The position numbers and the translations under genes were made by a program. DNA of 64,000 nucleotides. Origin: Blastocatellia bacterium (GTDB lineage Bacteria > Acidobacteriota > Blastocatellia > UBA7656). Where the stretch lies: positions 320,001 to 384,000 of the forward strand of contig CAVXWP010000002.1 in NCBI GenBank assembly GCA_963765495.1, written 5' to 3'. Of the stretch, positions 1 through 64,000 are shown in pieces; the stretch's first letter is position 1, and each line of letters begins with the position of its first letter. The notes under the pieces are model-generated. The model was given only the letters and a program-made list of their open reading frames with translations. It was not told where the DNA came from and did not search any database.

Positions 1-932
<932 letters not shown>

Positions 933-1020
933 TATTCTCGTAACTTCTATCTCTTCGTAGTACAATTGCTTGCGGCCTGAGACTATTAATGACATTTAAA
1001 AAGAGAAAAGGAGGTCTGGC

Positions 1021-1281
1021 ATGGCTGACATCAAGCTCTACACGACAAGTTGGAGCGTCGATTGTAACCAGGCCAGAGAGTTCCTCGACGATGAAGGCAT
1101 TTTCTACGAAGAGATTGATATAGAAAAATCGCCGACGGCCGCCCGCGCGGTCGAGCGTATCAACGGGGGTCGCCGCATTGTCCCAACCTTCGAAGTGGAC
1201 GGAACACTCTTTAGCCTCAAGCCGTTTAGCTGGCAAAAACTACAGAAAGAACTGGAGAGGCTGGGTATCGAGGAAGATTGA
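1021..1281 (+). CDS. Glutaredoxin/NrdH-like small thioredoxin-fold protein (SxxC site)
   Basis: GGAGG RBS. LYTTSWSVDC, YEEIDIE and NGGRRIVPT are typical of Grx/mycoredoxin-like proteins. Confidence 0.85.
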   Translation: MADIKLYTTSWSVDCNQAREFLDDEGIFYEEIDIEKSPTAARAVERINGGRRIVPTFEVDGTLFSLKPFSWQKLQKELERLGIEED

Positions 1282-1335
1282 TCCCGGGCAAAAGCTCTTC
1301 CGAAAATCACCCTGACCTTCGATTTCAAAGAACGG

Positions 1336-2688
1336 ATGCCAAACTCGACATTTCTCGAAATGCTGCTGCGCGAACGGCGTGCCCTGTCTGTTTCGGAGCT
1401 TACCGCAGAGATAAAAATCCTTGTTGAAAACCAGTTCATAGATGTATGGGTGGAAGGCGAGGTCTCGAACTTCCGCCGCCATTCTTCGGGTCACTGGTAT
1501 TTCACTCTCAAAGACGAAGGCGCGATGCTGCGCTGCGCGAGTTTTCGCATGCAAAATCGCCTGATACGTTTTCTCCCCCAGGACGGGCTGACGGTGAGGG
1601 CACGCGGAAGGCTTTCGCTTTACGAAGTGCGGGGCGAGTATCAATTGCTGGTCGAATACCTCGAACCCGTGGGGGCGGGCGCGCTTCAACTCGCCTTTGA
1701 ACAGCTAAAACAGAGGCTCGCCTCGGAAGGGTTGTTTGACCTCGACCGCAAGCGCGGGCTGCCCCTTCTACCGCGCACCATCGGCATAGTCACTTCGCCT
1801 ACCGGGGCGGCTGTGCGCGACATACTCAGAATATTGAAGAGACGCAACGAGGCGGTGAGCGTGCTTGTTGCGCCCGCCCGCGTGCAGGGTGACGGCGCGG
1901 GCCGCGAGATTGCCCGCGCAATCGAGAGCCTTAACGAAATCGAGGCGGTTGACGTGATAATAGTCGGGCGAGGCGGCGGCTCAATCGAAGACCTTGCCTG
2001 CTTTAACGACGAAGCGGTTGCGCGAGCCATCTTCAATTCCCGCGCCCCTGTCATCTCAGCCGTGGGGCACGAAACCGATTTCACAATCGCCGATTTTGTG
2101 GCCGATTTGAGGGCTTCTACGCCGTCTGACGCGGCAGAGATGGTCACGATCGCGCGCGACGAGATAAGCGCCCGCCTTTCGGGACTCGATCAGGATATGA
2201 CAAATGCCATTCGATACCGCCTGCTCGAATTGCGCAGTCAGGCGACAGAGCTTGAGGCGAGCCGAGCATTTGACGAACCGCCTATGCGAATCCGCAGCCT
2301 CGCTCAGAGATTCGACAACGCGGCTTACGCTATGGAATCGGCGGTTGGAAAAATCATACGCCGCAACCGCTCCGGGCTTGAGAAGACAGCCGCCCGATTG
2401 CGAGAGGCTGACATCAGGCGAACGATGATCGAGGAGCGGGGCGCGCTTGATCTCGTTTCTGCCCGTCTCGCGTCCGCTGCCCGCGCAACAATCGACCGGG
2501 ATGGCGAGAAGCTGTCGGTCCTTTCGGGCAAGCTCGGCTCTCTTTCCCCGCTCGGCGTGCTCGGGAGAGGCTATGCCATCGCTTTCGATGAAACCGGGAA
2601 GATCATCAAGCGCGCAACGGACGTGGCAAGCGGCGAAAGGCTTCGCCTCCGCCTGGCCGAAGGTCAGATTGACTGCACAAAGAACTAA
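1336..2688 (+). CDS. xseA: Exodeoxyribonuclease VII large subunit
   Basis: VEGEVSNF..SGHWYFTLKD, TSPTGAAVRD, RGGGSIEDL, SAVGHETD, TPS and LxRGY motifs. Confidence 0.97.
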   Translation: MPNSTFLEMLLRERRALSVSELTAEIKILVENQFIDVWVEGEVSNFRRHSSGHWYFTLKDEGAMLRCASFRMQNRLIRFLPQDGLTVRARGRLSLYEVRGEYQLLVEYLEPVGAGALQLAFEQLKQRLASEGLFDLDRKRGLPLLPRTIGIVTSPTGAAVRDILRILKRRNEAVSVLVAPARVQGDGAGREIARAIESLNEIEAVDVIIVGRGGGSIEDLACFNDEAVARAIFNSRAPVISAVGHETDFTIADFVADLRASTPSDAAEMVTIARDEISARLSGLDQDMTNAIRYRLLELRSQATELEASRAFDEPPMRIRSLAQRFDNAAYAMESAVGKIIRRNRSGLEKTAARLREADIRRTMIEERGALDLVSARLASAARATIDRDGEKLSVLSGKLGSLSPLGVLGRGYAIAFDETGKIIKRATDVASGERLRLRLAEGQIDCTKN

Positions 2689-2691
2689 GAT

Positions 2692-2905
2692 GGGGGCCGG
2701 GGGCCGGGGGTCAGGGGCCGGTGCTTTCGTGGTCGGTGGTCAGTAATCAGTGGTCAGTAATTTTGGAAAGCATGAACCAAACCGCGAAAATCCGCCTGAT
2801 CCGCGTCCGTCCCGACCTATTCCCCTTAACCAGTCTACACGCTTCGATTTAATCAGAGTCTTCCTGAACTCAACACCGGCCCCCGGCCCCTGGCCCCTGG
2901 CCCCC
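2692..2905. repeat. Inverted GGGGCCG/CGGCCCC heptamer-array element with an embedded GATCCGCGTCCGTCCCG half-element
   Basis: GGGGCCGG units at 2692-2722 and complementary units at 2876-2905. The inner 2790-2825 segment matches the palindrome arm at 56449-56482. Confidence 0.85.
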
Positions 2906-3020
2906 TATAAAAAATTCTCATTAGCTTTAAGGTACGCAACACAGCATGATAGAATCTTGACGTAATGCAGGTAGTCCTGGCCGTAGCGTGTAAATCTGTG
3001 CACCGCTTTTACGAAGGATT

Positions 3021-4115
3021 ATGATAGACATAAGTCGAAAGAGTATCAGAGACATAGACTGGTTGCTTTTGCTCGCGCCGGTTGCCCTGACCATTTTCGG
3101 ATGTCTGGGCATCTACAGCACCGCACCCGACACGGATTATGTTAAGAAACAGATCATATTCATGATGCTGGGCCTTGCGATTACCGGCGTGTTGATGTTC
3201 ACCGATTACAGAAAGATTATCATCACCTTCGCGCCATTTTTTTACGGGGCGGTTATCTTCCTGCTGCTTCTCGTGCTTACGCCTCTAGGCGCTGAAATCA
3301 ACGGCAATAAGGCATGGCTGCGCATCGCAGGCTTCAGCCTCCAGCCAAGCGAATTCGCCAAGGTGGCAACTATCCTGATGCTGGCTCGCTACACGGCACA
3401 GCGCAGGACCGGCAATCTCTCTATTAAAGACATGGCCATTATGGCAGGCATAACGCTTGTGCCGATGGTTTTAATAGCGATGGAACACGACACCGGCACG
3501 ATGCTTACGTTCGGGGCGATACTCGGAGCTTTCTATTTCCTGGGCGGCATGCGCAAGATATTTCTGGTCGCAGCCCTCGTCGCAATACCGATAGGGCTTG
3601 TGGCCGTCTACCCGCACCTGAAGGAATACCAAAGACAACGCATTGATGTGATCATTGATCCTGACAAAGCCGATCCGCGCGGATACGGCTATCAGACCGT
3701 GCAATCAATGATTGCTGTAGGCTCAGGCGGATTGATGGGCAAAGGTATCGGCCAGGGCACACAGGGCAAGCTCGGCTTTCTCCCCTTTGCCTACACCGAC
3801 TTTATAGGCGCGGTCGTAGGCGAAGAGATGGGATTTGTAGGCATCCTTTTGATGCTCCTGCTTTATCTGATCTTTATCTGGAGGCTCGTCTCAGTCGCTC
3901 GCGGCGCGCGCGACCGCGCAGGCGCATTGATGATAATGGGTTTTGTTGCGCTCATCGCCTTTCACATACTTTGCAATCTGGGTATGGTGGTCGGATTGAT
4001 GCCGATTATGGGCATACCTCTGCCTTTGATGAGCGCGGGCGGTACGGCCGTTCTGGCGATGTTTGCGGGCGTGGGGCTCGCCCTGAGCGTGAGAATGAGG
4101 AAATTTGTCAACTAG
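3021..4115 (+). CDS. rodA: Rod shape-determining SEDS glycosyltransferase RodA
   Basis: Multi-TM protein with QPSEFAK, GYQTVQSMIAVGSGG, TDFIGAVVGEE and MGIPLPLMSAGG motifs. Confidence 0.93.
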   Translation: MIDISRKSIRDIDWLLLLAPVALTIFGCLGIYSTAPDTDYVKKQIIFMMLGLAITGVLMFTDYRKIIITFAPFFYGAVIFLLLLVLTPLGAEINGNKAWLRIAGFSLQPSEFAKVATILMLARYTAQRRTGNLSIKDMAIMAGITLVPMVLIAMEHDTGTMLTFGAILGAFYFLGGMRKIFLVAALVAIPIGLVAVYPHLKEYQRQRIDVIIDPDKADPRGYGYQTVQSMIAVGSGGLMGKGIGQGTQGKLGFLPFAYTDFIGAVVGEEMGFVGILLMLLLYLIFIWRLVSVARGARDRAGALMIMGFVALIAFHILCNLGMVVGLMPIMGIPLPLMSAGGTAVLAMFAGVGLALSVRMRKFVN

Positions 4116-4141
4116 GAGTTGCAGCATAAATTCAGGGTCAA

Positions 4142-7100
4142 ATGAGCGAGCCACAAAAGGGAGCAATGAAAACAGCTATTGACTACCGCGCGGCGCTGGA
4201 CGAAATCCTGCCGACCGTCGAAAAGCCCGCCCGGTATGTGGGCGGCGAATGGAACGCAATCCGCAAAACTTTCTCCGAAGCCAGTACCCGCATTGCGCTC
4301 TGCTTCCCCGATACCTACGAGATAGGCATTAGCCATCTGGGGCTCAAGATACTCTACAGCCTGCTCAACAAACAGCGCGGGTGGGCAGCCGAGCGCGTAT
4401 ACGCTCCGTGGCCCGATATGGAGGCCCGGTTGCGCGAGCGCCGTATCCCGCTGCTTTCGCTTGAATCCTATACGCCGCTAAACGAGTTTGACATAGTGGG
4501 GTTCTCGCTCCAATACGAGCTTACATACACAAACGTCCTGACGATGCTCGACCTCGGGGGCATACCTCTTCACACTTCCGAGCGCACTCTGGACGATCCG
4601 TTGATTATTGCGGGCGGGCCTACGGTTTACTCCTGCGAACCCGTTGCAGACTTTATCGATGTGGTTGTGATAGGAGACGGCGAAGAGGCTTTTCCAGAAC
4701 TCGTAGCGCGTTATGTGGAACTGAAAGGCGAGGCAAAAAGCGCAGGTCTTTCGCGGCGCGAAGTCCTGAAAGAGATATCGAAGATCGAAGGGATGTATGT
4801 TCCCTCGCTTTATACGACATCGGTCAGCCCGCATCACGGATTGCTCGTTGTAGAGGTGCCCGAAGATACGACGATTCCCTTCCCCGTGCGGCGGCGCGTG
4901 GTCTCAGACATCAATCAATATCCCTTTCCGTCGGATTCGCCCGTGCCGACCATCGAAGCGGTTCACGACCGCGTTGCCATCGAGATAGCGCGCGGCTGCG
5001 TAGACGGATGCCGTTTCTGTCAGGCTGGAACCATATATCGCCCGGTGCGCGAGCGCGACCCGAAAGAGATAGTCACAACCATCCTCGACGGGATAGAAAA
5101 AGGCGGCTACGACGAAACGAGTTTGACCTCGCTATCTACCGCCGATTACACCTGCCTTGAGCCTCTGGTTAAGATGCTCGGCGAGGAACTGGAACGACGC
5201 AAGGTGAGCTTTTCGGTGTCGTCGCTTCGGGCTTCCGGCGTCTCTGAATCGCTCGCGCGCGAAATAGCCCGCGTTCGCAAGACGGGATTTACGATTGCGC
5301 CCGAAGCGGGCACTCAGCGAATGCGCGATGTGATAAACAAAAATGTCACCGAACAAGACGTAATGAATTCCTGTTCGGTGGCTTTTTCCGAAGGGTGGTC
5401 CGCTATGAAGATGTATTTCATGATAGGACTGCCGACAGAGACCGAAGAGGACGTGGCCGGTATTGCCGAGCTTGGGCGCAAGGTCCGCGAGCTTGGCAGG
5501 AATCGCTTTAATAAGAATGTAAAAGTGACGTGTTCGGCATCCTATTTCGTGCCCAAGCCGCACACGCCGTTCCAGTGGTGCGAGCAGGAAGGGATCGAAA
5601 CAATCAAGGAGAAGCAGCGGATGTTGAAAGACATGGGCCGCCGCTATCGAATTGACGTGAAGGTTCATCACGCCGAAACAAGCGTGCTTGAAGGTATAAT
5701 CTCTCGCGGCGACCGAAACCTGTGCCGCGTGATCGAGCGCGCCTGGAAGATGGGATGCAGGTTTGACGGGTGGACCGATCATTTCGATTTCAACAAATGG
5801 ATGGAAGCCTTCCGTCTCGAAGGGGTCGACATAAAGCCTTATCTTCGAGAGTTCCCCGTAAAAGAGTTTGACAAGCCTCAGGCCGCGCTCGTTCAGCTTC
5901 CGTGGGATCATATCGACACGCTGGTCAAACGAGAGTTCAACGCTCGCGAATACATCAAGGGCATCAAGGCCAGGATTTCGCCTCCGTGCGAACTGCCGGT
6001 CAAAATCATCGACGGTCGCCCGACAGCCATCGCTCCTTCGCACGAAGATTTCGAGCGGGTGGCAAATCAGCCGCTGCTCTGTTACAACTGCGGTCTTGAA
6101 TGTGACCTCGCGCTTTCACGCAAGCACCTCGAAAAAGCCTTTGCTATGCACTCGGAGGTCCGTACATACGAAGAGCGCCTTGCTCCAATTCAAGACCAAC
6201 TGGTCGCGGGGCCTATCGTGCAGCTTTCGCGGGGGCCGGTTTCACAGCGGCTGGGGGCCGGGGGCCGGGGGCCGGGGAGTAGTGAAGAAATTAATACTGA
6301 CGATCAAACGCTAAAATCTCACGATGAGGGTAAAATACCGGCCCCCGGCCCCCGACCACCGGCCCCTGCGAAGCTGGCCGCCCTCAACAGGTATCGCGCC
6401 GTGTTTGAGAAGGGAGAGGGGGTAAAGTACCTCTCGCATCTCGATTTGACACGGGCGCTTCCGCGCGCCTTCCGCAGGGCGCAAATCAAGCTCGGCTACA
6501 GCCAGGGCTATCACCCTATGCCCCTTATTCAGTACGGCCCGGCGCTCGGAGTAGGGAATGTGGGCCTCAACGAGTTGATCGATTTCGACTCGCCCGATTC
6601 GCTCAATGAACAGGTGTTTTTAGAGCGCATCAACGCCGTGATGCCCGAGGGCTTGCGGTTCAAGTCGCTCAGGCAAATTGAGCCAAACGCGCATGCGATC
6701 ATCAAGGATATCAATCGAGCGGAATACATCATCTCTCTTGATTTGCCTGAGATAGTCGCGGCTGTCGTGCGCGCTCAATCCGAGCGCGAGGGTCTTCGGG
6801 AAATGGAAGTTTCAGAGATTCATCGGCTACTTGCCCGGCAGTTTATCGAGCGCGACAAGTGCTTGATCAATCGTCCGAGCAAAGGCAAAACAAAGCAGGT
6901 TGATGTGCGCCGCTATACGATGTGGCTTGATGTAGACGAGCAAGCCGGATGTCTTCGCATAGTGACCGAGATTTCGCCCAATGGTGGCGTCAAGCCTATC
7001 GAGGTCGTAGCTGCCGTCTACGATCTGAATGCTGAACAGATGATTTCGCTCAGTTCGCGTGTGCGACGGCTCAGATTGTATTCGGAGCCGGGGCCTGTAG

Positions 7101-7177
7101 CCAGTCTATCAGGAATTAACGGCACGGCTGCGCGCGAGAGCAATCAAAGTGCGCTCGCTCAATTGGCGGGCGATTGA
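4142..7177 (+). CDS. TIGR03960 B12-binding radical SAM protein fused to TIGR03936/DUF2344 domain
   Basis: VEKPARYVGGE, FPDTYEIG, RGCVDGCRFC (CxxxCxxC) and LPWDHID, then YLSHLDL..FRRA..YSQGYHP (DUF2344). Usual position between rodA and rne. Confidence 0.92.
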   Translation: MSEPQKGAMKTAIDYRAALDEILPTVEKPARYVGGEWNAIRKTFSEASTRIALCFPDTYEIGISHLGLKILYSLLNKQRGWAAERVYAPWPDMEARLRERRIPLLSLESYTPLNEFDIVGFSLQYELTYTNVLTMLDLGGIPLHTSERTLDDPLIIAGGPTVYSCEPVADFIDVVVIGDGEEAFPELVARYVELKGEAKSAGLSRREVLKEISKIEGMYVPSLYTTSVSPHHGLLVVEVPEDTTIPFPVRRRVVSDINQYPFPSDSPVPTIEAVHDRVAIEIARGCVDGCRFCQAGTIYRPVRERDPKEIVTTILDGIEKGGYDETSLTSLSTADYTCLEPLVKMLGEELERRKVSFSVSSLRASGVSESLAREIARVRKTGFTIAPEAGTQRMRDVINKNVTEQDVMNSCSVAFSEGWSAMKMYFMIGLPTETEEDVAGIAELGRKVRELGRNRFNKNVKVTCSASYFVPKPHTPFQWCEQEGIETIKEKQRMLKDMGRRYRIDVKVHHAETSVLEGIISRGDRNLCRVIERAWKMGCRFDGWTDHFDFNKWMEAFRLEGVDIKPYLREFPVKEFDKPQAALVQLPWDHIDTLVKREFNAREYIKGIKARISPPCELPVKIIDGRPTAIAPSHEDFERVANQPLLCYNCGLECDLALSRKHLEKAFAMHSEVRTYEERLAPIQDQLVAGPIVQLSRGPVSQRLGAGGRGPGSSEEINTDDQTLKSHDEGKIPAPGPRPPAPAKLAALNRYRAVFEKGEGVKYLSHLDLTRALPRAFRRAQIKLGYSQGYHPMPLIQYGPALGVGNVGLNELIDFDSPDSLNEQVFLERINAVMPEGLRFKSLRQIEPNAHAIIKDINRAEYIISLDLPEIVAAVVRAQSEREGLREMEVSEIHRLLARQFIERDKCLINRPSKGKTKQVDVRRYTMWLDVDEQAGCLRIVTEISPNGGVKPIEVVAAVYDLNAEQMISLSSRVRRLRLYSEPGPVASLSGINGTAARESNQSALAQLAGD
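6253..6368. repeat. GGGGCCG/CGGCCCC inverted element in-frame inside the radical SAM CDS
   Basis: Same arrays as 2692-2905; translates as LGAGGRGPG...PAPGPRPPAP. Confidence 0.85.
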
Positions 7178-7182
7178 TCGAA

Positions 7183-7316
7183 GTGACGAGTGATGCATAA
7201 TACGTGAAGAGTGATGCGTGATTCACGACTATCAGGTAATTACCTGTCAATAAGATTTTGGCTGGCTACATAAATCACGGATCACTCTTCCCGCATCAGG
7301 TGAACGAATCACTCTT
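7183..7316. repeat. GTGAT/ATCAC heptamer-flanked element, copy A
   Basis: Core GACTATCAGGTAATTACCTGTCAATAAGATTTTGG...AAATCACGGATCACTC closely matches 10704-10841. Confidence 0.85.
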
Positions 7317-7329
7317 GAGCAGACCAGTA

Positions 7330-7360
7330 TTGAAAGAGTTTTTTAGGTTCGTGTTATAAA
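7330..7360 (+). promoter_or_regulatory. Putative sigma70 promoter for rne/rng
   Basis: TTGAAA (7330-7335) and extended -10 TG-T-TATAAA (7352-7360), about 400 nt upstream of the ATG. Confidence 0.45.
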
Positions 7361-7767
7361 GCAGCACGAGTAGGAATTGACAATTGCCGAGGATGCCGAA
7401 AGCGAGCGAATTGACGCCGCTTGAATCACAGGCAGCCGAGGCGATCAGCAGCGTTTAAGAGAGTGGGTCAGCAGGCATTCTGACCAGAGCATGAATGTAG
7501 GATGAGGCGATGCCGCTTCATCGGCAACAGGTCGGCTTTTAGCTTTTTGTGTACGGATGCGAACTATGGATGAGTGAGTTTGAGCACTACAGATCGGTGA
7601 GCCCTTCGGCTCGATCGCGTGCCCATCCGCCCCCCTTTATCCATCTCTGGTTCCGGCTCATTGCGAGCGATTCGCGCACCCGCTCAAAGGATACTGCAAA
7701 ATCAGGTCCGGTTGGACCGCCTCATCCGCCTGCCCACCTGCCGACGCGAACCGGATTAGGAGAATAA

Positions 7768-10701
7768 ATGACAAAGGAACTGATAATTAGCGCGAACGTG
7801 CATGAGAAGAAAGTGTGCGTCGTCGAAGACGGCATCGTGACTGAATTCTATGTCGAGCGAAGAGACGAAAACCAGGGAGTCGTAGGCAATCTCTACAAGG
7901 GTCGCGTGATGAAGGTGCTGCCCGGAATGCAGTCAGCTTTCGTTGATATCGGGCTTGAGCGCGATGCATTTCTCTATGTATCCGATTTCACGGAGTTCAT
8001 GGAAGAAGAAGATGAGATTGATTTCAAAGAGTCGCCCGAAGAGCAGCGAACTGCCGCCCCGCGCGTGGAGGATCGTTCGCGCCGTTCAGACCGGCGAAGA
8101 CCCGAACCCGCGCCACAAACGCGCAGGCCGGAACATCAAAGGATCAAGGAGGAAGAGGATTCCGATCAGCCTGCCATGTTGGAGGATGTGGTCGAGCAAC
8201 TCGCCGAAATCGCCGATGAGAGCCTGATTCCGCCGCCTGCGCCCGATGAGGAACTCGAAGAGGCGGACATCGAAACAAAAACGAAGGCAGAGACCGACGA
8301 AGAGGTGCAGGAGGCTCGGGTGACGCGTCTCGATGAAACCGACGAGGCTCAGGAGACCGAGGAGGAGCCGAGCGAAGAGGAGGTTTCCAAGGAGGTCGCA
8401 TCTCCGGTCGAAGAGAAACCCGCTAAATCCAGGAGCAGACGCACGAGAACGGCAAAGGCCGAGACATCTGCCGAAAAGCCAAGATCGAGCCGCTCTCGAA
8501 AGAAGACGCAGGAACCCGAAGAAGAGGCTGAAAAGCCAAAGACCGCGCGCCGAAGCAGAAAGAAAAAGGCTGAAACCGAAGCGCCCGAAGAAACCGCCGC
8601 TCCCGAAGCTGAAAAGAGCAAGACGGCAAAGCCAACCGCTCGTCGCTCGTCGCGCAAACGCTCGACAAAGACCGAAGTCGAATCTGCATCCAATAAGAAG
8701 ATCGAAGAGGCAAAGCCCTCAAAACCCGAGTCTCAATTTCAGCGCATAACAGATGAAGACCTGATTGCCGACGCGGGCGATATGCTCAAAGATGCCATCG
8801 TGCAGGAAAAAATCATAGATCAGATCCACACAAGCGAGTATCGAACTACCGCCTTCGAACCCGAACCCGAACCCGAATGGCGCGTGGGCAGCCTGCGATC
8901 AAAGATGCCCGCCACGTCGGATTACATGCGCATCGTGGATGAGACGGGAGAGAATAAAGAGTCTCGAAATCAGCAGGGTGCAAAGGAGGAAGAAGTTTCG
9001 CCAATGCGCCACATATCGAGCGCCTTGCCGGAAGGGCTGCTCGATCAGGCTCTGGCAAACTCATCTGGTGAAGCGGCACCTGCGGGCGATGAAACTGCTT
9101 CTGAGAGTGAGGCCGGGCAAGAGACGGAAGGCGTTCGAGCAAGCGCCGATTCGACAGCAGAGGCAACAACCGGCACAGAGAGCGATCAGTCCGAAGAAGA
9201 GGGTGAAGCCGAAGTGCGGACTCGCGGAAGCCGCGCCGACTTTGCCGTACGTCGAGGAGGCCGGGGCCGTCGCCGCCGTCGCGACACTCCACCTTCAACC
9301 GCACCCGAAGAAGGCGAAGAGAAGAGCGCGCCACCTGCCGAGGCCGCCCCTCCTGCGCCCGAAGTCGCCGAAGTGCCAAAGAGTAATCCTCCGCGCAGAC
9401 CCGATCCCCGTCACCGCCCGCCGCGCCAGGAGGGGGGGCGCAGACCCGATCCTCCACAGCAGATGCGCAGGCCGGATCGCGGCGCTCCAACTATCAGCGA
9501 CCTGCTGCACGAAGGGCAGGAAATCCTTGTTCAGATAGCCAAGGAACCTATCGCGAAAAAGGGCGCGCGCATAACATCACATATAGCGCTTCCCGGTCGT
9601 TATCTGGTTTACATGCCGACGGTCAATCACGTGGGCGTATCGCGCAAGATCGCATCCGATATGGAGCGAATACGTCTGAAGCGAGTCGTTTCCGGGCTCA
9701 GAGATCGAGAATCGGCCAGCGGAGGCTTTATAGCGCGGACGGCCTGCGCGGGCCACACCGAACAGGAACTGCACGACGATATGAAATATCTTCTGCGGAC
9801 CTGGGCAGATGTCAGGAAGAAGGCCGAGCGCAACAAAGCGCCCGACCTCGTGCACCGCGATCTCGACCTTGTTCAGCGCATACTCCGGGATCAGTTGTCG
9901 GAAGAATTCGGCGCCATCCGCATCGATAACGAGATCGAATATGCCCGCATAGTTGAGTTTGTAAATCGCATCCAGCCAAAACTCGTAAAGCGAGTCAAGC
10001 TCTACACGGGCAGCCAGCCGATACTTGAAAAATATGGTGTCCAGCCCGAAATAGACAAGGCCGTCAAACCTCGCGTGTGGCTGAGATCGGGCGGCTATAT
10101 CGTCATCAATCAAACCGAAGCGCTGGTCGCGATTGATGTAAACACCGGCAAATTCGTAGGCAAAAGCGACAAGCTCGAAGACACGATCACGCGAACCAAT
10201 CTGGAGGCGGCTAAAGAGATCGTTCGACAAATCAGGTTGCGCGATCTGGGCGGCATCATCGTGATCGATTTTATAGACATGGATGAGCGCAAGAACCGCC
10301 AGAGAGTAATGACCGCATTGCAGGCGGAGTTGCAAACCGACCGCGCCCCGTCAAAGATTCTGTCAATAAACGATTTCGGGCTAGTGGCCATAACCAGAAA
10401 GCGTGTCAAGCAATCGCTCGAACGCACGCTTTGCACTCCCTGTCCTTATTGTCAGGGCGGCGGGATGGTAAAATCGCCTCAAACCATGTGTTTTGAGATA
10501 CTCGAACAGGCAAAAGCGATGTCGAAAGAGATAACCGGCAGCAGCGATGTAGTTCTCAGAGTCTCGCCCGATGTGGCAGATGCGTTGCGGTCGAGCGAGC
10601 GTGAAGTGCTCGAAGAGATAGAGGCTTACTTCGCCACTCCGCTTTCGATAGAAGCGGACCCGCATCTGCATCAGGAGCAATACGACTTCGCCATACTGTA
10701 G
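7768..10701 (+). CDS. rne: Rne/Rng family ribonuclease with a ~500-aa low-complexity insertion in the S1 domain
   Basis: GNLYKGRVMKVLPGMQSAFVDIG, EILVQIAKEP, AIDVNTG, RLRDLGGIIVIDFIDM and CPYC motifs; AGGAG RBS. Confidence 0.93.
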   Translation: MTKELIISANVHEKKVCVVEDGIVTEFYVERRDENQGVVGNLYKGRVMKVLPGMQSAFVDIGLERDAFLYVSDFTEFMEEEDEIDFKESPEEQRTAAPRVEDRSRRSDRRRPEPAPQTRRPEHQRIKEEEDSDQPAMLEDVVEQLAEIADESLIPPPAPDEELEEADIETKTKAETDEEVQEARVTRLDETDEAQETEEEPSEEEVSKEVASPVEEKPAKSRSRRTRTAKAETSAEKPRSSRSRKKTQEPEEEAEKPKTARRSRKKKAETEAPEETAAPEAEKSKTAKPTARRSSRKRSTKTEVESASNKKIEEAKPSKPESQFQRITDEDLIADAGDMLKDAIVQEKIIDQIHTSEYRTTAFEPEPEPEWRVGSLRSKMPATSDYMRIVDETGENKESRNQQGAKEEEVSPMRHISSALPEGLLDQALANSSGEAAPAGDETASESEAGQETEGVRASADSTAEATTGTESDQSEEEGEAEVRTRGSRADFAVRRGGRGRRRRRDTPPSTAPEEGEEKSAPPAEAAPPAPEVAEVPKSNPPRRPDPRHRPPRQEGGRRPDPPQQMRRPDRGAPTISDLLHEGQEILVQIAKEPIAKKGARITSHIALPGRYLVYMPTVNHVGVSRKIASDMERIRLKRVVSGLRDRESASGGFIARTACAGHTEQELHDDMKYLLRTWADVRKKAERNKAPDLVHRDLDLVQRILRDQLSEEFGAIRIDNEIEYARIVEFVNRIQPKLVKRVKLYTGSQPILEKYGVQPEIDKAVKPRVWLRSGGYIVINQTEALVAIDVNTGKFVGKSDKLEDTITRTNLEAAKEIVRQIRLRDLGGIIVIDFIDMDERKNRQRVMTALQAELQTDRAPSKILSINDFGLVAITRKRVKQSLERTLCTPCPYCQGGGMVKSPQTMCFEILEQAKAMSKEITGSSDVVLRVSPDVADALRSSEREVLEEIEAYFATPLSIEADPHLHQEQYDFAIL

Positions 10702-10703
10702 CT

Positions 10704-10841
10704 GAGTGAAGAGTGATCCGTGATTCGTGATTCCCGACCATCAGGTAAGCACCTGTAAATAAGGTTTTGGATGACTACGTAAATCACGGATCACTCCTTA
10801 CGAATCACTCTTTACGAATCACTCTTTACGGATCACTCTTC
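10704..10841. repeat. GTGAT/ATCAC heptamer-flanked element, copy B
   Basis: Homologous to 7183-7316. The right arm carries three tandem 14-bp TACG(A/G)ATCACTCTT units. Confidence 0.85.
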
Positions 10842-10980
10842 GCCTACCGCGTGAATCGGCTTAATACACCCTTCGCCCCCGCCCCGTTCGTATTTGCCCC
10901 ACATTCCTCATCAAAACTCGTTTAAGAGAGATTTTCCTGGTGGCATGGATATTGCTGGGATAAAGATGGAGGAAAAAATT

Positions 10981-11043
10981 ATGGCGAGGATATTCTTTCT
11001 CACTATGCTGCTTTTTATCGCCCTGTCAGCGGCCCCTGCATAA
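10981..11043 (+). pseudogene. Signal-peptide-only ORF MARIFFLTMLLFIALSAAPA (gene remnant or micro-peptide)
   Basis: GGAGGA RBS and a classic Sec signal ending in APA, then an immediate TAA. Confidence 0.4.
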
Positions 11044-11178
11044 TTACCTGAGGGCGACGAACAGGAAAAGAATAACAACTCTCTAGAGCCGAGCAATTTT
11101 CTGCCCGAGGAAAATATATCTCGCAGGTTATTGGATGCCGCATCTTGGTGCGCTATAATTTCCCACCGAGGTAGCACA

Positions 11179-12498
11179 ATGATAATCAAGAGAGTTCTCA
11201 CCGCCTGTTCGATTACAACTGCAACCATAATTTTGATGACGTGTATTTCTGCACTTCCCTGCTTTGGGCAGGACCCGTCGGGCAGGCCCAAAGAAATTGT
11301 AGAGCCAAAATCCAACAAGAAACCTAGCACAAGAAAGCCATCGGGTCCGCCCGAGCCCACGCCGCTGACGATAATGCTGACCGTATTGACCGACCAGCCC
11401 GAAAGCACAGTCTTGATAAACGGCGAGAGGCGAGGGGTGACAGACGCGGAAGGCAAGGCGCGCTTTGAAAAGCTGCCTCCCGGCAGATGCACTGTCGAGG
11501 TGCGAAAAGAAGGCTTTAAGCCTATTTCTCGAATATTCGTTGCCGGATCGGATCTGCCTACGCTGGTCTTCAAGCTTGAGCCGAGCCTGGATGATGTAGT
11601 GGCAAAATTTGATTCTCTCATCTCCGAAGGTAAATTTGCCGGCCCCGAAAGCCCAAACGCATTCGAGGTATTGAAGGAGGTCGCAGCCGCAAACCCGAAC
11701 CTGCCCGAAGTGGTTCGAATGCGAGCCACGCTCATAACAAAGGTGACAGAACAGTCGGGCGCAACTATAACGCGGTCGGTTTCGAAGTGGAATCAAGTGA
11801 CGCGCGAGGAGTTGGAGCACTCGCGTAACGCGGTTACGGCCGGGCTTGAGTTGAAAGAGAAAGACTACAACCTACAGGCTCAAGAGGCATATCTGGACGG
11901 GACGCTTGCTCTGCGCGACTGGATGACATCAAACGCAAACAACGCCAATGGGCTCAAGGAGGCATTGAAAGGGTTTGAGGAAGCGCTCAAATACGATCAA
12001 TTCATGGGCGCGGCCCGGTATCAGCAGGGAGTAGCCCGGATGAGGGCTGGAGATTTGAGCGCAGCCGTGCAGGCATTCGACCTCGCAACGCAGATAGAGC
12101 CTAAATGGGCGTATGGTTATGCCGGGTTGGGCGCGGCCCGGTTAGCTCAGGAAAAATATAAAGACGCCGTTGAGGCCTTTGAAAAGGCGATCAAGCTTGA
12201 TTCGGAATACGCTCCGGCATACGCGGGTCTGGGTCAGGCTGAAACCTTATCGAATCAGAAAAACGGGTCAAAGTCTGGAATGAAAAATATAGAAAAGGCG
12301 ATGGAGTTGGACCCGACAAGCGGCCTCTCTCACCTGAGCCTCGGCATCATAAATGCGAAAACCAAAAAGGCCGGAGATCGAGACGAAGCGGTTAAAGAAT
12401 TAAAGCTGGCGATAGAAAAAAACAGAGACAACCTTGAATTTCAAAATAGCAAGGTGGAGGAACTGATAGCCGACCTCGAAGGCTCCAAAAAGAAATGA
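11179..12498 (+). CDS. Secreted PEGA-like + TPR repeat protein
   Basis: Signal peptide MIIKRVL..., beta-sandwich segment (VLINGERRGVT..LPPG..VRKEGF) and C-terminal TPRs. GAGGT RBS with TTGGAT-17-TATAAT upstream. Confidence 0.75.
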   Translation: MIIKRVLTACSITTATIILMTCISALPCFGQDPSGRPKEIVEPKSNKKPSTRKPSGPPEPTPLTIMLTVLTDQPESTVLINGERRGVTDAEGKARFEKLPPGRCTVEVRKEGFKPISRIFVAGSDLPTLVFKLEPSLDDVVAKFDSLISEGKFAGPESPNAFEVLKEVAAANPNLPEVVRMRATLITKVTEQSGATITRSVSKWNQVTREELEHSRNAVTAGLELKEKDYNLQAQEAYLDGTLALRDWMTSNANNANGLKEALKGFEEALKYDQFMGAARYQQGVARMRAGDLSAAVQAFDLATQIEPKWAYGYAGLGAARLAQEKYKDAVEAFEKAIKLDSEYAPAYAGLGQAETLSNQKNGSKSGMKNIEKAMELDPTSGLSHLSLGIINAKTKKAGDRDEAVKELKLAIEKNRDNLEFQNSKVEELIADLEGSKKK

Positions 12499-12620
12499 CG
12501 TGATGGTCCGTTATTCGTCGTCTGTTGCCTGTCACCCGTCACACTTGCGTATCATCACGCAATCAAATCTTCAGCATAATCTTTTGAGCCGGGAAAACGA
12601 CGGTCGACGGACAAAATTTA

Positions 12621-13466
12621 TTAATTCAATCTTGCCAGGCTCTGTCGAATCGTAGTGATCTGCTTTTTGATATCGTCGCTATCGGCGGCATCAGGCGCAA
12701 GCAGAAGGTAACGCTCAAGCTCGGCGAGCGCCTCTGTCTGACGGTCGAGTGCCGCGAGCAACAATCCGGCGTCACGCACATGTGGAGGAGAGTCGGGGTG
12801 GATCAACAGTATGCGTTCGATTGCCGCAAGCGAGCGGGAATAGTCGCCGCTCCCGGCATAGATCGCAAGCAGATTTGAAAGCATTCGCAGCAATATCTGC
12901 CGGTTAGTGCTCGCAAGCAAATATTCCGGCTGAAGACTGAGTCTCCCTCCGCTTATCTCATCGAGCATCTCATTGATGCTGGCCTCGCCCAGTATCCGCC
13001 CTTCGTTGAACGGGTCTATAAATATCTCTTCTTTGTCCGATAGGTGCTTAGCTATGAAGTGCCGCGGCAGTCCTACGCCGTAGACCGCAAAGCCTATGCG
13101 GCGGGCAACCTCTATATAAACGATGGCGAGCGTGATCGGGATGCCAGTGCGACGATCTATGACCTGGTTGAGGAAGCTATTGCGAGGATCATAATAGTTT
13201 TCGTGATTGCCCCGAAAGCCGAGCGTGTCATACAGGGTCGAGTTGATTGCCGAAATCATATCGATTGCGTTTTGCGCACCGACCGCTCGTTCTCTGGCCA
13301 TATCGCCCAGGAGGTCGAGTTTCTGCAAATAATGGGCAATATCGAGCCGAGCATACTCTTCGGCTGCTATTAGCAAGGCCGCTTCGGCAAGGTTTATCTG
13401 CTCGTCAGGGAGCGAGATTATCCGGGCAAATCGGCTCCGGGAATCATCATTGACAATTTCCGACAC
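12621..13466 (-). CDS. SirB1/transglutaminase-like (Transglut_core2) protein with C-terminal TPR
   Basis: GFRGNHENYYDPRNSFLNQVIDRRTGIPITL, GVGLPRHF and IDPFNEG motifs. GTG start is inferred. Confidence 0.88.
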   Translation of the reverse strand: MSEIVNDDSRSRFARIISLPDEQINLAEAALLIAAEEYARLDIAHYLQKLDLLGDMARERAVGAQNAIDMISAINSTLYDTLGFRGNHENYYDPRNSFLNQVIDRRTGIPITLAIVYIEVARRIGFAVYGVGLPRHFIAKHLSDKEEIFIDPFNEGRILGEASINEMLDEISGGRLSLQPEYLLASTNRQILLRMLSNLLAIYAGSGDYSRSLAAIERILLIHPDSPPHVRDAGLLLAALDRQTEALAELERYLLLAPDAADSDDIKKQITTIRQSLARLN

Positions 13467-13612
13467 TGTTGATTCTTCTCTATTCCTGCAAAGATAGACA
13501 ACAAGCGGGCAGGCAATCGAGCACAAACATCAAGGGCTGAAGCGTAAACTCCAGCCCTTGAATATAGCACAAACTCTTAAAACTTTAAGCCTGAGGCCGG
13601 CAGCAGATCAAT

Positions 13613-14572
13613 TTAAGGTTTGCCGTTTGCCCCAAAGTGGTTCCACAGAAATCCGTAGGAGTGGTCGGCAACCGAGATCATATACTCCCAGCCGTGATTG
13701 CCGGGAAACATGTGATACTCGTGCTCAATGCCCGCTTTTGTGAGCCGTTCATTTAGAGATTTATTGCTGCCCTGAAAACCGTAGCGGTCCTGCTCGCCCA
13801 CATCGAAATAAATCTTCAGACCGGATTTCTTTATGGCAGCCGCGTTTGTTTCTGCAAGAAACAGAGGATTGTTAGCCTTAAAGAAAGTTTCGTCAGGTGG
13901 GTCGCCAAAGAGGTTTCCGATTATGCGGCTCAAAAACATCGAGCGGCGGTCGCTGCCTGTGGCATCGGGGAGTTCGGCAAAAAGCGCGGCGCTGTGCGCT
14001 GTGACCGACGAGAACATATCCGGGTGTTTGAAGGCGAGCAACAGCGCCCCCCATCCGCCCATCGAGATTCCCTGTATCGCCCGGCCCTCGGTCTTCCCCA
14101 CGGCGCGGTACGTCTTTTCGATATATGGAATCAGGTCTTTGATTATGGCGTCTTCATACTTGTCGCCGTTTTTGGAATTCAGGTAGAAGCTGTTCTGACC
14201 ATCGGGCGCGACGATAATAAATTCGCCCGCCTTTCCCTGCTGGCGCAGATTGTCTACGGCGGCGGCCACGCCCCGGCGTTCGAATTCGCCCTCGTTGCCG
14301 TTCATACCGTGGAGAAAATAGAGTACGGGAAAGCGCCGTTTAGCATCCCGGTCATAAGAGGGCGGCAACTGTATCGCAAATTTCAAATCGCGCCCGAGCG
14401 AAGCCGATTTCAGAGACCCGTATTCGACGCGACTCTTTGAGGCCGCAGTGGATGCGGCCTCGGACTGGGACGCGGATGGAGTCTGACATGAAGCGCTGAA
14501 GGCGGTCGCGCTAGCGAGCAAGGCGACCACCACTGCAAATGTAAAAAATTGTAATTTTCTATTCATATTCAT
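13613..14572 (-). CDS. Secreted esterase (PF00756-type alpha/beta hydrolase)
   Basis: Signal peptide, PVLYFLHG, GISMGG nucleophile elbow and GNHGW. Confidence 0.88.
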   Translation of the reverse strand: MNMNRKLQFFTFAVVVALLASATAFSASCQTPSASQSEAASTAASKSRVEYGSLKSASLGRDLKFAIQLPPSYDRDAKRRFPVLYFLHGMNGNEGEFERRGVAAAVDNLRQQGKAGEFIIVAPDGQNSFYLNSKNGDKYEDAIIKDLIPYIEKTYRAVGKTEGRAIQGISMGGWGALLLAFKHPDMFSSVTAHSAALFAELPDATGSDRRSMFLSRIIGNLFGDPPDETFFKANNPLFLAETNAAAIKKSGLKIYFDVGEQDRYGFQGSNKSLNERLTKAGIEHEYHMFPGNHGWEYMISVADHSYGFLWNHFGANGKP

Positions 14573-15003
14573 TTTTTGACTGCGAATCGAGGTCCATCGC
14601 TTGGGAAATGATTGAGGTCAAGATTGCCCGCGGCTATATCGGTCAGGTCAATAATTGCAGCGGCATTGATGGCGGCTGCAATGGAAAGCGTCTCGCTGAT
14701 CTCTTCTCTTGTCGCGCCCGCTTCCAGCGCCTTCTTGAGATGCCCTTCGATGCAGCCCTGGCACTTGGCAACGAGTGAAGCGGCTATCGAAATCAATTCC
14801 TGAGTTTTTGTATCGATGTGTTTGGCTTCCGAATAATAGATTTCCCTGTAAAATTCCCCGTAAATACGGCGCATTTTGGGTTCCATCATCGAGTAGGATC
14901 GAGGCTTTCCATCGCTGCGCTGAGTGTTCGGTTCTGTTGTCTGCTTCTCCGAATCAGGTTCGGTTTGCCTGGTCTCTGCTTGAGGTGCCATCTTACTATC
15001 CAT
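14569..15003 (-). CDS. Carboxymuconolactone decarboxylase/AhpD-like protein
   Basis: KTQELISIAASLVAKCQGCIEGH..AGATREEI. Its stop overlaps the esterase start (ATGA). Confidence 0.85.
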   Translation of the reverse strand: MDSKMAPQAETRQTEPDSEKQTTEPNTQRSDGKPRSYSMMEPKMRRIYGEFYREIYYSEAKHIDTKTQELISIAASLVAKCQGCIEGHLKKALEAGATREEISETLSIAAAINAAAIIDLTDIAAGNLDLNHFPSDGPRFAVKK

Positions 15004-15219
15004 CTGCTAGTCTCCTTAAGAAAAGATTGGTTCGGCGAAGCGCTTCAGCTTTTTGAAACACTGTCGGCCGGCAAGGCTCAACCACCATATACGCGCCCAG
15101 CGCGCCATCGTTCACTGCAAATTGTGATCATTTTTGCCATTGCATCGGTCTTTAGTGTTCTAACACAGTGACATCTACATTTCAACTTTCGTGATTGAGA
15201 CGAGTGAGCAAGGAGGGGG

Positions 15220-15257
15220 CATCTGAGATGTCAGATTTGAGATTTGAAATCTCAGAC
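15220..15257. repeat. Short GATTTGA heptamer hairpin element
   Basis: ATCTGAGATGTCAGATTTGAGATTTGAAATCTCAGA; related to 58056-58084. Confidence 0.55.
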
Positions 15258-15315
15258 GAGCGCAAGTGATAGAGATGCATCTTCAGCATGCTGAATCGCA
15301 AAAGAGATGATTTCT

Positions 15316-16704
15316 CTATTGCCTCAGATAATCGCTTGCGGCTCTTGCGGGCCTGTTACTGTCGGGGGCTAGCCGCGCCGCCCGAATCCTCCGGGCTTCG
15401 TCAATGGCTCGGCGAGGCATTACCCTTCCCCACCCCTGACGGTCAACCTCTACATGAGGCAGACGCGAGGCGGTTCTGATGAGCGCGCTCTTCACTTCGT
15501 GAGGCCGCAGGTCGGGAATCGCTTCAAGCATCTGCGCTGCTATTGAAGAGACTATGGGCGCGGCAAAGCTAGTGCCGTCTACGTGTTTATAATAGCCGCT
15601 TATGACGTTGTTGTCGCGCACCTTGATCCATACGAGATGACGCAGATGGTAACCGGCCAGGTCAGCCGCCTGGTCCAGGTCCTCATCAACCCCCGGATGC
15701 TGTTTTATTATCTCGCCTAGTTCGGCGTCCTTAGCCGCTTCCAGACGGGCGAGCAATTCGGCCTGTTCGTGTGTGGGCGTGCCCGGCAGTATGGGGGCCG
15801 CCAGCCATATGCCGGGCGCTATCAGTTCGGGCTTTTGCAATCCGTCAATCGTCGGCCCGTAGCTCGACCTGTAGATGTCGTGTTCGTGTATCTCGAAATT
15901 ATTCTTGTCATCCAATCCGCCTACGGCGATTACCGAAGGAGCAGAGGCCGGGGGATAGACGGGATGGTTGGGCATATGCCCGGAATTCCCCGATGCCGCG
16001 ACGACTATAAGCCCCGCTCGCGTGGCTTCTTCGGCCGTCTGCGAAAGCTCATCTTCCAGATAGCTGGCCTCGTAATCTCCTCCACACGAGATGTTGACGA
16101 TGCGGATGTTGTAGCGCTCGTGGTTGCGAATCACCCATTTGAGCCCGGCCGTTATGTCGCCATGCCGAATCCGCGAAGACTCGCCCACTTTGAGTAGCAC
16201 CAGATTCGCTTCCGATGCGATACCCCGATAGAGCCCCTTTGAAAGATGTCCGTTCCCGCAGGCGACAACCGATGTCATCATCCCGTGCCAGGACGATACC
16301 TTTGGAGTCTTCAAATCCGAAAGCTTCGTTCGCCCTACCATGTTCACATACTTGAGTATGCGATTTTCAGGTTCGGTCAAATCAGGATGAGCGTAAAAGC
16401 CCGCGTCCAGAAACGCGATCGTGACACCGCGCCCACGATATTCATCCGGCGCGTCGAGGCGCATAGGCGTGGGCAACACCTTCAATTCCTGCCCTGCATA
16501 ATCCGGGAAAGCCGATGCCAGTTGATCGCGCACGCGGATAAATCGCGGCAGGCACTCTTTGCATATATCTTTTCCCGGCTCCCAGCCGTGTGTGTGAACC
16601 GTCAGGAGAGGTTTTATCGAATCATCAATCTCTTCGGGCAGGGCAATATAATCCTGCTCGAAATCTCGAAGGCAAACTGCACAGGGGATGCGTTGTGTTT
16701 CCAT
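15316..16704 (-). CDS. S8 subtilisin-like serine protease (AprX-like, no signal peptide)
   Basis: Catalytic D (FLDAG), H (WHGMMT) and S (GTSFAAP); oxyanion N (ASGN). Confidence 0.92.
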   Translation of the reverse strand: METQRIPCAVCLRDFEQDYIALPEEIDDSIKPLLTVHTHGWEPGKDICKECLPRFIRVRDQLASAFPDYAGQELKVLPTPMRLDAPDEYRGRGVTIAFLDAGFYAHPDLTEPENRILKYVNMVGRTKLSDLKTPKVSSWHGMMTSVVACGNGHLSKGLYRGIASEANLVLLKVGESSRIRHGDITAGLKWVIRNHERYNIRIVNISCGGDYEASYLEDELSQTAEEATRAGLIVVAASGNSGHMPNHPVYPPASAPSVIAVGGLDDKNNFEIHEHDIYRSSYGPTIDGLQKPELIAPGIWLAAPILPGTPTHEQAELLARLEAAKDAELGEIIKQHPGVDEDLDQAADLAGYHLRHLVWIKVRDNNVISGYYKHVDGTSFAAPIVSSIAAQMLEAIPDLRPHEVKSALIRTASRLPHVEVDRQGWGRVMPRRAIDEARRIRAARLAPDSNRPARAASDYLRQ

Positions 16705-16816
16705 CTGATCGTGATTATATAGTCAAACGCCCGCCTGTTGAAGAGAGAAAGGCAGTTCCCTTCTCATTCTTTTTTCTTGCGTGCTATCATGTAGACGGTT
16801 AAACCATGAGTCAGTT

Positions 16817-17626
16817 ATGAGCAAGGAAAAAGAATTAGCGTATCGTTACGATCTGTTTATCACGCCCGGCTGGCGCGACAGATTCGATACTCTGGTAAAT
16901 GAAAAAGGCAAGTTACCGAAAACAGGCCGCCTGCTTGATATCAACACGGGCACGGGCGCGCACGCCATCGAGATCGCGCAGCACTTACAGGGGAAAGGCG
17001 AGGTCATAGGCATTGACCCCGACGCGGAGCGAATCGAAATCGCGCGTGCCAAAAAGCTGGCCAAAAAGCTCGACAATGTCATCTTCGAACAAGGTAGTAC
17101 ATCTTTTCTTCAGTACCCCGATGATGAATTCGACACCGTTCTGGGAGACGCTTCACTGCTTCCTACAGAAGAGATCGAAGACCTGCTTGAAGAGATGGTC
17201 AGGGTCGCGCAGCCCGGCGCTCGCGTAGTGTTAAAGCTGGTCACTCGCGGCAGTTTCGGCGAATTTTTCTCGATCTACTGGGAAGCGCTGCACAAGGCCG
17301 AACTGGACGAGGAAGTGTGGGGCGAACTCGAATCCCTCATCAACGACCGCCTGACGGTTTCCGATGCGGAGCTTATGGCCGAACGAGCGGGGCTGGATCA
17401 GATAGAGAGTTTTACGAGCAAGGAAGAGTTCCTATTTGAAACCGGCGAAGAGTTTATAAACTCACCTTTGATCGAAGACACATTCCTCGATGAATGGCTT
17501 TCGATAGTGCCGGAAGACGCCCGCGATGAAGTGCGCTCACAAATAGTTTCGCTTATCGAGCGCGAGCGTCACAACGCGCCATTCGACATCTCGATAAAAG
17601 CTACGCTGGTCTGGGGCATAAAATAA
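16817..17626 (+). CDS. Class I SAM-dependent methyltransferase-like protein
   Basis: LLDINTGTG motif I, VIGID, FDTV and RVAQPGA. Confidence 0.8.
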   Translation: MSKEKELAYRYDLFITPGWRDRFDTLVNEKGKLPKTGRLLDINTGTGAHAIEIAQHLQGKGEVIGIDPDAERIEIARAKKLAKKLDNVIFEQGSTSFLQYPDDEFDTVLGDASLLPTEEIEDLLEEMVRVAQPGARVVLKLVTRGSFGEFFSIYWEALHKAELDEEVWGELESLINDRLTVSDAELMAERAGLDQIESFTSKEEFLFETGEEFINSPLIEDTFLDEWLSIVPEDARDEVRSQIVSLIERERHNAPFDISIKATLVWGIK

Positions 17627-17642
17627 GCGTGTCAGGCAATGG

Positions 17643-18080
17643 TTAACCTAAGAACGGAACACCCATCTTGGCAAAATAGACCAGATAACAGAACTGGGCC
17701 ACAAGTCCGAGCGCGCCTATCGCCAAGGCAGCAGTAGCCGGGCCGCGCCCTTCTTCGAGCTGGTTTTTTTTGAGCGTGCTTGCTGCGCCCGCGCCCCAGA
17801 CTATGGCTATTATCGCCATCAAAATGCCCAGGACGGGGAAAAAGAAGCTCGCAAGAGCCAGCATCAATGATGAGTTTGCCCGCTCGGTCGCCTGATCCAC
17901 TTTCTGAAAATAATCTATCTGCTTCGCGACACGCTTTCGAGTCCTGGCCTTCGCCTCATCGGGCCGGGCGTCAAGTTCAGAAAAGAGCGTGCCTACCTGA
18001 TGACCACAGTGCAAACAATTGGCCAGCCCCATATCAAGCGGCAATCCGCATTCGTCACATACTTTTGTAATGGTATTCAT
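17643..18080 (-). CDS. Zinc-ribbon membrane protein (DUF4190-like)
   Basis: CDECG...CLHCG followed by two TM helices separated by GRGPATAA. Confidence 0.65.
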   Translation of the reverse strand: MNTITKVCDECGLPLDMGLANCLHCGHQVGTLFSELDARPDEAKARTRKRVAKQIDYFQKVDQATERANSSLMLALASFFFPVLGILMAIIAIVWGAGAASTLKKNQLEEGRGPATAALAIGALGLVAQFCYLVYFAKMGVPFLG

Positions 18081-18206
18081 ATCAATCTCGGCGGGAGCGG
18101 CTATCTTGGAGGCTTCACTGTCTTTTAACACACCTCTGGATTGCCTTCAAGATTTGATTTTAAAAGGGCAGGAAATGGTTCTTTTTTTGAGAGGGTCAAA
18201 AAGTAT

Positions 18207-18962
18207 TCATCCGCTACTAAGGCGGCGGGCAATCAGGCTGTAAACAGATGCATTGAAGACCAGCCCGATATGCGTTCCCGGAACTTCAAAATCTGTCTCC
18301 GTCTCATCGTTGATGCAAAAACGCCAATCCACTACGCCGTCTGTCCTTGTGTAAACGGCGGTTTGGCGAATCGATTCCGGGAAAGGCACTTCAAGAGCCG
18401 ACACGGCATCGCATCCGCAATGGCCGGTGTAACAACCGGGCGGTGTGTTATCCGGGCGTGTGCGCTTTATGCGGGCGCGCACCACTTTCGACATTTCAAG
18501 TACTGCCGGGTGTGAACGTATGCCGCGAAAGGGCGACCCCAGCGTTATCACCGATTGGACGCGTTCGGGAAAAAGCATTGCGGCAGATCGAGCCAGTATC
18601 CCGCCCAGGCTGTGGCCTATCAAATGCACCCTGCCACCCGTTTCTACAGTGGCTTTTTCAATCGTCTCCGAGAGACGATCTACCAGCAAATCCAGGCAAT
18701 CGGCGTTGCGGCCTATGCGCGACATATAAGGGCGATAACCTATGCGCCGGAGCCACCAGAAAAGCTCTTGAAGGTAAAGATCGGTTCCCATAAATCCCGG
18801 GATGACTACGACAGCCGAGCGGTCCCCGCGCGGCACTCCAAGCCCGTAAAAGACGGGCGAAGACCTGAGCGCCAGCCAGTCAAACCCGACAAGGCTTTCC
18901 ATCCACAGAGGTCGTTTTGCAGGTTTCAGGTCTTTGTAGAAAGTCTTCGGAGGTGCGGGCAT
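18207..18962 (-). CDS. Alpha/beta hydrolase (lipase/esterase)
   Basis: VVVIPGF, GHSLGG, ITLGSP, DGVV and THIGL. Confidence 0.9.
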   Translation of the reverse strand: MPAPPKTFYKDLKPAKRPLWMESLVGFDWLALRSSPVFYGLGVPRGDRSAVVVIPGFMGTDLYLQELFWWLRRIGYRPYMSRIGRNADCLDLLVDRLSETIEKATVETGGRVHLIGHSLGGILARSAAMLFPERVQSVITLGSPFRGIRSHPAVLEMSKVVRARIKRTRPDNTPPGCYTGHCGCDAVSALEVPFPESIRQTAVYTRTDGVVDWRFCINDETETDFEVPGTHIGLVFNASVYSLIARRLSSG

Positions 18963-19033
18963 TCTTTATCCTCAAGTGTCAAATTTGATCCCAGAACCTC
19001 ACGCTCAGAATTTCACGCTTCGGCCTGCGCGCC

Positions 19034-20482
19034 TTACCGCCCTGCCCTTGCCTGCTTCACAATCCGGGGCTTGATCTCAGGCACTCCGGCCTTCTCGCGC
19101 AACTCAACGAAAGAGGCGTCCAAAAATTCCTTGAGCCGCTCTACATCCGGCATCGCCTGCGTGTCGGATGACAAGCCGAAATAGAGTTTCTGGTCATAGC
19201 TCATAATAGCGCAACCGACGCCTATCGCATAGCCTACGGGGACATAAGGATAATATGCGATCATGCGTTTGCCCATAGCATAGAGCGGGACTTGCGGGCC
19301 GGGTACGTTTGTCGAAACCATATTGAAGGGCGGAATCGGGGTGGTTGCAAGCGCCCCCAACAGCGCCTGTACAGAAGCGGGAAGAATGCCCATCAGTGTT
19401 GTGCCGAGATTCATTCCTTCGGCCACCCGCGTCGCCTTCATCGATCCTGTCTTTTCGTTTATATACCGAAATCGCTTGAGCGGGTCTTTCATGCTCAGAG
19501 GGATTTCGACCGGCAGCATCGAGACGAGATTTCCGAGCGCGCCGCGTTTCTCTTCCTGACGCATGCTGACCGGGACCATCACTCGCAGGTTGCGCCCTCT
19601 CGTCCTCTGGCCGTGCATCTCTACATATCGAGATACCGCGCCCGAAAGCACGGTTAAAACAACATCGTTGACCGTGCCGCCCAGGGCTGCGCGTATGGCT
19701 CTCGCTTCGGCAAATGAGAACTCGCTCCAGACAAGCTTTTTCTCGCCCGAACATGGGCGATTGAATGGAAGCAGCGAAACCGGAGATGAAACGGTCGGAA
19801 GCAGATTTGTGAGCGACCCCATCGACCCGCCTGACGGCCGCTTTGCCATAGCCTGAGTCAGACTCAGCAACCCGTTTTGAAATTCCATCCAGCGATTCAT
19901 CCCCTCCTGCATACCGCCCAGCAACGAATCGAAAAACCTTCTCGTAGGATCGGGCCGAGGCAGCGGCGGTATGGATTCGGGCTTAACAGGGGGCTGTGCT
20001 TTGGGCGAAATATCGAGCACGACTTTCAAAAGATCAACGCCCGAGACTCCATCCACCATGCAATGATGAACTCTTGCGATCATCGCCGTGCGATTGCCTT
20101 CCAGACCATAGACCAGATAGATGTCCCATAGCGGTTTGCCGCGACCCATCATCGGAGTGAGTATCTTTCCGGCAAGCTCTATCAGTTGCTCTTCGGTGCC
20201 GGGCGATTCGATCTGCATCTTGAAGATGTGGCGATTGATGTCGAATTCGGTATCGAATTCCCACGTGGGATGGGCCAGATTGAAAGGGTCGGGAACGATC
20301 TTTTGCTGATAGCGCGGGATCATGTGAAGTTTCGAAGCGACCATCTTCACAAAACGGTCGAAAGAGATTTTACCGTCGAAGACGCTCACGCTGCCTATGT
20401 GCATAGGCGCTTCCTTCTTCTCGAAATAGAGGAAGCTCGCATCCATCGAGGTAAGGCGGCGATTGAGATTGCTCTGTACCAT
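19034..20482 (-). CDS. Wax ester synthase/diacylglycerol acyltransferase (WS/DGAT)
   Basis: [21 protein letters not shown], catalytic HHCMVDG, GTVNDV and STNVPGP. Confidence 0.95.
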
Positions 20483-20558
20483 TTAATCCTCCGGGCACCT
20501 GAGAGGCTTTCTTCGTTGACCGATTATCCGTCTCTCCGCTTGCCGATTTGCGGGGTTC

Positions 20559-21947
20559 TCACCGCTGCTCAATCGTCATTCGCATGCCGTATCTGGGGCG
20601 CAACGTTATCAGCGGTTGCATCTTTACGGGATGATTTGGAACCAGGCGCATCTTCCAGCGCTGGGCGAATGTGGCGATTATCAATATGCCCTCCATCCAG
20701 GCAAACTGCTCGCCTATACAAAGCCTCGGACCGCTGCCAAACGGGAAATAAGCGTGCTTTGGCCGCTCGGCCCTGGCCTCTGGCCTCCACCGCTCGGGAT
20801 CGAATTTAAAAGGATCAGGATAGTATCGCTCGTTGTGGTGCATCACATACTGGCTCAACAAAACTATCGAGCCTGCCGGGATCGAGTAATCGCCTACCCT
20901 GTAAGTGCTCAACGCGCGGCGGCTCATAACCCATACGGGCGGATAGCAGCGCATGGCTTCGGTCAGGACCATCTCGGTGTAAGGCAATCGGGGCACGTCA
21001 TCAACCGTAGGCAATCGGCCCGCGAGCACCCGGTCTATTTCATCGTGGAGACGGGTTTCGACATCCCTGTTTTCCGAAAGCAGATACCACGTCCAGGTCA
21101 GGGCATTGGCCGTCGTTTCGTGCCCCGCCAGAAAGAGCGTCATCGCCTCGTCGCGCAGTTGTTCGTCAGACATTCCGCCGCCATCGCCTTCGGCATCCTG
21201 CGCAAGCAGAAGCATCGAAAGCAGATCGCCCCGGTCTTCTCCGCGCGCGCGTCGCTCTTCGATGATGCGATAGATAGTCTCATCCAGCCGCGCCCGCGCT
21301 CGCTGGACTCTGCGGTTTCCCGGAAGCGGAAGCCTGTCTAGTATCTCGGTCAAAGGAGAGGTAAAAGTCTCGAACATCTCAAGCACTTCCGTGAGCGCCT
21401 GCCCGATCTCTGCGGCTTCATTCTCGACATCGGCATCAAACAGGGTCTTTGCCACAATCGCAAGCGTGAGCCGCATCATCTCAGATGCAACGTCTAGTTT
21501 CTCGCCTTCCTGCCAGCGGTCACGAGTGCGAGCGGCATACTCAGACATAGTCTCGGCATACATGGCGATGCGCTGTTTGTGAAAGGCCGGCTGCGAAAGC
21601 CTCCGCTGGCGGCGATGAAAATTCCCTTCGCTTGTCAGGAGGCCACGGCCAAGCACCTTCTTTGCCCGTTGCAGCCCGCGCCCTTTCAGAAAGTTCCAGT
21701 CGTGTGCAACCAGCACGTTTTGAATGTAATCAGGATGATTGAGCAAAACCGTGTGCTGCGGGCCGAGATTGAAATGGGCTATCTCTCCGTAATCGCGCGC
21801 CACCTTCATCAGGAAGCGGAGCGGGTCACGGGTCATCGCTACGATCTGGCCGCCGGGCGTACTGGTCTTTGGTCCCGGCGGCAGGTTGTTTTTTGCCGAG
21901 GCGACGGATTTGCTTTTGCCTGTCGATTTTTTTGTCCCTGTTCCCAT
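20559..21947 (-). CDS. Cytochrome P450
   Basis: AGHETT, EAMR (ExxR), PERW and [10 protein letters not shown] heme ligand. Confidence 0.97.
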
Positions 21948-21987
21948 CTCTTCACTCCCTCCTTTCTCCTGAGGTTTGGCAGCGCGC

Positions 21988-22557
21988 TCAAGCTTCGGTG
22001 AGGCCGGTCACATCGTAAGACATGACGATCAGATCGTGTGTTCGATCATTTCTATCAATAACATAATCGGCCAGTAAAGCTTCGACTCTGAATCCGAGGC
22101 GTTCAAAGACCTGGATCGCGCCCCTCTGCTCGCTCGCCATACGGGCAACGATTTTCTGAAGCTTGAGTTGCTTGGCGAGGGCGAAAAGCTCATCGGCCAG
22201 AATGCTGCCCAACCCGTAGCCGCGCATGTCGGGGCTTATGAGCAGTTGGATTTCGCCCATGTGCCGGGTCCAGAGCAATTCGTTATGGCCGAGGCTGCCG
22301 TGGCCTACAAGCTTGCCGCCCGCTTCGACAAGTATCGTCTTGATTCTGCCCGATTCGATATTTTTCGCCCATTGCTCGACGGCTTTCTGTCTGGTTATGT
22401 CTATCGAGAGAAACAGCAGATCGTCTTCGGGCAGCGATTTGGCGAATGCGAGAAGCGCCTCCCCGTCTTCGGGCGTCATCAGACGGAAGGTCACAGCCAC
22501 ATCCTTAACCGTAGTCTTCCAGGGGTACTTTCGTTTCGAGACTGACTCTGTAGTCAT
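21988..22557 (-). CDS. GNAT family N-acetyltransferase
   Basis: MRGYGLG acetyl-CoA loop and FERLGF. Confidence 0.88.
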
Positions 22558-22589
22558 TGCTCACTCCTTTGAATTGATTCGCCTTCAGT

Positions 22590-23291
22590 CTACTTTTTCT
22601 GGCCCGATCCTACAAAAGGAAGTTGAGTGGCAAGCTCAAGCCATCGTTTCTGCACATCGACATAATTGGTCACGGCCTGTTGGGCGAAGTCTGCGAGGGC
22701 CGCCGCCGGGGATGATTCATCAAGACCGAGCCCGTCTTTGACAGCGTTGAGCACCTGAGCGTTTTGTTGAGCCGCAAAATCGAGCCACGCGGTGCGGGCT
22801 GCAACAAATGTATCGATGCCCTGGCTCGCATAATCGGAGATCGCGCGCATCACATCGGACGGGTCGAAATTGACGCCCTCTCTGACCGCGTCGTAAAACT
22901 GGGCGCTCTGCTGCGAGGCTACTTCGGCCCATCTTCTCTGCGCTTCCACGAATCCTTCTACGCCCTGCTTTGCCCACTCGGCAAGAGCCGGTGTAGGCGC
23001 ATTTCTGTACAGGCCCATCCCTTCGGTTATGGCCTGAAGCACCAGCGCGTTCTGCTGCGAAGTAAGCTCGATCCATCTCCTCTGCGCCTCGACCAGATTT
23101 TCAACAACCTCTTTGGCCCACTCGGCCGGAGATGGAGTCTGGGCAGCAGTTTCCTTCTTTGATGTCGAATCGCCTGCCGCCGTCTTCTTAGCCGAAGACC
23201 TTGATGACTTTGTTGATTTTGCCGATTTGGCTGACTTCGCTGATGATTTTGTTGAAGACTTTGTCTTCGCTGTTTTTGATTTGCTTGACAT
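22590..23291 (-). CDS. Phasin-like repeat protein with a Lys/Ser/Ala-rich N-terminal tail
   Basis: AAAGGA RBS, basic tail, then four ~47-aa helical repeats (VEAQRRW-type). Phasin-like role is inferred from composition and PhaR context. Confidence 0.6.
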
Positions 23292-23387
23292 GATTTGTTC
23301 CTTTCTCAAATAAAAAATTCGCTCGCCAAATCCGCCGCCAGAGCCAGGCGGAAATGGATTTGAATAGTTGGGAATGCGGCAATAGCC

Positions 23388-23470
23388 CAGGACGGACGCG
23401 GATTAAGACGGATTTTCGCGGATCAGATCCGTGCCGATCTCTATTTTACCGGCCCCCGATCCCCGGCCCC
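23388..23470. repeat. Half copy of the GGACGGACGCGGAT palindrome family plus CCGGCCCC units overlapping the ligase 3' end
   Basis: AATAGCCCAGGACGGACGCGGAT resembles 56379-56412; CCGGCCCCCGATCCCCGGCCCC encodes the ligase tail GPGIGGR. Confidence 0.65.
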
Positions 23471-25128
23471 CGCTCTTCCATATCGCGCAACTCTCTCCGT
23501 AGGACCTTGCCTACACCGCTTTTTGGCAGATTCTCTTTGAACTCTATAAACTGAGGCACTTTGTATCTGGCAAGACGCGCGCGACAGAATTCAATCAACT
23601 CTTCGGTCGTCGCCTCGACTCCCTCTTTGAGCACGATGAATGCTTTCACTGCCTCGCCCCGGTAATCGTCGTTTATGCCTATGACGGCAACCTCTTTCAC
23701 CAAAGGATGAGTGAAGATCACATCTTCTACCTCGTTCGGATAGACGTTGAAACCGCTGACGATGATCATATCTTTCTTGCGCTGGACGATGTAGAAATAT
23801 CCATCCTCATCCATCCGGGCCACATCGCCCGTGTAGAGCCATCCGTCGCGCAACGACTTCGCCGTCTCGGTCTCATTCTGCCAGTAACCCTTCATCACCT
23901 GCGGCCCGCGCAAACACAATTCCCCTTCTTCGCCGAGCGGAAGCTCGCGATTGCCGTCTTCAAGGTCCACGATCTTGCATTCGGTGTCGGGGACAGGCAA
24001 TCCTATGCTGCCCGGTTTGCGCGTTCCAAGCGTAGGCGTCGTGTGAGCAAGCGCGCAGGTTTCGGTCATTCCGTAGCCTTCGAAAAGCATCGCGCTGCTC
24101 AATCGCTCAAACTGCTCGATTACTTCAAGTGGAAGCGGCGCTGATCCGCTGTTGAAGCGCCGGACGCGATCAAGCCCGTAATCGCGTGCCTCCGGGTGAT
24201 TGAGCAGCGAAATAAAAAGCGTAGGCACGGCCGGGAAATATGTAGGCTTATATTCTTTTATGGCCGCAAGCAAAACATTCACATCATACTTCGGGATGAT
24301 GATCTGCATAGCGCCCGTCCATACGCCGTAAATCACGCCGGTCACGAGTCCGTATATGTGGAAATATGGAATCACCATCAGAAAGCGCTCATCGCCTCTA
24401 TGGCTGACATACTGCCCCCAGACGGCGCATTGAATCGTCGCGGCGTAGAGGTTGTAGTGAGTCAGCATCGCGCCTTTTGGCGTTCCCGTCGTCCCGCCCG
24501 TGTACTGGAGAACGGCTATATCTTCTTCCGGGTTTATCTCTACGCGTGGAATCTCACTGATGCTCGTATCGGCAATCAGAGTTGAAAACGAAAGAATCCC
24601 TGTCGCAGACTCACGGGCAGGTTGTGATTCGGCTGAATATTCTTTCAAGCCGGTTGTGATGATGTGTTCGATTGCAGTCTGCCCTTTGATGTTCAAAATC
24701 ATTTCGGCCAACAGGTCGAGAGCGATCAGTGCGCGCATCCCCGAATCCTGAGCTACGAGTTCAACCTCGCGCGGCGTATAGATTGGATTGACATTTGTCA
24801 CGATGGCTCCCAGGCGAATGATCGCGTAGAAGCTGATCAGATATTGAGGACAGTTGGGCAGCATAATGCCTACGCGGTCTCCCTTGCCGATGCCTAATCG
24901 GGAAAGGGCTGTGGCCAGTTTGTCCGCCTGATGCTTGAGTTCGCCAAAAGAGAGTTCGGCACCAAAAAAGGCTGTGGCAGGCCGGTCGCGAAAAAGGCTC
25001 GCGGCCAGATTGAGCACTTGATACAGAGGCTGACGCGGATAATTTATCTGCCCGGACACCCAGAAATCGTAGTGGTTAAGCCAGGGCTTTTCAGCGTATG
25101 GAGATTTTTCGTTAGATTCAGTTTTCAT
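23446..25128 (-). CDS. fadD: Long-chain fatty acid-CoA ligase
   Basis: [33 protein letters not shown] and LPKSGVGK. Confidence 0.93.
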
Positions 25129-25192
25129 CGCTTTTCGATTCAAAACAGAATTGCCTCGATGATTGACCGGACACACGCGCCGGGCGCGAAAT

Positions 25193-26086
25193 CTACGATT
25201 CTGATTTTCTGCCGGAGCGTTTCTTTTTCTCTGTTGCCTGATAAAGATTTCCGGTGCCGGTTGAAGTCTCAGGCGCGGCTCGCCTCATGCCTTCAAGGAA
25301 AGGCACCCCCAGACCAAGGGCAAAATCCATAACGGCTGGAGCAAACCTGTTGAAGAAATTGATCGCCTGCGCATCGAGCGCCAGGACTATTTCGGGTTGT
25401 GGGAATCGCGCGTCCTGAACTATCACTCTTGCCATCTCGCGCGCTGGAAATTTTGGAAGATAGGCGGGCATTTCAAGGCCTACCTGATTGGCGGATGTCT
25501 CAAATATTTCCGTTTCCACGGCTCCGGGAAAGATCGTGCTCACATCGATCTTGTCGGCCATCACTTCGGCTCGAAGCGCCTCCGAAAACCCTGCCAAAGC
25601 AAATTTGCTCGCGCAGTATGCGGTTTCAAACGGCATCCCGCGCTTGCCCATAATTGATGAGACGTTTATGATCACCCCACCCGCCGCCTGAAGGCGCATC
25701 TGCGGAATGGCAGCCTTGCAGGCATAGACGGCTCCCCAGAAATTGACATCCATCACCCGGCGGAAATCTTCGATTGCCTGCTCCTCAAAGCGAGCGGCGA
25801 GCCCAACCCCCGCGTTATTGACCAGCGTATTTATCTGCCCGAATCGCTCAACAGCTTTCTTGATGAGCCCTTCCACCTCTGCCTGGTCAGAAACATCCGT
25901 CTGAACCATCAGCGCCTTTCCGCCTTTTTGCTCGATCTCAGCAACCAGCTCCCGGAGCCGTTCTTTGCGGCGACCGGCCACGACTACCTGAACGCCGGCA
26001 CGCGCAAAGGCGAGCGCAGTCTCGCGCCCGATGCCACTAGTAGCGCCCGTTATCACGGCTGTTGTGCCTCGCAGTTTCCGTATCAT
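25193..26086 (-). CDS. Short-chain dehydrogenase/reductase
   Basis: [12 protein letters not shown] and YCASK. Confidence 0.93.
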
Positions 26087-26185
26087 AAGAGTACCCCTAA
26101 GAGCTTTGAGAAGATGTTGCCGCAAGCTTATATCCTGCCCCCGTCCTGGTGTCAATCTTCCGAGTCGCGATTAAACCCGTAGAGA

Positions 26186-26599
26186 TTAAAGCCCCATCGC
26201 CGCTCGGAAGGGCGCTGTAAAGACATCAAAGGCTTTCCGGCTCTGTTCCAGGATTGCAGCATTATAGCTTTCAACCTCGCTCCTGAATGGATAATCGAAT
26301 TCAAGAGGCGAGAGGTTGAGCAATTGCTCCGAAACTTCGGCAGCCTGTTCCACCCATCCCTGACGTACCTTATTGAGACTTTCCACGTAGGCAACGGCTA
26401 TATTGAGACCCGCTTGCTGCGAGGCTGCGCCCGCTTCCACAAGAGCCGAAACCATTCGGTCGGCAGCCTTCTGCGCCTGTACCGCCGAGCGGAGACTCCC
26501 CACAGCGGTCTGCTGTGACAATTCTATAAGAGTGCCTAATCCATATCCGCCTGATGTCGGCGAGTTTGACGACTGATTCGAATTCTTCTTCTGTGCCAT
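26186..26599 (-). CDS. Small Ala/Gln-rich helical protein, phasin-like
   Basis: AGGAGG RBS; 137 aa, predicted amphipathic helices; first gene divergent from phaR. Confidence 0.55.
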   Translation of the reverse strand: MAQKKNSNQSSNSPTSGGYGLGTLIELSQQTAVGSLRSAVQAQKAADRMVSALVEAGAASQQAGLNIAVAYVESLNKVRQGWVEQAAEVSEQLLNLSPLEFDYPFRSEVESYNAAILEQSRKAFDVFTAPFRAAMGL

Positions 26600-26710
26600 C
26601 TTGAAATCCTCCTGTTTCCAAAAACGTTAACCTGAGCCGCTTCGGGCTCGTTTTCAATCTATCCTCTGGCTCAGGAGCATATCAGAGAAATAATCAATGT
26701 CAAGCACTTT

Positions 26711-26846
26711 TTTCGCAAATGCGAAATAAATTTTGTAAATTCTATATATAGGCAGTTTATAAATAACAGAAATTCAATTAGCCAAATAGTAAGACTTGAA
26801 TTTAGTCGGTTTTTCGAGTATGATACGTTTCGCAATCGCAGCATTC
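26711..26846. promoter_or_regulatory. Candidate PhaR operator(s) in the divergent promoter region
   Basis: Perfect inverted repeat TTTCGCA-AA-TGCGAAA (26711-26726) and a related TTTCGCAATCGCAGCA near 26828-26843. Confidence 0.45.
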
Positions 26847-26928
26847 ACATAATGGCTTATTTAAGAATAAGATAGCATAAAGATGCTTGAGGCAATGCCC
26901 AGAAGCGAAGAGAGTTTCAGGAGAAATT

Positions 26929-27399
26929 ATGGCAAAGAAAAAGGCTGATACAGATCGTCTTATCATCAAACGATACGGCAATCGGAGGTTATATAACACG
27001 GAGACAAGCAGTTACGTCAATTACCAGGATCTGGTCGAGTTGATACGCGGAGGGCAGGATATACAGGTAATAGACTCCCGGACCAGGGAAGATGTAACCA
27101 AGTCAATTCTTATACAACTCATACTTGAGGAAGAGAAGAATAAGAACAGCATACTTCCGCTCGAATTTCTTTTTCAGCTTATCCGGTCGCAGGAAGAATC
27201 TGTCCAGGATTTCTTCAAAAATTATCTGGCTTGGAGCTTTGATGCTTATATGAAGACAAAGCAGGAATTTGACCGGCGTTTTCGTGGCTGGATGGAGATG
27301 AGCGCCAATGCTCCTCAGATGTGGGAAAAATTCATCCCGGGAGCCGAAGCGATGAAGGAATTTTGGGGGTTGAACAAGAAAGACAGCGAGGATGAATAA
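26929..27399 (+). CDS. phaR: Polyhydroxyalkanoate synthesis regulator PhaR-like DNA-binding protein
   Basis: [19 protein letters not shown]...G.DIQVIDS.T.EDVT..IL.QLILEEE...LP.EFL.QLIR; AGGAG RBS. Confidence 0.9.
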
Positions 27400-27773
27400 G
27401 ATTGTGAAATAGCGTGTGCGCATCAGGTCATGACGCCGCAGACCGGCTGTAAAGTTAATAAAGAGGCGACTTAAGAATCAGTATTACAGTCTGTTTCCCG
27501 AAAGATTTGTAACCTATATTCGGGGAGTTGCCAAATTTTGCGAAGTGTGATAAAAATAGAATTACTAAAGCAGCAATTGAGGTGCCTCCTCAATTCCTGA
27601 AGTGAGCGGAATGGTAGAGGACGAGAGACGGATGTGCAGATCTCGTCCTCATTTTTTATTTCTACATACACAGGTCAATCCATTTTAGCGGGAAAATGGG
27701 CGTGGTTCGGAATAAAGCGAGAGGTTTATTCGTGTGCGTTCCGGGCTCCGGCGCGAGGGTAATTTTAAATCTC

Positions 27774-27803
27774 TTGACCGGCAATTTGAGGGTCTTGTAA
27801 TAT
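27774..27803 (+). promoter_or_regulatory. Putative sigma70 promoter of 6S RNA
   Basis: TTGACC, 18-nt spacer, TAATAT directly upstream of the predicted RNA. Confidence 0.5.
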
Positions 27804-27814
27804 CCGAAACGGCT

Positions 27815-28007
27815 GAGGGCTTCTGCAAAGTTGGTGATTGACTTATTAATTTTTTACCAACGCTAACGAAGAGGGGGCCAGGTATAGTTCTGGCTGGAGT
27901 AGTGCCCCACATTGATCGGGGATACCAAGACGCCAGCACTCAGGTCACCCACCTGTTATTAACAGGTTCAAAATTAGTAAGACACACGGCCGCGCGGTAC
28001 GCCCTCA
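27815..28007 (+). ncRNA. ssrS: 6S RNA
   Basis: About 190-nt rod fold (TGAGGGC/GCCCTCA, CTTATTAATTTT/AAAATTAGTAAG, AGTTCTGGC/GCCAGCACT) with a central bubble. The 3' strand carries CCCACCTG..CAGGTTCA..CACACGG, and the RNA lies upstream of a TIGR00282 gene as is usual. Confidence 0.82.
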
Positions 28008-28110
28008 CTACCATGGTCTCTCTCCTCGACAAATCGTTCTACCCTTTCGCGTCCAGCCTGATGGTCTTATCTGCGCTGTATGTGTTTTAATCTCTGTTTA
28101 TGGAGGTGAA

Positions 28111-28902
28111 ATGAAAGTCATTATTATAGGGGATGTTGTAGGCAAACCCGGCAGAAAAATCCTGACAGAAATGCTTGGCGAGTTGAAGGAAAAGCACGAA
28201 GCGGAATTTGTTATTGCCAATATAGAGAATATAGCTGATGGCGCGGGGATAATTCCGCGCCTGGGCGTGGATGTCCTCAAGGCTGGGGTGGACGTAATGA
28301 CATCCGGCAATCACATCTACGATAAGAATCAAGGTATTCAGTATGTTGAAAGCGAGCCAAGACTGCTCAGACCAGCCAATTACGCGCCGGACGCGCCGGG
28401 TCGCGGTATGTGGCTCGGTTCGACTCAATCGGGCACTCCCGTTGCGGTAATCAATGTACAGGGCCGCGTATTTATGCCCGCCACCGACTGCCCTTTCAGA
28501 ACCGCCGACCGTCTCATAGAAGAAATAGCCAATCGCGCAGCAATCATAATCGTGGACCATCACGCCGAAGCCACATCGGAAAAGATTGCTCTTGGCCGCT
28601 ATCTGGACGGCAGAGTCTCAGCTGTCGTAGGAACGCATACGCATGTTCAAACCGCAGATGAGCAGATACTCCCCGGCGGCACGGCCTATATCACAGATTT
28701 AGGCATGACGGGGCCACACGACAGCGTAATCGGCGTTGAAACCGATATAGTCGTCACACGTTTCTTGCGCGGCCTCCCGGTGCGTTTCGAAACGGCCCAA
28801 AAGGATGCGCGATTGCACGGCGTGATAATTGAGATTGATGAACGTACGGGTAAGAGCATAGCGATAGAAAGACTTCAGGTGCGAAGTCGCGCAGAACTTT
28901 AG
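28111..28902 (+). CDS. ymdB: TIGR00282/YmdB metallophosphoesterase
   Basis: GDVVGKPG, TSGNH, HAEATSEK, GTHTHVQTAD and TDLGMTG. Confidence 0.95.
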   Translation: MKVIIIGDVVGKPGRKILTEMLGELKEKHEAEFVIANIENIADGAGIIPRLGVDVLKAGVDVMTSGNHIYDKNQGIQYVESEPRLLRPANYAPDAPGRGMWLGSTQSGTPVAVINVQGRVFMPATDCPFRTADRLIEEIANRAAIIIVDHHAEATSEKIALGRYLDGRVSAVVGTHTHVQTADEQILPGGTAYITDLGMTGPHDSVIGVETDIVVTRFLRGLPVRFETAQKDARLHGVIIEIDERTGKSIAIERLQVRSRAEL

Positions 28903-29056
28903 CGCATCTATAATTTGAAAACCCGTTTTCAGACGCGACAGCACGGCAACGGGTTGGGCAGGCACGGCGGATTTATGCTCATCTTTGCTGCATCTGCCCA
29001 ACCCGAGTCTATTGCACAGTGTCTATTTCACTCTCCTGCTTTAACTGCAAGGAGCC

Positions 29057-30403
29057 CTATCTCAAAGATTTTTCAATGGCCCGGTCAAGCGTAGCCACGG
29101 CGAAATCCGCCTGCTCTCGATCAATTATCAAAGGCGGAGAAAATCGCACCGTAGATTGTCCCGCTCCCTGAATTATCAATCCGCTTTGAAAGCAATCATT
29201 TACGATAAGGTCTCTCAATTCCGGCCAGGGTTCCATCGTCTTGCGATCGTGAGCAAACTCCACGCCGATCATAAGTCCAAGCCCGCGAACATCAATGATC
29301 GCATCATACTTGTCTTTCAGTTCGTTCAATTTGTCCATCATATGATCGCCGACCTCTGCCGCATTGGCGATCACACCGTTTTCAAGCCTCTCGATGGTCT
29401 TCATCGCGGCTCGGATTGCGACGGGATTTCCGCCGAATGTAGAGGCGTGCGCGCCACCGTGCCAGCGCATCAATTCCTCTCGCGCCAGCGTGACCCCAAG
29501 CGGAAGACCGCCCGCGATGGCCTTTGCCATGCACATTATGTCGGGAAGGACTCCGAAATGCTCAACTGCCCACATCTTTCCCGTACGCCCCATGCCGGAT
29601 TGCACTTCGTCAACTATCAGCACTATGCCGTGCTCGTCACAGATTCTGCGAAGCTCAGGAAGAAAATCCGGCGAAGGGACTACATAACCGCCTTCCCCCT
29701 GCACAGGCTCGACGATGATCGCGGCGCAGTCTTCGGGCGGCACCGTTGTTCTGAAAATTGTCTCCTCGATATAGCGGGCCACCCTTCGCCCGACGCTTTC
29801 CCCTTCGCCGCGCACAAGCGGGAATCTGACGGGGTTGGCATAAGGCACATGCGTTACGTCGAGCGCCTGCGCGCCAAACCCGCGTCTTTGAGCGGCTTTT
29901 GACGCCGTGAGCGACAGGGTACCAAACGTGCGGCCATGAAATGCTCCGCGAAAAGCGATAAACTTATCGCGATTTGTTGAATAGACGGCCGCCTTCAGCG
30001 CCCCCTCCATAGCCTCCGCGCCGGAGTTTCCGTAATGGACCTTCTTGGCGAAATCGCCCGGCGTGATCTCCGATAGCTTTTCGGCAAGCTCGGTCTGGTG
30101 CGGATAGTAATAATCGGTCCCCGATATGTGAACGAATTCGCGGGCCTGCCGGGCAATCACGTCGGCAATTTCGGGATCGGCGTGCCCGAGCGCGGCCACC
30201 GCAACACCGGCATTGAAATCCAGAAATACATTGCCGTCTACGTCTTCTATCAAAGCGCCGTAGCCGCGTTCGACCATCAACGGATAGCTTCGCGTGTAAC
30301 TCGGCGAAATATATTTCTTGTCCTTTTCCAGCAATTCCTTTGTTCGGGGTCCGGGTAGCTCGGTCTTTATTTCCGGCAATTTGACTTCCATAGCGATTGA
30401 CAT
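29057..30403 (-). CDS. Class III PLP aminotransferase (4-aminobutyrate/acetylornithine type)
   Basis: NSGAEA, FHGRT, EPVQGEGG, DEVQSGMGRTG, AKAIAGG and STFGGNP. Confidence 0.92.
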   Translation of the reverse strand: MSIAMEVKLPEIKTELPGPRTKELLEKDKKYISPSYTRSYPLMVERGYGALIEDVDGNVFLDFNAGVAVAALGHADPEIADVIARQAREFVHISGTDYYYPHQTELAEKLSEITPGDFAKKVHYGNSGAEAMEGALKAAVYSTNRDKFIAFRGAFHGRTFGTLSLTASKAAQRRGFGAQALDVTHVPYANPVRFPLVRGEGESVGRRVARYIEETIFRTTVPPEDCAAIIVEPVQGEGGYVVPSPDFLPELRRICDEHGIVLIVDEVQSGMGRTGKMWAVEHFGVLPDIMCMAKAIAGGLPLGVTLAREELMRWHGGAHASTFGGNPVAIRAAMKTIERLENGVIANAAEVGDHMMDKLNELKDKYDAIIDVRGLGLMIGVEFAHDRKTMEPWPELRDLIVNDCFQSGLIIQGAGQSTVRFSPPLIIDREQADFAVATLDRAIEKSLR

Positions 30404-31091
30404 AACACCTCCATCCTTTCGAGCTGATAACTTATTTCCTGATAGTGACTGAGTTGAGGAAGTAAGGATCGCCCTAATCGGCGAAAAGGTCTCTGCGAAT
30501 TGCTCGCGGGATGCGTATGACGGTAGTATTCACTTCAAATCACCTGATATTTACTGCACAAATTGTATCACGCAGCAAGCGGGGCGATCAAATCCAGCGA
30601 CACGCCTGTACACATGATCAATCTATACAGGCGAGGTCTCACACCGGCCAGTGCTTTTTTCCAGAATTTTTCAGGCATCGCCCGTTTTCGCGATAAAGTA
30701 GCAAATATCGCTATCTTTTGGAAAACCGGGGAGTTTAATACTCGAAACTTCTTGATTGTTCCATGCGCACCATGCTAGATTTTTTTGTTCAAGGAATTCC
30801 TTGAGTTTAGGGCTGACGGCAGGCTCTAGGCGGAGCGAGGCGAGGCATAGGAACAGCGCTAATGACCGGCAGCGGTGATAGGTTCCGTTGTCAGTTTGCT
30901 TTAGAAAACCATATATAGATAGAAGGCATAAGAACTGTCTCGAAAATCCGCGAGCTTCAGTGTCCTCCCTTTTAATGTTGATCTCTTGCTCTGCCGGCTA
31001 GTGTTGTAGAATGGTTTGGGTTTTGGTGGTGTGAAGCCTTCGAATCAAATTTGTATAGAGGTTTCTATCGCAGACCTTCACAGGCGCTATT

Positions 31092-32087
31092 GTGCAGAGA
31101 CAAGAGGACACTATATCGGTTTCGGTCTTTGAAGCTGCCATCGGATTGCACGAATCGCTGGATGCCGGCGAAGTGATAGAGGTGGCGATGAGAGTGCTGC
31201 CTGAAATGATTCAAGCCGAATCGTGGGCAGTCTTTTTGAAAGCAGAGCATTCCGAGCGTCTTGAGATGGTGCGCGCCATCAACGCATCGGCTCTCCTTGT
31301 CGGCCCTTTCGTTGATATAGGGGCTGCCTCAAGCCTCATCGTTCGCGCCGTCACAGAGCAAAAGACCCTTGTTACAAGTGATGAACGAGCCACGCTTTGC
31401 GTGCCTTTGATGACCGGCGACCGATTGATAGGCGCTGTGCAGGCTACGCGCGCAGCCGATAAGGTACTCAGGACGGCTACGCGCTTCAGCAGCCGCGAAA
31501 TACACGTTGTAGAGATAATCTGCAAGTCGCTTGCAAGCGCCCTGGCCAATGCCATCGATTATCATAACGCAACGCGTCAGACCCTGATTGATGACCTCAC
31601 GCGGCTTTACAACGTCCGTTACCTCTACCAGACGCTAGACACAGAGATGCGGCGGGCGCGCCGTTACGGCTCTCCCGTTTCAGTGGTCTTTATGGACCTG
31701 GACGGCTTTAAGATGGTCAATGATCTTTACGGTCATCACGCGGGCAGCGCGACTCTGACCGAAGTGGCGCAGGTCATCACACTTGCCCTGCGCGAAGCCG
31801 ATTTCGTGGCTCGATACGGCGGAGACGAGTTTGTATTGATGCTGCCTGAGACTCCGGCCAGGCAGGCCATACAGGTGGCCGAGCGGGTGCGCTCACAAAT
31901 AGAGGCGCACAAATTCACAGGCGGCATCGGCGCAGATATACATCTGACGGCGAGCTTCGGGATTGCCAGCTTCCCGGACCACGCTACCGGAGCCGAGAAG
32001 TTGATCGAGCTGGCCGACGGGGCAATGTATGAAGCCAAGCAGCAGGATAAAAACTCTGTGCGGCTCGCAAAGAAAGAGACTCAGTGA
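31092..32087 (+). CDS. GAF-GGDEF diguanylate cyclase
   Basis: GAF region (LCVPLM..LIGAVQ), DLDGFKMVND, intact GGDEF and READ I-site. Confidence 0.92.
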   Translation: MQRQEDTISVSVFEAAIGLHESLDAGEVIEVAMRVLPEMIQAESWAVFLKAEHSERLEMVRAINASALLVGPFVDIGAASSLIVRAVTEQKTLVTSDERATLCVPLMTGDRLIGAVQATRAADKVLRTATRFSSREIHVVEIICKSLASALANAIDYHNATRQTLIDDLTRLYNVRYLYQTLDTEMRRARRYGSPVSVVFMDLDGFKMVNDLYGHHAGSATLTEVAQVITLALREADFVARYGGDEFVLMLPETPARQAIQVAERVRSQIEAHKFTGGIGADIHLTASFGIASFPDHATGAEKLIELADGAMYEAKQQDKNSVRLAKKETQ

Positions 32088-32134
32088 GTGCATTCGCGCG
32101 CCTTTTAGTAGCGATTCCGGCTCAAGCGCGCTAA

Positions 32135-33211
<1,077 letters not shown>

Positions 33212-33214
33212 TTT

Positions 33215-33304
33215 TCGTGATTCGTGAACCGTGATGCGTGATTTTATTTAGACCGCTTTGACAGGCAACTTTCAAACATCACGCATCACGGTTCACGAAT
33301 CGCG
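33215..33304. repeat. GTGAT/ATCAC heptamer-flanked element between mreB and mreC
   Basis: 27-bp inverted repeat with one mismatch; core contains TTGACAGGCAAC. Confidence 0.88.
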
Positions 33305-33312
33305 TATCATTT

Positions 33313-34164
33313 ATGAGCACAAGCGCACCAAATCAAAGAGCGCCCTGGATACTGGCCGGGCTTTTGCTCGGTCACGTATTGCTGATGGCGGCCATGGCTC
33401 GCCACCCCGACAGCGAGCAGTCCATTCTCCGCACGTGGCTTATGACAGGATTTACTCCGGTCACAAAAGGAGCCGACTGGGTAATCGGAAAAGTCTCCGG
33501 CACCGTGGACAACTATGTTAATCTCAAAGGCGAGCACGAACAGAACATCGCTTTGAAAGAGCAGATTGCTCAACTGACCAAAGAACGCGACGAGGCCCGC
33601 GAGCGGGCAAAAGATTACGACCTGCTGCGCTCGCAGATTGCGCTTCCCTCCCGGCCTCAGTACACGGCCATTGCCGCCAATGTCATCGCCCGTGATACCA
33701 ATCTCTGGTACAAGCGACTGATTATTGATCGGGGCACGCTCGATGGAGTGAAACGCGATATGCCCGTTGTCACCGCCACGGGAGTTGTAGGTCGCGTGAT
33801 CGCAGTAGGACCAAACCACTCCATGGTTCAGGTGATAACCGATAAACACGCGGGCGCGGGCGCGATGTTGCAGGAGTCGCGGGTAAAAGGCGAGGTCCGA
33901 GGGCTCGATAATGCCCGCGCCGAGCTTAAGAACATCCCGGCAAATGAGGAAGTCAAGCCGGGTGATGTGGTTGTCACGACCGGGCTCGACAGGATTTATC
34001 CCCGTGGGCTCGTCATCGGAACTGTCGAAGCAGTAGAAAATGACCCGAACGCACCCTGGCACAAGATCATTATCAACCCGTCGGCCCCCGTCGACCGCGT
34101 AGAAGAGGTTCTGGTGCTTCTGGTCGATCAAAAAGACATCCAAATAGACGACACAATCAAATAG
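33313..34164 (+). CDS. mreC: Rod shape-determining protein MreC
   Basis: TM helix, coiled coil, IDRG..DGV, GVVGRV and TTGLDRIYPRG; operon position. Confidence 0.95.
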   Translation: MSTSAPNQRAPWILAGLLLGHVLLMAAMARHPDSEQSILRTWLMTGFTPVTKGADWVIGKVSGTVDNYVNLKGEHEQNIALKEQIAQLTKERDEARERAKDYDLLRSQIALPSRPQYTAIAANVIARDTNLWYKRLIIDRGTLDGVKRDMPVVTATGVVGRVIAVGPNHSMVQVITDKHAGAGAMLQESRVKGEVRGLDNARAELKNIPANEEVKPGDVVVTTGLDRIYPRGLVIGTVEAVENDPNAPWHKIIINPSAPVDRVEEVLVLLVDQKDIQIDDTIK

Positions 34165-34182
34165 ACCGAGGTAGCTTGAAGA

Positions 34183-34710
34183 GTGCAAACCTTTAAAATC
34201 GCCCTGACAATAGCCATCGCGCTCTTGCTACAACTGGTACTCACAGACCACTTGCGTTTCTTTCGGTATGTGGACCTGCCGTTGCTGGTAACTGTCTATG
34301 TCAGCCTTCAACGCGCGCCCGTGCTTGCCATGCTGACGGGCGGGGTAGCTGGTCTCGGAGGCGACGCCATTGGCGGCGGCGTGCTCGGTGTTGGAGGTTT
34401 TTCGAAAACACTGATAGGATATTTAGTAGCGTTTGCCAGCATCAAGTTGTCGCTTGAAAACCCGCTTGCCCGACTTGCAGTTGTTGCGCTCGCTTCGGCG
34501 GCAAACACGATTCTGTATGCGGGTCTCAACCTCATGCTTGAGCAGACCTTGCCCGGTATGGATACCTGGGCGCAGTTTGGAAGGACGATTGGATGGAAGG
34601 CGCTCGGCGACACGCTCACGGCTCTGATACTGTTTCTGATCCTCGACAGGGTCTTTGCCGAGCAATCACAGGCCCGTCGAATGGCGATAAAGCGCAGATT
34701 CTATGAGTAG
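34183..34710 (+). CDS. mreD: Rod shape-determining protein MreD
   Basis: Hydrophobic 175-aa protein with DLPLL, between mreC and mrdA. Confidence 0.9.
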   Translation: MQTFKIALTIAIALLLQLVLTDHLRFFRYVDLPLLVTVYVSLQRAPVLAMLTGGVAGLGGDAIGGGVLGVGGFSKTLIGYLVAFASIKLSLENPLARLAVVALASAANTILYAGLNLMLEQTLPGMDTWAQFGRTIGWKALGDTLTALILFLILDRVFAEQSQARRMAIKRRFYE

Positions 34711-36664
34711 CAAGAGAAATTTCAAAGAAGCCGCCTACGATTTCGAATTGAGGCTCTACGGCATTCAATACCTCGTGCTGGTCATCGTCATTGCGCTCGG
34801 ATTTCGCTTTTACGTACTTCAGGTCACGCGCCACGATGTATTTCAGCAGCGCGCCGAAAACAACCGCATACGCGAAATCCCCATCATCGCCCCGCGCGGC
34901 GCTATTCTCGACCGCGAAGAGAAAGTACTCGTAGACAATACGCCTGCCTTTAACATCGTCGTCACTCCCGAAGACATGACCGACCGCAATGAGACTACTC
35001 GCGTGCTGGTCGAAAACCTTGCAGTAGACCGTACTCAGTTGCTCGACGAGTTGAACAATCCGTTGCGCCCAAGATCGCAGCCCGTACTGGTCAAGCAAAA
35101 TGCCACCGCTGCCGACCGCGCCTGGGTCATGGCTCACAACCTCGAACACCCTGAAATAGTTGTAGCCACCCAGCCGCAGAGGGTTTATCGCTACGGCAAA
35201 CTTGCCTCTCATGTGCTCGGCTATATCGGCGAAATCAGCTCTCGCCAGCTTGAACGCGCAAGGTACAAAGAAGCGGGCTATAAATCGGGTGACATCATCG
35301 GACAGGGTGGCATCGAGGCCGTATACGATAAGATTCTGCGCGGTCAGGACGGGATGCGTCGGTTGATTGTCGATAGCCGGGGCCGCCCCGTCCGTGAACT
35401 TGAAACCATCGAACCTATTAGGGGGCAGGACATCATCACTACGCTTGATCTGGATGTTCAACAAACCGCCGAGGAAGAGTTTGACAAGAATGACGAAACG
35501 GGCGTGGCGATTGCCTTAAACCCTCAGAACGGCGAAGTGCTGGCTATGGTTTCGCGCCCCGCCTTCGACCCCAACGTCTTTGCCGCGAATCTTATATCAT
35601 CGGGAGAATACCGCGCCGAAGTGCGAGCGCTTATGACCGACCCGAAAGACCCTATGCATAATGATGCTATTCAGGGGATATACCCGACCGGGTCTACCTG
35701 GAAGCTGCTGATGGCGACAGCCGCGCTCGAAGAAGGCGTCATCACGCCAAAGGATTCCAGAATCGCCTGCGGCGGCGGCATTCAGGTAGGCAATCGCTTT
35801 GTCAGATGCATGGGCAATCACGGCGCGCCCGATATTCACACCGCCATTGTGAAATCCTGCGACGGGTACTTCTACCGCCTCGGCCTGAAGATGGGCGTAG
35901 ATATGATCCACGACTGGGTCGTGAGGTTCGGAGCCGGACGCAAAACAGGAATCGATCTTCCAAGCGAGGTGTCGGGATGGATTCCCTCTCGCGAGCTGAA
36001 GAAGAAATTCAATCCGCGCAACCCGGAATGGAAAGATTTCGATACGGTTATTGCCTCAATAGGTCAGGGGTCGGTGGCTATCTCGCCCCTGCAACTCCTC
36101 TATGCCGTATCGGGAATCATGATGAGCGGAGAGTATAATACGCCTCACATCTTTAAAGAGGCAAAACCCAACGCGCTTTCCGATGTGACTTATTACGAAG
36201 GCGAACCCCGTCGGGTGAGCTTATCGCCTGAGACGGTTAACATCTTGACTTACGGCGCGTGGGGAGTTGTCAACGAGGGCGGAACCGCTGGCAGTGTAGG
36301 CTTTCCCAGAGAGTTGAATGTAGGAGGCAAGACCGGCACCGCTCAGGTAATAGCCATGGAAAAATCACGCGGCGGCAAAGAGCACCGCGACCATGCCTGG
36401 TTCATAGGATTTGCCCCGCTTCACACCGGAGAGAAACCGGAGATCGGCGTAGTGGCGCTGACCGAGCACGGCGGCTTCGGCGGCAGGGCCTCCGCTCCAA
36501 AGGTGAAGATGATAATGGGAGCCTATTACTCCAAGAAGTTTGGCCGCCCCGTATTGCCCGAACTCATAGCCAAAAACGAGCAGGAAAAACTCGATTCCGA
36601 AAAGGACGCTTCAGAGCTTGCCGCGCCCCTTGCGACGGCTGAGGAGCGCGCACTCGATCAGTGA
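34703..36664 (+). CDS. mrdA: Penicillin-binding protein 2, copy 1
   Basis: APRGAILDR, STWK (SxxK), SCD, KTGTAQ and DHAWF. Confidence 0.95.
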   Translation: MSSKRNFKEAAYDFELRLYGIQYLVLVIVIALGFRFYVLQVTRHDVFQQRAENNRIREIPIIAPRGAILDREEKVLVDNTPAFNIVVTPEDMTDRNETTRVLVENLAVDRTQLLDELNNPLRPRSQPVLVKQNATAADRAWVMAHNLEHPEIVVATQPQRVYRYGKLASHVLGYIGEISSRQLERARYKEAGYKSGDIIGQGGIEAVYDKILRGQDGMRRLIVDSRGRPVRELETIEPIRGQDIITTLDLDVQQTAEEEFDKNDETGVAIALNPQNGEVLAMVSRPAFDPNVFAANLISSGEYRAEVRALMTDPKDPMHNDAIQGIYPTGSTWKLLMATAALEEGVITPKDSRIACGGGIQVGNRFVRCMGNHGAPDIHTAIVKSCDGYFYRLGLKMGVDMIHDWVVRFGAGRKTGIDLPSEVSGWIPSRELKKKFNPRNPEWKDFDTVIASIGQGSVAISPLQLLYAVSGIMMSGEYNTPHIFKEAKPNALSDVTYYEGEPRRVSLSPETVNILTYGAWGVVNEGGTAGSVGFPRELNVGGKTGTAQVIAMEKSRGGKEHRDHAWFIGFAPLHTGEKPEIGVVALTEHGGFGGRASAPKVKMIMGAYYSKKFGRPVLPELIAKNEQEKLDSEKDASELAAPLATAEERALDQ

Positions 36665-36676
36665 GGCGCAAAGATT

Positions 36677-38635
36677 ATGAGCAGTAACAAGAATAAGAAC
36701 CTCAAAGAAGGCGCATTTGATTTCGAGTTGAGAATCTCGACGGTGATGTATTTGGTGCTGGCCATATTCGTCGCCATGGGAATTCGCTTTTACGTACTTC
36801 AGGTCACGCGCCACGATGTATTTCAGCAGCGCGCCGAAAACAACCGCATACGCGAAATCCCCATCATCGCCCCGCGCGGCGCTATTCTCGACCGCGAAGA
36901 GAAAGTGCTCGTAGACAATACGCCGGCCACAAATATCGTGATAACGCCCGAAGACATGACCGACCGCAACGAGACAATTCGCGTGCTGGTCGAAAATCTC
37001 GATGTTGACCCGGAGCGGATCAAGGCGGAACTAAACGATATAAAACGCCCAAAATCGCAGCCTATACTGGTCAAGCAGAATGCCACCGATGCCGACCGGG
37101 CTTATGTGTCGGCTCACGAGTATGAGCATCCTGAAATAGCCATAGAACAGCAGCCGCAGCGGCGCTATCGCTATGGACGCCTCGCCGCGCATGTGCTCGG
37201 CTACATCGGCGAGATCAGCCCAAAACAACTCGAACTTCCCAGGTATGTAGAAGCCGGATACAAGTCGGGCGACATCATCGGGCAGGGCGGTATCGAGGCC
37301 GTATACGATAAGATTCTCAGAGGCAAAGATGGCATGCGGCGAGTCATAGTCGATAGCCGGGGCCGCCCCGTCCGTGAGCTTGAGACCATCGAACCCATCA
37401 AGGGTCAGGATATCATTACGACTCTGGACCTCGATATACAGAAAGTCGCCGAAGATCAGTTCTATAATCTGCATCATACGGGGGCCGCCATCGCCTTGAA
37501 CCCGCAGAACGGCGAGATACTGGCTATGGTTTCGGTTCCCGCCTTTGACCCGAACGTCTTCGCAATGAACGTGATCTCGGCTGGCAGCAACCGCGCCGCG
37601 GTCAACGCCATTATCAGAGACCCCGCGCACCCGCTCTTCAATAAGGCAATTCAGAGCATCTATCCGACCGGCTCTACCTGGAAGATTATGATGGCGACAG
37701 CCGGGCTCGAAGAAGGCGTCATCACGCCAAAGAACTCCAGACTTGTATGCGGCGGCGGGATTCAGGTAGGCAATCGCTTTGTCCACTGCGGCGGCAATCA
37801 TGGCTCGCCCGATATTCACGCGGCGATTGTGCATTCGTGCGACGGATATTTTTATCGCCTCGGTTTGAAGATGGGCGTTGACGAGATTCACGACTGGGTA
37901 TTGCGATTCGGCATGGGGCAGAAGACCGGCATTGATCTGCCTTCGGAAGTACGAGGGATAATACCGAGCCGCGAATGGAAAGCCAGAGTCAACCCGCGTG
38001 ACCCGGTGTGGAAAGATTTCGACACCGTCATCGCAAGCATAGGTCAGGGATCGGTCGCCGTTCCGCCCATTCAATTGATCAGGGCCGAATCGGGCATAAT
38101 GATGGGGGGCGAATTTCACACCCCGCACATATTCAAAGAAGCAAAGGCGACTCAGTTTGCCCCGGTCAAGTATTACGATGACCAGCCTACCGAGATAAAG
38201 CTTTCGCCCGAGACTATCGATATCGTCACCTACGGCGCGTGGGGCGTAGTCAATGAAGGCGGGACCGCTGGCGGAGTCGGATTCCCGCGCGACCTCAACA
38301 TAGGAGGCAAGACCGGAACCGCTCAGGTTATCGCTAAAGAAAAAGTCCGAACCAAAGAGCATAAGGACCATTCGTGGTTTATAAGCTTTGCGCCGGTCCA
38401 CACGGGCGAGAAACCCGAGATCGCCGTCGTTTCAATAACCGAAAACGGCGGCTGGGGCGCAAGCTCTTCCGCGCCTAAAGTGAAGATGATCGACGCAGCC
38501 TACTTCTCTAAGAAACTCGGCCACCCGGTTTTGCCCGAGCTTGTAGCCAGCGCAAAACAACCCCAGGATAAAGGTGCCGCCCCGGCAGCGACCGGGTCTG
38601 TGGCTACCGAGACCGAGCGGTCACGTAATCAATAA
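36677..38635 (+). CDS. mrdA: Penicillin-binding protein 2, copy 2
   Basis: Full-length paralog with STWK, SCD, KTGTAQ and DHSWF. Confidence 0.95.
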   Translation: MSSNKNKNLKEGAFDFELRISTVMYLVLAIFVAMGIRFYVLQVTRHDVFQQRAENNRIREIPIIAPRGAILDREEKVLVDNTPATNIVITPEDMTDRNETIRVLVENLDVDPERIKAELNDIKRPKSQPILVKQNATDADRAYVSAHEYEHPEIAIEQQPQRRYRYGRLAAHVLGYIGEISPKQLELPRYVEAGYKSGDIIGQGGIEAVYDKILRGKDGMRRVIVDSRGRPVRELETIEPIKGQDIITTLDLDIQKVAEDQFYNLHHTGAAIALNPQNGEILAMVSVPAFDPNVFAMNVISAGSNRAAVNAIIRDPAHPLFNKAIQSIYPTGSTWKIMMATAGLEEGVITPKNSRLVCGGGIQVGNRFVHCGGNHGSPDIHAAIVHSCDGYFYRLGLKMGVDEIHDWVLRFGMGQKTGIDLPSEVRGIIPSREWKARVNPRDPVWKDFDTVIASIGQGSVAVPPIQLIRAESGIMMGGEFHTPHIFKEAKATQFAPVKYYDDQPTEIKLSPETIDIVTYGAWGVVNEGGTAGGVGFPRDLNIGGKTGTAQVIAKEKVRTKEHKDHSWFISFAPVHTGEKPEIAVVSITENGGWGASSSAPKVKMIDAAYFSKKLGHPVLPELVASAKQPQDKGAAPAATGSVATETERSRNQ

Positions 38636-38671
38636 AACCCCGGGTCGATTTTATCGAATGCTCGCTTGCCT

Positions 38672-38905
38672 ATGAAGAAAGAAAAGAGTTTTGAAGCCTC
38701 GCTCAAAGAGCTTGAGGAAATCGTCGAACAACTCGAAGGCGGCGACCTGCCGCTGGAAAAATCGCTCGAACTCTTCGAACAGGGAGTCCACCTCTCGCGC
38801 AATTGTCACAAGAGGTTGGACGAGGCCGAGCGCAAGGTAGAGATTTTGCTCAAAGGCGAGGACGGCGCTTTTTCAACAAGCCTCTTTGAAGAGCCGGAAG
38901 AATGA
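38672..38905 (+). CDS. xseB: Exodeoxyribonuclease VII small subunit
   Basis: SFEASLKELEEIVEQLEGGDLPLEKSLELFEQG. Confidence 0.96.
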   Translation: MKKEKSFEASLKELEEIVEQLEGGDLPLEKSLELFEQGVHLSRNCHKRLDEAERKVEILLKGEDGAFSTSLFEEPEE

Positions 38906-38935
38906 TTGGTATCTGTTCAGAAAGGAAGAAAATTT

Positions 38936-39002
38936 GCCACAGAGAGACAAAGACACAGAGATTTTTTATAATCTTATCTCTGTGCCTCTGCGCCTCTGTG
39001 GC
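38936..39002. repeat. CACAGAG palindromic element
   Basis: GCCACAGAGAGACAAAGACACAGAG / CTCTGTGCCTCTGCGCCTCTGTGGC. Confidence 0.85.
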
Positions 39003-39020
39003 TACTGCTGAACTCTTACA

Positions 39021-39920
39021 ATGACAGCACCCGACGCGATTACCGATTATCTTGCGCGCCGCGCCGAAGAGGTCAATATCTGGCTGGATCGGCTGGTCCC
39101 CTCGGAGTCCTTCCCACCCGTTCATTTGCACAGGGCGATGCGCTACTCGCTTTTTGCAGGCGGCAAACGGCTCAGACCCGTGCTCGCGCTCGCAAGCGGC
39201 GAAGCCTTCGGCGCTCGATCAGAAACCATTATGCCCGCCGCCTGCGCGCTCGAAATGATCCACACCTATTCGCTCATCCACGACGACCTGCCCGCCATGG
39301 ATAACGACGATCTCCGCCGGGGCCGCCCAACCTGTCATAAGGCATTCGGAGAGGCAACAGCCATCCTGGCCGGAGACGCGCTGCTCACGCAGGCTTTCAT
39401 CGTGCTGGCGGCGCCCGCCCCTGCGATCACGCCCGAACGCCAGATACGAGTTATCCGCGAGATCTCGGCGGCAGCAGCCACCATTGACGCCATGATAGGC
39501 GGGCAGATGGCAGACATCGAAGCCGAAGGCAGACAGATTGACTCGGAGACCCTGGAATATATTCATCGCTCAAAGACCGGGGCCATGATTCGCGCCTCGG
39601 TCGTCACAGGCGCGATAATTGCCGGAGCAAGCGACGAACAGATTGAAAAAATCGGCCGCTACGGCCAGAAGATAGGTCTCGCCTTTCAGATAGCCGATGA
39701 CATACTCGATGTGACCTCGACGAGTGAAGAACTGGGCAAGACCCCGGGCAAAGACGCGGCAGCCCTCAAGGCCACTTATCCCGCGATCCACGGCATCAGG
39801 GCTTCGGAGGCTCGCGCCCGCAAGCTTGTCGATGAAGCCGTGACGCTTGCTTCCGAGCTTGGGGTAAGTTCCGGGTTGCTCGAAGAAATCGCCCGGTTCA
39901 TCATTGCCAGAAGGTCGTGA
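39021..39920 (+). CDS. ispA: Farnesyl diphosphate synthase (polyprenyl synthetase)
   Basis: [28 protein letters not shown] and GKTPGKD. Confidence 0.95.
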
Positions 39921-40093
39921 TTCCGGTTATGCTTTTCGTCACGACACATCCCCCGGAAGCAGACTACGCTTATGTGAGTTTTAAACGATCGGCGCGGCTC
40001 GAAGCTTGACCAACCGCGAGCATCCTCTGCCACAGCACCGGCATCAGAGGCAGGAGCCACCGGTTAATCACTCTAGGAGAAGTAATCAATACT

Positions 40094-41998
40094 ATGAAGA
40101 TACTTTCACAGATAAATGATCCGGCAGACCTCAGACAACTTCCAGCCTCGCAGCTTCAGGAACTCGCAAACGAGATACGCGAGTACATGATCGAGACGCT
40201 GTCGAAGATAGGCGGGCACACGGGCGCAAGCCTCGGCCCCGTCGAATTGATTCTCGCCCTGCATTACGCCTTCGATACGCCGCGTGACAGGCTGGTCTTT
40301 GACATAGGCCATCAGGCATATGCTCACAAGATCATCACCGGACGCCGCGACCAGTTCCCAACCATTCGGCAGTATGACGGGTTGAGCGGGTTCCTGCGCC
40401 GCGAAGAATCGGGCTATGACGTATTCAATGCCGCGCACGCGGGCACTTCGATCTCTGCCGCCCTCGGCATAGCCGCCGCCCGCGATGTTGTCGAAGAGGA
40501 TTTCAACGTGATCGCCTTTATAGGCGATGCCGGGCTGACCGCCGGGATGGCTCTTGAAGGTATCAATCAGGTAGGGCATCTCAAAAAGAAGATGATCATA
40601 ATCCTCAACGACAACGAGATGTCCATCTCTCCAAACGTGGGCGCGCTCGCAGGCTACCTGAACCGTATACGCAGCGCGCGACCTTACAACGAACTCAAAC
40701 ACGAGGTTGAAGAATGGCTTAAATCCATCCCCGCCGTCGGCGGGATGATGCTGTCGGGGGCCAAGGCGGTCAAAGATACACTGGCGCGGGCCTTTATTCC
40801 CGGCGCGCTCTGGGAAGAACTCGGCCTCAAATATGTAGGCCCGATAAACGGCCACGACACGAACTCGATCATTCAAACCCTCGAAGAGGCCAAGAAGGAA
40901 GAGGGGCCGGTGCTTGTCCACGCCCTGACGGTCAAGGGCAAAGGATACGAGCCTGCCGAGCGCGACAAGACATCGTGGCACGGCACATCGGCCTTTGAAA
41001 TCTCAACCGGCAAATTTATCAAAGAGCCCGCCACGGGGCCGTCTTACACCGCAGTATTTGCGCAGGCTACGATTGACCTGATGAAACAGGATGATCGCAT
41101 AATGGCGATCACCGCCGCGATGCCCGACGGCACAGGGCTTTCGAAAGTGATGAAAGAATTCCCCGACAGAACATTTGACGTAGCCATAGCCGAACAGCAC
41201 GCCGTCACCTTCGCGGCAGGCATGGCGACCGAAGGATTGAAACCCATCGCGGCGATTTACTCTTCGTTTTTGCAGCGCGCATTCGATCAGATATTTCACG
41301 ATGTAGTCTTGATGGACCTGGATGTGACATTCGCGCTCGACCGCTCGGGAGTGGTCGGCGCGGACGGGCCTACGCATCACGGGTTGATGGATTTCGCCTA
41401 CCTTCGCCCGATGCCCAATTTCGTCATCATGGCTCCGAAGGACGAAAACGAGCTTCGCCACATGCTGAAGACCGCCGTAGATTACAACGGCCCGGCGGCA
41501 GTCCGCTATCCGCGCGGAAACGGCCTCGGCGTTGCGATGGACGAAGAGATACAGGCGCTTGAAATCGGCAAGGCTGAAATCCTCCGCGACGGCACTGACG
41601 TTGCGCTTCTCGGCATAGGCACGATGGTGTCTCACGTGATGAAGGCGGCAGAGAAGCTCGCCTCCGAAGGTCTCAATCCTACGGTTGTGAATGCGCGATT
41701 CGTCAAACCTCTGGATGAGGAGTTGATACTGGCGCTTGCCCGTTCGCACGGCTCAATCGTCACGGTCGAAGATCACTGGCTGACGGGCGGATTCGGAAGC
41801 GCCGTCATGGAATTGCTCGAACAACATCAATTATTCGATGTGCGAGTGCTCAGGCTGGGCTGGCCCGACAAGCTTATAGAACACGGCCCGCAGAGCCTTC
41901 TGCTTGCCAAATACGGACTTGACGGCAGCGGGATTCATTCACGTGTGAGAGATTTCGTCGCAAGCAAATACAGCTTCGAACCGATTCATTCCAGGTAG
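40094..41998 (+). CDS. dxs: 1-deoxy-D-xylulose-5-phosphate synthase
   Basis: DIGHQAYAHK, LNDNEMSI, IAEQHA, FLQRAFDQ, DGPTHHG and RYPRG. Confidence 0.98.
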   Translation: MKILSQINDPADLRQLPASQLQELANEIREYMIETLSKIGGHTGASLGPVELILALHYAFDTPRDRLVFDIGHQAYAHKIITGRRDQFPTIRQYDGLSGFLRREESGYDVFNAAHAGTSISAALGIAAARDVVEEDFNVIAFIGDAGLTAGMALEGINQVGHLKKKMIIILNDNEMSISPNVGALAGYLNRIRSARPYNELKHEVEEWLKSIPAVGGMMLSGAKAVKDTLARAFIPGALWEELGLKYVGPINGHDTNSIIQTLEEAKKEEGPVLVHALTVKGKGYEPAERDKTSWHGTSAFEISTGKFIKEPATGPSYTAVFAQATIDLMKQDDRIMAITAAMPDGTGLSKVMKEFPDRTFDVAIAEQHAVTFAAGMATEGLKPIAAIYSSFLQRAFDQIFHDVVLMDLDVTFALDRSGVVGADGPTHHGLMDFAYLRPMPNFVIMAPKDENELRHMLKTAVDYNGPAAVRYPRGNGLGVAMDEEIQALEIGKAEILRDGTDVALLGIGTMVSHVMKAAEKLASEGLNPTVVNARFVKPLDEELILALARSHGSIVTVEDHWLTGGFGSAVMELLEQHQLFDVRVLRLGWPDKLIEHGPQSLLLAKYGLDGSGIHSRVRDFVASKYSFEPIHSR

Positions 41999-42000
41999 GC

Positions 42001-42079
42001 TTTGCCCTATAGCCACAGAGACACAAAGACAAAGAGAAAAATCTTATGATTCTCTTTGTCTTTGTGTCTATAGGGCAAA
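42001..42079. repeat. CACAGAG-family palindromic element between convergent genes
   Basis: TTTGCCCTATAG...GACACAAAGACAAAGAGA / TCTCTTTGTCTTTGTGTCTATAGGGCAAA. Confidence 0.8.
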
Positions 42080-42105
42080 TTCCCTGTTCTGAAAAAGACT
42101 CCTCG

Positions 42106-42888
42106 TCACTGCGTCTCGCGCCTCATTCCCGGTTGGCCCTCTTTGATTATCCTGGTCGTATGCTCGGTGACGCTCGGAGGCGCTTCATCAAGCCCCGGAG
42201 CCGTCTGAGGCGCGGTGTCGTGATCAACGACAGAATATGACTGAGGCAGGTATTGCTCGGATTGAGATCGAGAGCCGGACGGCTCGTCCTGCGTTTGAGG
42301 CAGGAATTTCGCCGTGAGGGTAGAGATCGAATCGGCAAAACAGGCATAGATAATTTGCGCCACTCCCTTGAGCACGGGTATGAGCGCGAAAAGCCAGAGC
42401 AAAGATATCAGCCGCTCAAGCCCGTTGATCGGATGCTGCGTCGCTTCTTCTATGCTTCTCAAAGTGCCTTCGTTTATGGCAACGCGACCCAGATAAAATA
42501 GAACCGCGCCGAGTCCAAGCCCTCCAAACAGCGTAATCAATCCATTCCTCAAACTATGCTGCCAGGAATAGGAGAGCCATTCTTTTGGTCTTGGCACTCT
42601 TGGCTCTTTTGCCTTGCGCTCGATTTGTGCTCGCATTCGCGCAGGTCCCGATTTCCAGTGATCAACCGATCCCTTGTGCGCCTCCCACCCCGATTTCCAG
42701 CTTTCGGAAAACTCTCTGGCATTGCGCGCTAGCGCTTCCATGTCCAGACCGAAAGGCCCCTTGTTTGTATAGTTGCTGTCCAGCGCGCCATAAATCAGTT
42801 GCAGATTCGTCCCGCAGGACTTGCAAAATTTTTGACTTTCCAACGCTTCGTTTCCACATTTCGGACAGTACATGCCGTCTCCTTTCAT
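42106..42888 (-). CDS. Zinc-ribbon membrane protein of unknown function
   Basis: MYCPKCG..FCKSCGT, two TM helices and a C-terminal PPSVTEHTT. The start may be at 42873. Confidence 0.75.
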   Translation of the reverse strand: MKGDGMYCPKCGNEALESQKFCKSCGTNLQLIYGALDSNYTNKGPFGLDMEALARNAREFSESWKSGWEAHKGSVDHWKSGPARMRAQIERKAKEPRVPRPKEWLSYSWQHSLRNGLITLFGGLGLGAVLFYLGRVAINEGTLRSIEEATQHPINGLERLISLLWLFALIPVLKGVAQIIYACFADSISTLTAKFLPQTQDEPSGSRSQSEQYLPQSYSVVDHDTAPQTAPGLDEAPPSVTEHTTRIIKEGQPGMRRETQ

Positions 42889-43055
42889 CAGGCCGGGCGC
42901 TTACGGGGCGCAACTTTAATACAATTTAATTGTATCACTAAAAACCTGCCAAGCTCTCTATACGAATTCATAGCGCGATTGTTTACAGGTCAGGTATTCT
43001 ATAAGAGGGGGTAGTAACGAGCAATGGGCGAAATGAATACAAAGAGACTGCCAAC

Positions 43056-44390
43056 ATGTTTCTCATAATCCTCACACTGGCGCTGATTGTGGCGCTTGAT
43101 GCAAGTTGCGCAAGGCGACCGAAAGAGACTTATGTCCCCCCGCCGCCGACAATCGCTCCGCCAGAAATTGATCCGTGGAAAGTGGCCGCAAACAAGGTCG
43201 AAGAGGACCGGGGCGAGGTAACAGGACGCAAGGCCGAGGTTGAAGTGCCTGCCGAGTTGAAACACTACAGCGACCGCCGCCGGTTCTTAGCCGTGCAGGT
43301 GGCCGAATGGCTGAAGCAAAATTATGAAATCCCCCGCGATTACACAGACCTCGTAGCCTTGATTCGCCGCGACCACCTTGTCGAAATTGACCCGGTAGGC
43401 GATTTCTATATCATCTACGGCGTTGGAGGAAATGCTACAGACGAACCTTTCACTCATTATGACAAGAAGACGGGCAAAGACATCGAGTTGTTTGCCAGCC
43501 TGGAAGATTATCAGAAAGAAGACATCCGGCTGGGCGATTCGATAAAAGAGCTTCAAACGAAGATAGCCGACCTGAATGCTGAGTATAAAAAGACAGGCAG
43601 GCGAGACCGCGCGCGCCGCAGGGAGTTGCAAAGCCAGATGGCAGAAAGCCGAAAGGCCCTCACGGAAGTGGAAAAGAACCGGAACCTGCTTGCCTCCTTT
43701 TACAAGAAGGAGGCGACCCGCAAGCTTTTGCTCTCCGAATATCAGGAGCTTTCCAACTTTGCGCAGGATTTCGACGGGCGGTCTTATGATTTACAAGACC
43801 CGGCGGATCGTCGTAAGCTGAAGGTCAGATTGCTCAGCTTCCTGCGGCCCGAGGCGCGCGATGTGATGATCGAGATCGCCCGCGCCTACAGCGAAAAATT
43901 CGACCGGCCCCTGCCGATAACTTCGCTTGTGCGGACCGAAAGATACCAGCACCTGTTAAACGAAACAAACAAGAATGCCACGCTCATCGACGTGCCTCCG
44001 CACACTACGGGGCTCGCATTCGATATTTATGATAAGTACATGACGGCCGAAGAGCAAAACGCATTGATGGCTGAAATCTCAAGCCTTGAATCGGCAGGCC
44101 GCGTAGAAGCTCTGCGCGAAAACCGCGATCATATCCACGTGTTCGCCTTTGCCGACGGAGTGCGTCCGAGCGAAGAATTGATCAGCAAGGCGCTTGGCGA
44201 AGTGACCGGCTCAAAACCGGCCGGAAAGACCACGGTCAAACGCGCCGGAAAAAGAAAACAATCAAGAGGCGCATCTGCCGCCCGATCACGCAACGGCAAG
44301 AGATCGTCAAAGAGTACGAGGGCTTCGAAAGCCGGTGGCAGGAGAACAGGCACCGAGGCAAAGGCCGGCCCCGGAAGCGATGCCAATTAG
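43056..44390 (+). CDS. DUF5715-like exported protein with M15/LAS-type Zn-peptidase motifs
   Basis: Signal or lipoprotein N-terminus; ITSLVRT, HTTGLAFD (HxxxxxxD) and DHIH; basic C-terminal tail. Confidence 0.65.
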   Translation: MFLIILTLALIVALDASCARRPKETYVPPPPTIAPPEIDPWKVAANKVEEDRGEVTGRKAEVEVPAELKHYSDRRRFLAVQVAEWLKQNYEIPRDYTDLVALIRRDHLVEIDPVGDFYIIYGVGGNATDEPFTHYDKKTGKDIELFASLEDYQKEDIRLGDSIKELQTKIADLNAEYKKTGRRDRARRRELQSQMAESRKALTEVEKNRNLLASFYKKEATRKLLLSEYQELSNFAQDFDGRSYDLQDPADRRKLKVRLLSFLRPEARDVMIEIARAYSEKFDRPLPITSLVRTERYQHLLNETNKNATLIDVPPHTTGLAFDIYDKYMTAEEQNALMAEISSLESAGRVEALRENRDHIHVFAFADGVRPSEELISKALGEVTGSKPAGKTTVKRAGKRKQSRGASAARSRNGKRSSKSTRASKAGGRRTGTEAKAGPGSDAN

Positions 44391-44410
44391 GGCAGATCAG
44401 GCTCCAAATA

Positions 44411-45220
44411 ATGAAGATGAGAGAACGTCTCGACAAGGTCGTAGTTGAGCGGGGGCTTGCTGAAAGCCGGACCCGCGCTCAAGCCCTGATACTTGCGGGT
44501 CAGGTGCTGGTCCGCGACCAGCGAATTGATAAGCCCGGCCAGATGGTTGACGCGGAAGCGGAGATACGAATAAAAGGCGAAACGCCAAGATATGTGAGCC
44601 GTGGCGGCCTCAAACTCGAAGCCGCCTTGGAGCAGTTCGGCCTGTCGCCCGAGCGAAAGATTTGCATAGACATTGGAGCCTCGACCGGGGGCTTTACCGA
44701 TTGCCTGCTTCAACACGGGGCCGCTCGCGTCTGGGCGGTTGATGTGGGTCATAATCAACTGGCGTGGAAAATCCGAATCGACCCTCGCGTCGAAGCGTTT
44801 GAAGGCTTCAACGCCCGTCACCTCGACGAGGAAACTTTTCTCGATAAATTTGACATCGCGACGATAGACGTTTCTTTTATTTCGCTCTCAATAATCCTGC
44901 CCGCCGTGAAGCGGGTTATTACGCCCACGGCCGATGTGATCGCACTCGTAAAGCCTCAATTCGAAGTGGGCAAAGGCGAGGTAGGCAGGGGCGGAATCGT
45001 CACTGACCCGCTCAAGCACCGCCGCGTGCTCTGTGAAGTTCGAGATGCGGCCCGCGCCACGGGGCTTAGAGCGGTCGGATTGATCGCCTCACCCATCTTT
45101 GGCGCGGAAGGCAATCGCGAGTTTCTCATTCACTTGAAACAGGTAACTTCCGGGAAAATGGATCCTATTGAGAACATCATTACTGAACTGACATCTGAAA
45201 CCGATAACCCCTCTTTGTAA
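44411..45220 (+). CDS. tlyA: TlyA family rRNA methyltransferase
   Basis: S4 domain, YVSRGGLKL, DIGASTGGFTD, DVSFISL, KPQFE and GNREF. Confidence 0.97.
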   Translation: MKMRERLDKVVVERGLAESRTRAQALILAGQVLVRDQRIDKPGQMVDAEAEIRIKGETPRYVSRGGLKLEAALEQFGLSPERKICIDIGASTGGFTDCLLQHGAARVWAVDVGHNQLAWKIRIDPRVEAFEGFNARHLDEETFLDKFDIATIDVSFISLSIILPAVKRVITPTADVIALVKPQFEVGKGEVGRGGIVTDPLKHRRVLCEVRDAARATGLRAVGLIASPIFGAEGNREFLIHLKQVTSGKMDPIENIITELTSETDNPSL

Positions 45221-45389
45221 GGGTATCGGCTGAAATCTCGCGTCTTAAATATATTGATTGACAAATCTAATACCCAGGAGTAGAACCTTCCTACAGAGCG
45301 TAAATGGCTGAAACCAATAACAGACCGCTTGAGTCTATTTGTATCAGGCAACCTTTTTCCTATCCCAGTATTGCCTAGAGGTAGAATCA

Positions 45390-48386
45390 TTGATAACTGA
45401 TGTGATTTCGCATTATCGAGTTCTAGGAAAGCTCGGCTCTGGAGGGATGGGCAAGGTTTTTCTTGCAGAGGATATAAAGCTCGGGCGTAGAGTTGCTATC
45501 AAGTTTCTGCTTGAAAAAGGGGGAGAGGATGATCTGGCAAGGAAGCGGCTGATAAGAGAGGCGCAAGCGGCTGCCGCTTTGGATCATCCGAACATTTGCG
45601 CCATCCACGAGATAAACGACGAAGGGCCTCGCCCCTTTATCGTGATGCAGTATATCGAGGGAGACAATCTCGCGAAAAAGATAAAAGACCATCCTCTTGA
45701 ACTCGCAGAGATAATTGAGATAGCAGAGCAGTTGATCGGGGCGCTCATCGAAGCGCATTCGCGCGGGATTATTCATAGAGATATAAAACCCCAGAATATA
45801 ATCGTCACCGCTCGGGGGCAAATAAAGATTTTGGACTTCGGGCTCGCAAAGATACTCCCTGAGTCTAAGACGGTACAGACGGAATCGGACACACTGAGTC
45901 AACTGACTGAAGCCGGTCAAGTAGTGGGAACCGCCGGGTACATGTCCCCCGAACTGTTAAAAGGCGAGCCGGTTGATTCTCGCACAGACATTTTCTCGCT
46001 GGGAGTGGTTCTTTATAACTGCGCCACGGGCAAGGCTACTTTTACAGGGTCCAGCACGCTTGAGATTTGCTTAAAGGTAATCCAGTTTGAACCTCCAAAA
46101 CCCTCCGACATCAACCCGGAAGTGCCAAAGGAGATGGAAAGAATAATCCTCAAGGCAATGGCAAGAGATGTTGATGCTCGCTACCAGACTGCAAGTGATT
46201 TGCTCTCGGATCTATTAGAGCTAAAAGCAACTTTGCGGGAAGAGAGTCAGATACGCACAAGTATAATGGCGCACGCGCAGGCCCCTCTACATTTTAGAGT
46301 TCCGGCGCAATTATCCGGCCTGCTGCGAGGGAAGCCGCTAAAGTTCGCCTTCCTGATCGCTCCGGTTTTCCTGATTCTGGTTGTATGGTTAGCCCTGCCC
46401 CTTTTGCGTGGCGCTCATCATATTCCACCTCCCGAGGCAAGGCTCTGGTTCGATAGAGGGACAAACGCCATACGCGAAGGCAGTTACTATCAGGCGACCA
46501 AGGCCCTGAACCACGCCCTTGAGTTGGACAACAATTTTGCGCTCGCGCATGCGCGGCTGGCAGAGGCATATATGGAGGTCGACTCCAGTGACAGGGCAAA
46601 AGAAGAGATTCTCACAGCCATATCTTTAGTCTCTGATCGAACCGCGCTTCCGAAGTTAGACGCCATATATCTGGACGCCATCGTCGCTACGGTGAGGCGA
46701 GAGCTTACGGGAGCTATCGCGTATTACCAGGAGATTGTTCGGCAAGCACCCGAATCTGAGAAATCGAGCGCATATATGGACCTTGGCCGCGCATACGAAA
46801 AGAATGAAGATATAGACAAAGCCATAGAGTTATATCAGAAAGCGGCCCATCTTGCGCCTGAATCACCCGGCGCTTTCCTTCGACTGGCAATCCTTTACGG
46901 GCGAAAACAGGATATTAAAAGCGCCTCAGACGCATTCGATAAGGCTGAAAAGATATACAGCGACTTGAGCAACCAGGAAGGAACAGCCGAAGTGTTTTTC
47001 CAGCGCGGGGTCATGCTCAATAAGATCAATAAAATCGAAGACGCGCGTGTTCAGCTTGAGAAGGCTCTGTCAATTGCCCGCCAGATTGATAACAAATATC
47101 AGCAGATCAGGGCGCAGCTTCAGTTGAGCACGGTCTATATCGAAGATAATGCCGAGGTTGCCAGGAGCACCGCGACGGAGGCCATAAACCTGGCGCAGGC
47201 TAACAACCTGCGAAACCTTGCAGTAAACGGCCTCATAGATCTCGGATATACATTCCTGCGTCGCGGGGAATATGATGAGGCCGACAGGTACTTCAAACAG
47301 GCGCTGGATTTTGCGCGTGTGGATAATGCGCCTAGAAATGAGGCCAGAGCCTTGCTCGCTCTGGGGATGTTAAACGTGACTCAGGGTAATGATGATGAGG
47401 GAATTCATCTCCTCGAACAGGCGCTTGCGTTCTATAAACCAGCAGGCTATCGCAAAGAGACCTCGCTTGCTTTGACGATGATGGGTCGCGCCCAGCGCAG
47501 CAAAGGCAATTACGAGGAAGCAATAAAGATATTCGAAGAACAGCTACACCTCTCCGAAGAGCTTGGAGATTCTGCGATGGTGGCCGATTCGCACCTGAGC
47601 CTGGCCCTCACCTGCGCTGACCAGGAGCGATACCCGGAGGCGCTCCCGCATATTGAAGAGAGCTATAAAATAGATAAATCCTCAGGGTTTCTAATGAATA
47701 CCGGATACGATGAAATGAATAGAGCCGAAAGTCTCGGGCAGTTAGGCCGGTATGACGAAGCGCGCAGTTCTCTCAGCAAAGCACTCTCGATAGCCAGTCG
47801 CCCTGAGGCTGAATTCAAGACCTTGCAGGCGTGGGTGCATATGATATATGCGCAGATCGCGCTCAGTGAGCGGAACCTCGCGGAGGCCATAAAAGAAGGC
47901 CGACAGGTGCTGGAATTGGCCGGGAAAGACCGCGATTTGACGACACAGGCAAAGTGTTCGATAGGTCTCGCGCAGGCCCTGTCAGGGGAGTCAAAGACTG
48001 CGATTACAGATTGCGAGGAGGCCGTCGCCGTTGCCAGAGAGACAAAAAGCCCGAGTTTGGTTTCTAGCGCGCTTCTATCGCTCGCCGAGGTGATGCTGCA
48101 AGCTAAAGATGCAAAGGGCGCGATAGCGACCGCGTTGCAGGCGCAGGAGATGTTTGCTCGCGCGGGTCAGAGGGAATCAGAGTGGCGATCTTTGCTTGTT
48201 GCGGCAACCGCCAGCCAGATCGCGGGCAACATGGCGCAAGCCGCAGATTATGCGGCGCGCTCCGATAGCCTGCTTTCTGCGCTTCAGCAAGATTGGGGAG
48301 CCCAGGTATTTGAGGGTTACACGAGACGACCGGATATTCGATCATATCGTAATCAATTAGCCCAATTACTCAGAATTAAAAATTGA
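45390..48386 (+). CDS. Hanks-type Ser/Thr kinase with TM helix and long TPR domain
   Basis: GSGGMG, VAIK, HRDIKPQN, DFG and GTAGYMSPE; TM segment FAFLIAPVFLILVVWLAL; many TPRs. TTG start after GAGGT is inferred. Confidence 0.93.
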   Translation: MITDVISHYRVLGKLGSGGMGKVFLAEDIKLGRRVAIKFLLEKGGEDDLARKRLIREAQAAAALDHPNICAIHEINDEGPRPFIVMQYIEGDNLAKKIKDHPLELAEIIEIAEQLIGALIEAHSRGIIHRDIKPQNIIVTARGQIKILDFGLAKILPESKTVQTESDTLSQLTEAGQVVGTAGYMSPELLKGEPVDSRTDIFSLGVVLYNCATGKATFTGSSTLEICLKVIQFEPPKPSDINPEVPKEMERIILKAMARDVDARYQTASDLLSDLLELKATLREESQIRTSIMAHAQAPLHFRVPAQLSGLLRGKPLKFAFLIAPVFLILVVWLALPLLRGAHHIPPPEARLWFDRGTNAIREGSYYQATKALNHALELDNNFALAHARLAEAYMEVDSSDRAKEEILTAISLVSDRTALPKLDAIYLDAIVATVRRELTGAIAYYQEIVRQAPESEKSSAYMDLGRAYEKNEDIDKAIELYQKAAHLAPESPGAFLRLAILYGRKQDIKSASDAFDKAEKIYSDLSNQEGTAEVFFQRGVMLNKINKIEDARVQLEKALSIARQIDNKYQQIRAQLQLSTVYIEDNAEVARSTATEAINLAQANNLRNLAVNGLIDLGYTFLRRGEYDEADRYFKQALDFARVDNAPRNEARALLALGMLNVTQGNDDEGIHLLEQALAFYKPAGYRKETSLALTMMGRAQRSKGNYEEAIKIFEEQLHLSEELGDSAMVADSHLSLALTCADQERYPEALPHIEESYKIDKSSGFLMNTGYDEMNRAESLGQLGRYDEARSSLSKALSIASRPEAEFKTLQAWVHMIYAQIALSERNLAEAIKEGRQVLELAGKDRDLTTQAKCSIGLAQALSGESKTAITDCEEAVAVARETKSPSLVSSALLSLAEVMLQAKDAKGAIATALQAQEMFARAGQRESEWRSLLVAATASQIAGNMAQAADYAARSDSLLSALQQDWGAQVFEGYTRRPDIRSYRNQLAQLLRIKN

Positions 48387-48417
48387 AACGAAACTCTGTT
48401 AAAAAGGAGCGAATCTA

Positions 48418-48540
48418 ATGTCAACAAAACAACCCCCTCCCAGAGGCGGCAGTGATAAGCCAGGCGACAACAAAACAAATAAAAAGAGTGGAGCAAAGAA
48501 AGTCGGGTCAGCAACCAAAAAAACCGGGAAGAAGAATTAA
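48418..48540 (+). CDS. 40-aa Lys-rich small protein MSTKQPPPRGGSDKPGDNKTNKKSGAKKVGSATKKTGKKN
   Basis: Strong AAAGGAG RBS about 8 nt before the ATG, 31 nt after the kinase stop; below the ORF-track length cutoff. Confidence 0.6.
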   Translation: MSTKQPPPRGGSDKPGDNKTNKKSGAKKVGSATKKTGKKN

Positions 48541-48661
48541 GACTCTAATACCTGTCCTACGGGATTGCTCAAAGGTCATCAACTATGCGATCCGTTCAAG
48601 AAAGTGGACGGGGTTCGGGTGTGGTGTGTTTCGGTCAGCCCGATCTTAAAGGAGAGCCGTC

Positions 48662-50659
48662 ATGCAGGAACAGGATGATGTAAGGGGCGGGGAACAATTT
48701 CTCAGCTTTAGCAGTCAGAACATCAAAAAGATTATCAGGAAATCGAGAACCCTGTCGGATTTCATGGAAGTGTTTGATAGCCAGAGAGGGCTCTCCAGGA
48801 GCGAGCGGTTGAGCATAGTTGCTCAAGCTCTGGTATTGCTTGATATGAACTACGTTCACCTTCCGCTTAAACGGGCTATGCACGCCGTTGACCCGATACA
48901 GAGGCTCAAGTTGCTAAAGTTTCGCCTTGCCGAAATGAGCGAGAGCGAAATGCCCAGCGAGATGCTCTTTCACCAGAGGATGCTGGAGATATTCACTTCG
49001 GCCCGCGACATCCACACGATGTATTTATTGCCCGCGCCCTTTAACGACATGACTGCCTATCTTCCGTTTCTGATCGAAGAGTACTTTGAGAAGAGACAGC
49101 AAAAATTCATGGTTTCACGAATCGTCGAAAACTATTACGACCCGCTGAGAGACAAAGGCCCTGAGTATCTCAATTATGAACCCGGCGTGGAGGTGCTTTA
49201 CTGGAACGGAATGCCGATAGGGCGAGCCATAGAGGTCAACGGTGAGAAACAGGCCGGAAGCAATATCGAAGCACGGTTCGCGCGAGGTCTCGATAACCTT
49301 ACAATCCGACCGATGGGCACATCCCTGCCGCCAGATGAAAGGTGGGTAACCTTAACCTACAAGTCTATGAAAAAGGGCGGCGCGGAATTTGAGATGAAGC
49401 AGGAATGGCTGGTCTTCAACCCTAGAGAAATCGAGAGGAAGAAGGACACACAGGACGTGCATCGAATTCGAGAACAAATATCCGTGAGGACAGACCAAAA
49501 ACGAGCCGTCGATCAAAAAAAGACAGAGATCAACCGTGTTAAGAAAATTCTCTATCCTGGAATTCAACAAAATGATTCGGACGATTTTCAAAGAGATGTG
49601 ATAAAGACCAGAATGGCCGATACGCTACGGGCCGAGCGCATAAGAGTCCATGGAAGAGAGATTGGATACATAAGGATTTTTACTTTTGAAGTAACGCCGA
49701 CCCGTCTGGTAAACGGGATTATGCGTATCCTCGTGTCCAGATCATTTCCAAAGGAAGGTCTGATTCTGGATGTTCGGGGCAATGGCGGCGGTCAGATTGA
49801 TGCGGGAGAGCGGTTGCTTCAGTTATTCACTCCCAGAAGGATAAAGCCGGAGTTGTTTGAGTTTATCAATACGCCTTTGAATCTTGAGATATGTAGGAAT
49901 GCTCCGAAAAACTGGGAACTGTCAAAGTGGGCCAAATCAATCGCAGAATCTGTTATGACTAACGCCACCTATTCTTCCGGTTTTCCTATTACCTCTGAAG
50001 CGTCTTGCAACGATATAGGTCAGGTCTATTATGGGCCTGTCGTGCTTATCACAGATGCCTTGTCTTACAGTGCAACCGACATTTTTGCGGCAGGATTTCA
50101 GGATAACGAAATTGGAAAAATTCTGGGCACAAGCGGGAATACTGGCGCAGGCGGCGCAAACGTTTGGCCGTTAAGGGATTTGAGAATCGCTCTGGGGAAA
50201 CAAGAGAAGGGTCCGTTTACCTCTCTGCCAAGAGGCACGGGGATGTCTGTTGCCGTTCGCCGTAGTGTTCGAGTCGGCAAGCACTCTGGACGACCCCTTG
50301 AGGAGTTGGGAATCATTCCAGACCACAGACATTACATGACGCGGAATGATCTTCTGGGCAGGAACAGGGATCTGATTAAGCAGGCTGCAAAATTGTTGAT
50401 AAAAGAACCCGTTTATGGAATCTCGGTCAAACTCCTACAAAACCGCGATCAGTCCAGAACGATAGAGGTCACAACCAAAAACATTTCAAGACTCGATATA
50501 TACATTAATGATCGCCCGTTTAAAACGATAGACACTACGGATGAAACGATGCGGGTCGGTAAGATACCCCAAGGAATGAAAGAGACGAAATCTATCCTGC
50601 TATTGAAAGGGTTTAATAAATCCGGCACTCTTATTGCGTCGTGCAGGCGCTCAATCTGA
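48662..50659 (+). CDS. S41 family peptidase (no signal peptide)
   Basis: GYIRIFTF, LILDVRGNGGG, SYSATDIF, GAGG and LEELGIIPD; AAGGAG RBS. Confidence 0.88.
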   Translation: MQEQDDVRGGEQFLSFSSQNIKKIIRKSRTLSDFMEVFDSQRGLSRSERLSIVAQALVLLDMNYVHLPLKRAMHAVDPIQRLKLLKFRLAEMSESEMPSEMLFHQRMLEIFTSARDIHTMYLLPAPFNDMTAYLPFLIEEYFEKRQQKFMVSRIVENYYDPLRDKGPEYLNYEPGVEVLYWNGMPIGRAIEVNGEKQAGSNIEARFARGLDNLTIRPMGTSLPPDERWVTLTYKSMKKGGAEFEMKQEWLVFNPREIERKKDTQDVHRIREQISVRTDQKRAVDQKKTEINRVKKILYPGIQQNDSDDFQRDVIKTRMADTLRAERIRVHGREIGYIRIFTFEVTPTRLVNGIMRILVSRSFPKEGLILDVRGNGGGQIDAGERLLQLFTPRRIKPELFEFINTPLNLEICRNAPKNWELSKWAKSIAESVMTNATYSSGFPITSEASCNDIGQVYYGPVVLITDALSYSATDIFAAGFQDNEIGKILGTSGNTGAGGANVWPLRDLRIALGKQEKGPFTSLPRGTGMSVAVRRSVRVGKHSGRPLEELGIIPDHRHYMTRNDLLGRNRDLIKQAAKLLIKEPVYGISVKLLQNRDQSRTIEVTTKNISRLDIYINDRPFKTIDTTDETMRVGKIPQGMKETKSILLLKGFNKSGTLIASCRRSI

Positions 50660-50800
50660 AAGCGGGTCGGCCCAATCTTGAAGACTGTTCCAATAATGGC
50701 TGACCCGGGAAGCGGTTGTAAATTTTTCCGCCCCAGCTTGTTCGGTCGGCAGCCGATACTTTAAAATCGTTTCGCCGTGTTGGAATGATTGCGCTACTTT

Positions 50801-52015
50801 ATGCTCGCCACTTTCACACATCTCTTAGGCCCAAGAAAAGGAGAATGCGAACGCTTCGAATCCACCAGGATTTCGATAGGCCGCGCCCCCGATAATGACC
50901 TGATCTTCGGCGATAATGAAAGACGCGTCTCATCTCATCACGCAGAGATAATCCGCCGGATAGACCATTATGTCCTGCGCGATCTTGGCTCAACCAACGG
51001 GACCATGATCAACGGTCGCCGCGTCATCACAAGCGAAATAAGACCCGACGATCTGCTTGAATTCGGGGCAGGAGGCCCGCTTCTGCGCTTTGGCATCGAA
51101 CCCAAATCGGAAACCGGCGAGACACAAGAACCTGTTTCCGCACCGGGTTCTTCGAACCAGTCCGGGCAGGTAGAACCAGTTGCGAGCCGCAGCGTCATCG
51201 AAAAACTCGTCAATCGCGCCTTTCGCGCTCGATTGAGCAATAGGAGGCTTATCGCTGCCATAGTTCTGGCTATGATCCTCGGAGCGGTCGCGGGCATACT
51301 GCTCTCATCAAGGATCAGAGGAGCCAATCCGGTTGATTTGAGCTTTGCAGAAGTGGCGGCGCGGAATCATTCGGCGGTAGTCTTTATCCGCGTCGAGTTT
51401 GAGCTTTTGGATGCTGCCGGGCAGGTGGTCTCTTCCGATGCCCGCACAGGGTCGGGGTTCGTAGTCTCAACAAAAGGGCTGATCGTAACAAACCGGCATC
51501 TGATTCAGGATTGGGAGTACAGCCAGCCCGCAGTGGCCTATTCCGGGCGCACGACTAAAATAGAAGTGGTCTTTCCCGGTCAGACGCGTGAACAGGCGAT
51601 ACCGGCCGCGCTCTACCGGCTTTCAGCCTTCAAACAGACGGATGTCGCGATATTGAAGATCGAACCGCCGCCGGGCCTGCGCCCTGTCTTTGGCATCGAA
51701 AGCGATCTGAGCCATATAAATCAAGGCGAAGAGGTGGCCGTTATAGGCTATCCTCTGGGTCGGGACCTGATGCGACTGACCGGAGATGAACGGCTTGAGA
51801 CATCGCTTTCAACCGGAGTCGTCAGCCGCGTCAGTCAGGATTTTATCCAGCTCTATCTGCGCGCCTATCGCGGAAACAGCGGCGGCCCGGTCCTCAATCG
51901 GCGCGGTCGTGTTATAGGCATTCTCACTTCAAATATAGGGAGCGCCGAAGACATCGCCCTCGCTACTCCGATAGCAGCGGCTATGAACCTGATAAAGGAT
52001 GAGCCCGCGCAATGA
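50801..52015 (+). CDS. FHA domain-TM-trypsin-like serine protease
   Basis: IGR..SSHHA..DLGSTNGT (FHA), TM helix, then GSGF, TNRH, DVAIL and GNSGGP. Confidence 0.92.
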   Translation: MLATFTHLLGPRKGECERFESTRISIGRAPDNDLIFGDNERRVSSHHAEIIRRIDHYVLRDLGSTNGTMINGRRVITSEIRPDDLLEFGAGGPLLRFGIEPKSETGETQEPVSAPGSSNQSGQVEPVASRSVIEKLVNRAFRARLSNRRLIAAIVLAMILGAVAGILLSSRIRGANPVDLSFAEVAARNHSAVVFIRVEFELLDAAGQVVSSDARTGSGFVVSTKGLIVTNRHLIQDWEYSQPAVAYSGRTTKIEVVFPGQTREQAIPAALYRLSAFKQTDVAILKIEPPPGLRPVFGIESDLSHINQGEEVAVIGYPLGRDLMRLTGDERLETSLSTGVVSRVSQDFIQLYLRAYRGNSGGPVLNRRGRVIGILTSNIGSAEDIALATPIAAAMNLIKDEPAQ

Positions 52016-52286
52016 ATGATCGAGAATGGATGTGAAAAACAACAAATCTACTGCGTTCTTGATGAGAAGGCTTTGATTTTCTTGAAAGATTGATTGACAT
52101 TGATGTGAATGGTTGGGAATGAACTTAGATTTCCTGTCGGTCAATGGCACAATCTTTCAAATTGAGATAAAGTTCAGCAGAAGACCTGACCGGGCTTGAG
52201 TGATAGTGGGCAGGATCAACCGAAGTTTCAACACTCTCCGCTCCTATATCGCATTGGGCTTGTACAGAATAGAAAGGGAATAATGA

Positions 52287-53480
52287 ATGAGCGATCAACC
52301 ACAACACGCCCCGGAGCGCATCACTTACGAAAGATTCCAGCCGCCTGAACGGGTACTCCTAGGCCCCGGCCCGAGCCCTGTCGAAGATCGCGTGCTTGAA
52401 GCCATGGCCGCGCCCGTGCTCGGCCATCTCGATCCGCTTTTCCTGAAATGCATGGACGACATTCAGGAGATGCTCCGCTATGTATTCGAGACCTCAAACC
52501 GGCTGACCATTCCCATTTCAGGAACCGGCAGCGCAGGCATGGAAGCCGCGCTTGTAAATATTATCGAGCCGGGCGATGAAGTCATAGTCTGCATCCACGG
52601 CGTATTCGGCGAGCGAATGCACGAGATCATCGAACGCGCGGGCGGAACACCCATTGCCATCAGGACCGAATGGGGGCGACCTACGGATAAGAACCGCATA
52701 GAAGACGCTTTCAAGTCCCACAACCCGCGCGCCATTGCGATAGTCCACGCCGAGACTTCCACGGGTGTGCTCCAGGATTTATCGGGGCTCGGCGAACTGG
52801 CTCACAGCCGCGACGCGCTGCTGATAGTCGATGCGGTCACATCGCTCGGCGGTCACCCGGTCGGCGTAGACCGCAACCATATCGATGTCTGTTATTCGGG
52901 CACTCAAAAATGTCTGGGCGCGCCTCCCGGTCTTGCGCCAATTACGTTTTCAGACATCGCGGTTGAAAGCATTCGCTCGCGCCGCTCAAAGGTGCAAAGC
53001 TGGTATCTGGACATGACCATGGTAGAGCGATACTGGGGCGCGGATCGCGCATACCATCACACCGCGCCTATCTCTATGAACTATGCCCTGCGCGAGGCGC
53101 TGCGTATCGTATACACGGAAGGGCTTGAATCGAGGTGGGAGAGGCACAGGGCGAATCATCTTGCGCTTGTCGCGGGGCTTGAAGCGATGGGGCTCGAGAT
53201 GCTTGTCGCGCCCGGTGATCGCCTGTGGAGCCTCAATGCCGTTCGCGTGCCCGAAGGCGTAGACGACGGGCGAGTGCGGGCTCGATTGCTTAATGATTTT
53301 AACATCGAAATAGGCGGCGGTCTCGGCCCGCTCAAGAACAGGTTATGGAGGATCGGATTGATGGGTTCCGGCAGCACGCGAGAAAACGTATTGCTGGTGC
53401 TTGACGGCCTTCGCAGCGCGCTCGCAGGCGAAGGCTACGATTGCCCATCAGGAATCGAGGCGGCCTCTCGCATCGCGTGA
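52287..53480 (+). CDS. Alanine-glyoxylate aminotransferase family (class V)
   Basis: [29 protein letters not shown] and YHHT. Confidence 0.93.
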
Positions 53481-53558
53481 TACGTGATCCGTGATTTTCA
53501 GGGAAATGGCTGTTAACAGGTAATTGCCAATCTCCGGGTCACGCATCACGAATCACGA
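53476..53558. repeat. GTGAT/ATCAC heptamer-flanked element, copy C
   Basis: About 70 bp nearly identical to 63893-63965. Confidence 0.9.
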
Positions 53559-53581
53559 ACCAGATCATATCGGAGTTAAAT

Positions 53582-55729
53582 ATGAGTGACCCGATCAAGC
53601 AAAAACAGTCGAAGTCAGGAAGCGGCGAAGCAGCTAACGTATTGTTACCGCAGACGTTGTTTCTTCAGAGGCAGTTGATGTTCAACCGCGAACTGTCCTG
53701 GCTGGAGTTCAACAGGCGCGTGCTCGAAGAGGCGCTCGACCCCACGCAACCGCTCCTGGAACGGTTGAAATTCCTCTCGATCTTTTCGACGAATCTGGAC
53801 GAGTTTTTCATGATCCGGGTGTCGGGGCTCAAGCAACAGATCGAAGCGGGCGTATCCGATTTATCCGTAGACGGCATGACGCCTTCGGCGCAGATGAAAG
53901 AGATATGCGACCGGCTGCGCCCGATACTTTCACAGCAAATGAGTTGTTTGAAGGAAGAGATTCTTCCTCAGTTGAGCCAGGAAGGGATACTGATCACACC
54001 CTATCGCGCGCTATCGGATCGCGAAAGACGGACGTTGAATGACTACTTCATAGAGAACGTCTTTCCGGTGCTCACGCCCCAGGCCGTAGACCCGAGTCAC
54101 CCTTTCCCTTACATCTCGAATCTCAGCCTGAATCTCGGAGTGATGATTGACCCGGCGGGCGAGGTGAGCGGAAAGGCCCCGGCTACAAACTGGATCGAGC
54201 CGCGATTTGCCCGCATAAAGGTTCCCCCCATCGTGCCCCGTCTCGTGCCCGTGGGCGATTCGGGCAGCGAGTTTACGTTCCTGGAAGAGTTGATAGCGGC
54301 CAACACCGATATATTGTTCCCCGGTATGCAAGTGGGCGAGCCTCATGTTTTTCGTGTGACGCGCGACGCCGATATAGACATAAAAGAGGACGAAGCAAAC
54401 GACCTTTTGCGAACCCTGGAAGAACAACTGCGTCGCCGCCGATTTGGAACCGCCGTGCGGCTGGAAGTCTCTACCTCGATGCCGGGCGAGATGGTCAGGT
54501 ATCTGGCAAGCGAGCTGGAACTGACGGCAACCGATGTCTACACGATAGACGGCCCGCTCAACGTGCCGGGGCTGATGTCGCTATACGGGCAGGACAAACC
54601 CGAGCTAAAAGACAGACCGCTCGTGCCTTCCGTCCCTGTTGCGCTCAGAGGCGAAGAGTATATTTTCGATGTGATCAAACGGCAGGATGTTCTGGTCCAC
54701 CATCCATACAACAGCTTTTCAACGGTTGTGAATTTCATCAGCACGGCGGCGATAGACCCGGATGTTCTGGCGATCAAGATGACCCTCTACCGCACGGGGA
54801 CAGACTCGCCCATCGTTCGCGCTTTGATGGAGGCATCGGAGCGAGGCAAGCAGGTAGCCGTGCTTGTGGAACTGAAAGCCCGCTTTGATGAGGAGAGCAA
54901 CATAGCGTGGGCGCGGCAGCTTGAGCGCGAGGGCGTGCACGTCGTTTACGGCATGCTCGGACTCAAAACACACAGCAAGCTGGCGCTTGTCGTCAGACGC
55001 GAATCGGGCGCGCTGCGCCGCTATGTTCACATTGGGACGGGCAACTACAACCCGGCGACCGCGCGCATCTACACGGATCTCGGGCTTTTCACGGCAAACG
55101 AAGAGATAGGCGCGGACGCTACGGATCTGTTCAATTACCTGACTGGATTTTCGCGGCAGGACAAGTACAGAAAGCTGCTCGTGGCGCCGATCACGCTGAG
55201 AGAGCGAATGCTCTCCCTGATCGAGCGCGAGGTATTGCATCATAAAGAGGGGCGACCGGCGCGCATCATCGCCAAGATCAACTCGCTGACCGACACCAAA
55301 ATCATACGGGCGCTTTATGAAGCCTCGCAATCGGGCGTGCCTATGAATCTGATCGTCAGGGGAATATGTTCGCTCAGGCCGGGCGCGCCGGGGCTTTCAG
55401 AGACGATCAAAGTGACGAGCATCGTGGGCCGCTTCCTTGAGCACAGCCGCATCTTCTATTTTGCAAACGGCGGCGAAGAAGACATCTACATAGGCAGCGC
55501 CGACTGGATGTTTCGTAATCTGGACCGCCGGGTTGAAATCCTGACGCCGATTGAAGACCCGCGTCTGAAGCGGCATATAAAAGACGAGATACTGGACATA
55601 CTCCTGAGCGACAACGTAAAGGCGCGGCGGCTCATGCCCGACGGGTCGTATGAAAGCCTGCAACCCTATGAGGACGAAGATAGCCTGAACAGCCAGGCTT
55701 ACTTTATGAATGCCTACGGTCAGAATTGA
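53582..55729 (+). CDS. ppk1: Polyphosphate kinase 1
   Basis: [40 protein letters not shown] and RRVE. Confidence 0.98.
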
Positions 55730-56367
55730 ATATGAACAGAGCAGCAAACCCGAGGGGCGAATCGAAGAGCGGAGACAAAATCCGCACATTCATATGCATC
55801 GAGATACCCGACCCGATCAAAGCACGCATCTCAGACATACAACGCAGGCTCCGCAATACGGATGCGCAGGTTAGCTGGGTCAGGACAGAAAATATCCACC
55901 TTACATTGAAGTTTTTAGGCGATGTGCCGCGCTCTGCAATCGAGCGGGTCTGCCGCGCCACAGAGGCTGCGGCTGAGACGTGCGGCGAGTTTGAAATCAC
56001 GGTGAGCGGCGCGGGCTGCTTCCCTTCTCCGCAAAATCCGCGCGTGTTATGGATAGGACTGGCCGCTTTGCCGGAAAGCCTCAGAGAATTGCATACGAGG
56101 ATCGAAGATTTGCTCGCACGCCAGGGTTTCCCGCGAGAGCAGAAACGGTTTTCGCCTCACCTGACGATAGGTCGCGTCCGCTCTCCGCGAAATGCGGCGC
56201 TTGTTGCCGAGAAACTTATTGCCGGAGGCTTCGCGCCGGCAAGTTTCACCGCCCGCGAATGTATAGTGATGCGGAGCGAATTGAAATCTACAGGGTCTGT
56301 CTATACGCCTCAAGCCGTCATAACGCTTGGATCATTGCATCACATTGATAAAGGCGGAGACCAATGA
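55726..56367 (+). CDS. thpR: RNA 2',3'-cyclic phosphodiesterase (2H family)
   Basis: Two HLT motifs (HLTLKFLG and PHLTIGR) and PRVLW. Confidence 0.93.
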
Positions 56368-56378
56368 AGCGCACATTG

Positions 56379-56482
56379 AAATAGGCCGGGACGGACGCGG
56401 ATCGGGCGGATCAACACGGATTAGATCATAAAGAGTCAGATTCGCGTAGATCCGCCCGATCCGCGTCCGTCCCGGCCTATTT
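56379..56482. repeat. GGACGGACGCGGAT palindromic element
   Basis: Perfect 34-bp inverted repeat, 56379-56412 / 56449-56482. Confidence 0.92.
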
Positions 56483-56578
56483 TCCCTGCTCTGCTTATGA
56501 GCTTTCGCGTTTTCCGGCTGATTTGCAAAGATGCTCTATGGTTGCGATACTATTAATTCAGATTTAAGAGGCTGAAAT

Positions 56579-57079
56579 ATGGCAAGAGTTGAAGTCAGAG
56601 CCGTGGTTTTGACGATAAGCGACAAGGCATCACGCGGTGAGCGCGAAGATCAGTCGGGGCCCGCGGTCGTGGGCGAGCTTGAAAAGCTTGGCTGCCGGAT
56701 TGTGGCCACAGAGATCATTTCCGATGACGCTGAATTGATCTCGTCGAGGCTGCGCCATCACGCCGACAAGGGCGATGTTGATTTGATCTGCACGACGGGC
56801 GGGACCGGGTTTGCTCCGCGTGATAACACGCCCGAAGCTACGCGGGCTGTCATCGAGCGCGAGGCCCCGGGGCTCGCGGAATTGATGAGGCTCAAGAGTC
56901 TTGATTCGACCCCGCTTGCGGCCCTGTCACGAGCAGTCTGCGGGATACGCGGGCGCACGCTGATAATCAACCTGCCGGGAAGCCGACGAGGCGCGGTCGA
57001 AAACTTCACAGCCATTCGCAGTCAGATTCCTCACGCGATTGGCTTGCTGACCGAGCAATCCAGAAAATGCGCCAGTTGA
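56579..57079 (+). CDS. mog: MogA/MoaB molybdopterin adenylyltransferase
   Basis: TISD, D.SGP, TTGGTG..PRDNTPEA, SRAVCG and NLPGS. Confidence 0.93.
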   Translation: MARVEVRAVVLTISDKASRGEREDQSGPAVVGELEKLGCRIVATEIISDDAELISSRLRHHADKGDVDLICTTGGTGFAPRDNTPEATRAVIEREAPGLAELMRLKSLDSTPLAALSRAVCGIRGRTLIINLPGSRRGAVENFTAIRSQIPHAIGLLTEQSRKCAS

Positions 57080-57112
57080 CCCGATAAATCAATAACGGAG
57101 AGCAAAAGGGAG

Positions 57113-58075
57113 ATGGGTTCAAATCCGGACCGTCTTGTTCATGCCACCTCGGCAAACAATCAAATCAGATGCATGGCCGCTCGAACGACTTCGCTTGTAG
57201 GTGAAGCCTGTCGCCGCCATCACACATTTCCGACCGCTTCCGTGGCGCTCGGGCGCACGATAACCGGCACGCTTTTGCTGGGAAGCGGTGTAAAAGACCT
57301 CGAAAAAATAACGGTCCATTTCGATTGCGACGGGCCTATTGGCCAGATAATCGCTCAGGCCGACCCTTACGGCAAGGTGCGCGGTTACGTCTCAAACCCC
57401 GAAGCCGACGCAAGGACTATGAATGAGCGCGGCAAGTTCGACGTGAAGGCGATAGTCGGCTCGGGCACAATGTATGTGACACGCGACGCGGGATTTGAGA
57501 TTGGCCTGTCTAAGGAACCTTATCGCGGCTCGGTTCCAATCGTATCGGGGGAGATAGGCGAAGACTTCGCCTACTATCTGGCCAAGTCCGAGCAGATCAA
57601 TTCAGCGGTCAGCCTCGGCGTGTTGATGTCTGTTGATCAGGACGAGGACACAGATTCGAGCGTCTCGCAGACGAGCACGGCAAGGTTCTCTCTCGACCGT
57701 CTGCGCGTAGTGGCGGCGGGCGGATTTATCCTCCAGATGATGCCGAGCGCGGACGAGGGTTTAGTCAGGCACGTGGAGCAGACTATGACCAGAATCCCCT
57801 CCTCGACCGAAATGATACGCGAGGGGATGGAGCCGGAAGAGATGCTTCGGGCGGCTCTCGGAGAGCTTGAGCTTGACGTGCTGGAACAGATCGAACCGCG
57901 TTTCGAGTGTCCGTGTTCGCCCGAGCGCGCAAGACAGATGATTTCGGCGCTCGGGCGCGAAGAAGTGCAGGACATGATCGAAAAGGAGAATGGAGCCGAG
58001 CTTATCTGTCACTACTGCAACGAGACCTACCGCTTGACCGGCGATGAGCTAAAGAATTTGAGATTTGAGATTTGA
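57113..58075 (+). CDS. hslO: Hsp33 redox-regulated chaperone
   Basis: GEIGEDFAYYL..SEQ, AGGFILQ and CPC...CHYC zinc centre. Confidence 0.95.
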   Translation: MGSNPDRLVHATSANNQIRCMAARTTSLVGEACRRHHTFPTASVALGRTITGTLLLGSGVKDLEKITVHFDCDGPIGQIIAQADPYGKVRGYVSNPEADARTMNERGKFDVKAIVGSGTMYVTRDAGFEIGLSKEPYRGSVPIVSGEIGEDFAYYLAKSEQINSAVSLGVLMSVDQDEDTDSSVSQTSTARFSLDRLRVVAAGGFILQMMPSADEGLVRHVEQTMTRIPSSTEMIREGMEPEEMLRAALGELELDVLEQIEPRFECPCSPERARQMISALGREEVQDMIEKENGAELICHYCNETYRLTGDELKNLRFEI

Positions 58076-58110
58076 ATCTCAAATGAACGGGTGTGAAGAA
58101 GAGTCCCTGC

Positions 58111-58188
58111 TCGATATAGGGGCTCGATATAGAGGGTCGATATAGAGGGTCGATATAGAGGGTCGATATAGAGGGTCGATATAGAGGC
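58111..58188. repeat. 13-bp tandem repeat (TCGATATAGAGGG) x6
   Basis: Six contiguous units directly abutting the stop codon at 58189. Confidence 0.95.
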
Positions 58189-58902
58189 TCAATACATCTC
58201 TCTGAGCAATCGTCCGATCTGGCGCTGGAGCGTTCTGTAAATAGGGTCGATGGGCTGGCTGGCATCTATCACTTCAAATCCGTACTCTTCGATCATCGAA
58301 TCGAAGACGGCGAGCATCCTCGTTTGATACTCGACAAAGCTGTCGAACAGATCCGCCCCCAGGTGCATGTCCATCCCCGATTCCCAGTAATCGAACCCGT
58401 CCGGCTTTGTCAAAACGCGCGGCATTAAATCCTTGACTCGCGGGCGGATGTAAAAGATCGCGTCGGGTTTGAGCGCAAGCCCGTATACGGATTTTATCCA
58501 CTCCGGGTCCATGCCGCGCACGATGGCTCGCGCTATCAGAGAGTATGTGTATCGGTCGGTCAGGACTATGAAACCGGCGCGAAGGGCCGGAATCATCTGA
58601 TTTTCCAACCGGTCGGCGAAGTCGGTGGCATAAAAGAGCGTCAGCGAAATCGGGCCGAGCGAATACCCCTGCTTTGCCTGCTTGATCCCTTTACCGGCGA
58701 GCGCCGAGCGGGTCATCCCGGTATCGAGCACGGCGTGGCCGTTTGATTCCAGCCAGGGCTTTAGCATGGAGACTTGCGTGGACCGGCCTACTCCGTCCGG
58801 CCCTTCGATGACTATCAATCTGCCTTGCAGTTCTTCGAGATTCACATCCGGCAAGCCTTCGCCGTAGAACTCGAAACGGTGACTTTCGGGTTTTTCTTTC
58901 AA
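58189..58902 (-). CDS. Thymidylate kinase-like protein with a variant P-loop
   Basis: IEGPDGVGRST and LTDRY. TTG start after GAGGA is inferred. Confidence 0.85.
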   Translation of the reverse strand: MKEKPESHRFEFYGEGLPDVNLEELQGRLIVIEGPDGVGRSTQVSMLKPWLESNGHAVLDTGMTRSALAGKGIKQAKQGYSLGPISLTLFYATDFADRLENQMIPALRAGFIVLTDRYTYSLIARAIVRGMDPEWIKSVYGLALKPDAIFYIRPRVKDLMPRVLTKPDGFDYWESGMDMHLGADLFDSFVEYQTRMLAVFDSMIEEYGFEVIDASQPIDPIYRTLQRQIGRLLREMY

Positions 58903-58909
58903 TACTGGT

Positions 58910-59626
58910 TCAATCCTCTTCAGATTCGGATTCGAAAAAATGGCTCGAATGTTTGGGCACATCGTGAAGGTGGTTTTCGACCAGCGCGCGCACTTCATCC
59001 TGCTGTTCTTCAATAGAGCGAGTCGCGTCTATCACGGTGAGGCCGAATTCTTCGACCATCTCTTCGTATCGTTCCATTATCATTCCCTGAAAGAATTCAA
59101 AGCTCTCTTCGATATCGTCGGTCAGGCCGAGGTCAAGCCCGGCTTCGTAGTATTTCAGACCGGCCCGCGCTCCCAGGATGCGTTTAAGCGAGACCTCCAG
59201 AGGCACGCGAAAGTAAAAGGCTATGCTTGGTTTGACAGCGAACCTGTAAAGCTGACGCACCCACAGCGGGTCAACTCCGCGAGCCACATCGCGCGCAAAG
59301 GCGGTGTAGATGTAACGGTCGGCCAGGACTATCGCGCCCGCCTTGAGCGGGGGAATGATGTGGCGCTCGATGCGGTCGGCCAGATCGGTCGAGTGAATAA
59401 GTGAGAATGTGGTCGGCGTGAGCATGTGCTTGCGCTTGCCCCGACGCGTCGTCACTTTTACCAGTGGCGAAGAGTTCCACTCGCTGAAAAAGACCATGTA
59501 GCCTTCGCGTCTCAACCACTGTTGCAGGAGGCTGAGTTGCGTAGACTTGCCCGAACCGTCTATGCCCTCGACGATAAAGAGCTTGCCCGGAAATGTGTGA
59601 TCGCCAAACATTTGCATAACCGACAT
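58910..59626 (-). CDS. tmk: Thymidylate kinase (dTMP kinase) family protein
   Basis: VEGIDGSGKST and LADRY. Start is uncertain (59626, 59617 or 59611). Confidence 0.85.
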   Translation of the reverse strand: MSVMQMFGDHTFPGKLFIVEGIDGSGKSTQLSLLQQWLRREGYMVFFSEWNSSPLVKVTTRRGKRKHMLTPTTFSLIHSTDLADRIERHIIPPLKAGAIVLADRYIYTAFARDVARGVDPLWVRQLYRFAVKPSIAFYFRVPLEVSLKRILGARAGLKYYEAGLDLGLTDDIEESFEFFQGMIMERYEEMVEEFGLTVIDATRSIEEQQDEVRALVENHLHDVPKHSSHFFESESEED

Positions 59627-59672
59627 CCGACGACTTAGAGTATAAGCATTGCGCACTGGAAGGCAAATAATT

Positions 59673-60293
59673 ATGTTCCTGAGACCGTTTTTTCTGTACT
59701 TGATTCTTACACCAACCCTCGTTATCGCGTCTGGAATGCCTCCGGCGGGCGCTCTTTCTTCGGATGACGAACCCGAATATGCGCCCATTGTCGAACGCGA
59801 TATGGATTTTTTCGATTTCACGTTAAAGACGACCGGAGGGCAGGAGTTCAACCTGCGCCGGTATGCAGCCGACAAACAGATTGTGATCGTCGGTTTTGTT
59901 GCGGGCTGGTGTAAAAACAGCAACAACAACGGTCACGTCATAAAGCGGCTCTACGATAAATACAAAGACCGGGGCCTGGGTCTTGTCGCGGTTATGGAGT
60001 ACTCGACTTCGGATGAAATCGAGATTCACTCAAACCGCATAGGCATTGATTACCCGGTAGTCATAGAGACCGAAAGCCGGGGGAAGCGCAAGAAATCAGC
60101 CCATTACAAATACCGAAAGAAGGCCGGAGACAACCGCAAGTGGGGAACGCCCTTTTACGTAATCATCGAAACTGACAAGATTGAACCGGCACAGGGAAAA
60201 GACTTGATTGCCCGGCATGTTTACACCGTCGCGGGCGAGATTATCGAATCTGAGGCCGAGCAGTTTATCGAGCAGCGTCTACGTGACAAGTGA
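59673..60293 (+). CDS. Exported TlpA/AhpC-TSA-like thioredoxin-fold protein (CxxS)
   Basis: Signal peptide, DFTLK, AGWCKNS, LYDKYKDRGL and GTP cis-Pro loop. Confidence 0.75.
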   Translation: MFLRPFFLYLILTPTLVIASGMPPAGALSSDDEPEYAPIVERDMDFFDFTLKTTGGQEFNLRRYAADKQIVIVGFVAGWCKNSNNNGHVIKRLYDKYKDRGLGLVAVMEYSTSDEIEIHSNRIGIDYPVVIETESRGKRKKSAHYKYRKKAGDNRKWGTPFYVIIETDKIEPAQGKDLIARHVYTVAGEIIESEAEQFIEQRLRDK

Positions 60294-60380
60294 TGCGTGA
60301 TCTGTGATGCGTGATTGACCGGGCTTGCGAGTTGTCTTTAACCTGCGGCCTGTCTGGGAATCACGCATCACGCATCACGT
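60283..60380. repeat. GTGAT/ATCAC heptamer-flanked element between convergent genes
   Basis: GTGATGC units on the left and ATCACGC x3 on the right. Confidence 0.85.
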
Positions 60381-60384
60381 CCAT

Positions 60385-61596
60385 CTATTTCTGCGGGTTT
60401 GATTCAAGTACTGCTGACTGAGCGCCGGTTGGGGTGATGTCCGGTTCGAGATCAAGCACCTGCTGAGTCGCATCCTCCGGCTTGCGCAGAGATCGAATCC
60501 CGCGATAGGCAAGGTAATGGTTGTAGGTGACTACGATCAACCCTACAAATGGAATCGCCAGAAAGATGCCGGTCAGTCCTGCGATTTCGGCCCCGCTCAA
60601 AACGGCAAGCACCACTATCAGCGGATGCATTTTTATGCCGTGGCCTATAATACGCGGATAGACTATATAATCGTGCACTATGCGAAGCACGGCGAGAAAC
60701 AGCACAGACCACAGCGCCAGTTTGAAAGAGGCGGTAAGTGTCAGGCTGAAAATAATGATCGCGGCAAGCAAGGGACCTACGAGCGGGACAAATTCCAGCA
60801 CCCCGGCAATCGCGCCGAGCACGACGGCATAAGGCACGCCGATCAACCCGAGACCTACGGTTACTTCGGCTCCGATCACAAGACAGGCGGTGATCTGCGC
60901 CCTTATGTAGGCGGCTATCGTGCCGCTCACATCGAGCAACAGGTAATGGACTCGCTTTTGCAGTCTCTCGTCCGGGAAAAAAGCCAGCAGGCTGTGCTCG
61001 AAAGACTCGGCATCTTTCAGAAGAAAGAACGACATGATCGGCACGATGATCAACCACGGAAGGTAAGCCAGGTAGCCTAATAGCCCTCTGACCTGACCGC
61101 TCAGCCACGGGAAAAGCTCTTCGGCCGCCCTCGTAATCTGGCCAAAGATTTCTTCTCGCCACGCATCGGGCAGTTCGAGATGTCTGAGCCAGCTATCGGC
61201 GCTAGTGAAGGTCTTTTTCACCGATTCCGACCCGCTCGTGAGGTAGTTTGGCAGGTTGCCCGCAAGCTCGTTTGCCTGCACCTGTAAGACGGGGAGGATC
61301 ATCAGCGCAGCAACAAAGACCACCGCTCCAAAGACGAGGTAGACCACACCGATGCTTACGCCGCGCGGCAATTTGAAGGCGCGGCCCGCCAGATATACGG
61401 GCTGCTCAAACAACCGGACGAGCGGCGCTATCAGATAGCAGAAAAAGATCGACAACACCAGTAAGAGGATGATCGATCTGAGCATATAAAGCGCCCAGAA
61501 GAAGATCAGCGCGCAGGTTATGATGGCCACTACCCGCACGACCACCATCGTCCACACTCGAATCAATTGAGATTGATTGACAGGCTTTTGCTCCAA
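60385..61596 (-). CDS. AI-2E family transporter
   Basis: Multi-TM protein with YLIAPLV, FFLLKD, EFVPLVGP, PRIIG..MHP and G.FLAIP. Confidence 0.9.
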   Translation of the reverse strand: MEQKPVNQSQLIRVWTMVVVRVVAIITCALIFFWALYMLRSIILLLVLSIFFCYLIAPLVRLFEQPVYLAGRAFKLPRGVSIGVVYLVFGAVVFVAALMILPVLQVQANELAGNLPNYLTSGSESVKKTFTSADSWLRHLELPDAWREEIFGQITRAAEELFPWLSGQVRGLLGYLAYLPWLIIVPIMSFFLLKDAESFEHSLLAFFPDERLQKRVHYLLLDVSGTIAAYIRAQITACLVIGAEVTVGLGLIGVPYAVVLGAIAGVLEFVPLVGPLLAAIIIFSLTLTASFKLALWSVLFLAVLRIVHDYIVYPRIIGHGIKMHPLIVVLAVLSGAEIAGLTGIFLAIPFVGLIVVTYNHYLAYRGIRSLRKPEDATQQVLDLEPDITPTGAQSAVLESNPQK

Positions 61597-61694
61597 GCTA
61601 TCCTCCCGGCTCTGAGCGGGGCTAATATGATATGGTCAGTATAACACTCCTGTATTTAAGAGTCAGCAATGATGTGCCCGATAAGAGTTCAGAT

Positions 61695-61765
61695 TAGCCA
61701 CAGAGGCACAGAGACACAGAGAAGAGATCACAAAAGAACTCTGTGTCTCTGTGCCTCTGTGGCTA
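61695..61765. repeat. CACAGAG palindromic element
   Basis: Perfect 27-bp inverted repeat TAGCCACAGAGGCACAGAGACACAGAG / reverse complement. Confidence 0.92.
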
Positions 61766-61778
61766 TTTCCTTCCCCAG

Positions 61779-61817
61779 AAAAAAGAGACGGCCCGAGCTT
61801 TCATGCCCGGGCCGTTT
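61779..61817 (-). terminator. Rho-independent terminator of the ctpA-like gene
   Basis: Minus strand ACGGCCCGGGC-loop-GCTCGGGCCGT followed by CTCTTTTTT. Confidence 0.75.
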
Positions 61818-61848
61818 ACGATTTGCCGGTTGACTTGAACCGGGCGAA

Positions 61849-63504
61849 TCAGTTTCTGCGCGCATCCCCCGTGCGCGATTGAGCGCGCAATCGGATGATG
61901 TCTTCGGCCATCATGCGGGCCTTCGGTATTTCAGACAACGCCTTTTGCATCTGCGGGTCGCCTTCGAGCAATACCTGTGAGGCCACTTCCTGACCATAGG
62001 CCGCCGTTACTACCTCGTTGCGGATTCGAATCTTGAGCCAATCGGCGTCCTTGTCTACGCGGGATTCGTCGGCCTTCAACTCTTTATGCGTGTGCAGGTA
62101 GTTTTTAAAGGCGGCGATCACCTTATCGTTCACCACATATTCTTCGGGAGTCAGATTATGTTTATGATCGGCCGGGTGTTCTATTTTGAACTGCTCGAGC
62201 CCGGGGATGAGGCCGGCTACCAGATTACGAGAGAAATCGAATACCGGCTCGATCCAGAGACGGATAAGCTCGGCTTCTTTGGCGGGAATCTTTACATCAA
62301 CATCCGGGTCGATGCCGCCGCCGCCATAAACTGTGCGGCCCGAGTCGGTTCGCTTCTCTTCTGTGCGATTCACGGCGTCTTTGTCGCCGCGCTTCAAATA
62401 GTAATCGTAAAAGGAACGGCCCGCGTATTCGCGCTGAATCAAGCGACCGCTCGGCGTGTAGTAATGTCCGGTCGTAAGCGTGAGGCCGGAGCCGTCGCCG
62501 AGCGTAAAGACGGTCTGAACCAGCCCTTTGCCAAAGCTGTTTTCGCCTACAAGCCGGGCGCGGTCATGATCCTGAAGAGCGCCCGCGACGATCTCGGCCG
62601 CCGAAGCCGTGCCTCGATTTATCAGCACCACCAGCGGATAGTCTTCCGGGTCGTTGTTGAAAGCGGCCATCTCCCTTGTGGGAAATACCGACGGGCGGCC
62701 TTTCATCGTGAGAATCTTCTGGCCGCGATACAGGAAGAGGTTCGATACCTTCCAGGCCTGGTCTACCAGCCCGCCGCGATTGCCGCGCAGGTCGAGCACG
62801 AGAGACTTCATCCCGCGCTCTTTAAGGTCTCTGATAGCTTCGCGCATCTCTTCGTGGGTCGTAGTGTTGAATCCGCGTGAGAGGTTGATATAGCCCACGC
62901 CGTCAGGCCCCAGATAATAATTCGAGATCGAGGGCAGCGGCACCGAAGCTCGCGTGAGTTTGAACTCAAGCGGATGATCTACGCCGAGACGCCCTACCTT
63001 GACGCTGACTTTTGTGCCTTCGGGTCCGAGCAGATGATTGGCCACCTGGGTCGAGTTCCATCCTTCGGTCGACTCGCCGTTGATCTCAAGTATCTGGTCT
63101 CCGTAAAAGATGCCGCCGCGATAAGCTGGAGTCCCATCAAACGGAGAGTTGATATAGACCTTGCCGTTTCGCGGCACGATGGTAGAGCCTATGCCGGAGT
63201 AGCGGCTGCGTTGCTCATTTTGAAACTTCTCCCACTCTTCGCGGTCGAAATAATTCGAGTGCGGATCGAGCGTATGAAGCATGCCGAGGATGGAAAATTT
63301 CGCCATCTTATCGAAATCCACATCACCCGCGTAATTGTCCTTGGCAACGAGCAATGCCTTTGCGAAATCATCGGCAATCTTTTGCCTCGTTACAGCATCA
63401 TCCTCGCCCTGGCCCAGCAGGCGCTGCGTTGGATGCGCTCCGGCAAAAGTCAACGGCATAACCAGTGCAATGACCAGCGCCCAGTAACGTTTCTTGACTC
63501 TCAT
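61849..63504 (-). CDS. ctpA: Carboxy-terminal processing protease (S41A, PDZ)
   Basis: Signal peptide, LDPHS, PDZ (GIG), DLRGNRGG, ASAAEIVAG, GKGLVQ and GGGIDPD. Confidence 0.92.
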   Translation of the reverse strand: MRVKKRYWALVIALVMPLTFAGAHPTQRLLGQGEDDAVTRQKIADDFAKALLVAKDNYAGDVDFDKMAKFSILGMLHTLDPHSNYFDREEWEKFQNEQRSRYSGIGSTIVPRNGKVYINSPFDGTPAYRGGIFYGDQILEINGESTEGWNSTQVANHLLGPEGTKVSVKVGRLGVDHPLEFKLTRASVPLPSISNYYLGPDGVGYINLSRGFNTTTHEEMREAIRDLKERGMKSLVLDLRGNRGGLVDQAWKVSNLFLYRGQKILTMKGRPSVFPTREMAAFNNDPEDYPLVVLINRGTASAAEIVAGALQDHDRARLVGENSFGKGLVQTVFTLGDGSGLTLTTGHYYTPSGRLIQREYAGRSFYDYYLKRGDKDAVNRTEEKRTDSGRTVYGGGGIDPDVDVKIPAKEAELIRLWIEPVFDFSRNLVAGLIPGLEQFKIEHPADHKHNLTPEEYVVNDKVIAAFKNYLHTHKELKADESRVDKDADWLKIRIRNEVVTAAYGQEVASQVLLEGDPQMQKALSEIPKARMMAEDIIRLRAQSRTGDARRN

Positions 63505-63662
63505 TATTAATCTCTCAATGCTTGGTGAAAACAACTAGAGCGAAACCAATGGATCGCCCGCTTTCGAGCCGCTCAAGACATATCAAATTCTAGCGGAAAG
63601 AGTTTTATAAAACAACCTTACCGTGCGTGAAGAGTGAAGAGTGAAGAGTGATCCGTGATTGG

Positions 63663-63884
63663 CAGGGTCATTCAGTTTTCAAAGTGTAGATAAGGAAACT
63701 GGGAATAGGCCACGGATGACGCGGATGCGACGGATTTACGCGGATCTGATCTTATTTGAGCTAATCCGCGTAAATCCGCCAAAATCCGCGTCATCCGCGG
63801 CCTATTTCAACACGCCTTTGCTTGAACTCAACTTTTAACATTTCTTCCGCCTGTTGCCCGCTACTCAAAAACTGAATGGCCCTG
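63663..63884. mobile_element. 222-bp MITE with 17-bp TIRs and a 9-bp target-site duplication
   Basis: CAGGGTCATTCAGTTTT / AAAACTGAATGGCCCTG (one mismatch), flanked by CGTGATTGG at 63654-63662 and 63885-63893. Confidence 0.85.
63704..63806. repeat. CGGAT palindromic element inside the MITE
   Basis: AATAGGCCACGGATGACGCGGAT / ATCCGCGTCATCCGCGGCCTATT; same family as 56379-56482. Confidence 0.88.
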
Positions 63885-64000
63885 CGTGATTGGTGATCCG
63901 TGATTTTCAGGCAAATGGCTGTTAACAGGTAATTGCCAATCTCCGGGTCACGAATCACGAATCACCCTTCACTCTTCACGCATCACGAATTACGCGCCGC

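What the first reader, a model, noticed from the sequence alone, without database searches (positions are those of the whole stretch)
18207..27399. PhaR/phasin-type granule machinery coupled to WS/DGAT and P450 instead of PhaC: candidate storage-lipid or polyester body system
Seen: eight co-oriented genes (phasin-like, SDR, acyl-CoA ligase, repeat phasin-like, GNAT, P450, WS/DGAT with intact HHxxxDG, GxSxG hydrolase) divergent from a clear PhaR-type regulator, with no phaC/phaA/phaB in the window. Known: PhaR represses phasin genes and is titrated by PHA granules; WS/DGAT makes wax esters/TAG; Acr1-type SDRs reduce acyl-CoA. Inferred: a PHA-style sensing and coating module re-used for neutral-lipid bodies. 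A P450-made hydroxy fatty acid, CoA-activated and esterified by WS/DGAT, could instead give estolide or cutin-like oligomers, with the hydrolase mobilising them.
Basis: partly seen in the sequence, partly recalled or inferred. Interest (0 to 1): 0.85.

Follow-up and report, generated by a model that had tools for sequence, protein, structure and literature searches.

The report
PhaR-controlled fat-body gene cluster without PHA synthase
A soil acidobacterium that has no bioplastic (PHA) synthase keeps the PHA-type regulator PhaR next to a new coat-like protein, a wax-ester/fat synthase and a lipase, so this control circuit probably manages fat droplets here, which has not been tested.

Summary
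Window 18207-27399 carries eight co-oriented genes on the minus strand: small helical protein, SDR, FadD-like ligase, four-repeat helical protein, GNAT, P450, WS/DGAT (HHCMVDG) and a lipase-like hydrolase (GHSLG). They lie divergent from a PhaR that passes NCBIfam's PhaR cut-off.

The 97.9%-complete genome has one PhaR, one WS/DGAT and no detectable PHA synthase or PHB depolymerase.

Linkage is strongly conserved in Blastocatellia:
- Divergent PhaR upstream of the repeat protein: 61 of 61 loci.
- WS/DGAT downstream: 52 of 53.
- GNAT: 50 of 53.
- Hydrolase: 48 of 53.
- SDR, ligase, small protein and P450 are accessory.

A palindrome, TTCGCA-NN-TGCGA, sits 8 nt upstream of the operon's -35 box in 15 of 15 usable intergenic regions.

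Across 401 Acidobacteriota genomes, 46 of 48 genomes with WS/DGAT have PhaR, against 22 of 353 without it. 52 of 68 PhaR genomes lack PhaC_N.

Best reading (0.55): a PhaR-sensed, coat-protein-covered neutral-lipid body system. The "phasin" label rests on weak similarity only. The estolide/polyester idea is open; in many relatives the P450 slot holds a true CYP102 fatty-acid hydroxylase.

This scan noted the same theme before on other DNA. My paper searches found no description of it.

The parts
18207..18962 (-). Cytoplasmic lipase-like alpha/beta hydrolase (251 aa, GHSLG). Last gene of the operon and a core member.
   Evidence: Pfam gives Abhydrolase_1, Palm_thioest and PGAP1. The nearest solved structures are family I triacylglycerol lipases, E 2.5e-7. 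Sequence read. Present downstream in 48 of 53 loci. A homologue (31% identity, E 4e-27) also follows a distant WS/DGAT in family f6.
19034..20482 (-). WS/DGAT acyltransferase (482 aa, HHCMVDG). The only copy in the genome and a core member.
   Evidence: TIGR02946 at 368 bits, above the cut-off. Both Pfam domains present. Motif read. Nearest PDB entries are 7nxg and 6chj. One copy in the genome. Present in 52 of 53 loci.
20559..21947 (-). Stand-alone cytochrome P450 (462 aa). Accessory.
   Evidence: PF00067 at 309 bits. The nearest PDB entries, 3dbg and 7wzl, are deposited as 'putative cytochrome P450'; next come CYP97, CYP46 and CYP102. Best NCBIfam models are albaflavenone monooxygenase and pentalenene oxygenase, both below their cut-offs. 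An ortholog is present in 12 of 53 loci, a CYP102-type fusion replaces it in 29 of 53, and 12 of 53 have none.
21988..22557 (-). GNAT acyl-CoA N-acyltransferase (189 aa). Core member, always directly after the repeat protein.
   Evidence: PF00583. R112-G113-x-G115-x-G117 is invariant in 20 sequences. Present in 50 of 53 loci. Nearest PDB entries are small-molecule and protein acetyltransferases with E no better than 9e-8.
22590..23291 (-). Four-repeat helical protein (233 aa) with a Lys/Ser-rich basic N-terminal tail. Candidate droplet coat protein, from an undescribed family. Core member.
   Evidence: No Pfam or NCBIfam family. Four helices predicted at pLDDT 63. Three of the four helices have a raised hydrophobic moment; the tail carries +12 and the body -8. 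The family has 405 cluster representatives. Weak Phasin_2 hits occur in 18 of 99 distant members. One copy in the genome.
23446..25176 (-). FadD-like long-chain acyl-CoA ligase (576 aa). Accessory.
   Evidence: AMP-binding domains. Best NCBIfam models are long-chain-fatty-acid--CoA ligases, all below their cut-offs. Present in 22 of 61 loci.
25193..26155 (-). Classical SDR oxidoreductase (320 aa). Accessory; substrate unknown.
   Evidence: adh_short at 198 bits. PRK06181 at 228 bits against a cut-off of 215. Present in 32 of 61 loci.
26186..26599 (-). Small helical protein (137 aa). First gene after the promoter and a rare accessory.
   Evidence: No family found. Present in 4 of 61 loci. The nearest named Atlas clusters are PhaE (0.88), a Phasin_2-bearing cluster (0.87) and PHB_acc (0.86); these are leads only.
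26676..26703 (-). Operon promoter: TTGACA, 16 nt, TATGCT, with TG before the -10.
   Evidence: Best promoter-like site in the 10-kb scan, 10 of 12 matches. GTCAA is conserved at the same offset in 15 of 15 relatives' intergenic regions.
26712..26725 (.). Operator 1: perfect palindrome TTCGCAAATGCGAA, 8 nt upstream of the -35 box.
   Evidence: Read. T[CT]GCA-NN-[TC]GC[GA] lies at this place in 15 of 15 usable intergenic regions. The full 14-mer pattern occurs at only 2 places in 7.3 Mb.
26829..26842 (.). Operator 2: TTCGCAATCGCAGC, 5 nt downstream of a phaR promoter-like -10 (TATGAT, 26819-26824).
   Evidence: A second site of this kind is present in 11 of 15 regions, mostly 117-119 bp from site 1.
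26929..27399 (+). PhaR-family regulator (156 aa from the ATG). The only copy in the genome.
   Evidence: PHB_acc_N at 86.5 bits and PHB_acc at 27.0 bits. TIGR01848 at 115.1 bits against a cut-off of 109.45. One copy. Divergent upstream of the repeat protein in 61 of 61 loci.

Best explanation
This is a self-contained operon for intracellular neutral-lipid storage bodies, governed by a PhaR-type circuit in an organism that makes no PHA.

Proposed mechanism, all steps inferred unless marked otherwise:
- WS/DGAT esterifies acyl-CoA to an alcohol acceptor: diacylglycerol, fatty alcohol, or a P450-made hydroxy-fatty acid where a P450 is present.
- The product forms hydrophobic droplets.
- The four-repeat amphipathic protein coats the droplets. 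Its basic tail may tether them to DNA.
- PhaR binds the conserved palindromes at the operon promoter and at its own promoter. It is titrated away by the hydrophobic droplet surface, so coat and enzyme supply follows the droplet surface area.
- The cytoplasmic lipase-like hydrolase mobilises the store.
- Ligase, SDR and P450 are lineage-variable feeders or modifiers of the lipid.
- The role of the core GNAT is unknown.

Shown here: gene identities, conserved linkage, the conserved operator-like palindromes, the failure to detect PHA genes, and phylum-wide co-occurrence of PhaR with WS/DGAT. Inferred: droplets, coating, titration, and the direction of regulation.
For: 1. Gene identities.

2. No PHA machinery was detected in a 97.94%-complete genome. 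PhaC_N gave nothing. TIGR01836 reached only 21 bits. TIGR01838 gave nothing. PHB_depo_C gave nothing. Phasin_2 gave nothing. tblastn found no homologue of relatives' class-III-like PhaC or PF05597 phasins. The genome has one PhaR, one WS/DGAT and one repeat protein, all in this cluster.

3. The module is all-or-none. In the same family, the same 14 of 24 genomes hold the repeat protein, WS/DGAT and PhaR. None of these 14 has PhaC_N.

4. Synteny in 80 species-level loci: PhaR 61 of 61, WS/DGAT 52 of 53, GNAT 50 of 53, hydrolase 48 of 53.

5. In another acidobacterial family (f34) the same four parts recur in a different order. The repeat-family protein (E 1.5e-34 to 2.1e-44) lies divergent from PhaR. 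In two of the three f34 loci a PGAP1-like hydrolase follows it and WS/DGAT lies directly beside PhaR; the third was scanned with the repeat profile only.

6. Operator: the palindrome is present in 15 of 15 regions and flanks the -35 box. A second site overlaps the predicted phaR transcription start. Half-sites GCA/TGC match the experimentally defined PhaR sites of S. meliloti (YGCR-N-YGCR, two copies flanking the -35 of phaP1/2; passages of PMC12542648) and R. eutropha (TGCR-N-YGCA; BS1 directly upstream of -35 and BS2 at the TSS; passages of PMC12849132).

7. Phylum sample of 401 genomes: PhaR is in 46 of 48 WS/DGAT-positive genomes against 22 of 353 WS/DGAT-negative ones. 52 of 68 PhaR genomes lack PhaC_N, and 34 of these 52 have WS/DGAT. 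In 19 of those 34, PhaR lies within 10 kb of WS/DGAT. This is true in 0 of the 12 genomes that also have PhaC, where PhaR sits by PhaC.

8. Coat-like features of the repeat protein. It is all-helical. Helices 1, 2 and 4 have hydrophobic moments at z 2.2, 3.4 and 2.7 over shuffles. The tail is Lys-rich, and some homologues carry AKP-type repeats like the DNA-binding domain of phasin PhaF (passage of PMC5658603). Weak Phasin_2 matches occur in 18 of 99 distant family members, PHA_synth_III_E in 4 and ApoB100_C in 8.

9. The hydrolase is closest to triacylglycerol lipases.
Against: - No droplet, lipid or transcript was observed. No RNA run is on record for this stretch.
- The repeat protein itself has no phasin hit, even at E up to 10. 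Its model is of low confidence (pLDDT 63). Foldseek found nothing below E = 1. Helix 3 is not amphipathic (z 0.7).
- The operator has a 2-nt spacer, whereas the characterised PhaR sites have 1 nt.
- The main operator lies upstream of -35, which is also a typical activator position. PhaR activates phaP3 in R. eutropha (PMC12849132). Repression is therefore not established.
- Plain TAG or wax storage gives no role to two conserved elements: the core GNAT and the P450 found in 41 of 53 loci.
- PF07167 sees class III/IV synthases only through its last ~58 positions, so a very divergent synthase could be missed. Relatives in family f2 have unexplained alpha/beta hydrolases beside a PhaR-phasin fusion.
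- All relatives are metagenome-assembled genomes and are related to one another, so the counts overstate independence.
- Several loci come from the same genomes as loci.
Confidence: 0.55

Rival explanations
1. Same circuit, different product. The P450 makes (sub)terminal hydroxy-fatty acids, the ligase activates them, and WS/DGAT esterifies hydroxyl to acyl-CoA repeatedly. This would give estolides or poly(hydroxy-fatty-acid) polyester granules, a long-chain analogue of PHA. PhaR and the coat protein would sense and cover the granules, and the hydrolase would depolymerise them.
For: The window holds all three needed enzymes. A P450 occupies the slot between GNAT and WS/DGAT in 41 of 53 loci, with two unrelated types. 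The second type occurs in 39 of the 80 loci; all 31 frames not cut by a locus end are 1070-1136 aa, and the one examined carries P450, flavodoxin, FAD and NAD domains and scores 1087 bits to full-length P450 BM3-type chains. An engineered acyl-CoA synthetase plus Marinobacter wax synthase WS2 polymerises omega-hydroxy fatty acids to about 10.8 kDa polyester in whole cells. The same abstract calls PHA the only known native polyester route (abstract of PMC12933353). A PHA-type sensor fits a polyester.
Against: 12 of 53 loci have no P450 and only 22 of 61 have the ligase, yet PhaR, coat protein, WS/DGAT and hydrolase persist. The window's own P450 is not a CYP102: 146 bits to BM3 against 254 to 3dbg. 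It has no redox partner in the cluster. By recall, BM3-type enzymes make secondary alcohols, which are poorer WS/DGAT acceptors. No chemistry was observed.
Confidence: 0.15
2. An assimilation or detoxification route for exogenous lipids or hydrocarbons. P450, SDR and ligase oxidise and activate incoming substrate, the lipase cleaves esters, and WS/DGAT parks the surplus as wax ester, as in oil-degrading bacteria. PhaR would act as a general carbon-overflow regulator.
For: P450, dehydrogenase-type SDR, FadD-like ligase and lipase form a plausible oxidation and activation chain. In family f34 an AdhE-like aldehyde/alcohol dehydrogenase or an ALDH sits beside WS/DGAT. The genome has a fatty acyl-CoA reductase elsewhere, with NAD_binding_4 and Sterile domains.
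Against: The oxidation genes are the variable part and the storage-type genes are the constant part. The hydrolase shows no signal-peptide-like N-terminus by eye. No transporter is conserved in the cluster. This reading still ends in WS/DGAT-made droplets, so it differs mainly in carbon source.
Confidence: 0.1
3. The helical proteins are not droplet coats. The cluster would make a non-storage lipid, such as a modified membrane or envelope lipid involving the GNAT. The repeat protein would be a nucleoid-associated or regulatory partner of PhaR.
For: The repeat protein has a histone-like basic tail and no significant phasin match of its own. The GNAT is core and unexplained.
Against: WS/DGAT products are neutral lipids (family knowledge). 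A lipase partner travels with WS/DGAT even outside PhaR clusters. Distant members of the repeat family hit Phasin_2, PhaE and apolipoprotein models, not DNA-binding families. In other Acidobacteriota, PhaR neighbourhoods hold patatin lipases, ABC1 kinases and an acyl-CoA-binding protein. By recall, these are lipid-droplet-type proteins.
Confidence: 0.1
4. PhaR and the helical proteins serve PHA granules made by an unrecognised synthase elsewhere in the genome, and WS/DGAT is only a neighbour.
For: PhaR is a full family member. PF07167 is a weak detector of short synthases. The genome is 97.94% complete, not closed.
Against: Five family searches and tblastn with relatives' PhaC-like proteins found nothing. 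None of the 14 cluster-bearing genomes of the same family has PhaC_N. Linkage to WS/DGAT holds in 52 of 53 loci, and the operator sits on the WS/DGAT operon's promoter.
Confidence: 0.03

Closest known systems
PhaR-PhaP autoregulatory circuit of PHA granules (Cupriavidus necator/R. eutropha, Paracoccus denitrificans, Sinorhizobium meliloti AniA)
   Same: The regulator belongs to the same family (TIGR01848 passed). It lies divergent from a gene for a small amphipathic helical protein. GCA/TGC palindromes flank the -35 of the target promoter and also lie at phaR's own promoter (PMC12542648 and PMC12849132, passages read). A hydrolase for mobilisation lies in the same regulon.
   Different: No PHA synthase, depolymerase or recognised phasin is in the genome. 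The regulated operon encodes WS/DGAT, a lipase, a GNAT and a P450. The operator spacer is 2 nt rather than 1. The coat candidate belongs to an undescribed four-repeat family.
PhaF/PhaM-type phasins with histone-like tails (Pseudomonas putida PhaF)
   Same: A helical polymer-binding-like body joined to a Lys/Ala/Pro- or Lys/Ser-rich basic tail (PhaF described in PMC5658603, passage read).
   Different: The tail is N-terminal here and C-terminal in PhaF. There is no PF05597 match. DNA binding was not tested.
Actinobacterial lipid-droplet proteins (Rhodococcus TadA, MLDS with regulator MLDSR); recalled, not from any call
   Same: Small structural proteins on TAG droplets, some with basic DNA- or heparin-binding tails. 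One has its own adjacent regulator.
   Different: The protein and regulator families are unrelated, and those genes are not in an operon with WS/DGAT. No sequence comparison was made here.
WS/DGAT AtfA of Acinetobacter baylyi (PDB 7nxg) and Marinobacter WS/DGAT (PDB 6chj)
   Same: Same family, both domains and the HHxxxDG motif.
   Different: Only distant similarity (E 2e-44 and 9e-39). Here the gene is embedded in a PhaR-controlled operon with a coat candidate and a lipase.
Engineered acyl-CoA synthetase + wax synthase cascade that makes poly(hydroxy fatty acid) (PMC12933353, abstract read)
   Same: A ligase plus a WS-type acyltransferase. The window adds a P450 that could supply the hydroxy acid.
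   Different: That cascade is synthetic and is fed omega-hydroxy acids. Nothing shows that the natural cluster makes a polymer.

Membership tests
PhaR (TIGR01848; PF07879 + PF05233) | N-terminal PHB_acc_N DNA-binding domain | tested here: met
   86.5 bits against a cut-off of 25.
PhaR (TIGR01848; PF07879 + PF05233) | Whole-protein score above the NCBIfam equivalog cut-off, and a C-terminal PHB_acc domain | tested here: met
   TIGR01848 at 115.1 bits against 109.45. PHB_acc at 27.0 bits against 27, i.e. exactly at the cut-off.
PhaR (TIGR01848; PF07879 + PF05233) | Palindromic GCA/TGC operators at the target promoter and at its own promoter | tested here: inconclusive
   Conserved palindromes are present in 15 of 15 and 11 of 15 regions. 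The spacer is 2 nt against 1 nt in characterised sites. Binding was not tested.
PhaR (TIGR01848; PF07879 + PF05233) | Functional and genomic association with a PHA synthase and PHA granules | tested here: not met
   No PhaC in the genome. 52 of 68 acidobacterial PhaR genomes lack PhaC_N.
Phasins (PF09361, PF05597, PF09602, PF09650) | Sequence match to a phasin family | tested here: not met
   No phasin family for either helical protein at E up to 10. Among 99 distant relatives of the repeat protein, 18 have Phasin_2 at E <= 0.01, and only 1 is over the cut-off.
Phasins (PF09361, PF05597, PF09602, PF09650) | Amphipathic helical architecture | tested here: met
   Four long helices. Three of them have a hydrophobic moment above shuffles: z 2.2, 3.4 and 2.7, with helix 3 at z 0.7.
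Phasins (PF09361, PF05597, PF09602, PF09650) | Location on the surface of storage inclusions, with abundance tracking the polymer | not testable with these tools
   Needs microscopy or proteomics.
WS/DGAT (TIGR02946; PF03007 + PF06974) | Catalytic and C-terminal domains, score above the cut-off, HHxxxDG motif | tested here: met
   193 and 92 bits. 368 bits against 310. HHCMVDG.
CYP102 (P450 BM3) self-sufficient fatty-acid hydroxylases | P450 fused to an FMN/FAD/NADPH reductase, with high similarity to BM3 | tested here: not met
   The window's P450 is 462 aa, unfused, and scores 146 bits to BM3 heme domains. The replacement gene in relatives does meet the feature: four domains, 1087 bits, and all 31 frames not cut by a locus end are 1070-1136 aa.
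Triacylglycerol lipases of the alpha/beta fold | GxSxG nucleophile elbow and similarity to lipases | tested here: met
   GHSLG. The best PDB matches are family I lipases, but only at E 2.5e-7 over about 100 residues. The Asp/His of the triad were not mapped.
Acr1-type fatty acyl-CoA reductase (SDR) | Specific similarity to Acinetobacter Acr1, or activity on acyl-CoA | not tested
   No Acr1 sequence or model was at hand. Only generic SDR models matched.
PHA storage system | PHA synthase PhaC (class I-IV) | tested here: not met
   The genome is 97.94% complete.

The most novel reading that the evidence does not exclude
The cluster is a natural, PhaR-sensed pathway to granules of estolide or poly(hydroxy-fatty-acid) polyester. 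It would be made by P450 hydroxylation, CoA activation and iterative WS/DGAT esterification. That would be a second native route to intracellular polyester besides PHA synthase, with its own coat protein family and depolymerase.
Probability: 0.15. Interest if true: 0.95.

Novelty: new variant of a known kind. Interest (0 to 1): 0.75.

Why it matters
Bacterial fat droplets are well studied only in actinobacteria and a few oil-degrading proteobacteria, and no dedicated sensor-and-coat circuit comparable to PhaR-phasin is known for them.

If PhaR here reads out neutral-lipid bodies, several things follow:
- PhaR would be a general sensor of hydrophobic inclusions rather than a PHA-specific regulator.
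- PhaR would be a poor genomic marker for PHA storage in soil surveys. One preprint uses it that way (10.1101/2024.12.02.626346, passages read). In this sample, 52 of 68 acidobacterial PhaR genomes lack PhaC_N.
- Abundant, mostly uncultured soil Acidobacteriota would gain a predicted carbon-storage trait that matters for soil carbon budgets.

The compact operon offers a directly testable, portable module for droplet engineering: regulator, operator, coat, synthase and lipase. If the P450 branch makes hydroxy-acid esters, it would also be a lead to natural non-PHA polyesters.

Tried and rejected
- Foldseek of the repeat-protein model against the PDB gave nothing below E = 1. ApoA-IV appeared at E 1.4, which is not significant. 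The model itself is weak (pLDDT 63).
- Complex prediction with GNAT and the repeat protein gave no verdict: score 0.00, controls not run. It says nothing either way.
- The look-up of sequencing runs listed no RNA holder. There was one DNA holder, a soil metagenome that is possibly the source sample.
- Pfam family PF28026 is attached to 3 of 56 homologues in the protein database but is not in the local library. Its name is unknown to me and it may already describe this family.
- The second perfect 14-mer palindrome in the genome (C16:160815) overlaps the start of a small secreted-looking ORF. I judge it to be chance: about one occurrence is expected (my own estimate from base composition, not computed in a call).
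- ESM Atlas: for both helical proteins the nearest named clusters were PhaE, Phasin_2 and PHB_acc, at 0.81-0.88, below the 0.9 mark. I keep these as leads only.
- Paper PMC135160 (Maehara 2002) is not held.
- Literature searches that found nothing linking PhaR or phasins with WS/DGAT bodies. Subscription journals are largely outside that library.
- An Acr1-type role for the SDR could not be tested.
- A PhaR phylogeny (WS/DGAT-linked against PhaC-linked) was considered and not done. The 60-residue conserved domain would resolve poorly.

Full report
**Observation**

ORF listing and family scans confirm the nine genes. All are on the minus strand except PhaR.

| Gene | Coordinates | Evidence |
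|---|---|---|
| Alpha/beta hydrolase | 18207-18962 | GHSLG; no signal-peptide-like N-terminus by eye |
| WS/DGAT | 19034-20482 | TIGR02946, 368 bits against cut-off 310; HHCMVDG |
| P450 | 20559-21947 | PF00067 |
| GNAT | 21988-22557 | PF00583 |
| Four-repeat helical protein | 22590-23291 | No family |
| FadD-like ligase | 23446-25176 | AMP-binding domains |
| Classical SDR | 25193-26155 | adh_short |
| Small helical protein (137 aa) | 26186-26599 | No family |
| PhaR (plus strand) | 26929-27399 | TIGR01848, 115.1 bits against 109.45 |

The two helical proteins match no Pfam or NCBIfam family, and no phasin family even at E up to 10. The rest of the window encodes housekeeping functions: RodA, RNase E/G, MreB, two PBP2, DXS, polyphosphate kinase and others. 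It holds no PHA gene.

**The genome makes no recognisable PHA**

The assembly has 7.30 Mb in 17 contigs and is 97.94% complete. The searches gave:
- No PhaC_N.
- Only a 21-bit generic hit to the class III model.
- No class I synthase.
- No PHB_depo_C.
- No Phasin_2.
- No tblastn hit to the class-III-like PhaC or the PF05597 phasins that relatives carry.

The genome holds exactly one PhaR, one WS/DGAT and one member of the repeat family, and all three are in this cluster.

**Conservation**

In 41 related genomes, the same 14 of 24 genomes of the same family carry the repeat protein, WS/DGAT and PhaR. None of those 14 has PhaC_N. The only PhaC_N hit in the family is in a genome without the cluster.

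tblastn of the window's proteins on 20 fetched loci showed one common order: PhaR, divergent from [small][SDR][ligase], then repeat protein, GNAT, [P450], WS/DGAT, hydrolase.

A profile of the repeat protein (alignment A1, 47 sequences chosen from the 56 hits and the loci) found 168 relatives among the species-representative genomes. The best 80 loci were kept. All are Blastocatellia or Acidobacteriota MAGs by neighbourhood, though some carry automatic Clostridia or Heliomicrobium labels.

Only loci with enough flank were counted: 61 of 80 for the upstream side and 53 of 80 for the downstream side.

| Component | Loci with it |
|---|---|
| Divergent PhaR upstream | 61 of 61 |
| WS/DGAT downstream | 52 of 53 (the exception is rearranged, with WS/DGAT and hydrolase upstream) |
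| GNAT | 50 of 53 |
| Hydrolase | 48 of 53 |
| SDR | 32 of 61 |
| Ligase | 22 of 61 |
| Small helical protein | 4 of 61 |
| P450 ortholog | 12 of 53 |
| A different P450 | 29 of 53 |
| No P450 | 12 of 53 |

Some of these loci come from the same genomes as those, and all are related to each other. The counts are therefore not independent events.

**The core recurs outside Blastocatellia**

In family f34 a 302-362-aa member of the repeat family (E 1.5e-34 to 2.1e-44 with the A1 profile) lies divergent from PhaR in the three loci fetched (L123, L124, L130). In L123 and L124, the two that were scanned with Pfam, a PGAP1-like hydrolase and an ABC1 kinase follow it. There WS/DGAT lies tail-to-tail with PhaR, beside an aldehyde dehydrogenase or an AdhE-like gene (63 of 104 ORFs of nine loci were scanned).

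A homologous hydrolase (31% identity, E 4e-27) also follows a distant WS/DGAT (29% identity) in family f6, which does have PhaC-like genes beside another PhaR.

**Phylum-wide sample**

The sample was 401 genomes, each at least 80% complete.
- WS/DGAT occurs in 48 genomes, PhaR in 68 and PhaC_N in 16.
- PhaR is present in 46 of the 48 WS/DGAT genomes. The two exceptions have only sub-threshold WS/DGAT hits.
- PhaR is present in 22 of the 353 other genomes.
- All 16 PhaC_N genomes have PhaR.
- 52 of the 68 PhaR genomes lack PhaC_N, and 34 of those 52 have WS/DGAT.
- In 19 of those 34, PhaR lies within 10 kb of the WS/DGAT hit. This is true in none of the 12 genomes that also have PhaC_N.
- Five of the 19 (family f36) have only partial WS/DGAT-like matches, at E 1e-18 to 1e-21.

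**Regulation**

The 330-bp divergent region holds the best sigma-70-like site of the 10-kb scan. It reads TTGACA, 16 nt, TATGCT, with TG before the -10, at 26703-26676 on the operon strand.

Eight nucleotides upstream of its -35 box lies the perfect palindrome TTCGCAAATGCGAA (26712-26725). The pattern T[CT]GCA-NN-[TC]GC[GA] occupies the same position in 15 of 15 usable intergenic regions. A 16th region was too short, because phaR there abuts a degraded ligase gene.

A second site, TTCGCAATCGCAGC (26829-26842), starts 5 nt after a phaR promoter-like -10. It recurs in 11 of 15 regions, mostly 117-119 bp from the first site.

The full palindrome pattern occurs at only two places in the genome. 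The other lies inside the start of a small ORF and is probably chance.

The half-sites match experimentally defined PhaR sites:
- S. meliloti: YGCR-N-YGCR, with two copies flanking the -35 of phaP1/2 (passages of PMC12542648).
- R. eutropha: TGCR-N-YGCA, with BS1 directly upstream of -35 and BS2 at the TSS (passages of PMC12849132).

The spacer here is 2 nt instead of 1. Because R. eutropha PhaR also activates phaP3 from upstream sites (same paper), I cannot say whether the operon is repressed or activated.

**The coat candidate**

The repeat protein has two parts. The first is a 54-residue tail rich in Lys, Ser, Ala and Thr, with net charge +12. The second is an acidic body (net -8) of four repeats of the type xEWAKxxVExxVEAQRRWxExxxQQNA.
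- AlphaFold predicts four long helices at low confidence (pLDDT 63).
- Helices 1, 2 and 4 are more amphipathic than shuffles (z 2.2, 3.4, 2.7). Helix 3 is not (z 0.7).
- Some homologues carry AKP-type tails, like the DNA-binding domain of phasin PhaF (PMC5658603, passage).
- A profile search found 405 cluster representatives at E <= 0.001.
- I scanned 99 of the 150 listed representatives, leaving out short fragments and sequences already in A1. Of these, 18 had Phasin_2 at E <= 0.01 (one over the cut-off), 4 PHA_synth_III_E, 8 ApoB100_C and 1 ApoLp-III.
- The Atlas gave PhaE, Phasin_2 and PHB_acc as nearest named clusters for both helical proteins, at 0.81-0.88. These are leads only.
- Foldseek found nothing significant.

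I therefore call it coat-like, not a phasin.

**The enzymes**

- WS/DGAT is nearest to AtfA (PDB 7nxg) and the Marinobacter enzyme (PDB 6chj).
- The hydrolase is nearest to family I triacylglycerol lipases, weakly.
- The window's P450 is nearest to two chains deposited as putative P450s (3dbg, 7wzl), then to CYP97, CYP46 and CYP102.
- The other P450 type is found in 39 of the 80 loci. All 31 frames not cut by a locus end are 1070-1136 aa.
- The one examined carries P450, flavodoxin, FAD and NAD domains. It scores 1087 bits to full-length BM3-type chains.
- Two unrelated P450s in one slot argue that oxygenation of a fatty substrate is a recurrent, though dispensable, step.
- The GNAT keeps its acyl-CoA-binding RGxGxG and resembles small-molecule or protein acetyltransferases only weakly. 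Its role is open.
- A fatty acyl-CoA reductase (HAD + NAD_binding_4 + Sterile) exists elsewhere in the genome, so wax esters are feasible.

**Interpretation**

The constant set is PhaR, coat-like protein, GNAT, WS/DGAT and lipase. Its all-or-none distribution, the operator on the operon promoter and the lack of PHA genes fit a storage-lipid body system that re-uses PhaR logic (confidence 0.55).

The product may be TAG or wax ester, with hydroxy-acid esters where P450s are present. An engineered ligase plus wax synthase makes poly(hydroxy fatty acid) in cells (abstract of PMC12933353), so the polyester reading is chemically possible (0.15).

Points recalled from memory and not checked here:
- PhaP1 is targeted to TAG inclusions in Rhodococcus.
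- PhaR adsorbs non-specifically to hydrophobic polymers.
- ABC1 kinases occur on plastoglobules.
- BM3 hydroxylates at omega-1 to omega-3.
- AtfA has a broad acceptor range.

**Novelty**

Searches of the paper library for PhaR or phasin together with wax ester synthase, DGAT or lipid droplets, and for Blastocatellia or Pyrinomonadaceae storage lipids, found no description. One preprint treats PhaR purely as a PHA marker.

Earlier notes of this scan describe the same theme on other DNA: Terriglobia, Vicinamibacteria, peat Acidobacteria, sponge-type Acidobacteriota with a phasin-like/GNAT pair, and Desulfobacterales. They are unchecked AI notes that I saw only after my own analysis. They agree with my reading but are not independent evidence.

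Noticed in passing
L033-L035, L037 (relatives G025, G026, G028, G034): In sister families without WS/DGAT or PhaC_N, PhaR's DNA-binding domain is fused to a PF05597 phasin domain. In family f2 the fusion sits beside two unexplained alpha/beta hydrolases (about 330 and 415 aa), a ClpB-like ATPase, a TetR and an acyl-CoA ligase. These hydrolases may be an unrecognised synthase or lipase pair.
   Followed up: partly
L125, L126, L128 (G388, G045, G134): In other acidobacterial classes, PhaR neighbourhoods hold ABC1 atypical kinases, patatin-like lipases, an acyl-CoA-binding protein, ArsA/ParA-like ATPases and HMG-CoA reductase, along with WS/DGAT or WS/DGAT-like genes. This is a lipid-droplet-like gene set of different composition.
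   Followed up: partly
L008:11609-12043: A small deazaflavin-dependent nitroreductase / F420H2-quinone-reductase-like gene sits between the GNAT and the CYP102-type P450 in this relative's cluster.
   Followed up: no
window 7768-10701: The RNase E/G homologue has a roughly 600-residue N-terminal extension before the catalytic domain. The DNA there has an unusually strong AT skew (0.35) and the window's highest GC content.
   Followed up: no
window 34703-38635: Two tandem PBP2-type transpeptidase paralogs (653 and 652 aa) lie downstream of mreB.
   Followed up: no
window 58189-59929: Two adjacent, overlapping ORFs both match thymidylate kinase (274 and 339 aa).
   Followed up: no
G000:C9:784736-787108 (L024:751-3123): A 790-aa protein joins a HAD-like domain to a fatty acyl-CoA reductase (NAD_binding_4 + Sterile). 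A second NAD_binding_4 protein follows it. These could supply fatty alcohol for wax esters or ether lipids.
   Followed up: partly
window 26712-26842 and relatives' intergenic regions: The two operator-like sites are 117-119 bp apart, start to start, in 7 of the 11 regions that have both. That is about 11 helical turns, which would suit looping between PhaR dimers.
   Followed up: no
P0035, P0038, P0058 (homologues of the repeat protein): Three of 56 homologues carry a precomputed Pfam label, PF28026, that is absent from the local Pfam copy. The family may have been entered in a newer Pfam release.
   Followed up: partly
window 23292-23445: The 150-bp gap between the ligase and the repeat-protein gene holds a GC-rich hairpin followed by a T-rich run. 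In many relatives the repeat protein is the first gene after PhaR, so this may be an attenuator or a remnant of an internal start.
   Followed up: no
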